Of a stretch of 64,000 nucleotides of DNA, positions 1 to 64,000 are shown in pieces. How positions within the stretch are numbered: the first letter of the stretch is position 1; each line of letters begins with the position of its first letter. The notes under the pieces were generated by a model that did no database searches, was not told where the DNA came from, and was given only the letters and a program-made list of their open reading frames with translations. Location of the stretch: NCBI GenBank assembly GCA_965205975.1, contig OZ242195.1:3424001-3488000 (forward strand). Direction: 5' to 3'. Source of the DNA: Candidatus Latescibacterota bacterium. GTDB taxonomy: Bacteria > Latescibacterota > UBA2968. A program made the position numbers and the translations under genes.

Positions 1-126
1 GCCTGAACAGCCGCCCGCGTCAAAATGCCATGCCCCCGCGGCCACCAACCCCAGGCCGAAGATCCAAATACAAATAGAATAAGTAATACCATACCTAATC
101 GACGCATCGATAATCTCCTTTCTTTT

Positions 127-1020
127 CTACTTCCCGTCCCAAACCTCTCGCTTCACATAATCTGCAATCTCCAAACGCTCGGACAATCGCCAGGCAGTCA
201 AATAAAGCCGTGCGGTAAATCGCGTCGCAGCGCGGGCGCGATCTTTTGCAAAAGCGATCACCTCGGCATTCGGTACCCAATTCTCCTCATCATATCTGGG
301 AATATTCGGTCCCATTTCATAAACCCGGTCAACCAGTGCAAACCCCTCCTCAAACTCCCGCATAATCTCAGACATCGTGTTTTCAAAAGGCGTCACATCC
401 TGATCGCGCGACAAATCCCCAGGCTCCATCTTCAAAAACTGCACCAGACCATCCACCTTCTGGTGAATACCCCTCTGCAACTTCTCGCCCCCCTCCACCA
501 CGCGCCCATCGTAGTGAATCGTCAAATGCAAAGGCTGGCACATATCCTCGGCATAATGCGCGAGAAAACCCGCATAAATCAGGCACTTGCTCTGAATATG
601 TGGATTATCGGGCCACTTGCGAAACTCGGCAAAAGCCACCGCCAGCCGCTCTGTCCACTCATTCACCGCATAAGGCACAAAACCCATCTTCTCGGGCGAC
701 ACTCCATGCTCATAACACAACTTCACAAACGCATAGCGACTCTCGGGCAACGCCGCCACATCGAGCATCTCGCGATCCAAAAAATGCTCGGGATACTCTG
801 CGCCTCGCACCTGCGGCGTACCCCGGTTCTTACCCATATCGGGATCAATACTCAAATGCGCCACCGTCTTTGCCCCCTGCCTGAAAAACGCGGGAACCTC
901 ATCGGGCAAAGCCGCCACAGCGGACAAAGTCAGAATATGATGCCCTTCCAGCAACCAGCCTCGAGCAGGAGAACACAACCCTGCCAAAAGCAAAACAGAA
1001 ATAGCAAATCGTTTGAACAT
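127..1020 (-). CDS. S1/P1 nuclease / zinc-dependent phospholipase C superfamily protein, secreted
   Basis: Signal peptide MFKRFAISVLLLAGLCSPARG, then W-x3-GH and HYAEDMCQPLH zinc-ligand motifs. Start moved to the ATG at 1020 behind a GGAGG RBS. Confidence 0.7.
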   Translation of the reverse strand: MFKRFAISVLLLAGLCSPARGWLLEGHHILTLSAVAALPDEVPAFFRQGAKTVAHLSIDPDMGKNRGTPQVRGAEYPEHFLDREMLDVAALPESRYAFVKLCYEHGVSPEKMGFVPYAVNEWTERLAVAFAEFRKWPDNPHIQSKCLIYAGFLAHYAEDMCQPLHLTIHYDGRVVEGGEKLQRGIHQKVDGLVQFLKMEPGDLSRDQDVTPFENTMSEIMREFEEGFALVDRVYEMGPNIPRYDEENWVPNAEVIAFAKDRARAATRFTARLYLTAWRLSERLEIADYVKREVWDGK

Positions 1021-1091
1021 TAATACCTCCTGTAAATGCATAGGCAACCACAGATGGACACTGATGAACACAGAGGGAAAGGCAAAACCTT

Positions 1092-1196
1092 CTGGATCGC
1101 GGCTAACAGCATGCCGCGATGACACATGGGACGGCACAGGGGCCGTCCCCTACAACCCTATGCCGCAATGACGGGCGAGGCATGCCCCGCCCCTAC
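1092..1196. repeat. Cluster of REP-like palindromes (CTGGATCGCGG...CCGCGATGAC plus two GTAG-type hairpins)
   Basis: CTGGATCGCGGCTAACAGCATGCCGCGATGAC at 1092-1123. GGGACGGCACAGGGGCCGTCCCCTAC and GGGCGAGGCATGCCCCGCCCCTAC both end in CTAC. Confidence 0.7.
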
Positions 1197-1244
1197 AATG
1201 GATAACTAACCACTTACTGCTGACCACTGTCACACATAAAGACA

Positions 1245-1271
1245 GCGGAGAAACTCAGAAAGTTTCTCCGC
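1245..1271 (-). terminator. Hairpin downstream of tRNA-Sec
   Basis: Inverted repeat GCGGAGAAACT-CAGAA-AGTTTCTCCGC. Confidence 0.55.
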
Positions 1272-1280
1272 TATCAAAAA

Positions 1281-1378
1281 TGGCGGGAATGTGTGGGAAT
1301 CGAACCCACCAAGCGTGGGGTTAGCACGCAACAACGGGTTTGAAGCCCGCGGGGGACACCAGTTCCCCATCCACTCCC
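1281..1378 (-). tRNA. selC: tRNA-Sec (UCA anticodon)
   Basis: Reverse complement reads GGGAGTGG...GCGGG CTTCAAA CCCGT, long variable arm, GGTTCGATTCC, ...CCCGCCA. 98 nt, encoded CCA, immediately downstream of selD. Confidence 0.95.
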
Positions 1379-1380
1379 AA

Positions 1381-2424
1381 TCACGCTCGTACCTCAATCT
1401 CACCGGGATATTCTGCAACCACCTCGCCAATATCTCGAGCCATCACACCGCGCTCAATTAGTGCCCCAAGAAAAGCATCAGCCACATCGGGCGCAAGTGC
1501 AATCAACAGACCGCCAGAAGTCTGCGGATCAAAAAACAAACGCCTCAAAGCCTCGTCAACATCATCGGCAAACCTCACCGCATGCCCTCGCGCCGCCCGA
1601 TTGCGCCGCAAACCACCGCCCTCGCGCCCCTCTGCAATCTGCAAAGCCAGATCAAAACGCGGCACATCAGAAGCACGAATGCGAATCCCCACCCCACTCG
1701 CCTGCGCCATCTCCAACCCATGCCCCAGCAATCCAAACCCCGTAATATCCGTACACCCATGCGCTTTATATGCAACCATCTCCTCGGCTGCGATGCTATT
1801 CAACTGCACCATAGAATCCACGGCAACTTGCAACGCATCTTCATTGATCTTGCCATTTTGATAGGCATCCGACATCAAACCCGTACCCAGCGGCTTGGTC
1901 AAAATCAGACGATCACCCACCCGAGCACCCGCATTGGTCTTCACATCGTCTGGATGCACAACCCCCGTCACAGACAACCCGAACTTGGGTTCCACATCCT
2001 CCACAGAATGCCCGCCGACCAAAACCGCGCCAGACTCCGCCACCTTCTCCTGTGCCCCTCTTAAAACCTCGGCAATTACCTCTGGCTCGACGTCATCACT
2101 CGGAAACCCGCAAATATTCAGCGCAGTAATCGGGCGCCCCCCCATCGCATACACATCGCTCAGCGAATTGGCTGCGGCAATCTGCCCATACGCATGTGGA
2201 TCATCGACAATCGGCGTAAAAAAATCCACCGTCTGAATAAGCGCCACATCCTCAGAAATCCGAAACACGCCAGCATCATCCGCCGTATTCATCCCCACCA
2301 TCAAATCGGGATGCACTACAGGCGGCAACTTTTTCAAAATCACATCCAGCACCGCTGGATCGAGTTTCGATGCTCAACCACCGCAACTGACGAGCTGCGT
2401 CAATCTTCTACCGCGATACTTCAT
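1381..2424 (-). CDS. selD: Selenide, water dikinase (selenophosphate synthetase), Sec-containing form
   Basis: MKYRGRRLTQLVSCGG-U(TGA 2376-2374)-ASKLDP continues in frame into the 1381..2352 ORF. Motifs QTVDFFTPIVDDP, AANSLSDVYAMGG, TDITGFGLLGH, DPQTSGGLL. SECIS-like hairpin ATCCAGC-GGT-GCTGGAT follows the UGA. Confidence 0.95.
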
Positions 2425-3254
2425 TTTTTTAACTCCTCATCTTCTCTCGCCATCTGTTCCTTTTGCCAGCGATAATCGACCTTGCCATCGTAAAACATCC
2501 CGGGATTCTCTATCGCCCACAACTGCTTTCGAATCAACCAATTCTTGGGATCCAGAACATACGCGCGCTTTAACTCTGCAATCGCATCTTCCCGCTTGCC
2601 CTGTTTTAGCAACACAATAGCGCGCTGAAATTTTGCATCGGCCTCCTGCTCATCCGCAGTCAGCACGCGGGGCTTCGCACCCTTATCCCCATCGCGCCAG
2701 GCACCGGGAATAGCCCCCGTAGTTATCCACGCAACCAGTTCTCCGCGCAGGGTCTCATCGTCAATATTAACGCTACCAACACTGCGAACAAGTCGTCCTT
2801 CTTCATCCACAAAAATCCCAACTGGCACAAATTTGACATTATACGCTTTCCCAATCGCATTGTGCTGATCCAGCAATGCGCGATATGTACCGCCGGCCTT
2901 TTCAACCCAGGGTCTGGCAACCTCGGCGCCCTGGGCATCCTGAGCAATGACCACCACCTCAACCTGTTCACCGTACTCCTGATAAAACGCTTGCCATCCA
3001 GGCAACTGAGCGCGGCACCCTCACCAGGACGCCCACATAAAAAACACCGTCTTCTTCCCGCGAAAATCACTCGAAGAAATCATCTCCCCAGAGTACAAAT
3101 CCGGCAGTGTAAACGCAGGTGGCGCATGCCCAATGCTCAGGCCAATATCATTTAGTTCAGGCTCCAAAGTCTTCATAGATTCCTCCCCTGATAAGATATG
3201 CGTTGGGATGAGTACACTTGCCAACAGGATCAATATAAGTGCTGTTTTGCCCAT
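2421..3254 (-). CDS. ResA/TlpA-like thioredoxin-fold selenoprotein (WASW-U-GC motif) with C-terminal TPR-like helices
   Basis: ORFs 3021..3254 and 2421..3005 join in frame through TGA 3023-3021 (FFMWASW-U-GCRAQLPGWQ). Hairpin TTGCC-TGGAT-GGCAA lies downstream of the UGA. Alternative start is the ATG at 3176 behind GGGGAGGA. Confidence 0.85.
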
Positions 3255-3330
3255 CTTGTCTCCAGTCTAAAAAACTGGGCAGGTTCACTAACTGTACATG
3301 TGTGCCACGTAAACGCCCCTGCTTCCACGC

Positions 3331-3387
3331 TCAGCCACCACAACTGGCGAACTGAATCAATCTTTTAGCGCGATCTTGCCATTTCAT
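3331..3387 (-). other. Short ORF resembling the SelD N-terminus (MKWQDRAKRLIQFASCGG-TGA)
   Basis: KRLIQFASCGG*AWK aligns with SelD RRLTQLVSCGG*ASK, including the TGA position. Confidence 0.65.
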
Positions 3388-3399
3388 TGGTCTCTCTTT

Positions 3400-3801
3400 C
3401 TACGACCCGATCTTACGTGCATAGTCTCCGCACTGCACATCTACGAATTCACGATAGACTCTTTTCTTTTCTGGCTCCCGGTAGACGAGAGTAGATAACA
3501 CGGCCTGGGCAGCGGATATTGTTATTGGCACCGGTACCATATCGAATTCATAAGTTTCAATAGTACACATGTGATCCTGAGCGTGAATGACCTCGCCTTT
3601 ACCCTTGATCTCTTCCAGTATGCCCAGACTTTCGCCTGTCTTAGGATCGTGTACCTCTTCCCCAAGATTGAAAACTACGAACTTGTCACCATTCGAGATA
3701 CCATCGTTTGATCCCTTGTTGAGCACAACCTTTCGTTCGTTACAAATTTTGGCAACGAAACCATCGTGTTTTACCGCAATGCCTGCTCTTTTATCAGCCA
3801 T
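3400..3801 (-). CDS. Hypothetical protein, FlgT C-terminal-like beta domain
   Basis: Pattern VVLNKGSNDGISNGDKFVVF...DPKTGESLG; 133 aa. Confidence 0.55.
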   Translation of the reverse strand: MADKRAGIAVKHDGFVAKICNERKVVLNKGSNDGISNGDKFVVFNLGEEVHDPKTGESLGILEEIKGKGEVIHAQDHMCTIETYEFDMVPVPITISAAQAVLSTLVYREPEKKRVYREFVDVQCGDYARKIGS

Positions 3802-4321
3802 TTAAATGCTCCTTTTTTACGCCACGCTTTGCCTGTAGTTGTTCCAGTCTGCTCTCATCACTGAGATAATCTAACAATGGTTCATCAGTAAACGAGAAAA
3901 ATACCACACTTTGTGGAAAACCCAGATTGGTAATCGTCTCAACCGATATTAGACAAACAGGTACCTCCACATCTCCTTCACGCACAAATAAGGTAAGAAT
4001 ATCGCCGACAAGAACATTATCACTTCGCTCCAAAAGGACTATCACTGTATTCTTGAAGGAATGCGTGCCCCGAGACACCTTACGCACACTCAATGGTCAA
4101 TCAACCTTCTTATACAAGAGATAGGCTACGTAGAGAACAGAGATAAGCAAGGTTAAGAGCAGGAGCGCGACCACTACAAGCACTTTTATCCCAAATGTCC
4201 AAGATCCACCCACGCCAATCGCTGCCGAGACTGAAACGAGACCAACAAACAGTGCCATTGCCTTTGCGATAGGTCGCCATAGAGTCTCACCCACAAATCC
4301 TCGACCACCTCTGATTCCCAT
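3794..4321 (-). pseudogene. Hypothetical two-TM membrane protein interrupted by an in-frame TGA (pseudogene or readthrough)
   Basis: ORFs 4097..4345 and 3794..4093 share a frame and are separated by TGA 4099-4097. GAGGAG RBS precedes the ATG at 4321. Confidence 0.5.
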
Positions 4322-4430
4322 GAAGACTCCTCTTAACAAGCACACCTGCGATTATATCCGCGAGCAATCTAAATCTACGAGAATAGCGAAGAATGTCAAC
4401 ATCACACCTGCCTTTGTTAAGCCATGAACA

Positions 4431-4467
4431 CCAAACCGCTCGGCAATCATCTCACCGAGCGGCTTGG
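4431..4467 (-). terminator. Hairpin terminator downstream of msrP
   Basis: Inverted repeat CCAAACCGCTCGG...CCGAGCGGCTTGG. Confidence 0.55.
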
Positions 4468-4490
4468 CATACAACGGACATTAATTTTCA

Positions 4491-5450
4491 CTAACCGTAC
4501 AGATGCGCCACATAATCCCCATACCCATTGTACATCCGGGTAGGCACGCGATCCATCGTCCCGATCAACCGCTCTGTTGCTTGAGACCAGCGCGGGTGTG
4601 GCACATTGGGATTTACATTAGACCAAAAATCGTACTCAGCAGGTGCCACCTTGTTCCAGAACGTCGGAGGTTGTCGTTTCGTGAACTCGATCTTCACAAT
4701 GGACTTAATACTCTTATACCCGTATTTCCACGGCGTAACCAACCGAATGGGCGCCCCGTGCTGTTTGGGCAACGCATGACCGTAAATACCCGTCGTGAGC
4801 ATCGTCAGTTCATTCGTCGCCTCTTCCATAGTCAGCCCCTCAAAATAAGGCCACGGATACCAGGACTGCGTCTTGATGCCCGGCGCCTGATCCGGGCGAT
4901 TGAACGTCACCATCCGCACGTACTTAGCCGACGACTGGGGCTGCACATAATCGATCAACGCCTTCATCGGAAACCCCGTCCACGGCACCGTCATCGCCCA
5001 TGCTTCCACGCACCGAAACCGATACACGCGCTCTTCCAGCGCGAACCGCTTGAGCAAATCGTCCAGATCATACGTCCCGGCCTTCTCCACATAACCCGAA
5101 ATCTCAATCTCCCAGGGGCGCACCTCAAACTTATCCGTCAACTCGTGAACTTTGCCCTTATTCGTGGTAAACTCGTAAAAATTATTGTACCGCGCGGCAA
5201 CCTTCTCCCGCGTCAATTCCCGCTCCACCGTGTAAATTTCATTGCGCTTTGCAGGATACAAACCCGGCAGCGATGGGGGAACTTCCACCTCAAACTCATC
5301 TTCTGCCATCGCGCAACCCGCGCCAATCACCGCGCTCGCGCCTGCAACACCCATAGCCTGCATAAAGCGCCGTCGATTCATGTAAATGTCTTCGGGCGTA
5401 ACCTCGCCTTCGGGCAACTGCCAACCTTTGGGAATATGGATAAAAGCCAT
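4491..5450 (-). CDS. msrP: Protein-methionine-sulfoxide reductase catalytic subunit (molybdoenzyme, YedY family)
   Basis: Tat motif NRRRFM; motifs YNNFYEF, RFRCVEAW, QHGAPIRLVTPWKYGYKSIKSI, NVNPNVPHPRWSQATER. Confidence 0.95.
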   Translation of the reverse strand: MAFIHIPKGWQLPEGEVTPEDIYMNRRRFMQAMGVAGASAVIGAGCAMAEDEFEVEVPPSLPGLYPAKRNEIYTVERELTREKVAARYNNFYEFTTNKGKVHELTDKFEVRPWEIEISGYVEKAGTYDLDDLLKRFALEERVYRFRCVEAWAMTVPWTGFPMKALIDYVQPQSSAKYVRMVTFNRPDQAPGIKTQSWYPWPYFEGLTMEEATNELTMLTTGIYGHALPKQHGAPIRLVTPWKYGYKSIKSIVKIEFTKRQPPTFWNKVAPAEYDFWSNVNPNVPHPRWSQATERLIGTMDRVPTRMYNGYGDYVAHLYG

Positions 5451-5471
5451 CGCATGCCTCCAATCAAATGC

Positions 5472-5625
5472 AAAAGCGAATCGGCGAATCAGCGAATCAA
5501 CGAATCAGCGAATCAACGACGGAGTTCGCACTGACTTTGGGAGGTGGGGTGGGGTTCGTCTATTCGTCTATTCGTCTATTCGTCTATTCGTCTATTCGTC
5601 TATTCGCGCTTTTCTCGTCTATTCG
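5472..5625 (-). repeat. Bipartite tandem-octamer element with conserved core, copy 1
   Basis: On the + strand: (RCGAATCR)x5, core, then (TTCGTCTA)x6. Second copy at 36898-36997. Confidence 0.8.
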
Positions 5626-6933
5626 TCACCGCCGATCCATCCCCACGTAATCGCGTATATCTGCCCCGGTATAAATCTGGCGCGGTCGGGCGATCTTCTG
5701 TTCGCTATCCCCCAGCATCTCTTTCCACTGCGCCAGCCAGCCACACGACCGCCCCACCGCAAATAACACCGTCATCATCCGCGTGGGCAATCCAATCGCC
5801 TGATAGATAATACCCGAATAAAAATCCACATTGGGATACAACTGACGCGAAATAAAATACTCCTCCTGCAGGGCAATCCGCTCCAACTCCAGCGCAATAT
5901 CAATCAGGGGATTTTTACCCGTCACCTCAAACACACTATACGCGGTCTCTTTGACAATCGCCGCCCTGGGATCGTAATTCTTGTAAACCCGATGCCCAAA
6001 CCCCTGCAACACCACCTCTTTGTTCTCCACCCGCTCGATATAAGCCGGCACCTTATCCACCGAGCCGATCTCATTGAGCATATTGAGCACGGCTTCATTC
6101 GCGCCCCCGTGTGCCGGACCGTAAAGCGCCGCTGCTGCACCAGCCATAGATGAATACGGGTCTGCCCCCCCACTGGCAACGCCTCGCATAATACTGGTAG
6201 ATAAATTCTGACCGTGATCGGCGTGCAAAATGAGCAACACTTCCAGCGCGCGTTCGAGCACCGGATCAGCCCGATAGGCCTCCCCCTCTGTCCCAAACAG
6301 CATATTCAAAAAATTGCCGTAAAGCCCCAACCCGGGATCTGACGACACATAAGGCGAGCCAGCACTGCGGCGATGCACCGCAGCACCTATGGTCACAACA
6401 TTGCCGATCAGACGACAAATATGACGAAGTTGTGCCTCTTCGGTTCCAAAATCTCCCTCATCATCGTAAAAAACCGACAGTGCCCCCAGCGCGCCCACCA
6501 GCATACCCATCGTATGAGATCCTCTGGGAAAACCATCGATAAAAGACAAAATATCGTCTGAAATCACCGTTTGAGAATTTACCTGCTCGGAAAATCCATC
6601 CAATTGATCGCGGCTGGGCAACTCGCCATAAACCAGCAAATAGGCCACTTCCAGATAAGAAGACGCCGCCACCAACTGCTCAATGGGATATCCGCGATAG
6701 CGCAAAATCCCCTTCGCCCCATCGATATACGTAACCGCACTGCTGCAAGACGCCGTATTGACATACGACGGGTCGTATCCCAACAGGCCAAAATCATTAT
6801 CCGAACCCTTGATTTGGTTCAACTCTTCTGTACGCACATGGGCACCATCCTCAGAATACGTGCCATAAGTAATAGGTAAATCATACGTTTCATCTGTCCG
6901 ATTATCAATAACTTTAAGTGAATCCTTGCTCAT
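5626..6933 (-). CDS. gltA: Citrate synthase
   Basis: Motifs YIDGAKGILRYRGYPIEQL, LHADHGQN, HGGANEAV, GFGHRVYKNYDPRA, YPNVDFYSG. Confidence 0.92.
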   Translation of the reverse strand: MSKDSLKVIDNRTDETYDLPITYGTYSEDGAHVRTEELNQIKGSDNDFGLLGYDPSYVNTASCSSAVTYIDGAKGILRYRGYPIEQLVAASSYLEVAYLLVYGELPSRDQLDGFSEQVNSQTVISDDILSFIDGFPRGSHTMGMLVGALGALSVFYDDEGDFGTEEAQLRHICRLIGNVVTIGAAVHRRSAGSPYVSSDPGLGLYGNFLNMLFGTEGEAYRADPVLERALEVLLILHADHGQNLSTSIMRGVASGGADPYSSMAGAAAALYGPAHGGANEAVLNMLNEIGSVDKVPAYIERVENKEVVLQGFGHRVYKNYDPRAAIVKETAYSVFEVTGKNPLIDIALELERIALQEEYFISRQLYPNVDFYSGIIYQAIGLPTRMMTVLFAVGRSCGWLAQWKEMLGDSEQKIARPRQIYTGADIRDYVGMDRR

Positions 6934-6981
6934 CACAAGCCCCTTTCTCATAATCCACCCATTTGGAGGAGAATTGTTCTG

Positions 6982-7647
6982 CTATTGCGCTATAACCTGA
7001 TAAATTCTACGCGAACTGCTCTGATCTGCAGGATCGGACTGCACAGAAACCGCATCAAAAACGCGCCGCAGTGCCCGTTCATAAGACGACCCATCCGCAC
7101 AAATCGCAAGTGCTCCGCCCGCCCGAAGTCGCATTTGCAACACGCGCAACATCGACAAACTATAAGCCTGGCGATTCTCTGCTCGCGCCACCTGATCTGG
7201 CCCAACATCAATGTGCATCGCAATACCGTGATAATTGCGCGGAGAGCCCTGCACATAAGAACAAAAATCGCCCACAACAAGCTCGACCCGTGCGTCATTC
7301 AGCAAATCGGCATTGGTCAAAAAGGTGCGATTCCATTCTACAATTTGCGGCTCAATTTCCACCACGCAAACGGACTGCACAGCCCTGTGCTTCAGCACCT
7401 GCCGCAACGTCACGCCCAATCCAAGCCCACCGACCAACACATCGGCATATCTCTGATCTGGAGAAATGCCAGATAGTGCGAGATCGGCAAGTGCGATCTC
7501 CAAATCGGAACTGCTACTCGCAATCGCATGCCCATTTATAGAAAGCACATGATACCACTGCCCGTCAACTATTGTCTCATCAAGCCGAAAATTTCCATTT
7601 TGCGTCTCGACCGATGCCACGTGACTTAGCGTGCTATCGCTCTGCAT
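6982..7647 (-). CDS. Spermidine synthase-like class I SAM-dependent methyltransferase
   Basis: Motifs VLVGGLGLGVTL and VVEIEPQIVEWNR. Confidence 0.75.
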   Translation of the reverse strand: MQSDSTLSHVASVETQNGNFRLDETIVDGQWYHVLSINGHAIASSSSDLEIALADLALSGISPDQRYADVLVGGLGLGVTLRQVLKHRAVQSVCVVEIEPQIVEWNRTFLTNADLLNDARVELVVGDFCSYVQGSPRNYHGIAMHIDVGPDQVARAENRQAYSLSMLRVLQMRLRAGGALAICADGSSYERALRRVFDAVSVQSDPADQSSSRRIYQVIAQ

Positions 7648-7809
7648 TCATCGCGCCTTTTTAAAAAAATCCGATTTGGACAAGTATTACAATATAACGG
7701 AGATTCCAAAATTTTCAAATATATTTGGTCAATAATCACCTCTCATTACCCACTTGATTTTTAAAGCGCGAATCCCTTTATTGACTCACCGGCTAACAGG
7801 AATAAATTT

Positions 7810-8637
7810 ATGAGTCAACACATCGGCAGCATTGAAATCATAGCAACACATATCCACCGGAGGCATTATCGCTCAGTGCTCTTTGATTTTGACGGCACAT
7901 TGTCGCTCATTCGCCAGGGCTGGCGCGAAATCATGATCCCCATGATGGTCGAGATACTCTCCGAACTCAACACCGGCGAAACCGAAGCGGAACATCGCGT
8001 CCTGGTCACCGAATTTATCGACCGTCTCACCGGCAGACAAACCATCTACCAGATGATTCAGCTCTGTCGAGAAATCCAAAAACGCGGTGGCACACCAGAC
8101 GATCCCTTGACCTACAAACAGCGTTTTCACGACCTGCTCAACGCCCACATAGCCCATCGCATTCGCGGCCTCGAAACCGGCGAAATGGACCCCGACCATC
8201 TCATGCTACCCCATACCCTCGCCCTGCTCGACAATCTATCCAACCGCGGCCTGATGCTTTATTTAGCCAGCGGCACCGACCTCGTCTTTGTCCGCCGCGA
8301 AGTCGAATTACTCGGCCTTACGACCTACTTTGAAGACCGCGTCTTTGGCGCATTGGACCAGCACGAAAACTTCTCCAAAGCCATGGTCATTCAGAACATG
8401 CTCAAAACCCATGCCATAGACGGCTCTCAACTCCTCGGTTTTGGCGATGGATACGTCGAAATCGAAAACGTAAAAGCTGTAGGAGGCACCGCTATCGGTG
8501 TTGCATCAGACGAAGTCAAACGCGAAGGCATCAATGCCTGGAAGCGAAACCGCCTCATCGAAGTCGGTGCAGATATCATCATCCCGGAATACCGAGAACA
8601 AGAAACTCTCATCGCATATTTGTGTGAACCACCCTAA
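7810..8637 (+). CDS. HAD-family hydrolase
   Basis: Motif I FDFDGTLS, LASGT, FGDGYVEI. Confidence 0.85.
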   Translation: MSQHIGSIEIIATHIHRRHYRSVLFDFDGTLSLIRQGWREIMIPMMVEILSELNTGETEAEHRVLVTEFIDRLTGRQTIYQMIQLCREIQKRGGTPDDPLTYKQRFHDLLNAHIAHRIRGLETGEMDPDHLMLPHTLALLDNLSNRGLMLYLASGTDLVFVRREVELLGLTTYFEDRVFGALDQHENFSKAMVIQNMLKTHAIDGSQLLGFGDGYVEIENVKAVGGTAIGVASDEVKREGINAWKRNRLIEVGADIIIPEYREQETLIAYLCEPP

Positions 8638-8647
8638 AGGAGATACC

Positions 8648-9772
8648 ATGAAAATCACCAAACTCGAAACCTTCCTCGTCAAACCGCGCTGGCTCTTTCT
8701 CAAAATGCACACAGACGAGGGCCTCGTTGGCCTTGGCGAACCCATCCTCGAAGGACGCGCCCGTACCTGCGCTCAAGCCGTAGCAGAACTCGAACCCTAT
8801 CTCATTGGCAAAGACCCCCGTCGCGTGGTACATCACTGGCAGGCCATGTACCGCCATGCATTCTATCGCGGCGGACCCATTCTCACCAGTGCCCTATCCG
8901 GTGTTGAACAAGCACTTTGGGACCTCGCCGGAAAAGCTGCAAACATGCCCGTCTATGAAATGCTCGGCGGGCCCTTGCGCGACCGCATCAAAATGTACAA
9001 AGGCACGGGAGGGGGCGGCACGCCCGAACAGGCTGCTGCTGCAGTAAAAGAGCGTAAAAAACAGGGATTTATCGCCATAAAGACCGGCCCAGCCAAAATT
9101 CGCCCGGCGCGCATCGTCGAAAACCCGGCCTTTATCGATCACGCAGTCGAAACATTTGCCGCCATGCGCGAAGCGGGCGGACCGGACTTTGACATCGCCA
9201 TCGACTTTCACGGCGCCATATCACCGCAAACCGCCGCCATACTCATCAAAGCGCTCGAACCCTACCAGCCGATGTTTGTCGAAGAACCCATCCAGTGTCA
9301 AGACATAGAAGGCATGGCAGAACTCGCACGCAAAACCCACTTACCCATCGCAACAGGCGAACGCATCTTCACCAAATGGGGCTTCCGCGACCTCCTCGAA
9401 AAACGCGCCTGTTCCATCATACAGCCCGACCTGTCACACGCTGGCGGCATCTTCGAAACCCGTCTGATTGCGGGCATCGCAGAATCCTATTACGCAGCCG
9501 TTGCCCCGCACTGTCCGCTCGGCCCCATTTCATTAGCCGCCTGCATCCAGCTCGACGCCAGCATCCCCAACTTCCTCGCGCAAGAACACACCATGTTTGG
9601 CGAAGACTATCTCAAAGAACCGTTCCAATTCAAAGACGGCTACGTCGAATTGCCCAAAGGTCCCGGCCTTGGCATTGAACTGGACGACGACAAAATGGAA
9701 GACAAAATTGGCCACGACTGGAACAATCAAAGATCCCTTCACCCCGACGATGGATCGGTCGTCGATTGGTAA
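8648..9772 (+). CDS. dgoD: Galactonate dehydratase (mandelate racemase/enolase superfamily)
   Basis: MKITKLETFLVKPRWLFLK, FYRGGPILTSALSG, IDFHG, APHCPLGPI, DGSVVDW; AAGGAG RBS. Confidence 0.85.
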   Translation: MKITKLETFLVKPRWLFLKMHTDEGLVGLGEPILEGRARTCAQAVAELEPYLIGKDPRRVVHHWQAMYRHAFYRGGPILTSALSGVEQALWDLAGKAANMPVYEMLGGPLRDRIKMYKGTGGGGTPEQAAAAVKERKKQGFIAIKTGPAKIRPARIVENPAFIDHAVETFAAMREAGGPDFDIAIDFHGAISPQTAAILIKALEPYQPMFVEEPIQCQDIEGMAELARKTHLPIATGERIFTKWGFRDLLEKRACSIIQPDLSHAGGIFETRLIAGIAESYYAAVAPHCPLGPISLAACIQLDASIPNFLAQEHTMFGEDYLKEPFQFKDGYVELPKGPGLGIELDDDKMEDKIGHDWNNQRSLHPDDGSVVDW

Positions 9773-9794
9773 AATAATTTCTCAAGGAGACCGC

Positions 9795-10532
9795 ATGACA
9801 CAACTCACCGGAAAAATCGCACTCGTCACCGGCAGTGGGCGGGGCATTGGCCGCGCCATTGCCATCGCCTTTGCCACAGAAGGAGCAGATCTCATACTCG
9901 CCGCACGCACCGCAGAACAACTCGATGCCGTTGCCGAAGAAATTCGCGCCCTCGGCCGCAATGTCCTGTCCGTACCCACCGATGTCACCAATCGCGAGAG
10001 CGTAGATGCCCTGGCAGAAAAAGTCCGCGGAGAATTTGACCGCCTGAACATTCTCGTCAACAACGCTGGCGGCGGCATAGAGCGCAACAGCATCCTCGGC
10101 AGCAATCCCGATCCCTGGATCGAAACCATCGCCGTAAACTGCATCAGCGCCTACCTCGTCTCGCACGCCCTGCTACCCCTCATGATCGAATCTGGCGGTG
10201 GCAGAGTTATCAACGTGGGATCGGGCATGGGCCATCGCCCCAGAGCGGGTAATTCTGCGTATAACGTCGGCAAAGCCGGCATGTGGATGTTCACCCGATG
10301 CCTGGCCGAAGAAGTCTGGGAAAACAACATCACAGTCAACGAACTCATCCCAGGCCCGGTAGCCACACATCTTACCGGAGATCGCATGAGAGTGGGTGGC
10401 CCACCGCCCTTCGCGCCCAGCGAAGTCGTCAAAGCCCCCGAAGATGTCGTCCCACTCGCCCTCTTCTTAGCCACCCAACCCGACGGGGGACCGACCGCTC
10501 AAACCTTCAGCCTGACCCGTCGTCCAATTTAG
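9795..10532 (+). CDS. SDR-family NAD(P)-dependent oxidoreductase
   Basis: Motifs TGSGRGIG, NNAG, YNVGK. Confidence 0.9.
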   Translation: MTQLTGKIALVTGSGRGIGRAIAIAFATEGADLILAARTAEQLDAVAEEIRALGRNVLSVPTDVTNRESVDALAEKVRGEFDRLNILVNNAGGGIERNSILGSNPDPWIETIAVNCISAYLVSHALLPLMIESGGGRVINVGSGMGHRPRAGNSAYNVGKAGMWMFTRCLAEEVWENNITVNELIPGPVATHLTGDRMRVGGPPPFAPSEVVKAPEDVVPLALFLATQPDGGPTAQTFSLTRRPI

Positions 10533-10646
10533 AACGCGGATTACGCGGATTACGCAGAGGACACGGATTGAAGCTAAACCAAAAATCAGTTCAAATAGCC
10601 ATCGGATTACAGTATTGATCTTATCCATTTCAAAAAAGGAACAGCT

Positions 10647-12599
10647 ATGCCAAAAAAAATCATCGCCTATGGCATGGACGGCTTCATCACTCCCATGATG
10701 AAATACTTTGCCGACGAAGGCGTTATCCCAACTTTTAAACGCATGCTCGACGCAGGCGCAGTCAACGAAACCTTCCCCTCCTTCCCGGTCTGGACGCCCA
10801 CCAACTGGGCAACCCTCTCCACTGGCGCGCACACCGGCACGCACAGCGTCACGCGCTGGCGCGTCGAAGTCGCTCCCGGCGAACGCATCAACTCGTTTCA
10901 CGGCCGCGCCAACAATGCCCAACGCCTGTGGAACGCCCTCGAGCGAGAAGGCCTCAAAGGCGTTGCCCTGCACTATCCGGCAGCGCATCCCTCAGGCGTG
11001 GAAACAGGATATGTAATCGACGGCTTTGGCCACCCCGGACACGCCAGCACCGACTATGAAATCGCCGCAGCGCAGGCTTATACCACCGCCGAACACGTCG
11101 AAGAAATCGTACAAATGGACCACGACGGCACAGCCGTTCGCAGAAGACAGCGAAGCATAGAACCCATCCCAGCACTATCGCCCGCGGATGGCTGGACCAA
11201 TCTCCCGCAAAGCGCTGCCCCACCCCTCGTTTCCACCATTGCAATCCACGCGCGCCTCGGCGGCGACATCAACCGCTTTCACCTACTCGTCTTCGCCAGC
11301 GCCAACAGCGGATACGACACCCTGCGCGTCTGCCGATCCCAAAATGGCAACGACCACATCGCCGAAGCCACCACGGGATCGTGGAGCAACTGGGCCATCG
11401 AACCCTTCTGCATCGAAAGCCGCGAACAACGCGCCTCTGTGCGCTTCAAACTCCTCGAACTCGAACCCGATGGCTCCCATCTCAAGCTCTACCGCTCTCA
11501 GATCACTTATGGCGATGGCTTCACATATCCAGATGACCTCGCCGACGAACTCATCCAGCGATTTGGTCCCTATCAAGAACACGCCTCCATGACACCCTAC
11601 ACATCTGGCATGACCGACTTTGACACCGCCCTCGAAGAATGCGAATATCAGGGCCTCTGGTTTGCCGACGTCGCCAATTATATGCTCCACGAAAAAGATG
11701 CCAATTTCTTCATCTGTCACTGGCATCTCTACGACTACATCAACCACATCCACCTCGACGGCGTCGATCCGGTTTGCCCGGCTTACGACCCCGACAAAGC
11801 CGACGACGTCATGCACCTTTTCCGCAAAGCCTACATCGTTGGCGACAAAATTTTAAAACGCATGTGGGATGCCGCCGATGACACCACTTATGTCGGCGTG
11901 CTTTCCGATCACGGCGCATCGCCAGATGTGCGCATCGCCAATATCCGAAAATTCCTGCACGACAGTGGATTCACCGTCCTGAAAGCAGATGCCAGCGACG
12001 GCGTCGAGCGCGATGAAGTCCTGGAAAGAGAAATCGACTTTGAAAAAACCCGCGCCTACCTCAAAGACGACAAGGGATTCGACATCTGGATCAACGCCGA
12101 ACCCGGTCCCAAATTCGACGAAATCGAACGCGATGTCCTCCTCGCCCTTCGCACCTGGGTCGATGAAGACATCGGTCGCAATGTCGTCGCCATCGCCCTG
12201 CCCAGACGCGACGCGTACATACTCGGGCAATGGGGCGACCAGTGCGGCGACGTCATCTTCGCCTGGGACCACGGATTCGTCAGCGGGTACTACGGCCAGT
12301 GGAAAGGCATTGTGGGCGGCGGCTGCGTAGGCGCACCCGAAGTCTTCGGCGCACACCACGGCGGCTTCATCCCCACGCACAGCGACATCTCATCCAGCTT
12401 TGGTTCTTTCTTCCTATCGGGTCCCGGCATCAAAAAAGGCTACGAGCGTCCCACCGACAAACTCGGCTACATCCACGCCGCAGACGTAGTCCCCACGCTT
12501 TGCCACATCTTCGGTATTGCGCCACCCGACCAGAGCCAGGGCGCGGTTGCCTATGATATTCTCGAAGGGCATGAGATGGTGCGTGAACGACCTGAATAA
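10647..12599 (+). CDS. Alkaline phosphatase superfamily protein (type I phosphodiesterase/nucleotide pyrophosphatase-like)
   Basis: Motifs GMDG, TPTNWATLSTG, LSDHG, ADVVPTL. Confidence 0.8.
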   Translation: MPKKIIAYGMDGFITPMMKYFADEGVIPTFKRMLDAGAVNETFPSFPVWTPTNWATLSTGAHTGTHSVTRWRVEVAPGERINSFHGRANNAQRLWNALEREGLKGVALHYPAAHPSGVETGYVIDGFGHPGHASTDYEIAAAQAYTTAEHVEEIVQMDHDGTAVRRRQRSIEPIPALSPADGWTNLPQSAAPPLVSTIAIHARLGGDINRFHLLVFASANSGYDTLRVCRSQNGNDHIAEATTGSWSNWAIEPFCIESREQRASVRFKLLELEPDGSHLKLYRSQITYGDGFTYPDDLADELIQRFGPYQEHASMTPYTSGMTDFDTALEECEYQGLWFADVANYMLHEKDANFFICHWHLYDYINHIHLDGVDPVCPAYDPDKADDVMHLFRKAYIVGDKILKRMWDAADDTTYVGVLSDHGASPDVRIANIRKFLHDSGFTVLKADASDGVERDEVLEREIDFEKTRAYLKDDKGFDIWINAEPGPKFDEIERDVLLALRTWVDEDIGRNVVAIALPRRDAYILGQWGDQCGDVIFAWDHGFVSGYYGQWKGIVGGGCVGAPEVFGAHHGGFIPTHSDISSSFGSFFLSGPGIKKGYERPTDKLGYIHAADVVPTLCHIFGIAPPDQSQGAVAYDILEGHEMVRERPE

Positions 12600-12606
12600 A
12601 TAAAAC

Positions 12607-13401
12607 ATGACACAACAATTTGCCCTTGTTCTTATAGCCTGCCTGACGATTACATCCTGTACTTCTACGAAGGGCGCAACCGAGGCTGAGTTCAGCTTCA
12701 CTTTTCAAAGTGATGCCGAAGGCTGGATAGCCGGATTTGCCGATCTTCCCGCCAACTTCGAGCCATCAATCTACGAACTCGACTCCGGTTATCGCCCTCT
12801 GCCACAAGGTCTCGAAGGCAATGGTCTCTACATCCAGGGACATAATCGCAGCGATGACCTCTTCATGTTTTTCAAGAGGCGGATTGATGGGCTTAAGGCA
12901 GATGCGACCTACGCGGTATTCGCCTCCCTCGACCTGGCGACCAATGTTCCGTCCAACACCTTTGGCATCGGTGGCTCTCCCGGCGAGAGCGTGTACGTAA
13001 AAGCGGGCGTATCTACCGTTGAACCCGTAGCAGAGGGGGAAAACCTCAGACTGAACATCGACAAGGGAAACCAGTCCAACGACGGCGCGTCAATGGTCGT
13101 TATAGGAAACGTCGCTCATCCCGAGGTCGTCGGCAGAGAGTTTCGGCTCAAGTCTCTTGACAACGCCGACAATCCAGTGAATGTCACCACTGACAGCAAG
13201 GGCGGGCTTAAGGGATACGAGGCGTCTCTTGAAGTGGGTAAGGTTTATCGCATCATCCCCGATGACGAAGCCTCTGTCCATGGCTATATTCGCATCATTG
13301 ATGAAAGCGGTGAAAATTACGCTTTTGGCGACCACCGCTTTCATCGCGTTGACCTGCCCGATGCTGTTGGTGAAATTTTAGCATCTGCACAGCAGGAATA
13401 A
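12607..13401 (+). CDS. Chimeric hypothetical protein: lipoprotein-like domain inserted into a small putative antitoxin-type gene
   Basis: Begins TQQFAL and ends GYEASLEVGKVYRIIPDDEA...; these two parts are nearly contiguous in the paralog at 25327. The intervening region carries a lipobox-like ITSC. Confidence 0.6.
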   Translation: MTQQFALVLIACLTITSCTSTKGATEAEFSFTFQSDAEGWIAGFADLPANFEPSIYELDSGYRPLPQGLEGNGLYIQGHNRSDDLFMFFKRRIDGLKADATYAVFASLDLATNVPSNTFGIGGSPGESVYVKAGVSTVEPVAEGENLRLNIDKGNQSNDGASMVVIGNVAHPEVVGREFRLKSLDNADNPVNVTTDSKGGLKGYEASLEVGKVYRIIPDDEASVHGYIRIIDESGENYAFGDHRFHRVDLPDAVGEILASAQQE

Positions 13402-13411
13402 ATAAAAGAGA

Positions 13412-13710
13412 GATGTGCATAATTCATTTGTTGTGGTGCAACGACGTATAAAGTTTTTTCAATATTTTCCTTTTCATGCCTTCGGCGACCTACTTTTTGT
13501 CACCAGCAACAAAAAGTAGGCAAAAAATGCCGCTCTCAAACGCCGAGGGGCTGGCACAGCACAAATCGTTTTTGTAACACGACGCCATACAATGGCCTTC
13601 ACAGTTAGGATGCCATAAGGATGTCTGCTGCGAAACGGACTCACGCGCTGTGCGAGATGGCCTGAGTCGATAAAAATGCTGATGGCTTATTCTTTTGATT
13701 TATACACACC
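13412..13710. mobile_element. MITE-like insertion (~300 bp)
   Basis: Imperfect terminal inverted repeats GATGTGCATAATTCA / TGATTTATACACACC and an internal hairpin CCTACTTTTTGT...ACAAAAAGTAGG. Absent from the paralogous site near 25570. Confidence 0.6.
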
Positions 13711-13727
13711 CCTGAAAAAAGAATGAT

Positions 13728-14336
13728 ATGCTTGATATTCACAACCTTATGGCGGACCTATCCCAACACCGCCCGATATTCCATTCAGAAGCGGATTTCC
13801 AGCACGCTCTCGCCTGGCAAATTCACGAGATAATGCCAGATTGTGAGATTCGGTTGGAATTCCCACCCTTTTCGGATAAACGTATGTATCTGGACATCTG
13901 GCTCTCGACTTCGAGGATTGCGATTGAACTGAAGTTCGCTACTCGAAAGCTGGAATGTGAATGGAACGGCGAGAATTTTTCCCTCCGTGACCAAAGCGCC
14001 CAAGATGTGAAGCGGTACGATTTCCTTAAAGACATCCAGAGACTCGAGCAAGTAGTGATGGATGGAAACGCCGATGCAGGATTTGCAGTTCTGCTAACAA
14101 ACGATCATTTGTATTGGCAAGAACCAACGCGCAATACTACAGATGCAGACTTTCGCCTCCATGATAAGCGAAAAGTAGCGGCGGGCAAGTTATTGAGGTG
14201 GTCTGAAAACACCAGCCCAAAAACGCAAAAAGGGAGAGAAGAGCTTTGCTTAAAGAGTTCATATCACCTGCGCTGGCAAGATTACGGAGAGGAAAGAAAC
14301 CCATTGTTTCGATATCTCGCAGTCTCGATTAAATGA
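13728..14336 (+). CDS. Hypothetical protein, probable PD-(D/E)XK nuclease fold
   Basis: SEADFQ...YLDIW...IAIELK pattern; paralog at 25588-26154. Confidence 0.55.
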   Translation: MLDIHNLMADLSQHRPIFHSEADFQHALAWQIHEIMPDCEIRLEFPPFSDKRMYLDIWLSTSRIAIELKFATRKLECEWNGENFSLRDQSAQDVKRYDFLKDIQRLEQVVMDGNADAGFAVLLTNDHLYWQEPTRNTTDADFRLHDKRKVAAGKLLRWSENTSPKTQKGREELCLKSSYHLRWQDYGEERNPLFRYLAVSIK

Positions 14337-14387
14337 GATTCTAAAAAAAATCAGGGAGTGCTGGTCATACAGAGCTTCAGAATGCAG

Positions 14388-14421
14388 AAAAGGGCTTGCA
14401 AGGTAGAATCCAAGCCCTTTT
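14388..14421. terminator. Bidirectional-type terminator
   Basis: AAAAGGGCTTG...CAAGCCCTTTT. Confidence 0.65.
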
Positions 14422-14762
14422 ACATTTTTATATGAGACTCTCTTTAATGCCCAAAATCCTGGACAAAGATCAAAAAATCTCCAATACCAACCTGTCCATC
14501 ACACTCCAGACATATAGCACATCGTAGTTTACGTGACCAACTGCGTAACCAAAATAAGATGGAATTTGAAAAAGGAAAGACTACTCTTTCAAAATCTGAG
14601 TATATTATAAAGATGCAAACATCTAAAAACAGGTAAGAGAGGTGTAATTGCGTCAGCAAATATTTGTTATAAAGGAACTTATGTACGTGGGGGATCTGAC
14701 CGAGTGCAGTTATAAAACAAACAAGGAAATTCAGAATCTCCTGAATATTAAGGAATTACAAT

Positions 14763-16976
14763 ATGTATTATGCACATTCTCTGGAGGGCCGTCCTGAGGA
14801 ATACTGGCAGCTATTAAAGGATCATCTTCTTGCCGTCCAAAAAGAAGCCGCTGATCGGGGTCGCAAGTTTGGCGCGGGTCAAGCAGCGGGTCAAGCCGGG
14901 CTTTTTCACGATATTGGCAAATACACAAAACCGTACCAAAAACGTCTGCGTGGCGGACCAGCGGTTGATCACGCGACCGCTGGTGCAAAAATGGTCAACA
15001 CCCTGGCGGATGCTGCTATGGACCGGGCAATGGCACAACTCATCGCCTATGCCATTGCTGGACACCATGGGGGTCTGCCGGATATGCATCGTGAAACCGG
15101 TTCTCTTGAGGAACGGTTGAAAAAGACACTCGACCCCCTTGACTCGACCTGGATGGCAGAAATTCAGCCGGATGTTACCGGTCTTTGGCCTGAAGAATTC
15201 ATACGTGGAAAAGACCGTGAAACGATAGCATTTCAGCTTTCCTTCCTGACACGGATGACATTCTCTTGTCTCGTTGACGCAGACTTCCGCGACACCGAGA
15301 ACTTTTACGCTACCGCAGAAGGCAAGACCATTGACCGCGATTGGCCGATGCTTCCAGAAGCAGTTGACCAACTACTCGATAGTCTCAACAATCACCTCGC
15401 GGGATTTGATAGCAAAGGCAAGGTCAACCGTCTGCGCCGCGAGATTCTGGCGCATGTTCGAGATCAAGCCGATTGCCCTCCGGGCCTGTTCTCGCTCAAT
15501 GTACCGACTGGCGGCGGCAAAACCCTGACCTCCCTCGCCTTCGCCCTTGACCATGCCAAAGCACATGGGCTTGAGCGCATCGTCTATGCGATTCCCTTTA
15601 CATCAGTGATTGACCAGACCGCAGCCATCTTCCGTAAAGTACTTGGCAACAGAGTGATTCTCGAACACCATTCGGCAATTGACGAAACCAGATTCACACA
15701 GCGGGAGGGAGGCGAAAAACTCCGTCTCGCCATGGAGGATTGGACAACCCCCATCGTCGTAACCACAAATGTCCAACTCTTTGAAAGCCTGTTTTCCCAT
15801 CGTCCCTCGCGCTGCCGCAAGTTGCACAACCTGACTCGCTCGGTAATTGTCCTCGACGAAGCGCAAACTATCCCTCTGCATGTGCTACGACCTTCAGTTG
15901 CCGCGCTTGACGAACTCGCCCGTAACTATGGTTCTTCAATCGTACTCTGCACCGCAACACAACCCGCACTTAAGGCACCAGATTTCAAAGGAGGATTTGA
16001 CCAGGTCCGCGAACTCGCCCCCAACCCACCGCGCCTGCACCGGCAACTCGCTCGCGTCACCATCTCCCACGAAGGTGTACTGAGCGATGAGGACCTGCTC
16101 AATACTCTCTCGCAAACAAAACAAGGGCTGGTTATTGTCAACAGCCGAAAACACGCTCTGGCCCTCTTCCAGCAAGCCAAAGAATATGAGCTCGAGGGCA
16201 TTATACACCTGACCACACGCCAATACGCAGCACACCGCCGTCGCATTCTTGAAAGTGTGCGCCAGCGTCTCGCTGCCACCAAACCCTGCCGAGTGATTGC
16301 CACTTCGCTGGTTGAGGCAGGCGTTGATCTGGACTTTCCGAGAGTTTGGCGGGCCGAGGCAGGACTGGATTCGATTGCCCAGGCCGCTGGGCGATGTAAC
16401 AGAGAAGGGTATGGTGAAAAATCAGATAGCATTGTCACCGTGTTCCAGTCAGAAGAATACCCAAGCCCACCTGAGTTGCGCGAACTCGCTGGAGATATGC
16501 AACGCATCAGGGGGCATCATAATGACTTGCTCTCGCCGGAAGCTATGGAAGATTATTTTCAAGAGGTGTATTGGCGCAAAGGCGATGGTCTCGGTGATGA
16601 TATTCTGAGAAAATTCAAAGCTGACCAGAACGGAACATCGTTCTCCTTTCGCGAGGTTGGCGAGACATTCCGCTTGATCAAAAGCGGACAGGAGCCGGTG
16701 ATCATCGCCCGAGAAGAGAAAGCGCACGAGGCGGTGCGATCACTCGCTTATGCTGAACGGCCCGGCGGCATAGCGCGGAGACTCCAGCCTTATATTGTGC
16801 AAGTTCACCCTCATTTTCGGACGCAACTGGTAAAAAACAATCACGTCTATTTCGCGGCGCAGGAACGCTTTGGCGACCAGTTCGCTGTTCTCTTCACAGG
16901 AAGCCTCTATCGAGAAGATGTCGGCCTTCTTTGGGAGGACGCGGATACCTTGGGCGATGAGGTGATGCTGATATAA
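14763..16976 (+). CDS. cas3: CRISPR-associated helicase/HD nuclease Cas3
   Basis: HD domain (FHDIGK, LVDAD), Walker A PTGGGKT, DEAQ, TAT, QAAGRCNR. Confidence 0.95.
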   Translation: MYYAHSLEGRPEEYWQLLKDHLLAVQKEAADRGRKFGAGQAAGQAGLFHDIGKYTKPYQKRLRGGPAVDHATAGAKMVNTLADAAMDRAMAQLIAYAIAGHHGGLPDMHRETGSLEERLKKTLDPLDSTWMAEIQPDVTGLWPEEFIRGKDRETIAFQLSFLTRMTFSCLVDADFRDTENFYATAEGKTIDRDWPMLPEAVDQLLDSLNNHLAGFDSKGKVNRLRREILAHVRDQADCPPGLFSLNVPTGGGKTLTSLAFALDHAKAHGLERIVYAIPFTSVIDQTAAIFRKVLGNRVILEHHSAIDETRFTQREGGEKLRLAMEDWTTPIVVTTNVQLFESLFSHRPSRCRKLHNLTRSVIVLDEAQTIPLHVLRPSVAALDELARNYGSSIVLCTATQPALKAPDFKGGFDQVRELAPNPPRLHRQLARVTISHEGVLSDEDLLNTLSQTKQGLVIVNSRKHALALFQQAKEYELEGIIHLTTRQYAAHRRRILESVRQRLAATKPCRVIATSLVEAGVDLDFPRVWRAEAGLDSIAQAAGRCNREGYGEKSDSIVTVFQSEEYPSPPELRELAGDMQRIRGHHNDLLSPEAMEDYFQEVYWRKGDGLGDDILRKFKADQNGTSFSFREVGETFRLIKSGQEPVIIAREEKAHEAVRSLAYAERPGGIARRLQPYIVQVHPHFRTQLVKNNHVYFAAQERFGDQFAVLFTGSLYREDVGLLWEDADTLGDEVMLI

Positions 16977-17042
16977 TTGATAAAGGTTTCCCCGTTCAGG
17001 GAATATTGAAACACCATAATACCAGAGAAAAGGAGTTTATCC

Positions 17043-17705
17043 ATGTTCGGAATACGCCTACGTGTGGAAGGTGAATACGCCTGTTTCACTCGACCAGAGA
17101 TGAAGGTCGAACGCGTATCCTACGACGTCATGACGCCTTCGGCAGCACGCGGCATCTTAGAGGCTATCCACTGGAAGCCAGCCATTGTCTGGCGCATTGA
17201 CCGCATCCATGTCCTTAAACCCATTCGATTCCAGTCAATCCGGCGCAACGAGGTCGGCAACAAAATTCCCATGGGTTCTGTCCGCACAGCGCGAAACAGA
17301 GGCTCTATTGAGTCCCTCTACACAAAAATTGAGAATGATCGCCAGCAACGCGCCGCCACTGTTCTGTTCGATGTCGATTACGCCATCGAAGCACACTTTG
17401 ACATGACGGACAAAGCAAGCGAAAACGATAACGAGGGCAAACACCTCGACATCTTCAACCGCCGAGCGAGACGCGGGCAGTGCTTTCACCAACCCTGTCT
17501 CGGAACGCGGGAATTTACCGCATACTATACACTGATTGAGCACGAAGAAGACATACCACCAGCGATTGATGAGACCCGCGACCTGGGATATATGCTCTAC
17601 GACATTGACCATGAAAACGGGCGACAACCATTATTTTTTCGCGCCCAAATGAAACAGGGCGTTGTCGAAATCCCTTCACCCAACTCGCCGGAGATACTGC
17701 GATGA
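17043..17705 (+). CDS. cas5c: Type I-C Cas5 (Cas5d)
   Basis: ACFTRPEMKVERVSYDVMTPSAARGILEAIHWKP, QPCLGTREF. Confidence 0.95.
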   Translation: MFGIRLRVEGEYACFTRPEMKVERVSYDVMTPSAARGILEAIHWKPAIVWRIDRIHVLKPIRFQSIRRNEVGNKIPMGSVRTARNRGSIESLYTKIENDRQQRAATVLFDVDYAIEAHFDMTDKASENDNEGKHLDIFNRRARRGQCFHQPCLGTREFTAYYTLIEHEEDIPPAIDETRDLGYMLYDIDHENGRQPLFFRAQMKQGVVEIPSPNSPEILR

Positions 17706-19507
17706 GCATTCTATCTTCTCTTGAACGGGCCTATCACCGGCTTGCAAAAGAGGACAAAGTACCGCCAATTGGCTATTCCGATGAGAGGATTGACTATTGC
17801 GTCGTCCTGAATGCCGATGGCCAGCCCGTGGGCCAGCCTGTGGACCTACGAGATCACTCTGGGAGAAGACCTGTAGCACTACCGCACTCAGTTCCGAGAC
17901 CAGAGAAACGAACGGTCAAAATTATTCCTAACTTCCTATGGGACAAGGCATCGTATTCTCTTGGAGCATTAGAAGACATGAAAGACGAGTCACCAGACAA
18001 TAGAGAGCGTCGTGTCGAGCGGGTGGCGGAGCAGTACAAGGCTTTTCAAAACCGGCATCTCGTTGCACTGCAACACGAAAGCGACGCAGGACTTGTGGCT
18101 TGTTATCGTTTCTTGCAATGGTGGAAGCCAGAGTATTTCGACATACGCGGCTGGCCAGACGAAATGAAGGGGGCCAATGTGGTATTCCGATTAGAGGGGG
18201 AACGCAACTTTATTCATGACCGCGACGCTGCACGCCAACTCTGGGCGTCTCAGATGAATCAGTCCCGGAACTCGGACCAAGCTGTTTGCCTGGTGACCGG
18301 AGAAAGATCTTCTATCGCCCGACTACATCCCTCAATCAAAGGGGTGCGTGGTGCCCAGTCTTCAGGCGCATCTATCGTCTCCTTCAATCTCGATGCCTTC
18401 ACCTCCTACGGAAACAAACAGGGCAATAATGCACCGGTAAGCGAAGATGCTGCCGCTGCTTATACATCTGTACTCAATCACTTTCTCCGTACCAATGAAA
18501 ATAGAGTCCAAATCGGTGACAGTTCGACAGTCTTCTGGGCAGATGGCTCGAATGCGAAAGCAGCAGAGGCCATATTTGCCTCCTTCTTCAATGATACAAA
18601 TGAAGAAGGTGACGAAATAAGCGAACAGGCCATCAAGCCCATTCTCGAAAAAATAGCAAGTGGCCGTCCCATGGAAGAAATCCGCCCGGATTTGCCTCAG
18701 GGTGTGCGCTTCTATGTGCTGGGATTGGCTCCCAATGCAGCGCGTATTTCAATTCGCTTCTGGATGGAAGATGACTTTGCGACGCTTTCAGAGCATATCC
18801 TCTGGCACTATCGGGATTTGCGTCTCGACTCGCCGCGCCAGGAGCAACCAAGCATCTGGCGGTGTCTGCTTGAGACCGCCTCGACAAAGGTAAAAAACCG
18901 ATCTGAACATGTACCTCCCCAACTCGCTGGGGATATGCTACGCGCCATATTAACCGGTCACGCCTACCCGCAAACATTATTATCCACAATTCTCATGCGC
19001 TTGCGGTCAGACAAGGCCATAACCGACCTGCGTATAGCCTTACTCAAAGCTGTGATATGCCGTAAACGGCGCATGGCTGGACATTCACAAAAGGAGGATT
19101 TCCTCGTGTCACTCGATCCCACAAACGCCGACCCCGGCTATTTGCTCGGTCGCCTATTTGCTTGTTTTGAATATGCACAAACGCAGGCACTTGGTGGCAA
19201 GGTCAACGCCACGATATGCGATAAGTACTATGGGGCGGCTTCAGCGACGCCCCGGTCTGTATTTCCCATTTTACAACGCAATGCCATGCACCATCTATCG
19301 CGTCTGCGAAAAGATCGAACAGGAACGCATCGCTATATCGACAATGCCATCGCCCAGATTTACGAGTGCGCGGCGGCAGATGCACTGTTTGTACCGACGC
19401 TTGATATGGACCATCAAGCCCTTTTTGCCATTGGCTACTACCACCAGAAAAACGCTTTTTACACGCCCAGAAATGAGGGTAGAAAGAAAAAGGAGAACGA
19501 AGAATGA
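17702..19507 (+). CDS. cas8c: Type I-C Cas8c/Csd1
   Basis: [45 protein letters not shown]. Confidence 0.95.
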
Positions 19508-20469
19508 CAGCACTCAACCACCGCTATGATTTTGTCTATCTATTCGACGTGACCAATGGCAACCCCAATGGTGATCCGGATGCGGGCAATCTACCGCGTC
19601 TCGATCCCGAAACGAACCAGGGATTGGTCTCTGACGTCTGCCTTAAACGCAAAATACGCAACTTCGTCGAACTCGCCAAAAGCGATGAATCTGGCTATGC
19701 TATCTACGTCCAGGAAGGTGCCTTGCTCAACGAACAGCACCGAAAGGCATATCGGGCTGTGCGTCCCGATGACAAAACAGTCGAGAGAGCCACCAGACTA
19801 TCTCCAAAAGAAAATAAAAACAAAAAGATAACAGCAGATGAGGAAATGGATGCCCTGCGCGGCTTCATGTGCGACAACTTCTTTGATGTGCGTACCTTTG
19901 GCGCGGTAATGAGCACCGGTATCAACTGCGGTCAGGTGCGCGGTCCAGTGCAAATGACCTTTGCACGGTCCGTTGATCCCATTGTCCCACTCGAAATGTC
20001 CATTACCCGCATGGCAGCGACCACCGAAAAAGAAAAGCAGGAACGCGAACAGGCCAGTGATGAACCCGCAGGCGATGAACGCATTGAACACCGCACCATG
20101 GGCCGCAAACATATTGTTCCCTACGGGCTGTATCGGGCACACGGATTTATTTCTGCCAAGCTCGCCGAACGCACTGGCTTTTCGCCAGACGACCTCGACC
20201 TTCTATGGATCGCCTTAACACAGATGTTCGAGCACGACCGATCTGCAGCCCGCGGTGAAATGGTCGCCCAACGCCTCATTGCCTTCCGACATGAAAGCGC
20301 ACTCGGCAACGCGCCCGCGCATAAACTTTTTGAACGGGTGCGTGTAGAGCGTGCGGAAAGCAATAACAATGGCGGAATGTCACCACCGGCCCGCCAATTC
20401 TCAGACTATCGAGTATCACTTGACCTGGACGATATGCCAGCGAATGTCGAAGCTATCAATCTGATCTAA
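19504..20469 (+). CDS. cas7c: Type I-C Cas7/Csd2
   Basis: [45 protein letters not shown]. Confidence 0.95.
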
Positions 20470-20506
20470 AAATCGTGATCTAAAACACATAACAAACGGA
20501 GCAAAA

Positions 20507-21199
20507 ATGACGACAAATAAGGAACCGTTCGGGAGATCGCCCCCCGTCCAAGAATATGAAACGGAACCTATTCCAGTGTCTGCTCTACAACATGCGGTTT
20601 ACTGTCTGCGGCAATGCGCTCTGATCCACCTGGAACGACTTTGGGAGGAAAACCAATTTACTGCTGAAGGCAGGGTACTGCATCAGGTCATTGACCAACC
20701 GAGTTGGCAGCGCAAAGCAGGAGTACGCCAGGTGAGGGCACTTCCGATCTACAACATCCGGCTCAATCTCACAGGCGTCGCTGATCTGGTAGAGTTCCAC
20801 AAAGACCATACAGGTACAACACCGTTTCCGGTCGAGTTCAAACGCGGCAAAGCCAAGGCTCATCGCGCCGACGAGGTGCAACTTTGTGCCCAGGCCCTGT
20901 GCCTTGAGGAAATGACAGGTACAGAGGTGCCGATGGGGGCATTATTCTATAGGCGAACCAAACGGCGAAAGGAAGTAAAATTTGACGCTGAACTTCGCGC
21001 CTTAACCGAAGCAACTGTTGATCAAGTAGCCGCGCTCTTTGCGCGAAGACGCACGCCCCCAGCCGAATACGAAGCAGCCAAATGCCGTGCCTGCTCATTG
21101 CTTGACCAGTGTCGCCCGAAAGAGGTGGTGCGTTCAGCGCTCGCCTGGCGGTTACGCGCTCTGGAATTGCACCTTACCGAACAGGGAGGATATCAATGA
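20507..21199 (+). CDS. cas4: CRISPR-associated exonuclease Cas4
   Basis: YCLRQCAL, ADLVEF, PVEFKRG, QLCAQALCLEEM, C-terminal CRACSLLDQC. Confidence 0.93.
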   Translation: MTTNKEPFGRSPPVQEYETEPIPVSALQHAVYCLRQCALIHLERLWEENQFTAEGRVLHQVIDQPSWQRKAGVRQVRALPIYNIRLNLTGVADLVEFHKDHTGTTPFPVEFKRGKAKAHRADEVQLCAQALCLEEMTGTEVPMGALFYRRTKRRKEVKFDAELRALTEATVDQVAALFARRRTPPAEYEAAKCRACSLLDQCRPKEVVRSALAWRLRALELHLTEQGGYQ

Positions 21200-22230
21200 G
21201 ACGGTTGCTCAATACGCTCTATGTCACCACACCCGGGGCGCGTCTGGTCAAAAATGGCGAGAATCTGGTCGCAGAAGTTGAAGATGAGGAACGCGTTAGA
21301 GTGCCGTTCCACATGCTGGGTTCCGTGGTCGTGTTCGGCAGCATCTATATATCTCCACCCTTAATTCAAGCCTGCGCTTCCGGTGGCATCACTCTGGTAC
21401 TCTTAAGTCGGTTTGGTCGATTTCAAGCTCGAGTCGAGGGACCAGTCTCAGGCAATGTTCTGCTGCGTCGCGCACAGTATCGGGTAAGTGAGACACCTAT
21501 AGAAATCGTCCGCAGCATCCTCGTCGGCAAAATCGCCAATCAGAGAAACGTCCTGCAAAGAGCAATGCGGGACTACCGCAACGATCTTGAGCCTTCTGGT
21601 CGTGAGGCTCTGTCTGCCGTGACGAATCGACTCGCGCAAATCGTACGACGCATCAGCAATGACCAAAACAGTATTGATAGACTGCGCGGTTTTGAAGGTG
21701 AGGCCGCACGCCTCTATTTTTCAGTTTTTAGCCACCTGATCCGCGCACCCGATCCAGAGATGGCATTCGATGGTCGCAATCGCCGTCCACCGCGTGATCC
21801 GATGAACGCCCTGCTCTCGTTTCTCTATACGCTCCTCGTCCACGATTGCAGATCAGCCGCTGAAAGCGTGGGCATGGATCCAGCCGTGGGCTTTTTTCAC
21901 AGAGATCGGCCAGGCCGGCCGAGTCTCGCGCTGGACCTTATGGAAGAACTCAGGCCGGTTCTCGCTGACCGACTCGCGTTGTCACTGGTCAATCGCCAAC
22001 AACTTCGCGCTAAAGACTTCCAAACTCGAGAAGGTGGTACCGTCGTGATGAGCGACGACGCTCGCAAGACGGTTCTTAGTGCGTGGCAGGAACGAAAGCG
22101 TGTGATGCGCCGTCATCCTTTTATTGGAGAACAGGCACCGCTCGGACTGGTTCCCTACCTTCAAGCACAACTGTTAGCCCGGCACCTTCGCGGCGATTTA
22201 GACGCCCACCCACCGTGGTTTTGGAAATAA
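21196..22230 (+). CDS. cas1: Type I-C Cas1 integrase
   Basis: MRRLLNTLYVTT, GNVLLRRAQY, LRGFEGEAA, RPGRPSLALDLMEE; GGAGG RBS. Confidence 0.95.
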   Translation: MRRLLNTLYVTTPGARLVKNGENLVAEVEDEERVRVPFHMLGSVVVFGSIYISPPLIQACASGGITLVLLSRFGRFQARVEGPVSGNVLLRRAQYRVSETPIEIVRSILVGKIANQRNVLQRAMRDYRNDLEPSGREALSAVTNRLAQIVRRISNDQNSIDRLRGFEGEAARLYFSVFSHLIRAPDPEMAFDGRNRRPPRDPMNALLSFLYTLLVHDCRSAAESVGMDPAVGFFHRDRPGRPSLALDLMEELRPVLADRLALSLVNRQQLRAKDFQTREGGTVVMSDDARKTVLSAWQERKRVMRRHPFIGEQAPLGLVPYLQAQLLARHLRGDLDAHPPWFWK

Positions 22231-22242
22231 GGATATTCAACT

Positions 22243-22533
22243 ATGATGGTTCTCGTTACTTATGATGTCTCAACTACCACTACCGATGGTCCAAAACGTT
22301 TGCGGCATGTTGCCAAGGCGTGTCGCGACTTTGGACAAAGAGTGCAGTTCTCAGTGTTTGAAATCGAAGTCGATCCAGCACAATGGACTGCCTTGAAAGC
22401 ACGTCTTGAGACGATTATTGATCCAGAGACCGATAGTCTCAGGTATTATTTTCTCGGAACGAATTGGAAACGCCGTGTCGAACATGTCGGTGCCAAACCG
22501 GCTACTGATCTGAGCGGGACACTGATCGTGTGA
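22243..22533 (+). CDS. cas2: CRISPR-associated Cas2
   Basis: [26 protein letters not shown]. Confidence 0.95.
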
Positions 22534-22725
22534 GGTGTCTAAGCCCAGCGCGAACCATAAGCAGTCAGACAAATACAGGGAGGTCCGCACTTTGTCTAAC
22601 TTATTGAAAATTAGAAAAATTGGAGACACTCTCTTTACGGATGATAGGGATTTAGAGTTATGAATCACTCCCTTCGCGCAAGTATAGCTCGAACCTATTG
22701 TAACACAATGAATTAGATTGTAACA
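22534..22725 (+). promoter_or_regulatory. CRISPR leader
   Basis: AT-rich non-coding region between cas2 and the first repeat, with a GCGAACC...GGTCCGC inverted motif of the kind seen in type I-C leaders. Confidence 0.75.
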
Positions 22726-24981
22726 GTCGCTCCCTACATGGGGGCGTGGATTGAAACCCCAGATCGAAGCGTCTATAAATCGTCTCAACAAGGTCGCTCC
22801 CTACATGGGGGCGTGGATTGAAACGTCAACATCATTAGAGATACCACGCACACCAAACGTCGCTCCCTACATGGGGGCGTGGATTGAAAAACCCTTGCTT
22901 CCTGTGTCGCTCCCTACATGGGGGCGTGGATTGAAACTACGACAACCCGTATGTGAAGATGATGATGGGCAGGTCGCTCCCTACATGGGGGCGTGGATTG
23001 AAACAGATGTCGATATTGACTTGGGCTTCTCCATGTGGTCGCTCCCTACATGGGGGCGTGGATTGAAACACATCGGCACTTGGGTTCAAGTTTCGCGTGG
23101 GTGGTCGCTCCCTACATGGGGGCGTGGATTGAAACTCGTATGGCGTCGTTGTATGTGTGTCCCGATTCGGTCGCTCCCTACATGGGGGCGTGGATTGAAA
23201 CAGATATTTCGTCATACGCGCCGAGAGAATCATTCGTCGCTCCCTACATGGGGGCGTGGATTGAAACAAGATCATTCCCGCAGCCATTGATGCAGGTGTC
23301 GTCGCTCCCTACATGGGGGCGTGGATTGAAACCGGTCGGGGTGTTGGTATATCGTGGCAGAATGGCGTCGCTCCCTACATGGGGGCGTGGATTGAAACTT
23401 TCAAATAGCGGGGGTGTTCGCGCCCGTCGTCATGTCGCTCCCTACATGGGGGCGTGGATTGAAACGTGCAGTACCCGGGCCAGCTTATGAGCGTCGCGCG
23501 TCGCTCCCTACATGGGGGCGTGGATTGAAACACAGGCAGGGTTGCCCTGTTGCCGGTGGTCAAGGTCGCTCCCTACATGGGGGCGTGGATTGAAACCTGT
23601 CTCAAGAGCGCGACAATGGTATGGTACACCGTCGCTCCCTACATGGGGGCGTGGATTGAAACAGCTAAACAAGCTAAAGGCTGGCGATGATATGTCGTCG
23701 CTCCCTACATGGGGGCGTGGATTGAAACCACATCGACTTGGGCGAACAATCCTTGACCGCAAGGTCGCTCCCTACATGGGGGCGTGGATTGAAACAAAAG
23801 CGGACAAGCGGTGACGATTACCACGTCGAGTCGCTCCCTACATGGGGGCGTGGATTGAAACTGTCCCGCCTGTGTAGAATACGCCACCATATTCGTCGCT
23901 CCCTACATGGGGGCGTGGATTGAAACCATAGGGATGTTCTCGCGCCACCTGATTGATGTTGTCGCTCCCTACATGGGGGCGTGGATTGAAACTCCACCAG
24001 TTCGGGTGTCCAGTCATTGGGTAGCGTCGCTCCCTACATGGGGGCGTGGATTGAAACATTGCACCTGTCCAGTAGCCAGGGATGCCAAAGAGTCGCTCCC
24101 TACATGGGGGCGTGGATTGAAACTGAATGAGGAAAACCACCGCACTACCGGGCACGGGTCGCTCCCTACATGGGGGCGTGGATTGAAACCATTTTGGGTC
24201 GGGATGGTCGCCGTGACTCGACAGTCGCTCCCTACATGGGGGCGTGGATTGAAACATATTCCGTGATACTCCATATTGTTTTCGTGAAGTCGCTCCCTAC
24301 ATGGGGGCGTGGATTGAAACCGCAATTTGGTATCAGAACAGAAGCCGACTTGATGGTCGCTCCCTACATGGGGGCGTGGATTGAAACATTCATTGTCAAC
24401 CGCTTAATCTCGCATGCGATAGTCGCTCCCTACATGGGGGCGTGGATTGAAACAGTCTCCAATGAACAGATAACCTAAACCTCGCAGGGTCGCTCCCTAC
24501 ATGGGGGCGTGGATTGAAACATAACAGAATCCTCCTGTGAAAAATTACACTGGCGGTCGCTCCCTACATGGGGGCGTGGATTGAAACCAATCGGGATCAG
24601 CAGAAGGGTTTACAAGATGGTGTCGCTCCCTACATGGGGGCGTGGATTGAAACTGGTACAACATACAGAGCAAGAATGGTCCAACAAGTCGCTCCCTACA
24701 TGGGGGCGTGGATTGAAACATCTATTGATACTCCAAAGTCACCAGCAGGAATAGTCGCTCCCTACATGGGGGCGTGGATTGAAACGAGTCGATGCGCGCC
24801 TGTTTTCGTGTGTCGATGCGGTCACTCCCTACACGGGAGTGTGGATTGAAACTTCATCCGTGTCTATTATGATGTCGTGACAGACAGTCGATTCCTTCCT
24901 GGGAGCGTGGATCGAAACAGCCACAGGCACGTTGCCTTTGTCTCTCCGTGCGGCACTCCTTTATGGGGTGGGGATTAAAAC
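22726..24981 (+). CRISPR. Type I-C CRISPR array, 35 repeats / 34 spacers
   Basis: 32-bp repeat GTCGCTCCCTACATGGGGGCGTGGATTGAAAC. Spacers are 33-35 bp except one of 15 bp. The last three repeats (24821, 24887, 24952) are progressively degenerate. Confidence 0.98.
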
Positions 24982-24983
24982 GC

Positions 24984-25074
24984 TTTTTCAGCATCCCCCT
25001 CCAGCCAAAGTTAGAGCGTGATCGCTTATGATATTTTCCATGGACATGAGATAGTGCGGGAACGACAGGGATAA
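24984..25074 (+). pseudogene. Diverged remnant of the 3' end of the phosphodiesterase gene at 10647..12599
   Basis: Translates QS*SVIAYDIFHGHEIVRERQG* versus QSQGAVAYDILEGHEMVRERPE*. Confidence 0.8.
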
Positions 25075-25093
25075 AGTCAGGGGAAGCGCGGTT

Positions 25094-25330
25094 GTGGATT
25101 TTGATATTCTTGGAGAAATTACGCAGATCGAACCCATTGCCAGAGGAACGGGTGTGCGTGACCGGGCGCGATTGCGAAAACGATATGGTCCAGGCAGGTG
25201 GCGCAAACTTAAGGGGGTGGCACGCGTACGCTTACTTGACAACAGTATAAGGCTTGCCGAAATTCATTGGTACGAAGCACATGGCATTGGCAAAAAAGAA
25301 TTTAAACTCAAACTTCCCTTTCTTGGTTGA
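25094..25330 (+). CDS. Small basic hypothetical protein (putative toxin of a two-gene module)
   Basis: RLRKRYGPGRWRKLKG...AEIHWYEAHGIG; overlaps a small acidic partner gene. Confidence 0.65.
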   Translation: MDFDILGEITQIEPIARGTGVRDRARLRKRYGPGRWRKLKGVARVRLLDNSIRLAEIHWYEAHGIGKKEFKLKLPFLG

Positions 25331-26154
25331 TTATGAAAAGAAATAATCTTACACAACAATTTGCCCTCTGCATCAATAATGAGGGATACGAGGCGTCTCT
25401 TGAAGTGGGTAAAGTTTATCGCATCATTCCCGATGACGAAGCCTCTGCTCATGGCTATATTCGCATCATTGATGAAAGCGGTGAAGATTATGCTTTTGGT
25501 GACCACCGCTTTCATCGCGTTGACCGGCCCGATGCAGTTGGTGAGATGTTGATCTACACAGTAAGTATAGATAAGGAAAAGAATTATATGCTTGATATTC
25601 ACGGCCTTATGGCGGACTTAGCCAAGTACCGTCCGCGTTTTGAATCAGAGAAAGATTTCAAACATGCTCTCGAGAGGCAGATTCGCAAGACGATGCCAAA
25701 TAGCAATCCTCACTTGGAGTATAAAATAAAAAATATGCGCTTGGACATCTATCTTCCGACTGAAAGAATTGCAATTGAGTTGAAGTATCGTTTTCGAGGC
25801 AGACAATATGCTGGACGGTACAAGTTCCTCAAAGACATCGAGAAACTTGAAAGGGTAGTCGCAGATGGAAAAGCCAAGTCAGGATTTGCAATTCTGTTAA
25901 CAAACGAGCCACCATTTTGGGATCAAAAACGTTCTCGGAAACCAAATCCTATTGATGCTGACTTTCACATTTATGAAGGCCGGAGAGTAACAGGCGAGTT
26001 GACGTGGGCGGCTCATACCAGTCCAAGTACAATGAAGGACATGGAAGAACCGATTAGTCTAAAAGATTCATATCGTTTGCGCTGGCGAGATTACTCAAGT
26101 TTTGGAACAGGAAAAAACCAACTGTCCCGGTATCTCGTAGTCCCGGTTAAATGA
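25327..26154 (+). CDS. Read-through fusion of small putative antitoxin (N-terminal ~75 aa) and PD-(D/E)XK-like protein (from MLDIH at 25588)
   Basis: The parts are paralogous to 13212-13401 and 13728-14336. A small deletion near 25550 removes the stop seen in the other copy. Confidence 0.6.
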   Translation: MIMKRNNLTQQFALCINNEGYEASLEVGKVYRIIPDDEASAHGYIRIIDESGEDYAFGDHRFHRVDRPDAVGEMLIYTVSIDKEKNYMLDIHGLMADLAKYRPRFESEKDFKHALERQIRKTMPNSNPHLEYKIKNMRLDIYLPTERIAIELKYRFRGRQYAGRYKFLKDIEKLERVVADGKAKSGFAILLTNEPPFWDQKRSRKPNPIDADFHIYEGRRVTGELTWAAHTSPSTMKDMEEPISLKDSYRLRWRDYSSFGTGKNQLSRYLVVPVK

Positions 26155-26213
26155 GGTTTATAGTTTAAAACTGGGTGTACTGATTATAAAGAGTTCCTGA
26201 ACACATAAGACAG

Positions 26214-26247
26214 AAAAGGGCGTGCGATTCGGTCTCGCACGCCCTTT
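26214..26247. terminator. Terminator hairpin between convergent genes
   Basis: AAAAGGGCGTGCGA...TCGCACGCCCTTT. Confidence 0.7.
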
Positions 26248-26276
26248 GTGTATTAAAGTGAGACTGTCCGTTCTGA

Positions 26277-26486
26277 TCATGACACCCACTTGAGCTTTTT
26301 TTTGGTCTGGACGCAATCCCGGAGATACAGATTGATCAAACTCTGGTATGGAATACCTGTTTCGTCCGCCAAATCTTTAAAATATACAATCACATCCATT
26401 CCCAAACGAAGCGTAACCTGCTTCGTAAGATGCTTTGCATAGGGATTCTTGATGGATTTAGAAAAGTCGTATTCTGTTTTCATCAT
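26277..26486 (-). CDS. BrnA/CopG-family antitoxin (no cognate toxin adjacent)
   Basis: MKTEYDFSK..KNPY, QVTLRL, IPYQSLINLYLRDC. Confidence 0.8.
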   Translation of the reverse strand: MMKTEYDFSKSIKNPYAKHLTKQVTLRLGMDVIVYFKDLADETGIPYQSLINLYLRDCVQTKKKLKWVS

Positions 26487-26593
26487 ATGTAACACACAGC
26501 CTCATTGAATATCTCAACCTCGATCTCTTTCCCAAAGCCGCATCAAATACGTATGACACTCTTCGACTCTTTTAGAGATTCGGAATCTCGAAA

Positions 26594-26767
26594 TTACTCA
26601 CTTTTGGTTTCTGGCAACTTATAATCCGTTTTTTCCATTCGGTCACGACCGCGGATCAGAGCACCATAGATATTGTCGATAAATTTACTTTTTTTTGCTT
26701 CAATTCGATCCCGCCCCCTGATTAATTGCTCTCCTAACGAGGTGTTAGCAGTGCGTCTATAAGCCAT
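26594..26767 (-). CDS. Possible 57-aa protein with a repeated LIRGRDR motif
   Basis: AAAGGAGA RBS before ATG 26767; LIRGRDR occurs twice, with different codons. Confidence 0.4.
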   Translation of the reverse strand: MAYRRTANTSLGEQLIRGRDRIEAKKSKFIDNIYGALIRGRDRMEKTDYKLPETKSE

Positions 26768-26816
26768 CTTGTCTCCTTTCCTTAATGTGGCCTTAATATA
26801 ACAAAGTGCTACTGAG

Positions 26817-27053
26817 CTATAATTTATCATATTCTTCAGGCTCTACATCTGGCACATTTGCCAAAACTGCTTCAAACTTCTGGCGGCTACCTCGCTTGGC
26901 GCGCTCTTTCAGATACTCAACCGTCGCCAAAGACGACATCTTCTCCGCCACTGCAAGGGTGATAAACTGATTCATAGAAATCCCCTCCTCCGCTGCCATT
27001 TGCTTAATACGCTTATGCAGTGAATCGGGCAATCGAATACTTAACGTACTCAT
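26817..27053 (-). CDS. Ribbon-helix-helix (HicB/CopG-like) antitoxin
   Basis: MSTLSIRLPDSLH...EGISMNQFITLAVAEK; overlaps the PIN gene stop. Confidence 0.8.
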   Translation of the reverse strand: MSTLSIRLPDSLHKRIKQMAAEEGISMNQFITLAVAEKMSSLATVEYLKERAKRGSRQKFEAVLANVPDVEPEEYDKL

Positions 27054-27478
27054 GATAAAACTCCTATTCTTTCAAGAAATTCTTTAGTGGTTACCACCTC
27101 AATGCCAAACATCTCCGCACCGCGAAAGTCCCGTTTGTTGTATGTCACGATATACTTACAGCCTGCCTTGACAGCCAAATCCAAAAGCATATCATCTTGT
27201 GGATCTGGCAAGTAAGGCCGCCAGAGGAAATATATCTCATGCAAATTGGCTATCGAACACAGATAATCAAGAAAATCTGCAATACCGTCCTGCGTAATAT
27301 GTAAACGGTGTCTCTGGCGCCGCAGGACCTCTTCGTATTGAAAAACGAGGGGCACCGAAAGATTGATCTCAAATGGAGCCTTGTCAATTAAAGAGATCAG
27401 CTTAAAGGAGGCACCCCGTTTAGAGCGAAGTGCTGTGACCACGATGTTGGTATCCAAGACAATCTGAGTTGGCTCCAT
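27050..27478 (-). CDS. PIN-domain toxin
   Basis: IVLDTNIVV, WRPYLPDPQDD, IVTYNKRDF. Confidence 0.88.
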   Translation of the reverse strand: MEPTQIVLDTNIVVTALRSKRGASFKLISLIDKAPFEINLSVPLVFQYEEVLRRQRHRLHITQDGIADFLDYLCSIANLHEIYFLWRPYLPDPQDDMLLDLAVKAGCKYIVTYNKRDFRGAEMFGIEVVTTKEFLERIGVLS

Positions 27479-27565
27479 AATGGTATTATACATAATACCA
27501 AACATCTTGGCAATAGGCAGAACTCACTCCTCCCTCGATGAGAGAAACGAAGCAGTCCTACCACA

Positions 27566-28327
27566 TCACCGACAACAGCGGAACCCGATATCCTTGCCCT
27601 GCCATCTGGGACTGAGTCTTCCGCGCTCCTGCACCCGCACGGCTGGTGCGCCATTTACCCAACTGCCGCCGCGCATCACCCGCAAGCTCCCGCTCTCTGG
27701 ACCCGGGGGATTTTCCCGCGGACTATTGCGATAATAATCCACGCGGTGCCAATCCGCCACCCACTCCCACACATTGCCCGACAAATCCGCCACCTCAAAA
27801 GGACTCATACCATTGGGAAAACTACCCACAGTCGCGGGCTTGCCCACCTGCCCATTAAAATTCAACCGCGTCGGATCGGGATCCTCATTGCCCCAAGGAT
27901 AAATACGTCCATCGCCACCCGCGGCCTTTTCCCATTCCGCTTCGGAACACAACCGCTTGCCTGCCCACGCGCAAAAATCCTGTGCATCAAACCAGGTCAC
28001 ACCAACCACCGGTTGCCGCGCGGCATTAAACCCCACAGAATCGGCACACGCCGAAGGATCGCGTCCTGTTGTCGCAACAAATAACCTGTAATCCGCGTTC
28101 ACCACCTCAAAGCGATCAATCCAGAAAGCATCCAAAAACACCACATGCTCGGGACCTTCATCCCGCCCAAACTCATTGGTCCCCATCACAAATTCGCCCG
28201 CTGGAATTTCAATCATCGCCGCAACCAACTCGCCCTCTGATTCTGGCTGAACGGGATAATCATCTCCACAATTAGCTATCAATCCCATCCCAATGAGCAC
28301 GCGCAAAAATTTCAAAATATCGCCCAT
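27566..28327 (-). CDS. Formylglycine-generating enzyme (SUMF1/FGE-sulfatase) domain lipoprotein
   Basis: IPAGEFVMG, RLCSEAEWEKAA, DLSGNVWEW, RGGSW, GFRC; lipobox-like IANC. Confidence 0.85.
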   Translation of the reverse strand: MGDILKFLRVLIGMGLIANCGDDYPVQPESEGELVAAMIEIPAGEFVMGTNEFGRDEGPEHVVFLDAFWIDRFEVVNADYRLFVATTGRDPSACADSVGFNAARQPVVGVTWFDAQDFCAWAGKRLCSEAEWEKAAGGDGRIYPWGNEDPDPTRLNFNGQVGKPATVGSFPNGMSPFEVADLSGNVWEWVADWHRVDYYRNSPRENPPGPESGSLRVMRGGSWVNGAPAVRVQERGRLSPRWQGKDIGFRCCR

Positions 28328-28430
28328 CGCAGCCTCCTGAATGACATCACCAAAACAGCGGCATCCGAAAGAGGTTGTTTGTTCTCGAAATCGCGTTTAT
28401 TTTTGCGTCTGAAAACTGAACAAAAAACTT

Positions 28431-28491
28431 CTGGATCGCGGCTCAACATCATAGCCTGCCCCGTAGTGCTTTTATACGGGGCCGCGATGAC
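28431..28491. repeat. CTGGATCGCGG...CCGCGATGAC palindromic repeat with internal CCCCGTAG...TACGGGG hairpin
   Basis: Same family as 1092, 30874 and 38940. Confidence 0.7.
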
Positions 28492-28531
28492 AAAGGTGGA
28501 TTGCAGTCCTGTGAATTAAGCCGGAGAAACC

Positions 28532-29035
28532 ATGAACAAAGTCACCACATATTACCTCGAAATGAAATCGCCATCTTCCCTGAAAGAAAAAACGAAATCA
28601 AACGGACTGCAAGTACACGAATGCGAAATCAAACAATATCAATTTAACAAATTTCTATATCAATTCATAGGCGGACCCTATGAATGGACAAATAAACTCT
28701 CCTTGTCAGATGAACAATGGAAAGCGCACGTAGAAAACGACAACCTGAGAACATGGCTCGCGCAGTATAAAGGCGCGCCTGCCGGATACTACGAACTCCA
28801 CAAGCAAGACAATGGCAACGTCGAAATCCTCTATTTTGGCCTGGCTACCAAATTCATCGGACAGGGCTTTGGAGGTTATCTCTTATCCCATGCAATAAAA
28901 TCAGCCTGGAAATGGGGACAAACAAAAAGAGTATGGGTGCATACCTGCACCCTTGACCATCCACATGCACTGCAAAATTACAAATCGCGAGGCATGGAGG
29001 TCTATCGCGTAGAGACTACTAACCACGAACCTTAA
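28532..29035 (+). CDS. GNAT-family N-acetyltransferase
   Basis: YFGLATKFIGQGFGGYLL, RVWVHTCTLDHPHALQNY. Confidence 0.88.
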   Translation: MNKVTTYYLEMKSPSSLKEKTKSNGLQVHECEIKQYQFNKFLYQFIGGPYEWTNKLSLSDEQWKAHVENDNLRTWLAQYKGAPAGYYELHKQDNGNVEILYFGLATKFIGQGFGGYLLSHAIKSAWKWGQTKRVWVHTCTLDHPHALQNYKSRGMEVYRVETTNHEP

Positions 29036-29044
29036 GGAGAACCC

Positions 29045-29779
29045 ATGAGACTACAAAACAAAAACATCGTCGTAACGGGCGGTGCATCGGGCATAGGACA
29101 GGCAGCAGCGAGATGCTGTGCCCGGGAAGGCGCGCGCGTAGCCGTTGTAGATCTGGACGGAGCGGGCGTGGAACGCACGGTTCGAGAAATCGAAAACGCG
29201 GGAGGCAATGCGACGGGATTTCACGCAGACATAAAAGAAGAAACTCAGGTACGCGCACTCTTTGAAAATATCGGCAATGCCTTTGGACACATCGACGGCT
29301 TAATCAACGCCGCTGGCATCCTCGAAGGCGCGTTCGTACCCGTCGATGAATTTGATGAATTTACCTGGGACAGAGTCATAGACATCAATCTAAAAGGAAG
29401 TTTTCTCGTCTCAAAATACACCGTGCCACTGATGGAAAAAGCCGGCAAAGGCGTCATCGTACTCATCGCCTCTGGCGCGGGCGTCAAAGGTGGCAGCTCA
29501 TCCATCGCCTATGGCTCCAGCAAAGGCGGTGCCCACGGCCTCTCCCTCGTATTGGCAGCCCAACTGAGCAATCGCAACATCCGCGTCCATGGCGTATGTC
29601 CCGGCGGGATCGAAACGCCACTCAAAATGCGCGTCGTACAAAAACAAGCCGACACCTCGGGACGCGATGTCTCAAAAATGGCAGCCGGACTCGGCGACCC
29701 CGAAGGCGTGGGCAAAATACTGTCCTTCCTCGTATCTGATGAAGCCGACTATCTTCGCGGCAGCATCTTCACGCGATAG
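29045..29779 (+). CDS. SDR-family oxidoreductase
   Basis: Motifs TGGASGIG, NAAG, YGSSK. Confidence 0.9.
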   Translation: MRLQNKNIVVTGGASGIGQAAARCCAREGARVAVVDLDGAGVERTVREIENAGGNATGFHADIKEETQVRALFENIGNAFGHIDGLINAAGILEGAFVPVDEFDEFTWDRVIDINLKGSFLVSKYTVPLMEKAGKGVIVLIASGAGVKGGSSSIAYGSSKGGAHGLSLVLAAQLSNRNIRVHGVCPGGIETPLKMRVVQKQADTSGRDVSKMAAGLGDPEGVGKILSFLVSDEADYLRGSIFTR

Positions 29780-29790
29780 GAGACCAGACC

Positions 29791-30654
29791 ATGCGCTTAG
29801 GTGTTGTTGGCCTTTTACCCCGGGATTTTCGCACCCTGCAATCGCCACATCTTCAGATCATCCAGGACCTCAGATTCACCGGCGGAGCCTTTCACTTCCC
29901 CGCAGAACTCTGCGAAGAAATCACAACCGCCGACACGGACCGGTGCCGCGCACTTTTTGCCGAACACAACCTCGACCTCGCCCAATTCTCCATCACATAC
30001 CCCGAATGCCTCTTTGATCCAGATCCAGAAATCCGAAACGCAATCATCCGCAAAATGAAAAAAGGTGCAGAAATCGCCGCGGGCTTATCTGCACAAACCT
30101 ATCTCCTGCGCCCGGGCAGCCGCAACCCCGTCGGAAGCTGGACGCCCCATCGCCAAAACCACACGCCAGAAGCATGGGATCGCCTCATTGAAACCCTGCA
30201 AAAAATCGCCCCCACCCTCGAACAAAACGGCGTCACAGTCGTCATGGAAACCCACCTCGTCTCCATCCTCAAAAACCCGGAAACCTGCCGCAAAATGGTC
30301 GAAAACGTCGGATCGCCCAACCTGCGCCTGGTCATGGACTACGTCAACCACTTTGAAACCCTGAGCCAGGTCTATGCCAGCACCGACCGCCTGGACCACA
30401 TCTTCTCCCAAATGGGCGCCTATTCCCCTGTCATGCACATCAAAGACATCGCCATCGGCAGAGGACTTGTGGTCCACCTCGACGAAACCGTACCCGGCAA
30501 CGGCGAACTCGACCTCGCCCACTGCTTCCAACATTTCCAGAACCACCACCCCAACAACTACGGCCTCATCGAACACCTCAAACCCGACCTTATCCCCGAA
30601 GCCGCTGCAAACACCCGCGCCATCGCCACCCGCGCTGGTGTTCCGATAACATAA
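29791..30654 (+). CDS. Sugar phosphate isomerase/epimerase (xylose isomerase-like TIM barrel)
   Basis: Metal-ligand pattern VMETH, MDYVN, HIKD, IEH. Confidence 0.8.
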   Translation: MRLGVVGLLPRDFRTLQSPHLQIIQDLRFTGGAFHFPAELCEEITTADTDRCRALFAEHNLDLAQFSITYPECLFDPDPEIRNAIIRKMKKGAEIAAGLSAQTYLLRPGSRNPVGSWTPHRQNHTPEAWDRLIETLQKIAPTLEQNGVTVVMETHLVSILKNPETCRKMVENVGSPNLRLVMDYVNHFETLSQVYASTDRLDHIFSQMGAYSPVMHIKDIAIGRGLVVHLDETVPGNGELDLAHCFQHFQNHHPNNYGLIEHLKPDLIPEAAANTRAIATRAGVPIT

Positions 30655-30658
30655 AAAA

Positions 30659-30687
30659 CGGCGTCCAATCAAAAGATCGGACGCCGC
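30659..30687. terminator. Terminator hairpin between convergent units
   Basis: CGGCGTCCAATC-AAAA-GATCGGACGCCG, preceded by an A-run. Confidence 0.7.
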
Positions 30688-30697
30688 GAAAAATAAG

Positions 30698-30820
30698 TCA
30701 ATTCGGAGAAATCCAGCGCTTTTTCCACTCTCGCATAATGTGAAAATGCTGTTGCACCTTATGATAACGGCGCAAAATCTCGAGCACCTTTAACCGCAAA
30801 ACATACTTTTCCTGTTCCAT
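30698..30820 (-). CDS. Possible 40-aa basic protein
   Basis: GGAGAGG RBS before ATG 30820 (MEQEKYVLRLK...WISPN), followed by the terminator. Confidence 0.35.
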   Translation of the reverse strand: MEQEKYVLRLKVLEILRRYHKVQQHFHIMREWKKRWISPN

Positions 30821-30873
30821 AACGCCTCTCCCGATTGTGATAGTTGAGCGATTGCCCATTCTCCCAGCCCCCT

Positions 30874-30933
30874 CTGGATCGCGGCTCAAGCATGCCCCGT
30901 AGTGCTTCTATACGGGGAACATGCCGCGATGAC
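30874..30933. repeat. CTGGATCGCGG...CCGCGATGAC palindromic repeat
   Basis: Near-identical to 28431-28491. Confidence 0.7.
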
Positions 30934-30954
30934 GGGTTTCATCCTTCACACTTC

Positions 30955-32355
30955 CTACTTCACACTTCTATCTCCTTCCCGATACCGATCCAAAATCCCC
31001 AGCAACTCTTCTGCCACCTCCGACTTTTCCAAGAATAAATTATACTGCTCCTCTGGATCGGATACCATATCGTAAAGCTGCATCGGCGGTGCATCTTCTG
31101 GCACATCTGCTTCTTTCAAACTCCAGCCACCCGACCCACGACACGCCACCAGCTTCCACTCATCTTTGCGAATCGCAAACTCCCCGCTAATCGAATGATG
31201 CACCGTCGCCTCCCGAATCGTATCCTCCTGATCGCCCCGCATATACGGCAAAATATCATAACTATCCTCACCCGCATCCCCTGGCAACTCCACATCGCAA
31301 ATCCCGGCAACAGTCGCCAGCAAATCCGTCAAACACACCGTCTTATCACAACGCGACCCCGGCTCAATCACCCCCGACCACGAAGCAATAAACGGAATGC
31401 GATGCCCGCCATCCCACGCATCGGACTTCTGCCCCCGATAAATATAATTCCCCAGATGATCGTACTTCTCCTTCAACCCTATCGGCTCTTCGTGACAGCC
31501 ATTATCACTCGTCACAATAATCAGCGTATCATCTCCCAACCCATTGCGCTTAACCGCCGACAAAATCCGCCCAACGCTCCAATCGTGCTCCGTCACATAA
31601 TCCCCGTATTCCCCCGCCTGGCTTCGCCCTGCAAATCGCCCCCGTGCAAAATGCGGCGTATGCGGCGAAGGCGCTGGAAAATATAAAAAGAACGGCTTAT
31701 CCCCATTCTCCTTCGCGTGTTGATTGATAAACCCCTCGGCGCGAATCGTCAACTCCAGCAAACACGTATCATGCATAAACCCCGGCGCACAAGCACCCCC
31801 GCGCCAAAATTCTGGCCTCGGCGAATCCGCAGTCTCCTCAACAGGTTGCTCCACCACCACCCCATCCTCAATATAACAATACGGAGCCATATCCAGCGAC
31901 GCCGGAATAATAAACGAATAATCAAAACCCACCGTATGGGGTCCATCCGTCAACGGCGCAGAAAAATCCACCGTCTCCCCATTCGCCCGCTCCGCACCAT
32001 CACTCACCTGCCAGCCCAACCCCAAATGCCACTTACCCACACACGCCGTCGTATAACCCTCATCGCGCAACAGCGACGGCACAGTCATCCGCCCATCTTC
32101 AAGCAACGGCTCAGAATAACCATTCAAAACCCCGCGCTTCAACCGCGACCGCCAGCAATAGCGCCCCGTCATCACCCCATACCGCGTGGGCGTACACACC
32201 GCAGAATTGCTATGTGCATCCGTAAAAATCATCCCCTCAGACGCGAGTTGATCTGTATGCGGCGTAGAAATCTTCGAATCGAGATTCAAACAACTCACAT
32301 CTCCGTATCCCCAATCATCTGCCAACAGGTAGATAATATTTGGCTTGCGCATCAT
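30955..32355 (-). CDS. Arylsulfatase
   Basis: KPNIIYLLADDWGYGD, CTPTR (FGly motif), GKWHLG, TSDNG. Start reassigned behind AAGGGAG. Confidence 0.92.
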   Translation of the reverse strand: MMRKPNIIYLLADDWGYGDVSCLNLDSKISTPHTDQLASEGMIFTDAHSNSAVCTPTRYGVMTGRYCWRSRLKRGVLNGYSEPLLEDGRMTVPSLLRDEGYTTACVGKWHLGLGWQVSDGAERANGETVDFSAPLTDGPHTVGFDYSFIIPASLDMAPYCYIEDGVVVEQPVEETADSPRPEFWRGGACAPGFMHDTCLLELTIRAEGFINQHAKENGDKPFFLYFPAPSPHTPHFARGRFAGRSQAGEYGDYVTEHDWSVGRILSAVKRNGLGDDTLIIVTSDNGCHEEPIGLKEKYDHLGNYIYRGQKSDAWDGGHRIPFIASWSGVIEPGSRCDKTVCLTDLLATVAGICDVELPGDAGEDSYDILPYMRGDQEDTIREATVHHSISGEFAIRKDEWKLVACRGSGGWSLKEADVPEDAPPMQLYDMVSDPEEQYNLFLEKSEVAEELLGILDRYREGDRSVK

Positions 32356-32395
32356 ACAAACTCCCTTCATAATAAAGTTCGCCTCTTTCCTAACC

Positions 32396-32564
32396 TTATA
32401 ACTAATGTTACGCATAGGCCATAATATAATGGGCCTGTCATTTTGAGCGGAGCGCAGCGAAGTCGAAAAATCTATTACCAACGCAGGTGGAACAGATGCT
32501 TCGGCTCCGTTCCACTTCGCTCAGCATGACAAAAACGCCTGACATGCGTAACATCAGCTTATAA
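32396..32564. mobile_element. Nested palindromic MITE-like element
   Basis: Outer inverted repeats TTATAACTAATGTTACGCAT / ATGCGTAACATCAGCTTATAA; inner TGTCATTTTGAGCG...CGCTCAGCATGACA palindrome. Confidence 0.7.
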
Positions 32565-32581
32565 ATAAACTCAGAGGTCCC

Positions 32582-33619
32582 ATGACACAACCCCATTTTC
32601 TCCAAACACTCCAGCGCTCCAAATCCAACCCCCTCTTAACCATTGACGACATCACCTGGGACTACAAAAAAAAGCGATCCATCATGTTTCCCAGCGTCAT
32701 TGATATGCACGACAAACTGGACAACCCCATTGATCGCTACTACATGTATCTCGCCTCACACGGCGGCAGAGAAATCGGCTTTGCAACCGCGCCAACGCTC
32801 GAAGGCCCCTGGACAATGCAAAAAGAAGCCGTCCTCCACATCGACAATTGCCCCGCCGTCAAGGGTCACCTCAGCTCGCCCGAAATCATTTATTACAACA
32901 ACCGCTTCATCCTCTACTACCACGGCGGCTGTCCGCCAGAAGTCCTCGAAGAACAAAACCGCCGAATGCCCACCCACTACTATCAACGCATCCAGAACTC
33001 AGGCGCAGCCACCTCAACCGACGGCATCCACTTCGACATACACCCCGACCCCCTCCTCCTCCCCATCACCACACCCGATCACTGGCGTGCGGCCACCAAC
33101 ATGTATCTGCGCGTCGTGCCCACAGAAAACGGATGCCACGGCTTCTTCATGACCATGAGCCGAGAAGAAGCGGATTACAATGGTGAAACCAAAAAACTTC
33201 CCAAAGAACAACGGAGAGGTCGCCCCCATCCCACAAGCATCGGCCATGCCTATTCACCCGACGGATTAAACTGGACCCTCGACGAAACCGGTGCCATCCT
33301 CACCGCCGAAGAAATATATGGGGAACACCAGCGCATTCGCCATATTGGATGCACGCTCATCGACGACACACACATCCTGGCGACCTATTCTTGCTTTGCC
33401 AACATCAATGCAACCTGTGAAAGCATCTTCGCTGCCACATTACAAATCAATGGCCAGGCGGTACGCCTTGTTCAAAAACACGGTACAATCTTAACACCTC
33501 AAGGGGAATGGGAAAAGCGAAATGTGCGCGACCCCTTTCCCATATTTCACGATAAAAAACTCTATCTCTATTACGCCGGTGGCGGAGAAAAAGGCATTGG
33601 ACTGGCTATCAGCGCGTAA
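32582..33619 (+). CDS. Five-bladed beta-propeller glycosidase-like protein (GH32/43/130-like fold)
   Basis: YYMYLASH..IGFATAPTLEGPW, HLSSPEI, STDGIHF, SPDGLNW, RDPF. Confidence 0.6.
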   Translation: MTQPHFLQTLQRSKSNPLLTIDDITWDYKKKRSIMFPSVIDMHDKLDNPIDRYYMYLASHGGREIGFATAPTLEGPWTMQKEAVLHIDNCPAVKGHLSSPEIIYYNNRFILYYHGGCPPEVLEEQNRRMPTHYYQRIQNSGAATSTDGIHFDIHPDPLLLPITTPDHWRAATNMYLRVVPTENGCHGFFMTMSREEADYNGETKKLPKEQRRGRPHPTSIGHAYSPDGLNWTLDETGAILTAEEIYGEHQRIRHIGCTLIDDTHILATYSCFANINATCESIFAATLQINGQAVRLVQKHGTILTPQGEWEKRNVRDPFPIFHDKKLYLYYAGGGEKGIGLAISA

Positions 33620-33670
33620 TTGAACGCAAAAACATCATTTCTTTTATTGATTGTATAACACGAGGTATTC

Positions 33671-35115
33671 ATGCCCAACAAACCAAACATCCTCTGGATC
33701 TGCACCGACCAGCAGCGCTTTGACACCCTCGGCTGTTATGGCAACCCATTCGTACACACCCCCAACCTGGACCGCCTTGCCGAACAAAGCATCCTCTTTG
33801 AAACCGCCTTCTCGCAAAGCCCCGTCTGTACGCCCAGCCGATCCAGCTTCCTCACCGGACGCTACCCGCGCACCACGCGCTGCCGACAAAACGGCCAATC
33901 CATACCCGGCGACGAAATCCCCGTCACCAAACTACTTCACGACGCCGGATACGTATGTGGCCTATCGGGCAAACTCCACATCTCGGTCTGCAATCCCAGC
34001 GCGTGCCACGGCACAGAACGCCGCATAGACGACGGCTATGACCAGTTCTTCTGGTCGCACGACCCCGCCCCCAGATGGCCCACCAATGACTATCACCAGT
34101 GGTTGCGCGACAAGGGCCTGAAGCGCGATGTCCAGCCCTTCCCGATTCTCGATACGTACAGACACTCCCCTCGGAAGAACACAGCCAGACCACCTATTGC
34201 ATCCAGCGCGCCATCACCTTCATCCGCCGATGCGCTGAAGAAAACATGCCCTGGACCTTCTCCCTCAACCCATTTGATCCACATCACGCCTTTGATCCCC
34301 CGCGCGAAGACCTCGAACGCTACCGCGATATAATCGACGACATACCCCTGCCCAACTACGTCCAGGGAGAACTCGACGACAAACCCGTCTGGCAACGCAT
34401 CGATCACAGCGGCTCCTACGGCGGCAAAGGCATGTATGCCTACGATCAAATGACCGACACCGATCACCGCTGGGTCACCGCGGCGTATTGGGCCATGGTC
34501 GATGTCATCGACCGGCAGATCGGCCACCTGCTCGACTGCCTCGAAGAAACCGGACAGCGCGACAACACCTATATCATCTTCACCTCTGACCACGGCGAAA
34601 TGCTCGGCGACCACGGCATCTACCTCAAAGGTCCCTTCTTCTACGAACCCGCTGTACGCGTCCCCCTCCTCATCTCAGGACCCGGCCTTCGCAACGATGG
34701 CTCGCGATCTTATGCACTCGTCGAACTCGTTGACCTTGCACCCACCATCCTCGAATGGGTCGGCCTCGACCGCCATCCCGCCATGCAGGGCCGCACCCTC
34801 CAACCGCTCCTGAAAGGCGACGCGCCCCTCGACCAGCACCGCGACGACATCTACTGCGAATATTACAACGCCATGCAGGGCCACAAAAATCCGCCAGCCC
34901 ATGCCACCATGGTCCGCACCGACCGCTACAAACTCGTCGCCGCACACGGCACTGGCGGAGGCGAAGTCTATGACCTCGAAACCGACCCCACTGAAACGCA
35001 CAACCAGTGGAACAATCTCGACTACACCACCGTAAGACTCGACCTCATGACCCGCCTTGCCGACCGCATGGCCTGGACCGTCGATCCCCTGCCCCCGAGA
35101 GAAGCGGGATTTTAA
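33671..35115 (+). pseudogene. Sulfatase split by a single frameshift near 34140
   Basis: The N-terminal part has KPNILWICTDQQR and CTPSR; the C-terminal part has FDPHH, TSDHGEMLGDHG and YDLETDP. The frame switches at CCCTTCCCGATT. Confidence 0.8.
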
Positions 35116-35128
35116 TAAGGAGCATTTC

Positions 35129-36913
35129 ATGCCCGAAACGCAGCCGCGCCCCGAACATCCCCGTCCGCAATTTCAGCGCACCACATGGTTGAACCTCAAC
35201 GGCATCTGGAACTTCGCCATTGACTCTGGAAAATCCGGCGAAGCCAAAGGCTGGCCCCAAAATCCCGCTGATTTAGACCGCGCCATCACCGTCCCCTTCT
35301 GCCCGGAATCCAGCCTCTCGGGCATACAACACACGGACTTCATGCCCTCGGTCTGGTATCACCGAACCCTCGACATCCCCGACGAATGGACGGACAAGCG
35401 CGTACTCCTGCACTTCGGCGCGGTCGATTACCACTGCAAAGCCTGGGTCAACGGTCGGCTCATCGGACAGCATTACGGCGGCAGTTCATCCTTCACTTAT
35501 GACATCACAGACGCACTCACGTCTGGCGCGAACCACCTCGTCGTCTGTGCCAATGACGACACGCGCTCTGGCGACCAGCCATCGGGCAAACAATGCCCCG
35601 ACCTCTATTCCCGCGGCTGCCACTACACGCGCGTCACGGGAATATGGCAAACCGTCTGGCTCGAAGCCGTACCCGAATCGCGCATCGAAACTGTACGCAT
35701 CGTACCCGACCTCGACAGCAGCCGCTTTATACTCACCCCCACATTCAAAAACGCGCATCGCGGGCACACCTTTCGCGCTGTCCTCCTCAACGGCAAAGAA
35801 GAAGTCGCGATCTCCACCATGCCCGCCACGAGCGGCGCTGCCATGTCCTTGCGCATCAAAAACCCACAACCCTGGTCGCCCGCCAACCCCCATCTCTACG
35901 ACCTCCGCTTCGAACTCTGCGATGGCGACACCACCATCGACACCGTCAACAGCTATGCCGGCCTGCGAAAATTTCACATCGAAGGCCACAAATTCTACCT
36001 CAACAACACCCCCATCTTCCTGCGCCTTGTACTGGACCAGGGATTCTATCCCGACGGAATATGGACCGCCCCATCCGACGAAATGCTCAAAAGCGACATC
36101 GAAAAATCGCTCGCTGTCGGCTTCAACGGCGCGCGCCTCCACCAAAAAGTCTTTGAAGAACGCTTTCACTACTGGGCTGACAAACTCGGCTATCTCACCT
36201 GGGGCGAATACTGCGACTGGGGCATGAACTTCGGCTCACCCCAATCCATACACAACCAACAGCGCGAATGGAGAGAAATCGTCCTGCGCGACCTCAACCA
36301 CCCCTCCATCCTCGCGTGGACCCCATACAACGAAACCCGAGGCGGCGCAACCAACCACTTTGAAGCACACCGCCGTGCCGTACAGGAAACCTACGACCTC
36401 ACCAGAGCACTCGACCCTTCTCGCCCCTGCCACGACACCAGCGGCTACGTACACGTCTGCACGGACATCTACACCGTACACGACTACGAACAGGACCCCG
36501 TCAAATTCAAAGCAACTTATGCACCCGTATCCCCCGACGACTGGAAAAACACCCCCATCCGCTTTCCCGAACTGAATGTGCCCTATCAGGGCCAACCCTA
36601 TGTCGTCGATGAATACGGCGGCACATGGTGGGACCCCAATGCCGTCGAAACAGAACAGGCCGCAGACCGCAAAAGCAGCTGGGGCTATGGCAAACGCCCC
36701 ACCGACATCGAAGAAGTGTATCACCGCATCGAAAAACTCACAGCCATACTCCTCAACCACCCCAACATCGCGGGGTATTGCTACACGCAACTCACCGACA
36801 TCGAACAAGAACAAAACGGCATCTACACCTACGACCGCCAGGAAAAATTCGACGCAAAACGCCTGAAAAAATACTTCGGCGCCCCCGCGGCGATTGAACG
36901 AATAGACGAATAG
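35129..36913 (+). CDS. Glycoside hydrolase family 2 (beta-galactosidase/beta-glucuronidase-like)
   Basis: PRPEHPRPQF, LHFGAVDY, GIWQTVWLE, LVLDQG, NHPSI..W..YNE, EYGG, YTQLTDIEQEQNG. Confidence 0.92.
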   Translation: MPETQPRPEHPRPQFQRTTWLNLNGIWNFAIDSGKSGEAKGWPQNPADLDRAITVPFCPESSLSGIQHTDFMPSVWYHRTLDIPDEWTDKRVLLHFGAVDYHCKAWVNGRLIGQHYGGSSSFTYDITDALTSGANHLVVCANDDTRSGDQPSGKQCPDLYSRGCHYTRVTGIWQTVWLEAVPESRIETVRIVPDLDSSRFILTPTFKNAHRGHTFRAVLLNGKEEVAISTMPATSGAAMSLRIKNPQPWSPANPHLYDLRFELCDGDTTIDTVNSYAGLRKFHIEGHKFYLNNTPIFLRLVLDQGFYPDGIWTAPSDEMLKSDIEKSLAVGFNGARLHQKVFEERFHYWADKLGYLTWGEYCDWGMNFGSPQSIHNQQREWREIVLRDLNHPSILAWTPYNETRGGATNHFEAHRRAVQETYDLTRALDPSRPCHDTSGYVHVCTDIYTVHDYEQDPVKFKATYAPVSPDDWKNTPIRFPELNVPYQGQPYVVDEYGGTWWDPNAVETEQAADRKSSWGYGKRPTDIEEVYHRIEKLTAILLNHPNIAGYCYTQLTDIEQEQNGIYTYDRQEKFDAKRLKKYFGAPAAIERIDE

Positions 36914-36997
36914 ACGAATAGACGAACCCCGCCCCACCACCCAAAGTCAGTGCTAATCCCGATTCGCTGATTCGTAGATTCGTAGATTCGCGCTTTT
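36898..36997 (+). repeat. Bipartite tandem-octamer element with conserved core, copy 2
   Basis: (GAATAGAC)x3 GAACCCCGCCCCACCACCCAAAGTCAGTGC ... (GATTCGYW)x3-4. Confidence 0.8.
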
Positions 36998-37009
36998 ACA
37001 GGAGACCCC

Positions 37010-38929
37010 ATGGACCCCCGATGGCAAAACCTCTCGCACACCAACACTGAATTTACGCCCGCAACATATCCCGACCGCGAAACCTGGGAACGAGAAAAGG
37101 CGAGACTCAAAAAGCAAATCCTCTTTGCCGCTGGCCTCTGGCCAATGCCCGAAAAACCCCCGCTCGACATCCACATCTACGACCGCATTGAACGAGACGG
37201 GTACACCATCGAAAAAGCCTACTTCCAGAGCTTGCCCAACTTCTACGTGGGCGGCAGCCTCTTTCGCCCCCTCAACCCACAACCCAAAAGCCACCCCGGC
37301 ATCTTAAGCCCACACGGACATGCACAACTGGGCCGCCTGCAACACGGGGACACATCTTACCCGGGCCGGGGCATCACCTTTGCCCGAATGGGTTGCACGG
37401 CCTTCATGTGGGACATGGTCGATTACAACGACAGCGCCCGACACCTCTCCGGCGCATACCAGGAAGAAACCTACAGTGTTGTACACCGCGCACCCTGGCC
37501 CCACAGACAGGACGACCGCATGCTCTGGAACATCGGCATCCTGGGCTTTCAACTCTGGAATAGCATCCGCGCACTCGACTTCCTCTGCGAACTCCCCGAA
37601 GTCGATACCAACCGCCTGGGCTGCACGGGCGAATCGGGCGGAGGCACCCAAACCTATAACCTCTATGCCGTTGACGACCGCCTGCACGTCGCCGCACCCG
37701 TCTGCATGGTTTCCGCCTACATGCAAGGCGGTTGTGTCTGTGAAAACGCCCCTCTGTTGCGCATCGACACCAACAACGTCGATATCGGCGCCACCTTCGC
37801 ACCCAAACCCCTCATTCTCGTCAGCTCTTCACAGGACTGGACACAACACACACCCGACGTCGAATACCCCGCCATCAAACGCATATACGACCTCTACGAC
37901 GCCGACGACCGCATCTCTCAAATCCAGATAGACGCGCCCCACGGCTACAATCTCGAAATGCGCGAAGCCGTGTACCGCTGGTTCGCCCGCTGGCTCGACC
38001 TGCCCTTTGGCGACGACTTCAGCGAACCCCCCTTTGAAGTTGAAGAACACAAAAACATGCTCGCCTTTTTCGATGGCCTGCCCGACGGCGCAATCACCCA
38101 ACACGAAGACCTCATCCGCCAGTGCATCGCCGCATCCAAAACAGCGCTGGAAACCTATCGCCCAAACACCCCCGACGCACTCGCCACAAATCGCCGCATC
38201 CTGGGCGAAGCACTGCGTATAACTGTCGGCTACGACCATAGCACCGTCACATATCAACACAACACGAAAGAAAACGGAACACTCATCGGCAACCGCCGCA
38301 ATGTGCGCGTCCCCATCCGCACCTTCACACCTGAATCCCCGTCCGACACATCCACCCTCTTAATCCACCCGCACGGCATGAACGCCCTGTACTCCCCCAT
38401 CATCCACGCCCTCCTCGACAAAAATCACACTGTCTATGCCATAGATCCCTTTGGCACGGGCCAAAACACCGGCCAGGAAAACCCCGAAGAACCGCGCGGA
38501 GGCGAGAACTTCTTCAACACCTTTAATCGCACCGACGACGCCGAACGCATATACGACATCGCACTCGCATTGCGCCACATACCCAGTGGCCCGGCAAACA
38601 TCGTCGGCTTTGGCAATGCCGGACTCTGGGCCATAATCGCAGGTGCAATCACAGAACGTACCAACCTGCAAATCGCATCCGACATCAACGCATTCAACAC
38701 CGCAACCGAGAACGATTACCTCAAACACCTGCCCATCCCCGGCATACTCAAAGCGGGTGGCTTGCCCAACGCCGCCGCGCTCATCACCCCAAATAACTTG
38801 CTCTTACACAACACGGGCGATACCTTTGACACCTCATGGGCAGAAGCGGCCTACGCGCTTCATCCCAAAGCGACCCTGACAGTAAAAAATGACCTTGCAA
38901 AAAACGATGACCTGATCGATTTCTTATAA
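37010..38929 (+). CDS. Alpha/beta hydrolase, acetylxylan esterase-like
   Basis: LSPHGH, nucleophile elbow TGESGGGTQT, MQGGCVCEN, HGYN. Confidence 0.8.
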   Translation: MDPRWQNLSHTNTEFTPATYPDRETWEREKARLKKQILFAAGLWPMPEKPPLDIHIYDRIERDGYTIEKAYFQSLPNFYVGGSLFRPLNPQPKSHPGILSPHGHAQLGRLQHGDTSYPGRGITFARMGCTAFMWDMVDYNDSARHLSGAYQEETYSVVHRAPWPHRQDDRMLWNIGILGFQLWNSIRALDFLCELPEVDTNRLGCTGESGGGTQTYNLYAVDDRLHVAAPVCMVSAYMQGGCVCENAPLLRIDTNNVDIGATFAPKPLILVSSSQDWTQHTPDVEYPAIKRIYDLYDADDRISQIQIDAPHGYNLEMREAVYRWFARWLDLPFGDDFSEPPFEVEEHKNMLAFFDGLPDGAITQHEDLIRQCIAASKTALETYRPNTPDALATNRRILGEALRITVGYDHSTVTYQHNTKENGTLIGNRRNVRVPIRTFTPESPSDTSTLLIHPHGMNALYSPIIHALLDKNHTVYAIDPFGTGQNTGQENPEEPRGGENFFNTFNRTDDAERIYDIALALRHIPSGPANIVGFGNAGLWAIIAGAITERTNLQIASDINAFNTATENDYLKHLPIPGILKAGGLPNAAALITPNNLLLHNTGDTFDTSWAEAAYALHPKATLTVKNDLAKNDDLIDFL

Positions 38930-38939
38930 AAAAAACCTT

Positions 38940-38994
38940 CTGGATTACTGGCGTTGTGCCTTCGGCGTGGCGGCTGACACCATACCGCGATGAC
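38940..38994. repeat. Divergent member of the CTGGAT...CCGCGATGAC repeat family
   Basis: Shares the preceding AAAACCTTCTGGAT and the CCGCGATGAC end. Confidence 0.5.
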
Positions 38995-39045
38995 GGCTTT
39001 ATAACACCTGAAAGCTGACCGCTGAACACAAACAGGAAAACAACC

Positions 39046-40281
39046 ATGAACGACCAGATGCAACACGCCCGCGACATTGCACTCGGCATCCTCAAACCGT
39101 CACAGCGCGACCTGGAACACGGCCTGGAACTTCACGAACACGCCCTCGTCATCGAATCCTACGGCCTGGGCCTGCGCTCACCCGTCGATCCCGACCCCGT
39201 CAACGCAGCCATAGCAGCAGGCGCGTCTGACCGCGAACTGCAAGACCTCACCGAAGACATGGGCATGACCCGCTGGGCACTCACACCCGAACTCCGACGA
39301 GAATACCGGGAAATCTGGCGTGCCTCTGGCGTCACCTGCACCTTTCAAAACGCAGGCGAAGAATGCAACGACCCCCTGCGCCTCATCAAACGCCTTGCTC
39401 GACACACGTACAACACCGACGCCATGCCCGACTTCCTCCAGCGCGCCACCACGCCCAACGACATCGTTGCAGCGCACAAAGCGGGCAAACGCTGCACCTA
39501 TCTCACCTGCAACGGCATCCCACTCGCCGGCGACCAGACCAACCCCGAAGAAGAACTGCGCTACATCCGCGTCTTTGCACAACTCGGCGCACGCATGATG
39601 CACCTCACGTACAACCGCCGCAACCCCATCGGAGACGGCTGTGGCGAACCCAACGACGCGGGCTTGAGCGACTTTGGACACGCCACAGTTGCCGAAATGA
39701 ACCGCCTCGGCATCATCATAGACATCTCCCACACCGGCTGGCAAACCTGCCTCGACGCGGCAAAAGCATCCGCACAACCCGTCGTCGTCAGCCACTCCGT
39801 CGCCTGCACCCTCAACGAACACATCCGAAGCAAACCCGACAACATCATCCGCGCGGTACTCGACACCGGGGGCACCATGGGCATCACCAATGTACCCGCA
39901 TTCCTCGGCGGCAGCGGCGACATCAGTGCCTTCCTCGACCACATCGACTACGTCGTCAAAACCTTTGGCACCGACGCCGTCACCATCGGCACGGACCGAG
40001 GCTACCCCTCTCAATACATCGCCGAAGCCAACCGCAAACTCAACCCCCGTCCCAGACAGCGCAACCGCTGGGAAGCACTCTGGCCACCAAGAGACCCGCT
40101 CCATTCCTCCGAATGGCGACAACCCCACCAGGAACAGAGCCTCACCTGGACCAACTGGCCCCTCTTCACCGTCGGCCTTGTGCAACGGGGCTATAGCGAC
40201 GACGACATCGCAAAAATCATCGGCGGCAACATCCTTCGCGTAGCACGAGACGTATGGAAAAACTCAGCTTACGCGGTCTAA
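39046..40281 (+). CDS. Membrane dipeptidase (peptidase M19 family)
   Basis: HLTYNRRN, GLSDFG...EMNRLGIIIDISH, VVSHS, IGTD, KIIGGNILRV. Confidence 0.88.
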   Translation: MNDQMQHARDIALGILKPSQRDLEHGLELHEHALVIESYGLGLRSPVDPDPVNAAIAAGASDRELQDLTEDMGMTRWALTPELRREYREIWRASGVTCTFQNAGEECNDPLRLIKRLARHTYNTDAMPDFLQRATTPNDIVAAHKAGKRCTYLTCNGIPLAGDQTNPEEELRYIRVFAQLGARMMHLTYNRRNPIGDGCGEPNDAGLSDFGHATVAEMNRLGIIIDISHTGWQTCLDAAKASAQPVVVSHSVACTLNEHIRSKPDNIIRAVLDTGGTMGITNVPAFLGGSGDISAFLDHIDYVVKTFGTDAVTIGTDRGYPSQYIAEANRKLNPRPRQRNRWEALWPPRDPLHSSEWRQPHQEQSLTWTNWPLFTVGLVQRGYSDDDIAKIIGGNILRVARDVWKNSAYAV

Positions 40282-40303
40282 TAAATAAAAAGGGAGGAAA
40301 ATC

Positions 40304-41431
40304 ATGAGCAAAGCGCGTCAAATCTACGAAGACCTGGGCGTTGTGCCTGTAATCAACGCATCGGGATATCAAACCGTCATCGGCGGGTCGCGTGTGGGCA
40401 CAGAAGTGCAAGCCGCAATGGACATAGCGAATCGCTACTTTGCGGACATGGAAGAATTGCTTAAAAAAACCGGCGCACTCATCGCCGACACCCTCGGCGC
40501 AGAAGCGGCAATGGTCACACCCGGATGCGCGGCAGCATTAGCCCTCAGTTCAGCCGCCTGCATGTCGGGCAGCGACCCCGAAAAAATGGAACAATTGCCC
40601 GATACAACAGGCATGAAACATCACATTTTGATACAAAAAAAACAGCGCTATCACTACGACCCGGTACTAACTGTTTTCGGCGCCAAACTCATCGAAGTAG
40701 GCGATGAAAACGGAACAACCGAAGCCCAACTCGAAGCCGCCATATCAGACCAGACCGCAGCCATCCACTATTTCGCCCCCGGAGGCCAGGCAGACGTCTT
40801 ATCACCCGAAGACGTCGTCCGCATCGCCCACGCCAACGGAATCCCCGTCATCGTCGATGCAGCCAGCCAGGTCTATCCCCTCGAAACCATGCTAAAATAT
40901 CCCGACATGGGTGCAGATCTGATCGGCTACGGCGCCAAATACATAGGCTCGTGTCACTCCACAGGCATCTTGTGCGGACGCAAAGACCTGATCGACGCCG
41001 CCTTTCTCCACTCCTTCATCGGTTATGAAACCAGCCCCTACGATACCATAGGCCGCCCGCTCAAAGTGGATCGACAAGAAGTCATCGCCGTCGTCGTTGC
41101 CCTGCGCGAATGGTTCAGCATGGACCACGAAGCGCGCCTATCCGGCTACAAACGCAAAGCCGAAGCGCTACTCTCAAACCTGAAGGACATCCCCCACATC
41201 ACAGCCAAATTCTCGGCAGACGCGCGCAGCCTGAGCAATGGCGTACACATCACAGTTGATGAAACCGCATTGGGCAAAACCGCGGTGCAAATAATCGAAG
41301 AACTTCGACAGGGCAACCCATCCGTATGGACACGCGGCAGCGCAAACACCTTTCGCGTCGCCGTAACCAATTTCATCGAAGACGACCAGGAAATCGTCAC
41401 CGCACGCCTGCGCGAAGTATTGACTAAATAA
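40304..41431 (+). CDS. SelA-like PLP-dependent enzyme (DgaE-related)
   Basis: VINASG, VIVDAAS, GADL..YGAK, IGRPLKVDRQEV; 375 aa, lacks the SelA N-terminal domain. Confidence 0.75.
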   Translation: MSKARQIYEDLGVVPVINASGYQTVIGGSRVGTEVQAAMDIANRYFADMEELLKKTGALIADTLGAEAAMVTPGCAAALALSSAACMSGSDPEKMEQLPDTTGMKHHILIQKKQRYHYDPVLTVFGAKLIEVGDENGTTEAQLEAAISDQTAAIHYFAPGGQADVLSPEDVVRIAHANGIPVIVDAASQVYPLETMLKYPDMGADLIGYGAKYIGSCHSTGILCGRKDLIDAAFLHSFIGYETSPYDTIGRPLKVDRQEVIAVVVALREWFSMDHEARLSGYKRKAEALLSNLKDIPHITAKFSADARSLSNGVHITVDETALGKTAVQIIEELRQGNPSVWTRGSANTFRVAVTNFIEDDQEIVTARLREVLTK

Positions 41432-41454
41432 CTCGCCACACACATTCCCAACAC

Positions 41455-41488
41455 AAAAAACGCCATCAGCTATTTGCCGATGGCGTTT
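41455..41488 (-). terminator. Rho-independent terminator, duplicated at 47037-47071
   Basis: AAAAAACGCCATCAGCTATTTGCCGATGGCGTTT. Confidence 0.8.
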
Positions 41489-41504
41489 GTGCTCATAACC
41501 TCTC

Positions 41505-42290
41505 TCAAGCCCGTGCGAGATCGCGATATGCCCTGAACAAATCTGAATAATAAGCCACAAACATCCACAGATCGCCCACCCCCTTATCGGGCCGTCGCTC
41601 TGTCTCTGCCGACATGTATCCCTCATATCCCTTCTCGTGCAACAGCCGGAACAACTCGCGATACGGATAGCCCTGTCCAGCCAGATCGTGCATATGCACG
41701 TGGTCCAGCCAGGGCCAAACCGTATCCAGCGCCTGTTTCACAGACCCATCAACCACATCTTGCGGCACCGAATTCCAGACCAACCCAAAATTCTCGTGAT
41801 CCACCTGCTCAGCCACTGCCCTGCACGCCTGCCAATCGAACTCCCCGTGCAACTCCAGACACGGCTTCACCCCCTTCTCAGCACCGTAATCACACAGCGG
41901 CTTCAGCGCCTCTGCCACCTGAGCAATCGTCTGTTCTCTGGGCACCTCTGCTGGAAAATTATTCCCAAACACGCGCACCCGAGGCGCACCCAGATCCGAT
42001 GCCAGATCCATCCGAACCATCGTCTGCTCAATATGATCCCGAAGATCATCCGAATTCGTATCGTGATACCGATTGCCCGTAGCAACACTCATAATATCGA
42101 TCCCCATCGCCTCGCAATCTGCCACCACCTGCTCTCGCTCTGATTCGTCAATCGACGCCTCCACCCCGTGCCCATGCCCCGCATCCGTCCGAAACTCCAC
42201 CCCTTCAAACCCGTGATCCTTCAACATCTGCAACAAATCCCGTCGGGAAAGCGCCTTCAAAACACCATAAGTCATCCACGAAAGTCTCAT
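41505..42290 (-). CDS. Sugar phosphate isomerase/epimerase (TIM barrel)
   Basis: GFEGVEFR, LELHG, HVHMHD, SAE; AGGAG RBS. Confidence 0.8.
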   Translation of the reverse strand: MRLSWMTYGVLKALSRRDLLQMLKDHGFEGVEFRTDAGHGHGVEASIDESEREQVVADCEAMGIDIMSVATGNRYHDTNSDDLRDHIEQTMVRMDLASDLGAPRVRVFGNNFPAEVPREQTIAQVAEALKPLCDYGAEKGVKPCLELHGEFDWQACRAVAEQVDHENFGLVWNSVPQDVVDGSVKQALDTVWPWLDHVHMHDLAGQGYPYRELFRLLHEKGYEGYMSAETERRPDKGVGDLWMFVAYYSDLFRAYRDLARA

Positions 42291-42395
42291 TCTGATTCTC
42301 CTATTAAATTGAAGTGGTACTCTATTGTTCACCCGCCTCGTTACCTATGCAGATCAGTGCGTCAATATAAAAGGCTGAAGGTAGGATGCGACAAC

Positions 42396-43211
42396 TTATT
42401 CCAGGTCGGGAAGTTCGTCGCGGGACAGAAGCAACTTGATTGAGCGCGGTTGGCGGGGAATTCTCGATATAAGACCTCGTTTTTCCAGGGTCTTGAGCAT
42501 GCTGTTGACGGAAGGACCTGTGATGCGAAAATACCTCTGTATATCCGCCTGGGCTGGGGGATAACCGTTCAACTTCGTGTAATAATAGATAAATGTCAGA
42601 TATTGTCCCTGTCTATCGGTATATACGAGTGCCTTCTCGCGCTTAAAGACCTTGTAGAAGTCGAGAAAAGACAGCATCCGATTGCTTTCCTCAAGATCAA
42701 AATTCTCGGGATCGAATGGCTCTCCAATCCACTCTGAATACATTTCATGCTCTGGATGATTTTTGTTTTCAAGCGCGCTTAAAAATTCTTCGTACCCCCA
42801 AATTCCACCCACATCCTCTGGTGGGCATGCGCGTTTTCCCGTCAGACATACAGGATAAAACACCCCGGCTTCTGGCTCCTTGATTTGTTCAACCCGAATC
42901 ATGTGTTCCCAGCTATCGCCGAAGTCATATTCATATATAAATTGTGCCCCAACCTCAACGGCGACCTGCTGAAGGGTGATTTCAGTTGCATCTCGGATAT
43001 CCTCCATCATTCCCCAGTCTTCCATGCCTGGATAAGGGGTGCTATAATAGGTATCGTTGATAATGAACTGGTGAAGATGAGCATCTTCCCACCCCATCAC
43101 AATCTGAATCACCTCATGTAGTTCTCCAAGTGAGAGGTTGCCATCAACCTCAACCCGCCGCCATATCGGCGGCCTGGAACCTCTTAGCGTAATTTTGAGT
43201 CGGTAGATCAT
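42396..43211 (-). CDS. Plasmid pRiA4b ORF3-family protein fused to a LexA/MarR-like winged HTH
   Basis: PPIWRR, GWEDAHLHQF, YEYDFGDSWEH, ACPPEDVGG; C-terminal QGQYLTFI..Y...PPAQADIQ. Confidence 0.85.
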   Translation of the reverse strand: MIYRLKITLRGSRPPIWRRVEVDGNLSLGELHEVIQIVMGWEDAHLHQFIINDTYYSTPYPGMEDWGMMEDIRDATEITLQQVAVEVGAQFIYEYDFGDSWEHMIRVEQIKEPEAGVFYPVCLTGKRACPPEDVGGIWGYEEFLSALENKNHPEHEMYSEWIGEPFDPENFDLEESNRMLSFLDFYKVFKREKALVYTDRQGQYLTFIYYYTKLNGYPPAQADIQRYFRITGPSVNSMLKTLEKRGLISRIPRQPRSIKLLLSRDELPDLE

Positions 43212-43245
43212 AATGTATTCTTTTTTTAAATTGGTGTAATATCCG

Positions 43246-43563
43246 TTATTTTATACCCGCAGGTCTTATTTCTTCAAGTTCGTCTTTCAAAGATTGCTCT
43301 ACGCGCCACAAATCACAAGCTTGTTGTAGGCGTAACCAGAGTCCGGGACCGTTGCCTACAAGCTTACCGATTCTAAGTGCCATTTCTATCGTAACCGGAT
43401 GCGTACAGGCCAGAACGCGATGCAACTGTTGACGGGAAACACCAAGTCGCCGAGCGGCTTCACTAACCGATAACTCAAGCGACGGCAATACATCTTCGCG
43501 CAGAATCTCACCCGGATGAACAGGCGCGCGCTCCAACGGACGTTTGACAGAATATTCGGCCAT
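43246..43563 (-). CDS. higA: HigA-family addiction module antitoxin
   Basis: HPGEILRED, HTH, EMALRIGK, LWLRLQ. Confidence 0.9.
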   Translation of the reverse strand: MAEYSVKRPLERAPVHPGEILREDVLPSLELSVSEAARRLGVSRQQLHRVLACTHPVTIEMALRIGKLVGNGPGLWLRLQQACDLWRVEQSLKDELEEIRPAGIK

Positions 43564-43570
43564 TGTCACC

Positions 43571-43846
43571 TCAATGATATTGCTCAAGATTGACCCTTAG
43601 TGCATCACCATCTTGCCATTCGAACGTAATACACCATGGACCGTTTACGTGAATACTATAACGTTTGGGTAATCCTCGCAGACCGTGAAAGTTGAACCCC
43701 GGTACATTCAAGTCTGTCAATGATTCCGCTTGATCGAGAACTTCCAGACGACGTAAGCAGCGCCTTTGCAAATCCCAACGCATTCGACGACTGCGACCGC
43801 GTTCAAAAAGTTCGACAAGTCCTTTATGCTTGAAACTTATGATCAT
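43571..43846 (-). CDS. higB: HigB-like (RelE/ParE family) toxin
   Basis: MIISFKHKGL..LF, FHGLRG, SIHVNGPWCITF; lies upstream of higA. Confidence 0.9.
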   Translation of the reverse strand: MIISFKHKGLVELFERGRSRRMRWDLQRRCLRRLEVLDQAESLTDLNVPGFNFHGLRGLPKRYSIHVNGPWCITFEWQDGDALRVNLEQYH

Positions 43847-43893
43847 TTATAAAAATGTAACATACTTTGTTACACTGTCAACAATTATAATAT

Positions 43894-44073
43894 ACGTCAT
43901 GTGTGACTTTGTATAAAGGTCAGCAAAACAAGCGCACAGATATAGCCTACAGAGCACAAGAGCGGTCAGCGATCAGCAGTCAGCAGTCAGAAAAACCAAA
44001 AACACAGGTTTTCTGCCTGTTATCTGTATTTATCGGTATTATTCTGTGGCACTCTTGAAGTCACACATCGCGT
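43894..44073. mobile_element. 180-bp MITE sharing terminal inverted repeats with the IS982-like remnant at 59633
   Basis: ACGTCATGTGTGACTT ... AAGTCACACATCGCGT. Confidence 0.75.
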
Positions 44074-44180
44074 AAAACAATATCTTCAAGTGACACAAAG
44101 CCAATATATAGTATATTGGCCGGGAATCAACACTCAAAATCTTCGACAAAAGGACTTGAAATTCAACAAAGGATATATCT

Positions 44181-45926
44181 ATGAGCAAATCGAAAAGTGC
44201 CGCAGACATTAACATTCTCGACGCTGCCGAAAAATGGAAACAGCAATGCCTTTTGGATGGTGGATCGCTATTCTCGGAAGAATCTCTCTGGACCCGAGGA
44301 AACTTCGAACAACTCCGCATCCACTTTGTCCAGAATCCTGATAAAGGATCGGGTAAATTCTACGAGAAACTGGCGCAACAACTGGAACATGCTCCCCCAG
44401 AGGCGAAGCGTCTATGGGCTGAAATGACATGGGTACTTTTTTTAATCGTCTATCGCGGCGTGCTTAAACCAGAGACAAAACGCGCTCAGATCAGGCAAGT
44501 CTGGGAATGGTCGGGGTCGAAACTTCCGGATAATCATTGGGCACTGGGCGACGTCTTAGCAAAAGGGGTTACAAATCCAGGCCAAGCTTATAATACTTCC
44601 CGTTGGCGAGAATGCCGCTTCTTCATCACCACGATGATGAGCTGGTTTTCCCATTCCTCAGAGGATCGAAAATCGCTATTGACCGATCCCTGGGACTTTG
44701 CCGAATGGCTCGACGCTCAGGAGTACTGTCAAGGCCGTCAATTTCGACATGCTTTTCTGTACCTTCTGTTTCCGGATGCGTTTGAAGCAATTATGAGTCA
44801 AGGCCATAAAGAAAAAATAGTCAACGCTTTCTCAAAAAAATGGAATGAGAATCTGCTCACTAACGACGGGGATAACGTCGCTCTCGATCAAGCATTATTG
44901 AAAATTCGGAAACGCCTTAAGGACGAATACCCCGACACGGGAATCGACTTCTACAGTGCGCGGTTCAAGGATATTTGGCAATCCAGTCAGCCGCCTCCAC
45001 CACCGCCGCCACCGGAAGTGAGGGAAACAGCATTTCTTTTTGTTTCCTATTCCATAGAAAACATCCTGACAGAAGGCTGTTTTCTTCAACGAGAAAAACT
45101 GGAAACAATCCTTCAACGCCTCCGCGACAAGAAAAATCTAATCCTGCAAGGGCCTCCGGGCACGGGCAAAACATGGCTGGCAAAAAAGCTGGCCTTCGCC
45201 TTAATAGGTGAACGCAAAGAAGACAAAATACGCCCTGTGCAGTTTCACCCCAATCTTTCTTACGAAGATTTTGTCAGAGGATGGCGACCATCAGGCGACG
45301 GCAAGCTGGATCTGGTTGATGGCCCCTTTCTTCAGATGATAAACACCGCAAAAGACGATCCAGAGTCACAATATGCGATCATCATTGAGGAAATCAATCG
45401 CGGCAACCCCGCACAAATTTTTGGCGAGATGCTCACGCTACTGGAATCGGACAAGCGAAAAGAGACCGAAGCATTGGAACTGTCTTATCGAAAAAGAGAA
45501 GGCGAACGGGTTTACATTCCCGAAAACCTGTATGTCATCGGCACAATGAACGTTGCCGACCGCTCAATCGCTATGGTCGATTTCGCCCTTCGCAGGCGAT
45601 TCGCCTTTGTTGACCTTGAACCCATATTTGGCAATGTCTGGCAGGACTGGGTACATAATCAGTACAAAATAGACGAGGAATTTCTGCTACAAGTAGCAGA
45701 AAGAATGAATGTGCTGAACGAACAGATAGCTGGGGATGCTAATCTCGGTGCTCAATTCAGGGTGGGACACAGTTATGTAACGCCTTCCGCTGGGGAGATT
45801 GATGATTCCCATGAATGGTTCAAACAAGTAGTCGAAACCGAAATCGGCCCCTTGCTGGACGAATACTGGTTTGATGCGCTGGATACAGCCCAAAAGTCCC
45901 GAGAAAAACTACTGGAAGGGTTATAA
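44181..45926 (+). CDS. mcrB: McrB-family AAA+ GTPase of modification-dependent restriction
   Basis: GPPGTGKT, VQFHPNLSYEDF, EEINRG, GTMNVADRS, ALRRRF. Confidence 0.92.
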   Translation: MSKSKSAADINILDAAEKWKQQCLLDGGSLFSEESLWTRGNFEQLRIHFVQNPDKGSGKFYEKLAQQLEHAPPEAKRLWAEMTWVLFLIVYRGVLKPETKRAQIRQVWEWSGSKLPDNHWALGDVLAKGVTNPGQAYNTSRWRECRFFITTMMSWFSHSSEDRKSLLTDPWDFAEWLDAQEYCQGRQFRHAFLYLLFPDAFEAIMSQGHKEKIVNAFSKKWNENLLTNDGDNVALDQALLKIRKRLKDEYPDTGIDFYSARFKDIWQSSQPPPPPPPPEVRETAFLFVSYSIENILTEGCFLQREKLETILQRLRDKKNLILQGPPGTGKTWLAKKLAFALIGERKEDKIRPVQFHPNLSYEDFVRGWRPSGDGKLDLVDGPFLQMINTAKDDPESQYAIIIEEINRGNPAQIFGEMLTLLESDKRKETEALELSYRKREGERVYIPENLYVIGTMNVADRSIAMVDFALRRRFAFVDLEPIFGNVWQDWVHNQYKIDEEFLLQVAERMNVLNEQIAGDANLGAQFRVGHSYVTPSAGEIDDSHEWFKQVVETEIGPLLDEYWFDALDTAQKSREKLLEGL

Positions 45927-47038
45927 TGGACACCGTTCTAGAAAACGACAATCTGGGGTACATCGGAGAAATTCCAGTCAGAAATCTCTGGCTACTGATG
46001 CTTTATGCGTCCCAACTATTCCGACAGATAAACGATTTGCAAAAGAGAAAGGTTGAAGACAATCCCGACGACATCCCCGACCTGGTGGCTGAAATCCTGT
46101 CGTGGACGGTAGAACGTCGCTTGAGGCGAAACCTGAGCTTTGGCTACCAGCCCAAACAAGCTATCCTCAGCAGGGTGCGCGGCAGAATCGACCATATCCA
46201 TACAGAACGCCGCCAACTGCTGCACAGAGGTCTTGTTGCATGCCGGTTTGAAGAACTAACAGTAGATACACCACGCAACCGCTATGTTCGAGCGGCATTG
46301 GAAAAGTCGGCCAATATGGTACGAAGCGTTGACCTATCCCATCGATGTCGCGTCCTTGCCATCCGTTTAATGCACATGGGAGTGAATGGGGAACATCTTA
46401 TCCGACATGCCCCATCGGTAAATCTCACTGGTCGGATAGACACCGCTGACCGGCAGATGCTGGCTGCGGCACAACTGGCCTTCGATTTGGCACTGCCCAC
46501 CGAAACCGCTGGCCCCAGGAATTTATCTTCACCATCCCGCGAACCCCAATGGGTACGGAAACTTTATGAAAAGGCCATCGCCGGATTCTACGACGTCACG
46601 CTTACACAACGAAGGTGGAGAGTTCATCCCGGGCGACAACTCGATTGGTCCAAAGGTAAGAAGACTAAGGGTATTGATAACATCCTCCCAAAAATGCTCA
46701 CGGATATCGTTATAGACGATGTAGTTTTGGATCATCGTATCATCATAGACACTAAATTTACATCCATCCTTAAACCCGGAAATTACCGTACCCAAACATT
46801 GGCCTCACCCCATATATACCAGATATACGCCTACTTGAGATCCCAGGAAGGTTTGGGTGATCCTCTGGCGGACACGGCATCGGGCATACTCCTGTATCCT
46901 GCTATTAATTGCTCAGTTGACGAATCGGTTGACATACAGGGTCACAACATACGATTCGCCACCGTAAATCTCGACGCAACTCCTGGAGAGATCCGGCACA
47001 GGCTCCTTGAATTGATTGATCCCGCCCTGGTAAAATAA
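45926..47038 (+). CDS. mcrC: McrC restriction subunit
   Basis: IPVRNLWLLMLYAS, TDIV...IIIDTKF, YQIYAY; translationally coupled to mcrB. Confidence 0.92.
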   Translation: MDTVLENDNLGYIGEIPVRNLWLLMLYASQLFRQINDLQKRKVEDNPDDIPDLVAEILSWTVERRLRRNLSFGYQPKQAILSRVRGRIDHIHTERRQLLHRGLVACRFEELTVDTPRNRYVRAALEKSANMVRSVDLSHRCRVLAIRLMHMGVNGEHLIRHAPSVNLTGRIDTADRQMLAAAQLAFDLALPTETAGPRNLSSPSREPQWVRKLYEKAIAGFYDVTLTQRRWRVHPGRQLDWSKGKKTKGIDNILPKMLTDIVIDDVVLDHRIIIDTKFTSILKPGNYRTQTLASPHIYQIYAYLRSQEGLGDPLADTASGILLYPAINCSVDESVDIQGHNIRFATVNLDATPGEIRHRLLELIDPALVK

Positions 47039-47071
47039 AAAAACGCCATCAGCTATTTGCCGATGGCGTTT
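47037..47071 (-). terminator. Rho-independent terminator identical to 41455-41488
   Basis: AAAAAAACGCCATCAGCTATTTGCCGATGGCGTTT. Confidence 0.8.
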
Positions 47072-47147
47072 ATGCTTATCTTTGGTGCTTTCAAAGATCG
47101 TATGGTATCGCTAATTCCTCAGGGAGTTTTCGCAGATAGGCAGTACC

Positions 47148-47519
47148 CTACTGTTCTCCCACCCCATTGCCCATCTCGATGGATTGGGCGTTCGCAAGCG
47201 AAGTCACAAAATCAACATCTTTTGCATCCTTGCTTTTGATCAGGATAATTGGCTTATCAAGGGCAGATGCCATTCCAGCTTCATAGTTCACCCATTGTGA
47301 TTTGGCACTATTCGGCGTGACAATAATTACTACGTTACTCGCGCTACACATCTGTTGCTTTATCGCCTCCCGAACATCGTCACCAATCTTGGTATCTACG
47401 CGAAGATCAATAAACGACATGTCGTCGGTATCGTGACCAGACTTCTTCAATAATCTGGACACCTGTTCTGCAATATCACGGTCCTGATAAGCATAAGAAA
47501 GGAATACTTTTTTACTCAT
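47148..47519 (-). CDS. Stand-alone TIR-domain protein
   Basis: KVFLSYA, SAKSQWVNYEAG (conserved TIR Glu), KPII; AAGGAG RBS. Confidence 0.85.
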   Translation of the reverse strand: MSKKVFLSYAYQDRDIAEQVSRLLKKSGHDTDDMSFIDLRVDTKIGDDVREAIKQQMCSASNVVIIVTPNSAKSQWVNYEAGMASALDKPIILIKSKDAKDVDFVTSLANAQSIEMGNGVGEQ

Positions 47520-47642
47520 TCTCGCGCTCCTTATCCCGCCAGATATATTGACAAACGGGCATGTTGATCTATAATATACTGAAAGGGAAGAAATCCGAGG
47601 GATTTTTCATATCTAAAACCATCTAAAATCTCACTGCATAAA

Positions 47643-50135
47643 ATGATAGATATCAATAGACAACGCAATATACTGAGCCAGGTTGATCTTCTTAGATATA
47701 ACCTCGTTAAAAAGAAAAAAAAGAAAAACCACCTTGGCCAGTTCTTTACGCCTGCTCCGATAGCTGAGTTCATGGCACAGATGTTTCGCATATCAGAAGC
47801 CTCTGTTCATTTGCTTGATGCCGGTGCTGGAATAGGCTCTCTTTCTGCTGCTTTTGTCGATTATGTCTGCACACAGAAGCAGACCCCCAAGGAATTTACA
47901 ATCACAGCCTATGAAATTGATGCTTCATTGACGCCATTTTTAGAAAATACATTGAACGCCTGTCGCTCAAAATGTGAGCAACTCGGCATTCATTTTAGCT
48001 ACAAAGTGATCAATGAAGATTTTGTCAAAGCTGCTACATCTGCACTCAGACAAGATCTGTTCTCTCCTCCTGCCAAGAAGTTCAATTATGCTATTCTCAA
48101 TCCCCCCTACAAAAAAATCCAGAGTGCTTCTGAACACAGAAAATTATTGCGTCGCCTTGGGATTGAAACGAGCAATCTTTATACAGCCTTTCTGGCGATA
48201 ACAAAAAAATTGCTGACTGAAGAGGGACAACTCGTTGCAATTACACCGAGAAGCTTCTGCAATGGACCTTATTTCAAAGCATTTAGAAATGACTTTCTCG
48301 AAGAAATGGCATTAAAGAGAATTCACATCTTTGAATCCAGAAAAAGGGCCTTCAGCGACGATGGTGTCCTGCAAGAAAACATCATTTTCCATGCGATCAA
48401 ATCTAAGGCAACGCCATCAAAGATAGCGATCTCATCTCATTCATCTCCAAGAGATCCTCTATTCTGGAGAGATGTGGAATATAACCATGTGATACATCCA
48501 CAGGATCCTGATAAGTTCATTCACATCATTACAGATGAGACAGACCATCAAATAGCTGAAAAGATGAAGCATTTTCAATCAACTCTGGAGGAACTCGGCA
48601 TCTCGGTATCAACGGGCAGAGTTGTTGATTTCCGGGCGAACAAATTCTTGAAACAGGTACCAAATAAGAAAACAGTGCCCTTAATTTATCCCATGCATTT
48701 CCAGCAAGGTTTTGTTGAATGGCCCTCCAAAAACATTAAGAAGCCCCACGCCATTATTTCTTCAGAAGAATCCAAAAATTTATTGGTCCCTTCTGGCACG
48801 TATGTTTTGGTAAGGCGTTTCTCCTCAAAAGAAGAAAAACGCAGGGTCGTAGCTGCTATCTACGATCCAGAGCGAATAAAATCAGAAACAGTAGGCTTTG
48901 AAAACCATCTGAATTATTTCCATTGCAATGGAAAAGGGCTGCCTGCACATCTTGCAAAAGGGCTGGCAGTTTTTCTTAATTCAATGATGGTTGACGCTTA
49001 CTTCAGATTGTTCAACGGCCATACGCAGGTAAATGCTACGGACTTGAGAAGTCTTAAATACCCTTCAAAAGAAAAACTCGAATCTCTGGGGGCAAAAATT
49101 AAGGACAGATTACCGAATGGTGATGCGTTGGATGATTTAATTGAACAAGAGGTCTTTAATATGGCAAATGAAAGCGGGAAACCAGATCCAATCAAAAGAA
49201 AACAGAAGATAGAAGCAGCACTCGCAATTCTGAAATCTATTGGTATGCCAGGTGCCCAGCAGAATGAGCGTTCAGCATTAACCTTGCTGGCATTGATCGA
49301 TGTAAAATCTGAAACACAGTGGGAGGATGCGAATAATCCTTTGATTGGCATTACACCCATCATGAATTTTGCGGCTGATCATTATGGGAAACAATACGCA
49401 CCAAATACGAGAGAGACCGTTAGAAGACAGACAGTACATCAATTTTTGGATGCTGGCATTATCCGCATCAACCCCGATGACCCTGATAGACCGACCAATA
49501 GCCCTAATACGGTGTATCAAATTGAAAATTCTACTCTTGACCTGATTCGGTCTTATGGCAGTGCAAAATGGAATGACGAGTTAGAGAAATTCCTGCAATC
49601 AATAGAGACTTTGCAAGCGAAGTATGCACAGGAGCGTCAGGCAAGAAAAATCCCCGTTGATATTTCAAACACAACCCAGGTAAACCTCTCTCCTGGGGGA
49701 CAGAACGAGCTTGTTAAGAAAATCATTGACGATATGTTTCCCAATTTCGCACCTGATGGTACGGTAATCTATCTTGGGGATACCGCCAGCAAATTTGCCT
49801 ATTTTGACAGGAAAGCACTTGAAATGTTAGGCGTGGATATTGAAGACCACGGTAAGATGCCAGATGTAGTCATTCATCATAAGCAAAAAAATTGGTTGCT
49901 GCTTATTGAAGCTGTAACCAGTCATGGCCCTGTTGATCCAAAACGTCGAGGAGAGTTGCAACAACTCTTTGCAACCTCAAAAGCAGGACTTGTTTTTATT
50001 ACAACATTTTTGACTCGAAGAGATATGATGAGATATCTCTCTGAAATCTCCTGGGAAACAGAAGTCTGGATCGCTGAATCTCCAACACATATGATACACT
50101 TTGATGGGGAGAGGTTTCTGGGGCCTTATGAATGA
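47643..50135 (+). CDS. Fused N6-adenine methyltransferase and BsuBI/PstI-family restriction endonuclease
   Basis: MTase motifs GQFFTP, LDAGAGIG, NPPY, FNGHTQVNATDL; REase motifs YAPNTRETVRRQT, HGKMPDVV, IEAVTSHGP; one ORF. Confidence 0.9.
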   Translation: MIDINRQRNILSQVDLLRYNLVKKKKKKNHLGQFFTPAPIAEFMAQMFRISEASVHLLDAGAGIGSLSAAFVDYVCTQKQTPKEFTITAYEIDASLTPFLENTLNACRSKCEQLGIHFSYKVINEDFVKAATSALRQDLFSPPAKKFNYAILNPPYKKIQSASEHRKLLRRLGIETSNLYTAFLAITKKLLTEEGQLVAITPRSFCNGPYFKAFRNDFLEEMALKRIHIFESRKRAFSDDGVLQENIIFHAIKSKATPSKIAISSHSSPRDPLFWRDVEYNHVIHPQDPDKFIHIITDETDHQIAEKMKHFQSTLEELGISVSTGRVVDFRANKFLKQVPNKKTVPLIYPMHFQQGFVEWPSKNIKKPHAIISSEESKNLLVPSGTYVLVRRFSSKEEKRRVVAAIYDPERIKSETVGFENHLNYFHCNGKGLPAHLAKGLAVFLNSMMVDAYFRLFNGHTQVNATDLRSLKYPSKEKLESLGAKIKDRLPNGDALDDLIEQEVFNMANESGKPDPIKRKQKIEAALAILKSIGMPGAQQNERSALTLLALIDVKSETQWEDANNPLIGITPIMNFAADHYGKQYAPNTRETVRRQTVHQFLDAGIIRINPDDPDRPTNSPNTVYQIENSTLDLIRSYGSAKWNDELEKFLQSIETLQAKYAQERQARKIPVDISNTTQVNLSPGGQNELVKKIIDDMFPNFAPDGTVIYLGDTASKFAYFDRKALEMLGVDIEDHGKMPDVVIHHKQKNWLLLIEAVTSHGPVDPKRRGELQQLFATSKAGLVFITTFLTRRDMMRYLSEISWETEVWIAESPTHMIHFDGERFLGPYE

Positions 50136-50166
50136 TGTTGTATTGTTTTGAACACCTTCATAGAAC

Positions 50167-51276
50167 CTACAACCTATCCACCTGCGTCTCTCCGCGCTTC
50201 AGCTCTTCCATAAGCTCATCGTATCGATCCCGATCAACCGGCATCGCGACTTCCTCTTTTCGCAGGGCCGAAAGCACAATCGCGTTAATCAGTTCCAGTG
50301 TTCGCCGCGCTGTCACCCCATCTGTAATGGCCTCTCCCCCATCCAGAATCGCCGAAACAAAACTCTCCACCAGTGTTGGTCCCCCCTCATCGGACGGCAC
50401 ATCCTCCCAGCTAATGTTTGGCTGATGCCCCTTTGCCCCCTTTATAAACGCCCGCATAGGCGCTTCGTACCGCCCCAATCGAAACACATCGGGCACCTTT
50501 GAATTGGCATTCTTCTCATCTCGAAACTCAATCGTACCCAGATCCCCTGAAATCTGCCTGTAATTCAATCGCCTATCGCACGTACTCAACTGCACATTCG
50601 CATGGGCACCACAGGCAAAACGGATATTGGCAACAACCGTATCCTCAATCTCCACACGATGACCCCAATTGCACATCATCGCAGAAACCGCAACCGGATC
50701 ACCCACCATCCAGCACAGCAAATCCAGATCGTGACTCGTCTGATTCATCAGCACCCCACCCCCTGCGTGCTCCCAGGTACACCGCCATATATCCCGGTCG
50801 TAATACACCTCTGGCCGCGTCTCAATCCACATCCACAGCACCCGGTAAATCTCTCCCAACGCCCCCTCATCAATCAGCCGCTTCAGCGCGCGATTGCCGG
50901 GAAACGTGCGATAATTGTGCCCCACAGCCAACTTCAAATCCCGCGCCTGTGCCGCCTCGATCATCCTATCCGCTTCGGAAACCGTATTCGCAATCGGCTT
51001 CTCCACAAAAGTATGCAACCCCACCTCCAAACAATCCAAACCCATCGGCGCGTGGAGATGGTGCGGCGTCGCAATCACCACCGCATCCAGATCCTCGGAC
51101 GCGATCATCTCCCGGTAATCCCCCCAGGCGCGCGCACCCCGTTCTTCTCCCACCTGCCGCGCATAATCCAGATCCAAATCAGCCACCGCCACCAACTCCG
51201 CCCGATCCAGTCCTGAAATCTCCCGCACATGTTGCCCGCCCATGCCCTTCAAGCCGACCACACCGAACCTGACCAT
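50167..51276 (-). CDS. Gfo/Idh/MocA oxidoreductase
   Basis: GVVGLKGMG, ATPHHLH, VEKP, GGGVLMNQTSHDLD. Confidence 0.92.
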   Translation of the reverse strand: MVRFGVVGLKGMGGQHVREISGLDRAELVAVADLDLDYARQVGEERGARAWGDYREMIASEDLDAVVIATPHHLHAPMGLDCLEVGLHTFVEKPIANTVSEADRMIEAAQARDLKLAVGHNYRTFPGNRALKRLIDEGALGEIYRVLWMWIETRPEVYYDRDIWRCTWEHAGGGVLMNQTSHDLDLLCWMVGDPVAVSAMMCNWGHRVEIEDTVVANIRFACGAHANVQLSTCDRRLNYRQISGDLGTIEFRDEKNANSKVPDVFRLGRYEAPMRAFIKGAKGHQPNISWEDVPSDEGGPTLVESFVSAILDGGEAITDGVTARRTLELINAIVLSALRKEEVAMPVDRDRYDELMEELKRGETQVDRL

Positions 51277-51285
51277 AGCTCCTCC

Positions 51286-52758
51286 TTAAATCACCTGTTG
51301 AAAATTCTCAAACGCCTCGTCCCAGGCATCCGTATCCGTCGGGCTATACGTCTTAATCTCAGTAGAAGCGCGCACAACATCCCGGAGCTCATCCAGAGAA
51401 CCAATCTGCCCCTTGCCCATTGCCTGCATCAAAAGATTGCCCATTGCAGTCGCCTCAGCCGGACCTGACAGCACCACACGCCCTGTTGCAGAAGCGATAA
51501 ATTGGCACAAAAGCGTATTGTGTATGCCCCCACCCACAATATGAATATCCCCCAGCGTCTTGCCCAATACATCTTCGAGCTGACCCAGAACATAGCGACA
51601 TTTGAGCGCCAGACTCTCCAGTGCCGTGCGAATAATATCCCCCTCACTATCGGGCAGCCGTTGACCAGTGCGCTTGCAAAAATCCCGAATGCGAGACGGC
51701 ATATCCCCTGGCGTACCAAAATCGGCGTGATCCGGATCGATAAACGACGCGAGCCGAGCCGATTCCATCGCCAGTCCCATCAACTCTTCCCACGAATAAT
51801 CTTTCCCCGCCAACGCCCACACGCGGCGGCATTCCTGCACAATCCACAGCCCCGAAATATTTTTCAGAAATCGAATCGTATGATCAACACCGCCCTCATT
51901 GGTAAAATTGTGCGCGAGCGCGCGCTTATTAATCGCGGGTTCAGGCAATTCCGCACCCATCAACGCCCACGTACCACAACTGATATAAACCGCATCGGGT
52001 GAAGAAAGGGGCACAGCCGCAACCGCCGACCCCGTATCGTGACAAGCCGGTGCAATCACATCAATCGGTGCAATACCCATCTCATCCGCAATGCTCCTGC
52101 GCATGGGACCAAGCACCGTGCCTGGCGACACCACATCCGGAAGCATATCCGTGGGAATATCGAGCGCATTGAGCATCGATTTTGCCCAGGCATTCTCGCG
52201 CGGATTGTAGAACTGCGTAGTAGTTGCATTGGAATACTCACACACCTTCATACCTGTGAACCAAAAATTGAACAAATCGGGCATCGTGAGAAACGTGCGC
52301 GCAATATCGAGCTGGGGCGATTGCGACAGACCCTGCGCGAACAACTGATACAGCGTGTTAAGCTCCATAAACTGAATACCCGTCTGCTCAAAAATCTCCT
52401 CGCGAGAAACGCGCTCAAACGCGACATCCATCATCCCCTGAGTGCGCGCATCGCGGTAGCAAAAGGGATTGCAGAGCAAATTGTCCTGTGCGTCGAGCAA
52501 GCCATAATCGACCCCCCACGTATCACAGCCCATACCATTGAGCGGTTCCCCAGACCGAACAGCGAGACGCAACCCCGTACACATCTCGTCAAACAGCCGC
52601 AGCGCATCCCAATAATAATGATTGCCAATAGGTATTCCCTGATTGGGAAACCGGTGAATCTCTTCAATATCCAGACGCGAGCCATCAAAACGCCCCAAAA
52701 CAGCCCGGCCGCTGGACGCACCCAAATCATAAGCGAGATAATTGGTCGTCGATGCCAT
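51286..52758 (-). CDS. rhaB: Rhamnulokinase-family (FGGY) carbohydrate kinase
   Basis: DLGASSGR, DTWGVDY, YRDART, HDTGSAV, TNEGG, VGGG, EATAMGN. Confidence 0.85.
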   Translation of the reverse strand: MASTTNYLAYDLGASSGRAVLGRFDGSRLDIEEIHRFPNQGIPIGNHYYWDALRLFDEMCTGLRLAVRSGEPLNGMGCDTWGVDYGLLDAQDNLLCNPFCYRDARTQGMMDVAFERVSREEIFEQTGIQFMELNTLYQLFAQGLSQSPQLDIARTFLTMPDLFNFWFTGMKVCEYSNATTTQFYNPRENAWAKSMLNALDIPTDMLPDVVSPGTVLGPMRRSIADEMGIAPIDVIAPACHDTGSAVAAVPLSSPDAVYISCGTWALMGAELPEPAINKRALAHNFTNEGGVDHTIRFLKNISGLWIVQECRRVWALAGKDYSWEELMGLAMESARLASFIDPDHADFGTPGDMPSRIRDFCKRTGQRLPDSEGDIIRTALESLALKCRYVLGQLEDVLGKTLGDIHIVGGGIHNTLLCQFIASATGRVVLSGPAEATAMGNLLMQAMGKGQIGSLDELRDVVRASTEIKTYSPTDTDAWDEAFENFQQVI

Positions 52759-52853
52759 AAAAAACTCCATTTTTCGCATTGTGTTCATACACTTCAGTGG
52801 CTATTATAGGACGCAGTTGGGAAGTGTCAAGTATTTCGTTATCAGGAGTGTGT

Positions 52854-54482
52854 ATGATGAGCAAAGAATTGAAAGCAGTTTTTCATTTTTGGAAGCGTTT
52901 TGCGTGCCAAAATGGCCTGAATCGCCGCGATTTAATCAAAGGCGTCGCCACCGCAAGTCTCGGTCTGGCAGCCGGAACCTTCGGCGCGCCACAGCTCTAC
53001 GGAAATTCAAACGTATCGAAATCAAAACGACGTAATCGTATCCAACTCGAAAACGCCAAAAAAGGAACGCGCGACTGGTTGCTCACTAAGACCGACATCA
53101 ACGACATCGAACCGGTGGCGTTGTGGCGTTCCCCGCGAATCGAGGGCTACTGCTCCGAGACGAGCGTGAGCGCTGGCGACACGCTCAAGATCATGGTGAG
53201 CACGAATCCAGTGTCCCAGTTTGATCTGGAGATCTTCCGCACGGGTTACTACGGCGGAACCGGCGGTCGTTTCATGAAGCGCTTTGATTCTATACAGGGC
53301 AAAACCCAGACCGATCCGTCGATAGGCGAAAACCGTCTGCGCGAATGCCAATGGGAACCTTCCGTAGAATTCGAGATTCCAGACGATTGGCTGAGCGGCG
53401 TCTATCTCGGGAAACTCACTGCCAAGGAGGGCGACGTGCAAAGCTACGTCATCTTTATTGTGCGCGATGATCGCCCCTGCGATTTGCTCTTCCAGTGCAG
53501 CGACATGACCTGGCAAGCCTACAATAGCTGGCCTACCAACGAGTGGTCTCTTTATCACAACGACGAGAATGGCTACACGGGATATAAGAAAAGGAAAAAG
53601 TGGAGCACCAACGCAAACGATACCGGGTGGGTGAGTTTTGACCGTCCCTACGCGCAGTTCTGCCAGGATCATCTTGTCAAGAATCCCAAGTCCGTGGGCA
53701 CGGGCGAATTTCTTCTTTGGGAATTCCCCCTCTCCTATTGGATAGAGCAGCAGGGCTACGATGTGTCGTATATCTCAAATGTGGATACACACAGACACGG
53801 TCCGAGATTACAACGCGCGAAAGGCTTTATCTCGGTAGGGCACGACGAGTATTGGACCCGGGAGATGTACGACAACGTCAGCGCGGCTCGGGACGCCGGT
53901 GTCAACCTTGCGTTCCTGAGTGGTAATTCGGTTTGGGGTGTGGTGCCCTTGCTGCCCTCTGCCGAGGGGCAGTTCCACCGAATCATGCGACGCGAAGATA
54001 AGTTCCTTGGCGAGGAACTCAGCAAGATGTTGAACAAGAGACGCGGCACCCCCGCCAAGTATCCAGCGGGGCCGGACGCGGCGTTGCTCATGGGGGGACG
54101 CACCGCCGGCATTGGCGGAGGTGACTGGACCTGCACCCAACCCAATCACTGGATCTATAATGGGAATGGCATGCAAAAAGGTGACACCATTGATGGACTA
54201 ATAGGCTGGGAATGGCATGGATCGCCTGCTCTCGAACTGCCTAACTTTGAGGTTCTGGCCGAGGGACCGATGCTACCGAAGAGGTACAGTCCTCATGCCG
54301 CTACGATCTACGATGGGCCGAAGAATAATGTCGTATTCAACGCCGGGACGATCTGGTGGGCGCAAGGCTTGTCGTCGCCTCCCGGCCACGTATTGCCCGC
54401 ACACAGGCATGCCAAGCCGAAAGGCCCTGACTCGCGCGTGCAGCGTATGATGACCAATGTGTTCGATCGGTTTATCAAGTAA
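52854..54482 (+). CDS. Tat-exported N,N-dimethylformamidase beta-subunit-like domain protein
   Basis: NRRDLIKG Tat motif; TWQAYN, VSFDRPY, VGHDEYWT, FLSGNS, VFNAGT. Confidence 0.8.
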   Translation: MMSKELKAVFHFWKRFACQNGLNRRDLIKGVATASLGLAAGTFGAPQLYGNSNVSKSKRRNRIQLENAKKGTRDWLLTKTDINDIEPVALWRSPRIEGYCSETSVSAGDTLKIMVSTNPVSQFDLEIFRTGYYGGTGGRFMKRFDSIQGKTQTDPSIGENRLRECQWEPSVEFEIPDDWLSGVYLGKLTAKEGDVQSYVIFIVRDDRPCDLLFQCSDMTWQAYNSWPTNEWSLYHNDENGYTGYKKRKKWSTNANDTGWVSFDRPYAQFCQDHLVKNPKSVGTGEFLLWEFPLSYWIEQQGYDVSYISNVDTHRHGPRLQRAKGFISVGHDEYWTREMYDNVSAARDAGVNLAFLSGNSVWGVVPLLPSAEGQFHRIMRREDKFLGEELSKMLNKRRGTPAKYPAGPDAALLMGGRTAGIGGGDWTCTQPNHWIYNGNGMQKGDTIDGLIGWEWHGSPALELPNFEVLAEGPMLPKRYSPHAATIYDGPKNNVVFNAGTIWWAQGLSSPPGHVLPAHRHAKPKGPDSRVQRMMTNVFDRFIK

Positions 54483-54566
54483 GGTCCAACAATGGGAAAA
54501 GGAAAAATATGAGCGAATGAGGCTGGGTAAATTGATGGCAAATGATAAACCCACTGAAGAACGCCT

Positions 54567-54697
54567 TAAGCAAGATAATTGGTTGTTGATGCCTTCAAAA
54601 AACTCCGCGATCTGATTTTTCGCATTGTGCTTACATCACTCATTTGCTATTATTAAGGCATAGTAGTAACGCGTCAGATATTTCATTTTTTAGAGTG
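54567..54697 (-). pseudogene. Diverged duplicate of the rhaB 5' end and its upstream region (52730-52850)
   Basis: Encodes ASTTNYLA with synonymous differences, and the upstream TTTTTCGCATTGTG block is shared. Confidence 0.75.
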
Positions 54698-54737
54698 AAT
54701 TATAGGTGAAATTGATAGGACAATAAGTGACTAACCC

Positions 54738-54938
54738 ATGAAATTAGAATACGATTTCTCCAGAGCTGAAAGAGGAAAATTTTATCGCAAGGGCGCTGAA
54801 ATCCGGCTGCCAATTTACCTCGATGCGAAACTCCAGCATCAGCTTGAAAAGATCGCGGAGAAGAGAGGGAAAGATTTGGGCGAGATGGTGCATCAACTAT
54901 TGAAAAAGGAAGTGGAACGCGTTGGTGCATTGCCCTGA
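54738..54938 (+). CDS. Orphan CopG/BrnA-like antitoxin
   Basis: MKLEYDFSRAERGKFY...LPIYLD...MVHQLLKKE. Confidence 0.7.
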   Translation: MKLEYDFSRAERGKFYRKGAEIRLPIYLDAKLQHQLEKIAEKRGKDLGEMVHQLLKKEVERVGALP

Positions 54939-55119
54939 TGTGCATAGGAATATATAGCTGTGAGTAGCTCCACATATAAGAGAATTTAAAACCCCTGGAG
55001 AGATATGCTCTTCAGGGGTGATTTGTTTGTATGGATTTGGGTTCCAAAAGGCGGGAAGCGTCTGGAGACGGATGCAGGTAGTTTAAGACATTGGTCTCTC
55101 AAAAATAGACAAAGACCAC

Positions 55120-55605
55120 TCAGGGAACTGGAACTTTCAATATATACGTCACAAACCCCAACGCGATTGTCAAAAAAGCAACACCAACTGTGACAGTCCA
55201 AAAAATACGTTGACCTATACCCTCAATTTTATCATCAACATAGTTTCTCAATTCTATTTGACCCTCTTGAATGCTGCTGATCGTCTTGTCAATTTTATCA
55301 TCAACATGCATTCTCAATTCTATTTGACCCTCTTGAATGCTGCTGATCGTCTTATCCATATTCTCAATAAGTGTTTCCAGCCTGACAAGACGCTTATCGA
55401 GCTTGTTGATCGCCCTTTCGTTCTGCTGAATACGCTCTTCATTCAGGTCTATTCGTTTATCCAACCGTTTCAAAGTCTCACGATGATCTATATCATGACC
55501 TTCTAACCTCTTGAGTATCTCAATTTGAGTCGCCTGATATTCTTCCGAATTTTTAACATACCGCTCAAGGATGGACACATCCGGCCCTTCTTGCGTGGCA
55601 GCCAT
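55120..55605 (-). CDS. Coiled-coil protein with a 22-aa tandem repeat and C-terminal transmembrane helix
   Basis: DKTISSIQEGQIELR occurs twice (66-bp unit near 55224-55355); hydrophobic IFWTVTVGVAFLTIALGFVTYIL; GAGG RBS. Confidence 0.7.
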   Translation of the reverse strand: MAATQEGPDVSILERYVKNSEEYQATQIEILKRLEGHDIDHRETLKRLDKRIDLNEERIQQNERAINKLDKRLVRLETLIENMDKTISSIQEGQIELRMHVDDKIDKTISSIQEGQIELRNYVDDKIEGIGQRIFWTVTVGVAFLTIALGFVTYILKVPVP

Positions 55606-55729
55606 ATCGCACCTCTGCAATAATGGAAAAATCAACCGTAATGAAACCAAACAGCGTATAATAATGACAAGATAGCAGAAAATAACATGCTAACAAAGCA
55701 TTTTCTGCCAGATAAGCACCTGACTATGA

Positions 55730-55854
55730 GGGAGCTGAAATCTGACCGCCCATTTACCTCAATGCAAAACCCCAGCACCGGCTTGAACACATCGCTCAGA
55801 AAATAGGCGAAGATTTGGGCGAATGGTGCATCAAATCTTGAAAGCGGAAGTGGA
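55730..55854 (+). pseudogene. Degenerate duplicate of the 3' part of the 54738..54938 antitoxin
   Basis: GAEI*PPIYLNAKPQHRLEHIAQKIGEDLGE versus GAEIRLPIYLDAKLQHQLEKIAEKRGKDLGE. Confidence 0.8.
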
Positions 55855-55883
55855 TTGAAATTTTAAGCGCACGATGTTATACT
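55855..55883 (+). promoter_or_regulatory. Putative sigma70 promoter of the CARF-bEBP gene
   Basis: TTGAAA-17 bp-TATACT with extended -10 TG. Confidence 0.6.
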
Positions 55884-55919
55884 ACAAAAGTCAATGGAAT
55901 GTCTCAAGAGGATAATGAT

Positions 55920-57563
55920 ATGCAACATAAATTGGTCGCTGTAGTCGGCAGCACACCGCAAGTTATGACAGAAACTTTCTGGGCATTGCGTGTCCAGCGC
56001 AAAGTGCCCATTGATGAAGTATTTGTGATAACGACAACCGTAGGTAAAGAAACCTGTCAGAAACGCCTTTTGGATGAAGGCCGCTTTAAAAAGATGTTGT
56101 CAGATTACAATATCGATCCCAATACTGTCGCGTTCGGTCCCGATCATATCCAGGTATTTGAAGATGCTGAAGGTAATCCTTTAGACGATATCCGCACCTC
56201 GGAAGACAATCGCCTGGCCCGGGATCAACTTTTCCACTGGATTGAGAACTGGACGCAGAATGTTGATGTCGCTTTACACTGCTCGCTCGCAGGCGGACGG
56301 AAGTCAATGGGATACTTACTCGGTGCTGCTATTCAATTTTTTGGTCGGCCACAAGATCGCCTGTATCATGTGCTGGTCACACCGCAAGCAATTGAAACAA
56401 ATCGCGATTTCTTCTTTCCACCTGTGCGCGAAGCGCAAATCCCCACATCAGACGGGCAACACATTTCTACTGCTGATGTGCGTATTGAGTTGGCAGAATT
56501 GCCCTATGTATCGGTAAGAGATATATCCGCATTTGACGATGAAAACTATGACCTGATTCTACAGAAAACACAAGCAGAAGTGCGACGTGTTCCACGTCTA
56601 AAAGCAGAAAACAAGCGACTGAGAGAAACATCGGGCAATGCTGGCGGCTTGATCGGAAATAGCTTTGCAATGCAGAAAAACAAAGACCAGATTCGGCAAG
56701 CTGCTGATGCAGATGGTGCAACCGTGTTGATTTTGGGTGAAACGGGAACGGGTAAAGAACGGGCAGTTGAAGCACTACATGAACAGAGTGTGAGAAAGGA
56801 TAAATCATTCATAGCGATTAACTGTAGTGCATTTCCAGGTGAACTTTTGGATGTAGAGCTATTTGGTGCAGTTGAAGGCGCTTATAGTGGACAAGCCGGG
56901 CCACGCGAGGGTGCGTTTCGCGCAGCCGAAGGTGGTACCCTTTTCCTCGATGAAATAGGAGACTTATCACATGAAGGACAGGCGAAGCTATTGCGCGTAT
57001 TACAAGAAAAGAAAGTGCGTCCGCTTGGCAGTGATGAACAAGAGAAAGAAGTTGATGTACGCATTGTTGCGGCAACCAATCGCGATTTGAAGGCCATGGT
57101 TCAAGAAGGAACTTTCCGAGAGGACCTATTGTATCGCCTCAATGTTTTGACCATTGACATGCCGCCGTTGCGAGAACGACGCGAAGATATACCGGAGTTA
57201 ATCGACCTGTTTTGTGAACAGTTTAATGAGAAATACAAACGCAATGTTGTGGGCTTTGATACCCCAGCCATAGAAGCCATGTGTCGCTATACCTGGCCGG
57301 GCAATGTGCGCGAGCTTGAAAATGAAGTTGCGCGCATCGTCTCTGACTCACCACAGAGTGCATTTCGGGTGCATAAGGAAGACTTAGCCAAGCGTATTAT
57401 TGAATCGACAGATTTAGACACGGGTAGTGGTACGCTCAAAGAATTAGTGGCGCAATTTAAGAGGCATACGATTCAGGAAACATTGGCGCGAACACAGGGC
57501 AATGTTAAAAACGCCGCGAAGATACTGGGTATTGACGAATCAACGGTGAGACGAAATCGGTAG
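55920..57563 (+). CDS. CARF (NE0113/Csm6 ring-nuclease type) domain fused to sigma54-dependent AAA+ activator and Fis-type HTH
   Basis: N-terminus VGSTPQVMTET, ITTT, CSLAGGRKSMG, DRLYHVLV. Central GETGTGKE, ELFGAVEGAYSG, LFLDEIGDL, QAKLLRVLQE, FREDLLYRLN, WPGNVRELEN. C-terminus GNVKNAAKILGID. ATG 55920 behind GAGGA (alternative start 55899). Confidence 0.9.
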   Translation: MQHKLVAVVGSTPQVMTETFWALRVQRKVPIDEVFVITTTVGKETCQKRLLDEGRFKKMLSDYNIDPNTVAFGPDHIQVFEDAEGNPLDDIRTSEDNRLARDQLFHWIENWTQNVDVALHCSLAGGRKSMGYLLGAAIQFFGRPQDRLYHVLVTPQAIETNRDFFFPPVREAQIPTSDGQHISTADVRIELAELPYVSVRDISAFDDENYDLILQKTQAEVRRVPRLKAENKRLRETSGNAGGLIGNSFAMQKNKDQIRQAADADGATVLILGETGTGKERAVEALHEQSVRKDKSFIAINCSAFPGELLDVELFGAVEGAYSGQAGPREGAFRAAEGGTLFLDEIGDLSHEGQAKLLRVLQEKKVRPLGSDEQEKEVDVRIVAATNRDLKAMVQEGTFREDLLYRLNVLTIDMPPLRERREDIPELIDLFCEQFNEKYKRNVVGFDTPAIEAMCRYTWPGNVRELENEVARIVSDSPQSAFRVHKEDLAKRIIESTDLDTGSGTLKELVAQFKRHTIQETLARTQGNVKNAAKILGIDESTVRRNR

Positions 57564-57597
57564 AGCATCGAAAATCCCAAAATATGAATTGAAAGGC

Positions 57598-57745
57598 GTG
57601 CAGAATTGCACAGCCCGTGCAAAAATGCACGTTTAAACATATTGCTGTTTATTTCCTGTTTCAAAAAAATATCACACAACCTGTTGTTTTTTTTGATCTC
57701 TGAGGAAATTTCGGAGATTTTTTTGTGTTTGGCACGCGGATTGCA
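57598..57745 (+). promoter_or_regulatory. Sigma54 promoter 1 (upstream of cas6) with paired palindromic UAS and IHF-like site
   Basis: GTGCAGAATTGCAC 57598-57611, GTGCAAAAATGCAC 57617-57630, CAACCTGTTGTT 57677-57688, TGGCACGCGGATTGCA 57730-57745. Confidence 0.85.
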
Positions 57746-57792
57746 TATACAATGAGTGCTATCGCAAAAATCCAAATACAAAGGAGATATTG

Positions 57793-58752
57793 ATGTTTGA
57801 TCTGAAATTCGCGTATATGCGCTTGCACTTCAAAGCGCGGGGCCATCTGCGCCTGCCATCTTATAAAGGCTCCACATTTCGCGGGGCTTTTGGCGTGGCA
57901 TTTAAGCGCGCGGTCTGTATTGTGCAACACGGGGAATGCGAGCGGTGTCTGATTCGGACGCAATGCGTGTATCCATACGTATTTGACACACCAGTAGATA
58001 ATGCACAGGGCATATTTCGCGGATATAGCGAAGCACCCCATCCCTATCTGATCGAACCCCCGCTGGAAACCAAAACCGATTATGCACCGGACGATGAATT
58101 TGCGATTGGCCTGACCCTGATAGGCCGCGCACTGAATTACATGCCCTACTTCATCTACACATTCCAGCGCATGGGAGACACAGGTATTGGACGCGGACGC
58201 GGCAAATGCGACCTCATCTCGGGCGAAGCACTGCACACCGATGGGACATGGCAGGCGGTGTACGACGGAGCGAGCGAGATGTTGCAACAAGATGTACCCC
58301 ATCTGACCGCGCAGGATCTGATGCACAACGAAATAGGATCCCGGATTCGCCTCTCATTTGTAACGCCCACCCAACTCAAAGCAGACCGAATATTACAGCG
58401 CGGACTGGATTTCCCCGTACTCATACGCGGGTTATTGCGGCGGTATTCGGCATTGGCCGCATTTCACGCAGACGGACCGCCAGATATAAATTATGCCGAC
58501 TATGTCGCACAAGCAGAGAATATTCAAACCACATCCCACAATTTGACCTGGCGCACATGGGAACGGTATTCAAACCGCAAAAACCGGCGTATGAGCGTAA
58601 GTGGTTTTACAGGAGACGTGGTCTTTGAAGGCGACATGACACAATTTCACCCCCTGCTGGCACTGGGCGTGCCAATGCACGTTGGCAAATGGACCAGTTT
58701 TGGGATGGGACAATACGCTATAGAAGGAAGAAGTGTGAAGGAAGAAGTGTGA
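57793..58752 (+). CDS. cas6: Cas6 pre-crRNA endoribonuclease (with Cys-rich insert)
   Basis: GSTFRGAFG, C..CERC...C, FVTP, C-terminal Gly-rich loop HVGKWTSFGMGQY; AAGGAG RBS. Confidence 0.9.
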   Translation: MFDLKFAYMRLHFKARGHLRLPSYKGSTFRGAFGVAFKRAVCIVQHGECERCLIRTQCVYPYVFDTPVDNAQGIFRGYSEAPHPYLIEPPLETKTDYAPDDEFAIGLTLIGRALNYMPYFIYTFQRMGDTGIGRGRGKCDLISGEALHTDGTWQAVYDGASEMLQQDVPHLTAQDLMHNEIGSRIRLSFVTPTQLKADRILQRGLDFPVLIRGLLRRYSALAAFHADGPPDINYADYVAQAENIQTTSHNLTWRTWERYSNRKNRRMSVSGFTGDVVFEGDMTQFHPLLALGVPMHVGKWTSFGMGQYAIEGRSVKEEV

Positions 58753-58777
58753 AGAAGGGCAGCATATAGCCAAATAA

Positions 58778-58926
58778 GTGCAAAATTGCACAGAGGACGT
58801 GCAGAAATGCACGCTTGAACATGTTGGTGTCAATTTGATTTTAGAAAAAATATCGTATAACATATTGTTTTCTCGTAAATTAAAAAATAAATTCAAATTT
58901 TCTTCTACTTTGGCACGCGGATTGCA
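58778..58926 (+). promoter_or_regulatory. Sigma54 promoter 2 (upstream of ykvA-cmr genes) with paired palindromic UAS and IHF-like site
   Basis: GTGCAAAATTGCAC 58778-58791, GTGCAGAAATGCAC 58799-58812, TAACATATTGTT 58858-58869, TGGCACGCGGATTGCA 58911-58926. Confidence 0.85.
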
Positions 58927-58989
58927 TAGACAAGAGGTGATCGCAAAAAAGTTTTTTAATCCGCAGTAAAAACCAAATGGAGGAAAACC

Positions 58990-59340
58990 ATGAAAAATCG
59001 AAACAAGCAGGGATATGGGAAATATTATTCTCAGGACAGCTTCTGGAAAAAGTTGCTCAAATTCTCACGCACCGCAGGACGGGAAGTCGTCGAGCAAGCC
59101 CTATCGCTCTACTACACCGCGCAGGCTCCTGATACACCGGCCTGGGCCAAAACAGTCATCACCGGGGCACTGGGGTACTTTATTCTTCCGGCCGATGCAA
59201 TTCCCGACCTGATCCCGGCCGTCGGTTACGGCGATGATCTGGGTGCGCTGGCCGCAGCACTCGCAGCCGTGGCGGCCCATGTAACGCCGGAGATCAAAGC
59301 CCGTGCAAAGGAAAAAGCAGCCGAGTGGTTTGGTGAGTGA
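58990..59340 (+). CDS. YkvA/DUF1232-family membrane-associated protein
   Basis: FWKKL, TPAWAK..I.GALGYFILPADAIPDLIPAVGYGDDL; GGAGG RBS. Confidence 0.9.
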   Translation: MKNRNKQGYGKYYSQDSFWKKLLKFSRTAGREVVEQALSLYYTAQAPDTPAWAKTVITGALGYFILPADAIPDLIPAVGYGDDLGALAAALAAVAAHVTPEIKARAKEKAAEWFGE

Positions 59341-59632
59341 AGTGTAATCCGCAGAAAAAAACGCGAATAATTTGAGCGTTTTTCGCAGATGACGCAGATA
59401 AATAAAGAAGGGCTGCGGTTTGGGTGAACTGACCACTGACCGCTAAAAAATGAAGTGTGAAATGGTGTATAACTGGCTACAGTCCAGGCCTGTTCACGGT
59501 GAAGGGGGATAAACTGCGTAACCTATTGCGCTATTTCTACCGATATTGTATCCTGCGTAATTCACAGCATCATGGCCGGGTTAGTTGCTCGATTTTTGAA
59601 GGTGGAGTGATCTGCTGCGGTTATAAGAATCA

Positions 59633-60091
59633 ACGTGATGTGTGACTTTAAATAGACAAAAAGAGGTTCCTCGGCTATCTTGGATTGTCCGTAAAACAAG
59701 AAGCCATGCAACGAAAGGAACCTCCAATGTATAATTTAGCCCTTTTTGTCATTACAATCTACTGTTTTATTGAAGACGACCTCTATCCAGCGTATTGTGA
59801 GGTGCATGGCAAGCCGCGTCGGGCAGGCTTTGAACCCGGTTTAAGTGATGTGGAATGCCTCACCATAGAAATTGTGGGTCACTTTTTGGGGTATTCAAGC
59901 CAGAAGAAACTTTATGAGCAGATGCGCGAACACTTTTTGCGCGCATGAAAGTGCGAGATGCTTGGCATCTATTAAACTTGTGGCATACCAAAATCTTAAC
60001 CCATACCATGTGTGTCTTTCTAAATATCATCAATTACAGAGACCCGCTGGATTTTGACGGCCTCGTAACATTTTGAAGTCACACATCGCGT
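59633..60091 (+). mobile_element. Internally deleted IS982-family-like insertion sequence
   Basis: TIRs ACGTGATGTGTGACTT / AAGTCACACATCGCGT; flanking 9-bp near-duplication TAAGAATCA / TAAGAATAA; truncated transposase N-terminus (RRAGFEPGLSDVECLTIEIVG..LG). Confidence 0.75.
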
Positions 60092-60159
60092 TAAGAATAA
60101 AGTGTATAGAAACCCATACGTGTGGGGACAATACGGTTTAATTTGAAAGGAGAAGCGTG

Positions 60160-61011
60160 ATGAATAGGACAGTGTTGAATCTTGAAACCGTGACACCAAT
60201 GTTTCTACATGGAGAGAATAGTCGAAATCTCGAACTTCGACCACCGCCATTCAAATCACTGATGCGTTATTGGTGGCGAACTGTGCAGGATTGCAACGAG
60301 ACATTTCTTCGAGAAAAAGAAGCAGCGTTATTTGGTAGTACAAAAGGTAAATCACCATTTTCAATTCGTATTTTAGGAGAAACGAAACTGGACTGTAGGA
60401 ACTATAAGCCGTTGCCTCATCGAACCGATAATCGTGGTTTTTTCGCAGATGCTTATAAAGAGGGACAGTCATTTGACCTGTATCTGATTATAACGAATGG
60501 CTCAAATGTCCCGAATTATGCACAGATTGCAAAACTTGGCTTACTACTCGGTGGTGTTGGCAATCGCTCTCGACGCGGATTCGGTTCGATCCGGGAAACA
60601 AGCTGGAATTTCACAAATGTGTCCAATCTGCGACAGGAAATTTTGGATACTCTCAACACTGTCGCAGACAATGATCGTTTTCAGATGAAGGGCAAGATCA
60701 TTGAATCCAAACTCACCCATTTCCCAAGCTATCCTGTTATTCAGTGTATATTTTTTGGCAACCCAACACCCGATGTTGACACCCTATTAAGAAAAATCGG
60801 ACAGGCGACACATGAAGCAAAGAGAAAAAATCGTGACCATACACTCGGAGAAGGTACGCCGCGTATGGCATCGCCTGTGATCGTTAGAATCCAAAAAGTT
60901 GGAAATAAATTTATTCCGGTTGTCACGCAACTTCACTCGATTTATCCGCAATACACGCCAAATAATTTTGAGCAGAAGCAAAAGGATTTTATTAACGCGA
61001 TCATTACGTAG
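60160..61011 (+). CDS. cmr1: Type III-B RAMP protein Cmr1
   Basis: ETVTPMFLHG, ELRPPPFKSLMRYWWR, LFGST, GGVGNRSRRGFGS, RMASPV. Confidence 0.9.
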   Translation: MNRTVLNLETVTPMFLHGENSRNLELRPPPFKSLMRYWWRTVQDCNETFLREKEAALFGSTKGKSPFSIRILGETKLDCRNYKPLPHRTDNRGFFADAYKEGQSFDLYLIITNGSNVPNYAQIAKLGLLLGGVGNRSRRGFGSIRETSWNFTNVSNLRQEILDTLNTVADNDRFQMKGKIIESKLTHFPSYPVIQCIFFGNPTPDVDTLLRKIGQATHEAKRKNRDHTLGEGTPRMASPVIVRIQKVGNKFIPVVTQLHSIYPQYTPNNFEQKQKDFINAIIT

Positions 61012-61022
61012 GAGGTATCCCA

Positions 61023-62906
61023 ATGAGTGGCAACCAGTCGAAACGTCTCATGCTCATGTTTACAATTGGTCCTGTACAATCGTTCATCGAAGCAGCCCGG
61101 AAGACAGAGGACTTGTGGATGGGGAGTTATATTCTGTCTTATCTCATCGCCAAAGCAATGGACAAAGTTCGAGGCGACGATATTGAGCTAATATATCCTG
61201 CTATTGGCAACCAATCGCCATTTGATTTTTGGCAGCAACAAGATTTCGCAACCCCATCTTTTCCCAATCTCTTTTTAGCAATTGGTAAAGGCACTGAGGT
61301 TTCTCAGGATGCGTTGGTCGAACTCGCAAAAGACGCTGAACGTACTGTAAAAACTGAATTTGAGCAAATGGCTAAATGTGTGATTGATGAAGCATTCAGC
61401 AAGTGGAGTGGCACTTATGTTGAGGAAGTGTTCAAACGACAAATCTCGGATTTTTTTGATATATATTGGGTGATTACTGAAGAAACAGATCAAAATTATG
61501 GGGATTGGTACGCCCACACCGCAGGTAGTCTTGCAGCTATCAAAAACTGCCGGACATTTGCACAAATCTGTGAGTTTGGACGAAAGTGTTCACTTGATGG
61601 AACACGCGAAATTCTCCATTTGAGGCAAGACGAACCTGTGCGAGAAGCAATGAAATGGTGGCAGGGTTTTGCTGAACGCGAACCAAAGTATTGTCGCGGA
61701 GAAGAGGCCCTCTGTGCTGTCTCACTAACCAAGCGAATGGGAAGACATTTTCTGGAGACCCAATCGGAATTTTCAGACGATTTTTCAGGCCAACCTCTGA
61801 GCTTTCCATCCACATCAGAGATAGCGACAGCGGACTTCAAAGAACAATTTCAATACAATATTGGGGCCTTAGGCATTTATGGAGATTTCGTTAAAGAAGT
61901 TAAAAAACTGAGGGCATTGGACAACAAACCAGCAGATATTCCAATTGTTCAACCCTTGCCAAAAGTCGGGATGCTCCAGGGGAATATTGACGGCGAATGG
62001 CTGTACGAAGAGACATGGAGCGAGTCCTATCTGAGAGGTTACTACAACATTGATGCAAAAAACGAGAAGAAGCAGATTAGTACTTGTAAGAGATTGCGTC
62101 AAAAACTTGTCCAATATCTCGGTGAACCGGGGCGATATTATGTCGCCATTGCACTTGATGGAGATAACATGGGCGAGAAGATTCGGGAAGCTAAAAGCAA
62201 GGAAGATCACAAAAAACGTAGCGGTGATCTGATTCAATACACGGAAGATGCTCGTCGGATTATTGAACAGGATCATCTCGGAAAGTTGATATATGCGGGC
62301 GGTGACGACATTCTTGCACTCACAAATCTTAAAGACCTCTTGCCTATATTGAAAGGGTTGCGTGAGAAATTCCCCAATTTCACGACAGCTTCGGCAGGCG
62401 TGTGTATTGCTCACAACAAGGTTCCGCTTGGAGATGTACTTCAGCAAGCGCGTCGGATGGAGAAAGCAGCGAAAAATGAAGGTGAACGTAATGCATTTGG
62501 AATCACACTGTTCAAACACTCTGGAAATATTAGCCAGGCGGTAACAAAGTGGACACACGGCGATTTGGATGTGCTCGACATCAGTGAGGAGTTGCTCAAC
62601 TTGTTGAGCGATAATGAAATTTCCAAGCGTTTTTTGTACGCTTTCCGTGAGACATTTGCAAAATTAATTGAAGACAAAGATGATTTTGGAGAACTGGGCC
62701 GTCACCTTATTCAAGCTGAGTTTGAACGGATTATGGAACGAGCACAGTCGAACAAAAAAACAGAATCCAAAGAGAGTCAACAAACCATCCATACACTTAC
62801 TCAACTCATCTATCATATCCAGCCTTTCTCTCACTTTCTCGGGTATTTAGAAATTATCAATTTCATTGCGAGGATAAAAAATGAAACTGTTTCTCCAACC
62901 CAATGA
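61023..62906 (+). CDS. cas10: Type III-B Cas10/Cmr2 (HD-less, intact GGDD palm)
   Basis: FTIGPVQSFIEAARKTEDLWMGSYILS, FPSTSEIA, ALDGDNMG, LIYAGGDD. Confidence 0.93.
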   Translation: MSGNQSKRLMLMFTIGPVQSFIEAARKTEDLWMGSYILSYLIAKAMDKVRGDDIELIYPAIGNQSPFDFWQQQDFATPSFPNLFLAIGKGTEVSQDALVELAKDAERTVKTEFEQMAKCVIDEAFSKWSGTYVEEVFKRQISDFFDIYWVITEETDQNYGDWYAHTAGSLAAIKNCRTFAQICEFGRKCSLDGTREILHLRQDEPVREAMKWWQGFAEREPKYCRGEEALCAVSLTKRMGRHFLETQSEFSDDFSGQPLSFPSTSEIATADFKEQFQYNIGALGIYGDFVKEVKKLRALDNKPADIPIVQPLPKVGMLQGNIDGEWLYEETWSESYLRGYYNIDAKNEKKQISTCKRLRQKLVQYLGEPGRYYVAIALDGDNMGEKIREAKSKEDHKKRSGDLIQYTEDARRIIEQDHLGKLIYAGGDDILALTNLKDLLPILKGLREKFPNFTTASAGVCIAHNKVPLGDVLQQARRMEKAAKNEGERNAFGITLFKHSGNISQAVTKWTHGDLDVLDISEELLNLLSDNEISKRFLYAFRETFAKLIEDKDDFGELGRHLIQAEFERIMERAQSNKKTESKESQQTIHTLTQLIYHIQPFSHFLGYLEIINFIARIKNETVSPTQ

Positions 62907-64000
62907 TACCTTCTTTTTTCGCGACGGGCGTCCTTTTACAAAAGGTGAACAGTCTGAAGGTCATTCAATTTTTCCACCCCTTCCCTCGACAGTTCTCGGT
63001 GCGTTGCGTACTGCATACATCGCTGAATTTGGTGATCTATCGCTTTTCTATTCCGGCGGGATGCGAGAGACGATTGGTACGCCGGAATCATTGGACAATG
63101 CTATTCAAGTGCGCAGTGTTTTTCTTGCAAATAAGCGAAACAATCAGATGGATCGAATGGAAATATTTTTTCCGGTGCCCCTTGATCTGGTATATAAAAA
63201 AACAAAAACTGAAAAGAGAGATGATCATACCCTCCTTCATTTACTGGTGCCGCAATCTAAAAATTTTGTGTCGAATGGGATAATCAGCACGCCACTTACA
63301 TGGCTAAATTCCGAGTCTATTGATTTCGATGCAGATGGATTGTTGCGACTGGGGGCAATCACACGATACTTACAAGGAAACAGTCAGAACCTGCTTCTTA
63401 CAAATCGGGCAACATTGGTTAAGCGCGAAACCAAAACGGGCATCGCGCGGGATAGACACACTTTGTCATCCGAAGAACACATGTTGTATCGTGTTGATAT
63501 GTCCAGATTTAAAAATAGAGATGGCAATTACGGCTTTTTGGTAGAATATGAATGCTCCAGGAATTTGCCACAAAAAGGACTTTTGAAATTAGGTGGAGAA
63601 GGCAAAGGTTTTGTCTATCAGCACAGCAACTATGATATTGATCCACTGTCCAGCCGTCTTGAGGCAGTCAAACGTGCCATCCAATCAACAAACAGATTCA
63701 AGCTATATTTTGCAACGCCGACCATATTCCGGAACGGATGGTTGCCTTCATGGTTGAATAGCGATACGCTTTCGGGTGAATACCCACTGGAGAATACGGC
63801 ACCAATTTCAATCAAATTAATCACCGCCGCGGTTGGTAAACCTGTTCCTGTTGGCGGATGGGACATGGCAAAAGGTGAGGCAAAACCCACTTATCGCGCA
63901 GTACCTGCTGGTAGCGTCTATTACTTTGAACTGATGGATAAAAATCGAATTGATGATTTAATCGCCGCTTTTCACTACCAAAACATCAGCGAGGAGCGTT
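62881..64000 (+). CDS. cmr3: Type III-B Cmr3 (runs off the window end)
   Basis: MKLFLQPNDTFFFRDGRPF, FPPLPSTVLGALRT, KLGGEGK, YFATP, GGWD, AVPAGSVYYF. Missing from the ORF track because it has no stop in the window. Confidence 0.92.
   Translation, partial: MKLFLQPNDTFFFRDGRPFTKGEQSEGHSIFPPLPSTVLGALRTAYIAEFGDLSLFYSGGMRETIGTPESLDNAIQVRSVFLANKRNNQMDRMEIFFPVPLDLVYKKTKTEKRDDHTLLHLLVPQSKNFVSNGIISTPLTWLNSESIDFDADGLLRLGAITRYLQGNSQNLLLTNRATLVKRETKTGIARDRHTLSSEEHMLYRVDMSRFKNRDGNYGFLVEYECSRNLPQKGLLKLGGEGKGFVYQHSNYDIDPLSSRLEAVKRAIQSTNRFKLYFATPTIFRNGWLPSWLNSDTLSGEYPLENTAPISIKLITAAVGKPVPVGGWDMAKGEAKPTYRAVPAGSVYYFELMDKNRIDDLIAAFHYQNISEER

Follow-up and report, generated by a model that had tools for sequence, protein, structure and literature searches.

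The 64,000-nucleotide window analysed here, from a Latescibacterota genome, runs at its end into a type III-B CRISPR locus, in which the genes given with coordinates below all lie on the + strand. The locus is headed by the gene for an enhancer-binding protein (hereafter, the regulator; 55920..57563, 547 aa), in which a CARF domain of the NE0113/CARF5 kind is followed by a sigma-54 AAA+ domain and an HTH_8 domain. The open reading frame may also begin at 55899 (55899-57563, +, 554 aa); the ATG at 55920 is the likely start, because the sequence AAGAGGA lies 8 nt upstream and the database copy has 547 aa. Downstream are cas6 (57794-58752, or from an alternative start at 57790; Pfam CRISPR_Cas6, E 4.8e-19; PADLOC Cas6, E 2.8e-99), a gene for a small DUF1232 protein that is a conserved companion of the regulator (58990..59340; E 3.2e-12), cmr1 (60157-61011; RAMPs and TIGR01894 cmr1), cas10/cmr2 (61023-62906, 627 aa) and cmr3, which runs off the window (62881..64000, continuing to 64056 in window numbering). 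Cas10 is without an HD domain and retains, as the initial annotation had reported, the GGDD motif, in a palm sequence that reads IYAGGDDILAL. The type III-B (Cmr) set is complete (cmr1, cas10/cmr2, cmr3, cmr4, cmr5, cmr6, cas6 and a CRISPR array of 39 identical 37-nt repeats and 2 degenerate ones), and the operon also encodes an effector of cyclic oligoadenylate (cOA), a Cami1-like CARF7-RelE protein (PADLOC, E 1.7e-97). The genome has a single cas10, approximately 21 full-length Sigma54_activat matches and an rpoN gene (497-aa open frame; Sigma54_DBD, E 1.9e-59), the absence of which would have spoken against a sigma-54 circuit.

The regulator had been described as lying directly upstream of cas6 and cmr1-cas10-cmr3. 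This order is correct, but the DUF1232 gene and an insertion-sequence remnant separate cas6 from cmr1. The remnant (about 59640-60107, +) is an internally deleted copy, and its label as an insertion sequence rests on copy number; in four other genomic copies, the two matching segments are separated by approximately 590 bp more. The element is missing from the closest relative, L006, and no Pfam match was found for its 87-aa open reading frame. Because it lies between the DUF1232 promoter and cmr1, co-transcription of the cmr genes is uncertain in this genome.

Domain positions in the regulator are counted on the 554-aa frame. Pfam places Cas_NE0113 (PF09623) at residues 19-208 (E 2.6e-38; 132.3 bits, curated cut-off 23), Sigma54_activat at residues 251-419 (E 2.4e-62; 210 bits, curated cut-off 20.2), AAA_lid_14 at residues 425-504 and the Fis-type HTH_8 at residues 519-552 (30.2 bits, cut-off 22). 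The HTH_8 match confirms the Fis-HTH that had been proposed at the C-terminus. The proposal of a full sigma-54 activator AAA+ domain stands in part: the Sigma54_activat match, Walker A (GETGTGKE), Walker B (FLDEIG) and the arginine-finger region are intact, but the GAFTGA position reads GAYSGQ, and thus the AAA+ domain is not fully canonical. Among 95 family members of at least 480 aa, Walker A and B are retained in 93, and 92 have an aromatic residue and Thr/Ser in the GAFTGA loop; the loop reads G[AT]Y[TS]G[QL] in 59, is GAFTGA-like in 33 and is neither in 3. In the regulator, it is the last residue that is altered, and we know of no test of Gln or Leu at this position. A sister subfamily with the canonical GAFTGA has the same promoters and palindromes as those described below.

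The CARF N-terminus of the approximately 547-aa protein, proposed from the letters alone, was recovered by Pfam Cas_NE0113, by NCBIfam TIGR02584 (cas_NE0113; E 1.8e-54, 185 bits, cut-off 80.65), by PADLOC CARF5--CARF (E 1.2e-73) and by Foldseek. Of its designation as NE0113/Csm6-type, the NE0113/CARF5 part holds; the protein is not of the Csm6 effector family, despite the label "ring nuclease Csm6" carried by TIGR02584. PADLOC matches to the regulator included CARF5--CARF, CARF5--CARF_TM, CARF5--CARF_ADA and RtcR/RtcR_PspF1/RtcR_PspF2--CARF_AAA_HTH, and no combined CARF5-AAA profile was among them. These profile names presumably derive from the CARF classification of Makarova et al. 2020 (NAR). 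When the N-terminus was compared with Cas_NE0113 and with the RtcR CARF, a check that the initial annotation had proposed, only the former matched. No Pfam RtcR domain was found at E 0.01 or better; the PADLOC RtcR-type profiles cover the AAA+/HTH half only (residues 233-552), and alignments to NF038308 and the PADLOC RtcR profiles start no earlier than residue 226-254.

An AlphaFold model of residues 8-247 has a mean pLDDT of 88.7, and its top Foldseek matches are all cOA-binding CARFs, namely the CARF of Cad1 in complex with cA6 or cA4 (E 2e-6 to 3e-6), and Sso2081 and Sis0455, which are ring nucleases (Crn1). Modelled as a homodimer, the CARF scored 0.81, against 0.00 for the best of three controls, with at least 93% contact agreement between runs and a partner pLDDT of at least 89; the mark for a dimer is reached by 20 of 30 proteins solved as one-chain pairs and by 1 of 23 solved as single chains, counts that apply only roughly here, as our own alignment was used. 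The modelled interface includes a conserved GGRK loop, and the linker helices pair there in parallel. Since CARF dimers have already been solved, this result may reflect likeness to them. The regulator CARF is thus placed in the NE0113/CARF5 clade, with a Rossmann-like fold and, as modelled, a symmetric dimer.

Three sigma-54 promoters of the form TGGCACG-N4-TTGCA are predicted in the locus, and approximately 130-155 bp upstream of each is a tandem pair of GTGCA-N4-TGCAC palindromes. The promoters stand before cas6, the DUF1232 gene leading into the cmr genes, and a PrimPol-cas1-cas2 adaptation operon, the last of which lies outside the window. At cas6, the palindromes GTGCAGAATTGCAC and GTGCAAAAATGCAC (57598..57630), one of the three genomic pairs, are the candidate enhancer (UAS) of the predicted promoter TGGCACGCGGATTGCA (57730..57745, +; -24 GG and -12 GC). 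Between the regulator gene and this promoter lies a terminator-like hairpin followed by a T run (57695..57719, +), which is conserved in the cas6-promoter regions of relatives. At the DUF1232 gene, the pair search found GTGCAAAATTGCAC and GTGCAGAAATGCAC (58778..58812) as a candidate enhancer, and the same promoter sequence is predicted, from motif and conservation, at 58911..58926 (+). Transcription would be expected to begin some 12 nt past the -12 GC of each promoter, that of the first two near 57756 and 58937 and that of the third near 18287 of L001. For the regulator gene itself, a sigma-70-like promoter may lie at 55855..55883 (+; TTGAAA-17-TATACT with TG before the -10, 10 of 12 positions matching), a consensus match of a kind that occurs in the region at chance level (8 found, 7.0 expected).

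The sigma-54 sites are concentrated in this locus. In the 20-kb locus, TGGC-N8-TGC is found 10 times where 2.81 would be expected, a count reached in none of 200 shuffles, and 3 of the 19 genomic occurrences of TGGCACG-N4-TTGCA and 5 of the 10 places with GTGCA-N4-TGCAC lie within it. The 5.56-Mb genome has exactly three tandem pairs of the relaxed palindrome at a spacing of 17-23 bp; all are in this locus, and the distance to the sigma-54 promoter downstream is the same for each. None of the five palindromes that stand alone elsewhere has a strict sigma-54 promoter from the genome-wide list within 300 bp. Inspection by eye of the conserved AT-rich block between palindromes and promoter found no IHF consensus. 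A one-spacer mini-array behind the third promoter was also considered; it is for the most part a copy of a REP-like palindrome found 33 times in the genome, and so we do not take it for a functional regulatory crRNA.

The CARF-sigma54 fusion was found only in Latescibacterota. Two candidates from outside this group, L017 and L078, matched in the AAA+ part only, and their open reading frames (450 and 453 aa) are too short for the fusion. The regulator gene is adjoined by cas6 in 13 of 13 loci, and a DUF1232 gene is present in 9 of the 11 loci with enough flank. In 10 of these 11, comprising four type III effector architectures, Cas10 is encoded within 10 kb, and all 10 of these Cas10 proteins have GGDD. 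This neighbourhood survey, which the initial annotation had recommended, supports the linkage to type III systems. In the remaining locus, L008, the regulator, cas6 and the promoter are present, with no Cas10 within 10 kb. All 12 Latescibacterota loci with sequence downstream of the regulator gene have a sigma-54 promoter there. When 10 promoter regions were aligned, TTTGGCACG, TTGC and the palindrome half-sites did not vary, and the -24/-12 elements are unchanged even between loci whose regulators share only approximately 47% identity. The promoter-plus-palindrome cassette is also found upstream of PrimPol orthologues in 5 of 8 loci, against none of 7 paralogue loci; in G080, the closest III-B relative, in which the array is present, neither PrimPol-cas1-cas2 nor a third promoter was found within 17 kb downstream of the array. 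The predicted wiring from the regulator to these promoters is thus well supported at the sequence level, and the step from regulator to cas transcription stands on firmer ground than when it was first proposed, owing to the conserved promoters and paired palindromes.

Among known systems, RtcR also combines a CARF sensor with a sigma-54 AAA+ domain and HTH_8 and turns a nucleotide or RNA signal into sigma-54 transcription, in its case of the rtcBA RNA-repair operon. The AAA+/HTH half of the regulator matches RtcR-type profiles (NF038308, E 3.9e-86; PADLOC RtcR_PspF2, E 2.2e-102). However, the CARF of RtcR belongs to a different clade, the neighbours of the regulator are cas6, DUF1232 and cmr genes instead of rtcBA, and the variant GAFTGA loop is a further difference from RtcR. 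Csa3, an archaeal and bacterial CARF-wHTH protein, likewise ties a CARF sensor to cas transcription, adaptation genes included; cA4 binding to Csa3 is reported from structural work (PMC8844856), and control of cas1/cas2 by Csa3a is summarised in PMC10013973. Csa3 is a one-step DNA binder without ATPase that works with the housekeeping polymerase, whereas the regulator has an AAA+ motor and sigma-54 promoters, which would keep transcription tightly off and allow a large dynamic range. Another route from type III cOA to transcription is CalpL-CalpT-CalpS (SAVED-Lon protease, anti-sigma and ECF sigma), as described in PMC12669027 and PMC11417357; it differs in its SAVED sensor, the proteolysis of an anti-sigma factor and a sigma factor of the sigma-70 family. 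By profile, Cad1 (a CARF5/Crf5 adenosine deaminase) and stand-alone NE0113/CARF5 proteins share the CARF clade of the regulator, and the Cad1 CARF, reported to bind cA4 and cA6 (PMC11645235), is the closest solved fold to the regulator CARF model; the output of these proteins is a deaminase or none, with no transcription module. A precedent for cas genes behind a sigma-54 promoter is found in Myxococcus xanthus, where an Nla28-dependent promoter at a CRISPR-associated operon is listed in the MXAN7280 row of PMC9765219, although Nla28 is described in that source as a starvation-induced enhancer-binding protein and is not a CARF protein of the CRISPR locus.

On balance, we favour the explanation that the regulator is an enhancer-binding protein in which the usual sensor has been swapped for a CARF of the cOA-binding kind, and which activates the CRISPR promoters on cOA. 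It builds on what can be read directly from the DNA, that is, the domain architecture, the predicted promoters with their paired sites and conservation, the linkage to type III systems and rpoN. As a sensor domain of the alarm-molecule type is combined with matching promoters at CRISPR genes, invader sensing probably switches the defence genes on. The regulator would be made constitutively, probably from the sigma-70-type promoter, and its dimer would sit on the paired GTGCA-N4-TGCAC sites upstream of the three sigma-54 promoters. Once the Cmr complex has found target RNA, Cas10 would use its GGDD palm to make cOA, probably cA4, the ligand of the Cami1-like CARF-RelE effector of the same operon. 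We infer that cOA is also the ligand of the regulator, and that its binding activates and does not inhibit: cOA bound at the CARF dimer interface would shift the coiled-coil linker, release an inhibitory dimer and free the AAA+ domains to assemble, and ATP hydrolysis would then open the sigma-54 closed complexes, the GAYSGQ loop presumably still serving sigma-54. Transcription would rise for cas6 (crRNA maturation), for DUF1232 and the cmr effector operon, and for the PrimPol-cas1-cas2 adaptation operon, and the outcome would be positive feedback on interference together with infection-triggered spacer acquisition. Against this explanation stand the non-canonical loop, the reported indifference of RtcR to oligoadenylates, the insertion-sequence remnant before cmr1, locus L008 with no Cas10 inside 10 kb, and G080, where the adaptation operon was not found within 17 kb. 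In addition, sigma-54 promoters are usually silent without their activator, and an effector operon that depends on its own product would need some basal expression.

A rather unlikely alternative is that the regulator activates the CRISPR promoters through sigma-54 in response to something other than Cas10-made cOA. Candidate signals are linear or 2',3'-cyclic-phosphate breakdown products of oligoadenylates, RNA fragments made by CARF-RelE, or a partner protein as proposed for RtcR. RtcR, the only CARF enhancer-binding protein studied, is reported not to be switched by oligoadenylates (PMC9650030), and its control through RtcAB binding and RNA-derived signals is described there and in PMC7790460. 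The AAA+/HTH half of the regulator is closest to the PADLOC profile RtcR_PspF2, and the operon encodes a RelE-type RNase that would yield cyclic-phosphate RNA ends. However, the likeness to RtcR ends at the CARF, which leaves the CARF part of the RtcR profiles unmatched, groups with CARF5 and resembles in its model Crn1 and the cA4- and cA6-bound CARF of Cad1; moreover, the neighbouring Cas10 proteins keep GGDD without exception. Somewhat less probable again is a circuit in which cOA is the ligand but acts in reverse or transiently, so that it shuts the promoters off, or in which the CARF is mainly a ring nuclease serving as an off-switch or timer. Negative feedback would sidestep the difficulty of starting up a sigma-54 operon that is silent, relatives of the NE0113/CARF5 kind carry ring-nuclease annotations (in the NCBIfam label and in source names), and Sso2081 and Sis0455 are among the nearest folds. 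The position of the Sso2081 catalytic Ser aligns with a nearly invariant Thr in a TPQ motif of the family. Against this circuit, the sensor domain of most enhancer-binding proteins keeps them inactive until the signal arrives, and the sign of the response is not decided by sequence. In one study, no cleavage of cA4 or cA6 was seen for Cad1, whose CARF is the closest solved one (PMC11645235), and so the CARF fold does not predict cleavage.

The altered loop also bears on whether the regulator still works through sigma-54 at all. It might instead be a plain DNA binder at the palindromes, either a repressor or a sigma-70 activator, with the -24/-12 elements served by another of the approximately 20 activators of the genome or left as relics. 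Sigma-54-independent descendants of enhancer-binding proteins do exist, and the GAYSGQ loop and the many Sigma54_activat matches in the genome would fit this idea. We nevertheless regard it as improbable, the least favoured of these readings, because both Walker motifs and the arginine-finger region are intact, the sister subfamily with the canonical loop has retained these promoters and palindromes, the -24/-12 elements do not vary despite the divergence of the regulators, and palindromes approximately 130-155 bp upstream of the start are in the position of an enhancer and not of an operator.

Returning to a cOA-gated activator, a wider proposal, for which we see the case as evenly balanced, is that it is the master switch of a CRISPR regulon. 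One shared enhancer motif would make crRNA maturation, the effector operon with its conserved DUF1232 protein and spacer acquisition inducible by the second messenger that the system itself produces, and regulator-cas6-DUF1232 would be a portable control unit, combined with at least four type III effector modules. The three promoters and their paired palindromes, with the restriction of such pairs to this locus, are new here. Our literature searches, with the CARF classification of Makarova et al. 2020 outside their scope, found no published description of a CARF5-sigma54 fusion, in agreement with the initial annotation, which knew of no characterised example of the architecture; nor does a sigma-54 fusion appear among the entries of PMC12669027, supplementary table 2.

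The usual end points of type III signalling are enzymes and other proteins harmful to the cell, such as RNases, DNases, proteases, deaminases and membrane proteins. To our knowledge, only two type III routes to transcription have been described, namely Csa3 and CalpL/T/S. If our explanation is correct, the regulator would provide a third, ATP-driven route, and a direct link between interference and adaptation. RtcR-type regulators would gain a relative with a guessable ligand, and thus CARF control of an AAA+ ring could be tested with defined ligands (cA3, cA4 and cA6) and promoters. The conserved cassette with exchangeable effector modules is also a clear case from nature of modules being shuffled among type III systems. 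For the organisms themselves, a cOA-gated sigma-54 activator would be a switch that is very tightly off at rest and is driven on by ATP, by which the sensing of an invader would lift crRNA processing, effector supply and spacer acquisition together.

The protein heading the type III-B locus had been annotated from its sequence as a fusion of a CARF domain, a sigma-54-activator AAA+ domain and a helix-turn-helix, and Pfam, NCBIfam and gene order confirmed this. Its open reading frame lies at 55899-57563 on the plus strand of the window (G000:C1:3424001-3488000, in a host genome that is a single contig of 5.56 Mb) and encodes 554 aa; translation likely starts at the ATG at 55920, giving 547 aa, because AAGAGGA is found 8 nt upstream and the database copy of the protein has 547 aa. 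In the numbering of the 554-aa frame, Pfam placed Cas_NE0113 at residues 19-208 (E 2.6e-38), Sigma54_activat at 251-419 (E 2.4e-62) and HTH_8 at 519-552, and also matched AAA_lid_14. Walker A (GETGTGKE), Walker B (FLDEIG) and the arginine-finger region are present. The initial annotation had left the N-terminus to be assigned to Cas_NE0113 or to the CARF of RtcR. NCBIfam TIGR02584 (cas_NE0113) scored 185 bits (cut-off 80.65) and PADLOC assigned CARF5 (E 1.2e-73), whereas the NCBIfam models for RtcR, NorR, NifA and similar proteins aligned only from about residue 220 on and the RtcR-type profiles of PADLOC matched only the AAA+/HTH half.

In excerpts of Makarova et al. 2014 (PMC4012209), NE0113 is a CARF family without effector domains, and RtcR and RtcR-like proteins are CARF-NtrC-type AAA+-HTH proteins that are associated with RNA repair or restriction-modification and not with CRISPR. 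The regulator is, like RtcR, a CARF enhancer-binding protein, and the signalling proposed for it, from cyclic oligoadenylate (cOA) to transcription, is like that of Csa3 and CalpL/T/S. The excerpted 2025 CRISPR classification counts transcriptional regulators among the cOA effectors and in that text does not list a sigma-54 fusion (PMC12669027); the excerpted part of a review from 2023 on how CRISPR systems are regulated mentions Csa3 and no CARF-sigma-54 regulator (PMC10013973). A CRISPR-associated operon of Myxococcus is described, in the available text, as having a sigma-54 promoter under Nla28 (PMC9765219). Our literature searches, with Makarova et al. 2020 outside their coverage, found no published CARF-sigma54 activator in a CRISPR context, in agreement with the earlier statement that no characterised example of this architecture was known.

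Downstream of the regulator are cas6 (57794-58752), a DUF1232 gene (58990-59340), cmr1 (60157-61011), cas10/cmr2 (61023-62906) and cmr3, which begins at 62881 and extends past the window end to position 10056 of L001, a stretch of the same contig starting at window position 54001. Then follow a gene for a 423-aa CARF protein (L001 10053-11324), cmr4, cmr5 and cmr6 (L001 11351-13761), a second APE2256-type gene (L001 13697-14497, or 67697-68497 in window coordinates, outside the window), a CRISPR array of 39 identical 37-nt repeats (68835-71786), a CRISPR-associated primase-polymerase (PrimPol) gene from L001 18539 onward and, in the following stretch (L002), cas1 and cas2. The gene positions and profile matches bear out the initial annotation of cas6 and cmr1-cas10-cmr3 downstream of the regulator, and the GGDD motif reported in Cas10 is indeed there; HD is absent, and the genome has one cas10. 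A search for literature tying DUF1232 to CRISPR gave only one unrelated preprint. PADLOC matched the 423-aa protein over its full length to CARF7--CARF_RelE (E 1.7e-97), and by this profile it is a protein of the Cami1 kind. The APE2256-type gene was classified as CARF7--CARF_DUF2103, with only positions 119-352 of the 353-position profile covered. Its product is without the first 132 residues of a 374-aa homologue that follows csm5 in a type III-A locus (L009), the rest being 92.5% identical, and the closest III-B relative (L006) has a gene of this short form after cmr6 as well; from these comparisons the short form looks like the scar of a Csm module swapped in place for a Cmr module. The type III-B locus is complete, its Cas10 is predicted to be competent for cOA synthesis, and it encodes one or more bona fide cOA effectors.

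Sigma-54 promoters near the consensus were found at three places: TGGCACGCGGATTGCA at 57730 in front of cas6 and again at 58911 in front of DUF1232, and TGGCACGCTTTTTGCA at L001 18261 (72261 in window coordinates, beyond the window end), from which PrimPol-cas1-cas2 is reached after a CRISPR repeat, a REP-like element and a degenerate repeat. Upstream of each stands a tandem pair of palindromes (GTGCAGAATTGCAC / GTGCAAAAATGCAC, GTGCAAAATTGCAC / GTGCAGAAATGCAC and GTGCGTTTTTGCAC / GTGCATTTTTGCAC, respectively); as computed from the coordinates, the centres within a pair are 19-21 bp apart and the distance from the palindromes to the expected start of transcription downstream is about 131-157 bp. 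In the 20-kb locus there are 10 matches to TGGC-N8-TGC (2.81 expected), a number reached in none of 200 shuffles. Three of the 19 genomic occurrences of TGGCACG-N4-TTGCA and five of the 10 places with the strict palindrome are at the locus, as are all of the exactly three tandem pairs of the relaxed palindrome. A scan of the locus found no -24/-12 element for the regulator gene itself; its promoter is sigma-70-like by consensus match (10/12 matches, TG before the -10), and a terminator-like hairpin (57695-57719) stands between the gene and the first sigma-54 promoter. The proposed circuit depends on sigma-54, and the genome has one rpoN together with about 21 full-length Sigma54_activat matches; therefore, sigma-54 regulation is heavily used by this organism. 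In the stretch L001 18075-18410 (72075-72410 in window coordinates, beyond the window end), the third enhancer-promoter cassette (181 bp) sits where a spacer would be, flanked by two slightly degenerate CRISPR repeats, at the far end of the array. The expected start of its transcript is about 6 nt before a repeat, and the 'spacer' that follows is mostly a REP-like palindrome, GGGCGAGGCATGCCTCGCCC, with 33 copies in the genome.

An internally deleted copy of an insertion sequence (about 59640-60107), whose full repeated element is about 1.06 kb, separates the DUF1232 promoter from cmr1; therefore, the cmr genes may have escaped strict promoter control in this genome. Four fuller copies exist elsewhere in the genome, and L006 has none at this place. 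In L013, another relative locus, an intact IS4/5-family transposase is at the equivalent place.

Other features surround the locus. A type I-C system (cas3, cas5d, csd1/cas8c, cas7, cas4 and cas1; 14763-22230) is 35 kb upstream and has none of the three tandem palindrome pairs of the genome. Between the two CRISPR loci is a defence island (44181-50135) with a McrBC-like pair (AAA_5 and McrBC), a ThsB-like TIR-domain protein on the minus strand and an 830-aa protein in which an N6 methylase is joined to a BsuBI/PstI endonuclease. The 3' half of a 66-aa ribbon-helix-helix (CopG-type) ORF (54738-54938) is present a second time, in decayed form, directly upstream of the regulator promoter (55690-55850), and a 176-aa coiled-coil ORF on the minus strand (55120-55650), with only weak, below-cut-off Pfam matches, contains a tandem duplication of 66 bp (2.0 copies, 95% identical).

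Residues 1-240 of the regulator matched 1548 proteins at E <=0.001; among the best 120, about the first 100 had both PF09623 and PF00158, and the remainder were stand-alone NE0113 proteins of about 360-415 aa. Among species-representative genomes, only those of Candidatus Latescibacterota yielded the full-length fusion; their loci, L005-L016, are 12 of the 80 kept from 108 confirmed. Within the phylum, the CARF part was matched in 19 of 168 genomes at E <=1e-10, 13 of these matches being in open frames of at least 550 aa. In the window and all 12 relative loci cas6 adjoins the regulator. DUF1232 follows in nine of the 11 loci that extend far enough to show it and is missing from the other two, L008 and L009; L005 and L011 end too soon. 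The type III linkage of homologues expected in the initial annotation was also borne out, Cas10 being encoded within 10 kb of the regulator in 10 of 11 loci, with GGDD kept in all 10 neighbouring Cas10 proteins. The exception, L008 (12080-21641), has the regulator, cas6 and the sigma-54 promoter, followed in place of type III effector genes by those for FGE-sulfatase-domain proteins, an ankyrin-repeat protein, a Ser/Thr kinase, DUF4407 and an FHA protein. Four kinds of effector module stand beside the regulator: Cmr (window, L006), Csm with HD-Cas10 and Csm2 (L009, L010), a short Cas10 with several RAMPs (L012, L013, L015), and a cold-shock-domain-RAMP fusion of about 850 aa with a short Cas10 (L007, L014, L016). 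The last module (about 12400-20900 in each locus) is unusual in its 850-875-aa protein with an N-terminal cold-shock domain and RAMP domains, and includes a short GGDD Cas10 (531-547 aa) and a RAMP protein of 596-801 aa.

A sigma-54 promoter is present downstream of the regulator gene in all 12 loci with sequence there; ten aligned promoter regions show no variation in TTTGGCACG, TTGC or the palindrome half-sites, and the -12 element is TTGCG in three promoters (L008, L010 and the cas6 promoter of L016). The promoter-plus-palindrome cassette also precedes PrimPol orthologues (77-97% identity) in five of eight loci, including the host locus, and none of seven PrimPol paralogues (41-44% identity); one of the three orthologue loci without it is on a truncated contig. 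No adaptation operon was found behind the array of the closest III-B relative. The feature is real and its wiring conserved, and these sequence patterns make it highly probable that the regulator acts on the promoters. That it is a cOA-activated enhancer-binding protein driving cas6, DUF1232 with the effector operon and the adaptation operon is, on balance, the reading that we favor. In NtrC1 and DctD, a coiled-coil linker can lock the AAA+ domains into an inactive dimer. On this precedent, the CARF linker would keep the AAA+ domains as an inactive dimer until cOA frees them.

The ligand, the sign of the response and the variant sigma-54 loop are the weak points of this reading. The CARF might bind a ligand other than cOA, as in RtcR, the signal of which is stated in the available text not to be oligoadenylates (PMC9650030). 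In the AlphaFold model of residues 8-247 (mean pLDDT 88.7, pTM 0.84), the best PDB matches by Foldseek were all cOA-handling CARFs, namely Cad1-CARF with cA6 or cA4 at the top (E ~2e-6 to 3e-6, TM 0.66-0.73 on the target), the ring nucleases Sso2081 and Sis0455 and, more weakly, Csm6, Can2 and Cam1; a sequence-only PDB search gave the same families with weak E-values. A two-copy model of the CARF scored 0.81 (best of three controls 0.00, controls passed), with at least 93% contact agreement between runs and partner pLDDT of at least 89, a pass that may reflect likeness to CARF dimers already solved. The dimer mark was reached by 20 of 30 solved one-chain pairs and one of 23 solved single chains, counts that are rough because an alignment of our own was used. 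The predicted interface takes in the invariant SLAGGRKSMG loop as well as the long linker helices (fragment residues 214-238), which pair in parallel.

Alternatively, cOA might inhibit the regulator, or the regulator might be mainly a ring nuclease. NE0113/CARF5 relatives carry ring nuclease labels; cA4 and cA6 were left uncleaved by Cad1 in one study, according to its excerpted text (PMC11645235). The regulator might also be no longer sigma-54-dependent, since its contact loop reads GAYSGQ in place of GAFTGA. The family consists of two subfamilies, about 47% identical overall; among 95 proteins of at least 480 aa, 59 have G[AT]Y[TS]G[QL] at this position (subfamily one), 33 have GAFTGA, GAFTDA, GAFTNA, NAFTGA, NAFTNA or GAFSGA (subfamily two) and three match neither, and the promoters in both the host and its relatives are of the sigma-54 type. 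The favored reading, a cOA-gated activator, has in addition a bootstrap problem in that a normally silent sigma-54 operon must itself make the signal. The circuit is directly testable with defined ligands and promoters, and is thus of clear interest to CRISPR and sigma-54 specialists.

Follow-up and report, generated by a model that had tools for sequence, protein, structure and literature searches.

How are the genes of a type III CRISPR locus switched on when a regulator stands next to them? In a 64,000-nucleotide stretch of a Candidatus Latescibacterota chromosome ("the window"), cas6, ykvA and the cmr genes follow a gene for a protein that joins a CARF domain to a sigma-54 AAA+ domain and a Fis-type helix-turn-helix (HTH; Table 1). 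The locus raises the question of whether this protein controls the genes behind it, through which DNA sites, and in response to which signal.

Two promoter cassettes can be read directly in the window: P1 ahead of cas6 and P2 ahead of ykvA and cmr. The original prediction placed an identical 16-mer at the core of both, and we read TGGCACGCGGATTGCA at 57730-57745 and at 58911-58926; a genome scan found no other copy in 5.56 Mb. Each copy is a GG-N10-GC (-24/-12) box, followed by a ribosome-binding site and a gene. Upstream of each box are two GTGCA-N4-TGCAC palindromes. As had been described, the proximal ones end 100 bp (P1) and 99 bp (P2) before the -24 box; the distal ones end 119 bp (P1) and 120 bp (P2) before it. 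The cassettes had been called geometrically identical, and they nearly are, but the spacing of the palindromes is 19 bp in P1 and 21 bp in P2. The YAAC-N3-TTGTT element that was said to end 42 bp upstream is there in both. Read on the minus strand, it is one mismatch from the IHF consensus, WATCAANNNNTTR. P1 starts just 34 bases past the stop codon of the activator gene.

Table 1. Features of the activator gene, the two promoter cassettes and the genes behind them, in window coordinates.
Feature	Position	Strand	Remark
Sigma-70-like promoter ahead of activator gene	55855..55883	+	TTGAAA-17-TG-TATACT, 10 of 12
Activator gene: CARF5/NE0113, coiled coil, sigma-54 AAA+, Fis-type HTH	55920..57563	+	
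P1 distal palindrome, GTGCA-GAAT-TGCAC	57598..57611	.	Predicted activator site; direct read
P1 proximal palindrome, GTGCA-AAAA-TGCAC	57617..57630	.	Direct read
P1 IHF-like site	57677..57689	-	1 mismatch to consensus; in 12/12 P1 copies
Terminator-like hairpin with T run	57695..57719	+	Ends 10 bp before -24 box
P1 sigma-54 -24/-12 box	57730..57745	+	Predicted start near 57756
cas6, first gene after P1	57793..58752	+	PF10040
P2 distal palindrome, GTGCA-AAAT-TGCAC	58778..58791	.	Direct read
P2 proximal palindrome, GTGCA-GAAA-TGCAC	58799..58812	.	Direct read
P2 IHF-like site	58858..58870	-	1 mismatch; perfect consensus in 2/5 P2 copies
P2 sigma-54 -24/-12 box	58911..58926	+	Predicted start near 58937
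ykvA (DUF1232), first gene after P2	58990..59340	+	First in 5/5 P2 copies
cmr1	60157..61011	+	
cas10/cmr2	61023..62906	+	GGDD cyclase motif intact; no HD domain detected
cmr3	62881..64000	+	Runs past window end

Within the window, the -24/-12 pattern by itself is not significant: with up to one mismatch it matches 10 times, a count reached by 7 of 100 shuffles. The host does have the machinery for sigma-54 promoters. Its genome has one match to rpoN (E = 1.9e-59) and 27 matches to PF00158, about 22 of which are activators. Four genes belong to the HU/IHF family, and three of these score best as IHF, at scores below the curated cut-offs. Strict boxes with an N5 spacer number 58 across the genome, versus 14-28 with N3, N4, N6 or N7 and 9 for the reversed pattern. 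A box lies within 4 kb at 11 of 22 activator loci, several of which have a palindrome of their own. A receiver-domain activator (core regulator) of this genome has TGCA-N5-TGCA behind it, one base longer than the N4 site, and another activator gene is followed by a longer TGCA palindrome. Other activators in the lineage likewise precede their own distinct palindrome and box. Together with a geometry that is kept across 22 promoters (below), the rpoN and IHF-like genes support the original sigma-54 reading well, and we are nearly certain that the sigma-54 promoters are real and that their enhancer motif is specific to this locus.

The DNA between the elements had been described as diverged, which would point to selection on the motifs. 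This is only partly so. When P1 and P2 are aligned, all 20 positions of the palindrome arms, all 16 of the box and 10 of 13 of the IHF-like site are identical, and so are 58 of 91 linker positions; none of 500 shuffles reached the linker alignment score. The linkers are thus homologous, and a convergent origin of P1 and P2 is ruled out. The excess of identity in the motifs (36/36 positions) over the linkers implies a duplicated promoter with its motifs under selection, but because the cassettes are paralogs, they are not independent evidence for the motif. Three related loci (L004, L005 and L009) have a single promoter, placed after the activator gene and heading ykvA; two of them, L005 and L009, also have a cas6-like gene 5' of the activator. 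The simplest history would be that cas6 moved behind the activator together with a second copy of the promoter.

An independent case came from the genome-wide scan for further targets that the original prediction had proposed. Tandem pairs of palindromes, defined by at most 2 mismatches in total and a spacing of 17-23 bp, occur three times in the genome versus 0.07 expected from the densities of single sites, and all three are in this CRISPR locus. Among seven control spacing windows, six gave no pairs and one gave a single pair, formed with a third, weak site at P2. All three tandem sites lie 98-104 bp ahead of a strict -24/-12 box. The new one, P3, is 8 kb past the window (G000:3496123-3496156, or L001:9123-9156) and ends 104 bases before a box at 3496261. 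Its linker is unrelated to the other two, since 97 and 198 of 500 shuffles scored as high as the comparisons with P1 and P2; we therefore regard the motifs of P3 as a second, independent case. There are A-tracts in place of the IHF match. IHF-like sites (at most one mismatch to the consensus) are present in 17/17 copies of P1 or P2 and in 0/5 copies of P3.

P3 sits at the trailer end of the locus's 39-repeat array, flanked by two decayed repeats, and is followed by a gene for a TPR/AEP primase-polymerase and then by cas1 and cas2. Such primase-polymerase genes are named CAPP. The full element (L001:9123-9276; G000:C1:3496123-3496276) is wedged between the repeats like a long spacer. After the repeat that follows it, L001:9330-9370 is not a normal spacer but a repeated palindrome, of which the genome has 33 copies, and it differs in the relatives. 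Because the predicted start of the P3 transcript lies 6 nt ahead of a repeat, the cas1-cas2 message might be trimmed by Cas6. P3 recurs in four related genomes (G013, G016, G019 and G020). It is absent from the 900 bases read 5' of the primase-polymerase gene in G015; that gene has no match in G008, and the copy in G012 is interrupted by a contig end.

No further members of the regulon turned up: a relaxed genome scan for tandem sites plus a box returned only P1, P2 and P3. Perfect GTGCA-N4-TGCAC palindromes occur 10 times in the genome, and 4 of these are the P1 and P2 sites; the other five perfect single palindromes (including one at window position 28937) have no box 60-200 bp away. Conversely, across 75 sigma-54-like sites in the genome, TGCA-N4-TGCA is found 60-200 bp upstream only at the three CRISPR boxes. 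The cassette was not found at the leader of the main array, nor at the separate type I-C system in the window (14763-24752; cas3, 5, 8, 7, 4, 1 and an array).

A terminator-like hairpin abuts the box in two of the cassettes. It folds in 9 of 12 P1 copies (-7 to -11 kcal/mol) and in all five P3 copies (-13 to -15 kcal/mol), and it is absent from all five P2 copies. The P1 hairpin would insulate cas6 against read-through.

The activator and the cassette also travel together. The protein is encoded in 8 of 41 related genomes, and these 8, but none of the remaining 33, also contain P1 DNA, although co-occurrence overstates the case because these are kin genomes with the gene and the promoters on one mobile block, so that the counts are not independent. 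We found 13 loci with the activator gene, 12 of which are readable (L007 ends inside the gene). In all 12, which include type III-A, III-B and III-D-like loci, a box and at least one site lie 3' of the activator: no more than about 280 bp separate the stop codon from the box, and a site with at most 2 mismatches is 89-119 bp ahead of the box. The genes downstream vary, with csm, cmr and III-D-like sets as judged from their open reading frames. The site-to-box gap of 89-119 bp holds for all 22 promoters (copies of P1, P2 and P3). L009 and L057 lack 10 bp, or one helical turn, between the IHF-like site and the box, and five loci have a tandem pair at 168-188 bp plus a single site at 97-99 bp. 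The palindromes also show symmetric changes in both arms: the proximal site is AGGCA-N4-TGCCT in L002 and L003, and the distal site is CTGCA-N4-TGCAG in L004 and L005. In L006, L008, L010, L011 and L012, an insert of about 70 bp stands between the distal pair and the proximal site, giving three sites, and it holds a hairpin-like stretch and a T run.

As a negative control, we used seven type III loci that lack the activator gene (in G001, G014 and G017, two in G018, and the second loci of G016 and G020). These 279 kb contain no boxes and no tandem sites. A looser pattern, run across the phylum, matched 49 of 168 genomes and was rejected as too permissive. Eight of its matches, in genus g25, were rejected as well: they belong to a different, receiver-domain activator. 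There (L053-L061), TGCA-N5-TGCA sites, a box and a sigma-factor-like gene come after the gene for this sigma-54 activator, and a neighboring GAF activator has its own GCTACA/TGTAGC palindrome.

Both the distribution among genomes and the control loci support the original assignment of the palindromes to the CARF activator next to them. Judging from these sequence comparisons, it is very probable that this protein reads them.

The activator has 547 amino acids if it starts at the ATG at 55920; the reading frame may open at 55899. Among 10 related loci, five have a -10 element similar to that of its sigma-70-like promoter (TATACT) ahead of the gene. Pfam identifies an NE0113 CARF domain, the sigma-54 AAA+ domain (PF00158) with its lid, and a Fis HTH. 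The CARF domain scores 185 bits against TIGR02584 (cut-off 80.65), and PADLOC assigns residues 1-203 to CARF5. RtcR, the studied CARF regulator with a sigma-54 AAA+ domain, is a poorer fit. The protein scores 290 bits against NF038308 (RtcR; cut-off 650), Pfam finds no RtcR N-terminal family in it, and PADLOC's RtcR model matches residues 242-483 only. PADLOC's RtcR_PspF2 (CARF_AAA_HTH) model aligns 226-545 of the protein to 151-473 of its 481 positions, leaving the CARF part unmatched. The neighbors are cas6, ykvA and cmr, and the rtcA/rtcB operon is not adjacent.

Because residues 151-242 have pLDDT below 50 in the full-length structural model, we modeled the CARF domain alone (pLDDT 88). 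Its closest solved folds are tied: Sso2081/Crn1 (Z 14.9, rmsd 2.3, 147 aligned), Cad1-CARF (Z 14.8, rmsd 3.2, 157 aligned) and Sis0455 (Z 14.6), with Csa3 and Cami1 lower, at about 10. In motif I (GxT), G10 and T12 are nearly invariant, and in motif II (AGGRK), G125 to K128 are invariant in 29/29 sequences. K128 aligns with K106 of a Cad1 chain. In the account of Cad1 in PMC12669630, K106A abolishes binding of cA4, and the same CARF domain also cuts cA4. The domain of the activator is thus of the canonical NE0113/CARF5 type and keeps the binding lysine, which sets it apart from RtcR, and binding of cOA is predicted from its relatives. A sequence search of the PDB with the CARF domain gave one weak match, the ESM Atlas and a metagenome scan gave generic sigma-54 activators only, and a cluster look-up gave no names for six distant fusions.

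The AAA+ domain has intact Walker A and Walker B motifs and arginine fingers, and the HTH scores 30.2 bits against PF02954 (cut-off 22), with three helices modeled at pLDDT 80-89. Among 91 full-length homologs, the AAA+ domains fall into two clades that are 43% identical, versus 65% in the CARF domain. Clade A has 59 proteins with mostly GAYTGQ, GTYTGQ or GAYTGL loops; the other clade has 32, with GAFTGA-like loops. Our copy has GAYSGQ, as do 4/91 homologs, while GAFTGA itself is found in 10/91 and position 4 is T or S in all 91. The other loops seen in this genome (19/19) keep the T and end in A. The cassette lies behind both clades, including a copy with the canonical GAFTGA (L012).

The recognition helix (window 57528-57563) is the least conserved part of the protein, with a mean identity of 0.49-0.53 versus 0.76-0.83 for the CARF and AAA+ domains and 44 variants in 91 proteins. 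Its variability, and the sharing of helix types between the two AAA+ clades, suggest recombination or diversifying selection. Here the helix is short, the protein ends in IDESTVRRNR, and such a short end recurs in about a dozen homologs. We looked for co-variation of helix and site and did not find it: variants of P1 track the adjacent DNA, and the P2 and P3 sites are unchanged under four types of recognition helix. The core of the HTH is kept among the 91 homologs (R545 in 80, S or T541 in 78, L or V543 in 88). By analogy with NtrC-family structures, the GC core may be read by this S/T-x-L-x-R frame.

A mechanism can be sketched from these parts. Two activator dimers would occupy the palindrome pair, some 130-158 bp upstream of the start, while sigma-54 polymerase would wait at the -24/-12 box, with the DNA bent by IHF at P1 and P2 or by A-tracts at P3. 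Upon binding target RNA, Cas10 would make cOA. The most likely messenger is cA4, because the locus encodes a Cami1-like CARF-RelE protein. The Cami1 type is described as cA4-activated, and type III loci tend to use one messenger (PMC11229360). cOA would then bind the CARF dimer and release the AAA+ domains, which would form a ring and open the promoter. The output would be more Cas6, Cmr complex, effector and Cas1-Cas2, so that processing, interference and adaptation would all come under positive feedback. Cleavage of cA4 by the CARF domain, an activity of its closest solved relatives, may then end the burst. Overall, we think it reasonably likely that crRNA processing, interference and adaptation are driven, as feedback, by a sigma-54 activator that is gated by cOA. 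We give about an even chance to a fuller proposal, in which a single operator motif carries a self-closing positive feedback with a built-in ring-nuclease timer, and in which sensor and operator are kept as a portable cassette that is placed over III-A, III-B and III-D-like operons while the AAA+ motor is swapped.

Promoters of the sigma-54 type give almost no transcription unless their activator is present. This would suit costly defense genes, and it recommends the pair for use as a cOA reporter. One difficulty is this: the hairpin of P1 would block read-through from the activator's sigma-70-like promoter, and the genome's only Cas10 match is the one in this locus, so a strictly off state would never make its first cOA. 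There must be leak, basal activity of the activator or a weak sigma-70 site (one such site, at 59653-59681, lies ahead of cmr1), or else the logic is inverted.

Other logic is the alternative we take most seriously, although we judge it unlikely. The same activator would act at the same sites, but it would be active when free of ligand, giving standing expression that cOA turns down, or it would respond to another signal, such as a linear product (A2>P) or, as for RtcR, broken RNA with a cyclic phosphate end; the CARF domain might serve mainly as the ring nuclease of the locus. This would solve the problem of basal expression, the closest folds of the CARF domain include ring nucleases, and NCBIfam names the domain a ring nuclease. 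There is also precedent in the sources: TaqCad1 is activated by A2>P (PMC12669630), and RtcR ignores cOA (PMC9650030). The precedents for direction favor cOA as an inducer, however, in that the CARF domain of RtcR represses and its ligand activates (PMC7790460, PMC9650030), and CARF5 effectors (deaminases) are activated by cA4 or cA6 (PMC12825302). Also counting against this alternative, PADLOC's RtcR models cover residues 226-545 only and leave the CARF domain unmatched.

We consider each of the remaining alternatives improbable. Another activator of the host could read the palindromes at real promoters, for instance the receiver-domain regulator with TGCA-N5-TGCA sites, and the CARF protein would then act elsewhere or from solution. 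A site that stays constant while the recognition helix varies would fit this idea, as would the presence of about 21 other activators in the genome and a one-mismatch N4 site in the promoter that this regulator has in family f4. But the N4 site is at no non-CRISPR sigma-54 promoter of the genome, the cassette is never found in the seven type III loci that lack the CARF gene, and it lies directly behind that gene, as with other activators and their palindromes; the conserved HTH core residues (R545, S/T541 and L/V543) also argue against it. Somewhat less probable still is a circuit that works in the relatives and is crippled here, with the genes running on leak or on a sigma-70 promoter. Two loop changes (T to S and A to Q), the early stop with its short last helix, and the weak site before cmr1 all hint at decay, and yet all four palindromes in the window are perfect, Y and Q or L are normal in 56/59 clade A proteins, and the short end is shared with about a dozen homologs. 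Loops with GAFS and GAYT are listed as activation-competent in PMC4641369, and the final Q is not among the variants listed there. Chance matches that were multiplied by a recent duplication would account for the homology of P1 and P2, but hardly for the contrast between motif and linker identity, the independent P3, the deletions that keep the helical phase, or the 22 copies in relatives; we consider this explanation close to impossible.

How does the proposed circuit compare to known systems? In RtcR, a CARF domain gates a sigma-54 AAA+ domain (PMC7790460, PMC9650030). The rtcBA system shares the domain order, the promoter layout (upstream activation sequence, an IHF or IHF-like site, and a -24/-12 box) and the gating of an AAA+ ring by a sensor. 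As described in those papers, however, the CARF domain of RtcR is divergent and binds tRNA halves instead of cOA, and RtcR controls RNA repair, whereas the protein considered here has a canonical NE0113/CARF5 domain with a basic residue in motif II and no match to the RtcR CARF models, and its putative targets are cas genes. Promoters of the NtrC, NifA and ZraR type share tandem palindromes about 100 bp or more upstream, a bending site and GG-N10-GC (PMC4641369). The differences from these standard sigma-54 promoters are that the N4 palindrome is confined to one locus and that a terminator-like hairpin abuts the -24 element in P1 and P3. The GT-N10-AC frame of the palindrome resembles the NifA site, and its TGCA core the NtrC site.

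The routes to transcription known so far are Csa3, in archaea, and ECF sigma factors that a protease releases; RtcR, the one CARF sigma-54 activator that has been studied, does not respond to cOA. Csa3 of the Sulfolobales is a CARF-HTH protein that combines a cOA-type sensor with DNA binding and controls genes for adaptation and interference; it binds cA4, belongs to type I-A systems, and has neither an ATPase nor a link to sigma-54 as it is presented in PMC9704534 and PMC10013973. The activator described here is instead bacterial, and its gene belongs to the very type III locus from which the signal comes. In type III loci, infection is also linked to transcription by CalpL-CalpT-CalpS (PMC11229360) and by DdvS-DdvA of Myxococcus (PMC12288465), but these are described as ECF sigma factors that are freed from an anti-sigma factor, with no enhancer and no AAA+ activator. 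Cad1 and Crn1 (Sso2081, Sis0455) have the closest solved CARF folds (Z of 14-15), with the motif-II lysine aligned, yet their outputs are deamination of ATP or decay of cA4, rather than the transcription predicted here.

Control of CRISPR transcription by CARF proteins was predicted earlier (PMC4012209); where that paper describes sigma-54 CARF activators, it places them with RNA repair and restriction systems, not with cas operons. PMC11229360 sets regulators aside for later study. Our literature search, which covered few subscription papers, found no sigma-54 activator of cas genes and no report of this motif. The CARF-AAA+ fusion may be listed in the 2020 classification of CARF proteins or its supplement.

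If the circuit works as proposed, it would be a ready-made and tight biosensor that converts cOA to transcription. A regulator, an operator, a bending site, start sites and a three-operon regulon are all predicted, so it is testable in E. coli with one gene and a 160-bp fragment. It also bears on how type III expression is tuned during infection and on whether cOA feeds back on cas genes and spacer uptake.

ykvA might be an overlooked accessory gene. It is the first gene after the promoter in eight loci (all five P2 copies and the single promoters of L004, L005 and L009). Copies with at least 74% identity are found in nine activator loci and one other genome, and none were found in four type III genomes without the activator. 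The GGDD motif of Cas10 is also present in loci L002, L003, L005, L008, L010, L045 and L065, and the pattern was not found in the stretches examined of L004, L009, L011 and L012.

Beyond cmr3, the locus continues with the CARF7-RelE (Cami1-like) gene, cmr4-6, the 39-repeat array, P3, and the primase-polymerase, cas1 and cas2 genes. The end of cmr6 overlaps a second CARF7 gene (L001:4697-5497), from which the N-terminal part is missing. Between ykvA and cmr1, a short open reading frame (window 59685-59948) has no match in Pfam, and the gap is shorter in L003; the frame looks like a transposase remnant. The leader of the array (L001:5700-5835) resembles the 5' end of a dimethylformamidase-like open reading frame (window 52857-52950). 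One of the 38 spacers, spacer 25, matches the organism's own chromosome at 31/33 bases (G000:C1:2776146-2776178), near another activator gene. The locus is part of a wider defense region: inspection of open reading frames at 44181-50135 of the window suggests a McrBC-like pair and a fused methyltransferase-endonuclease.
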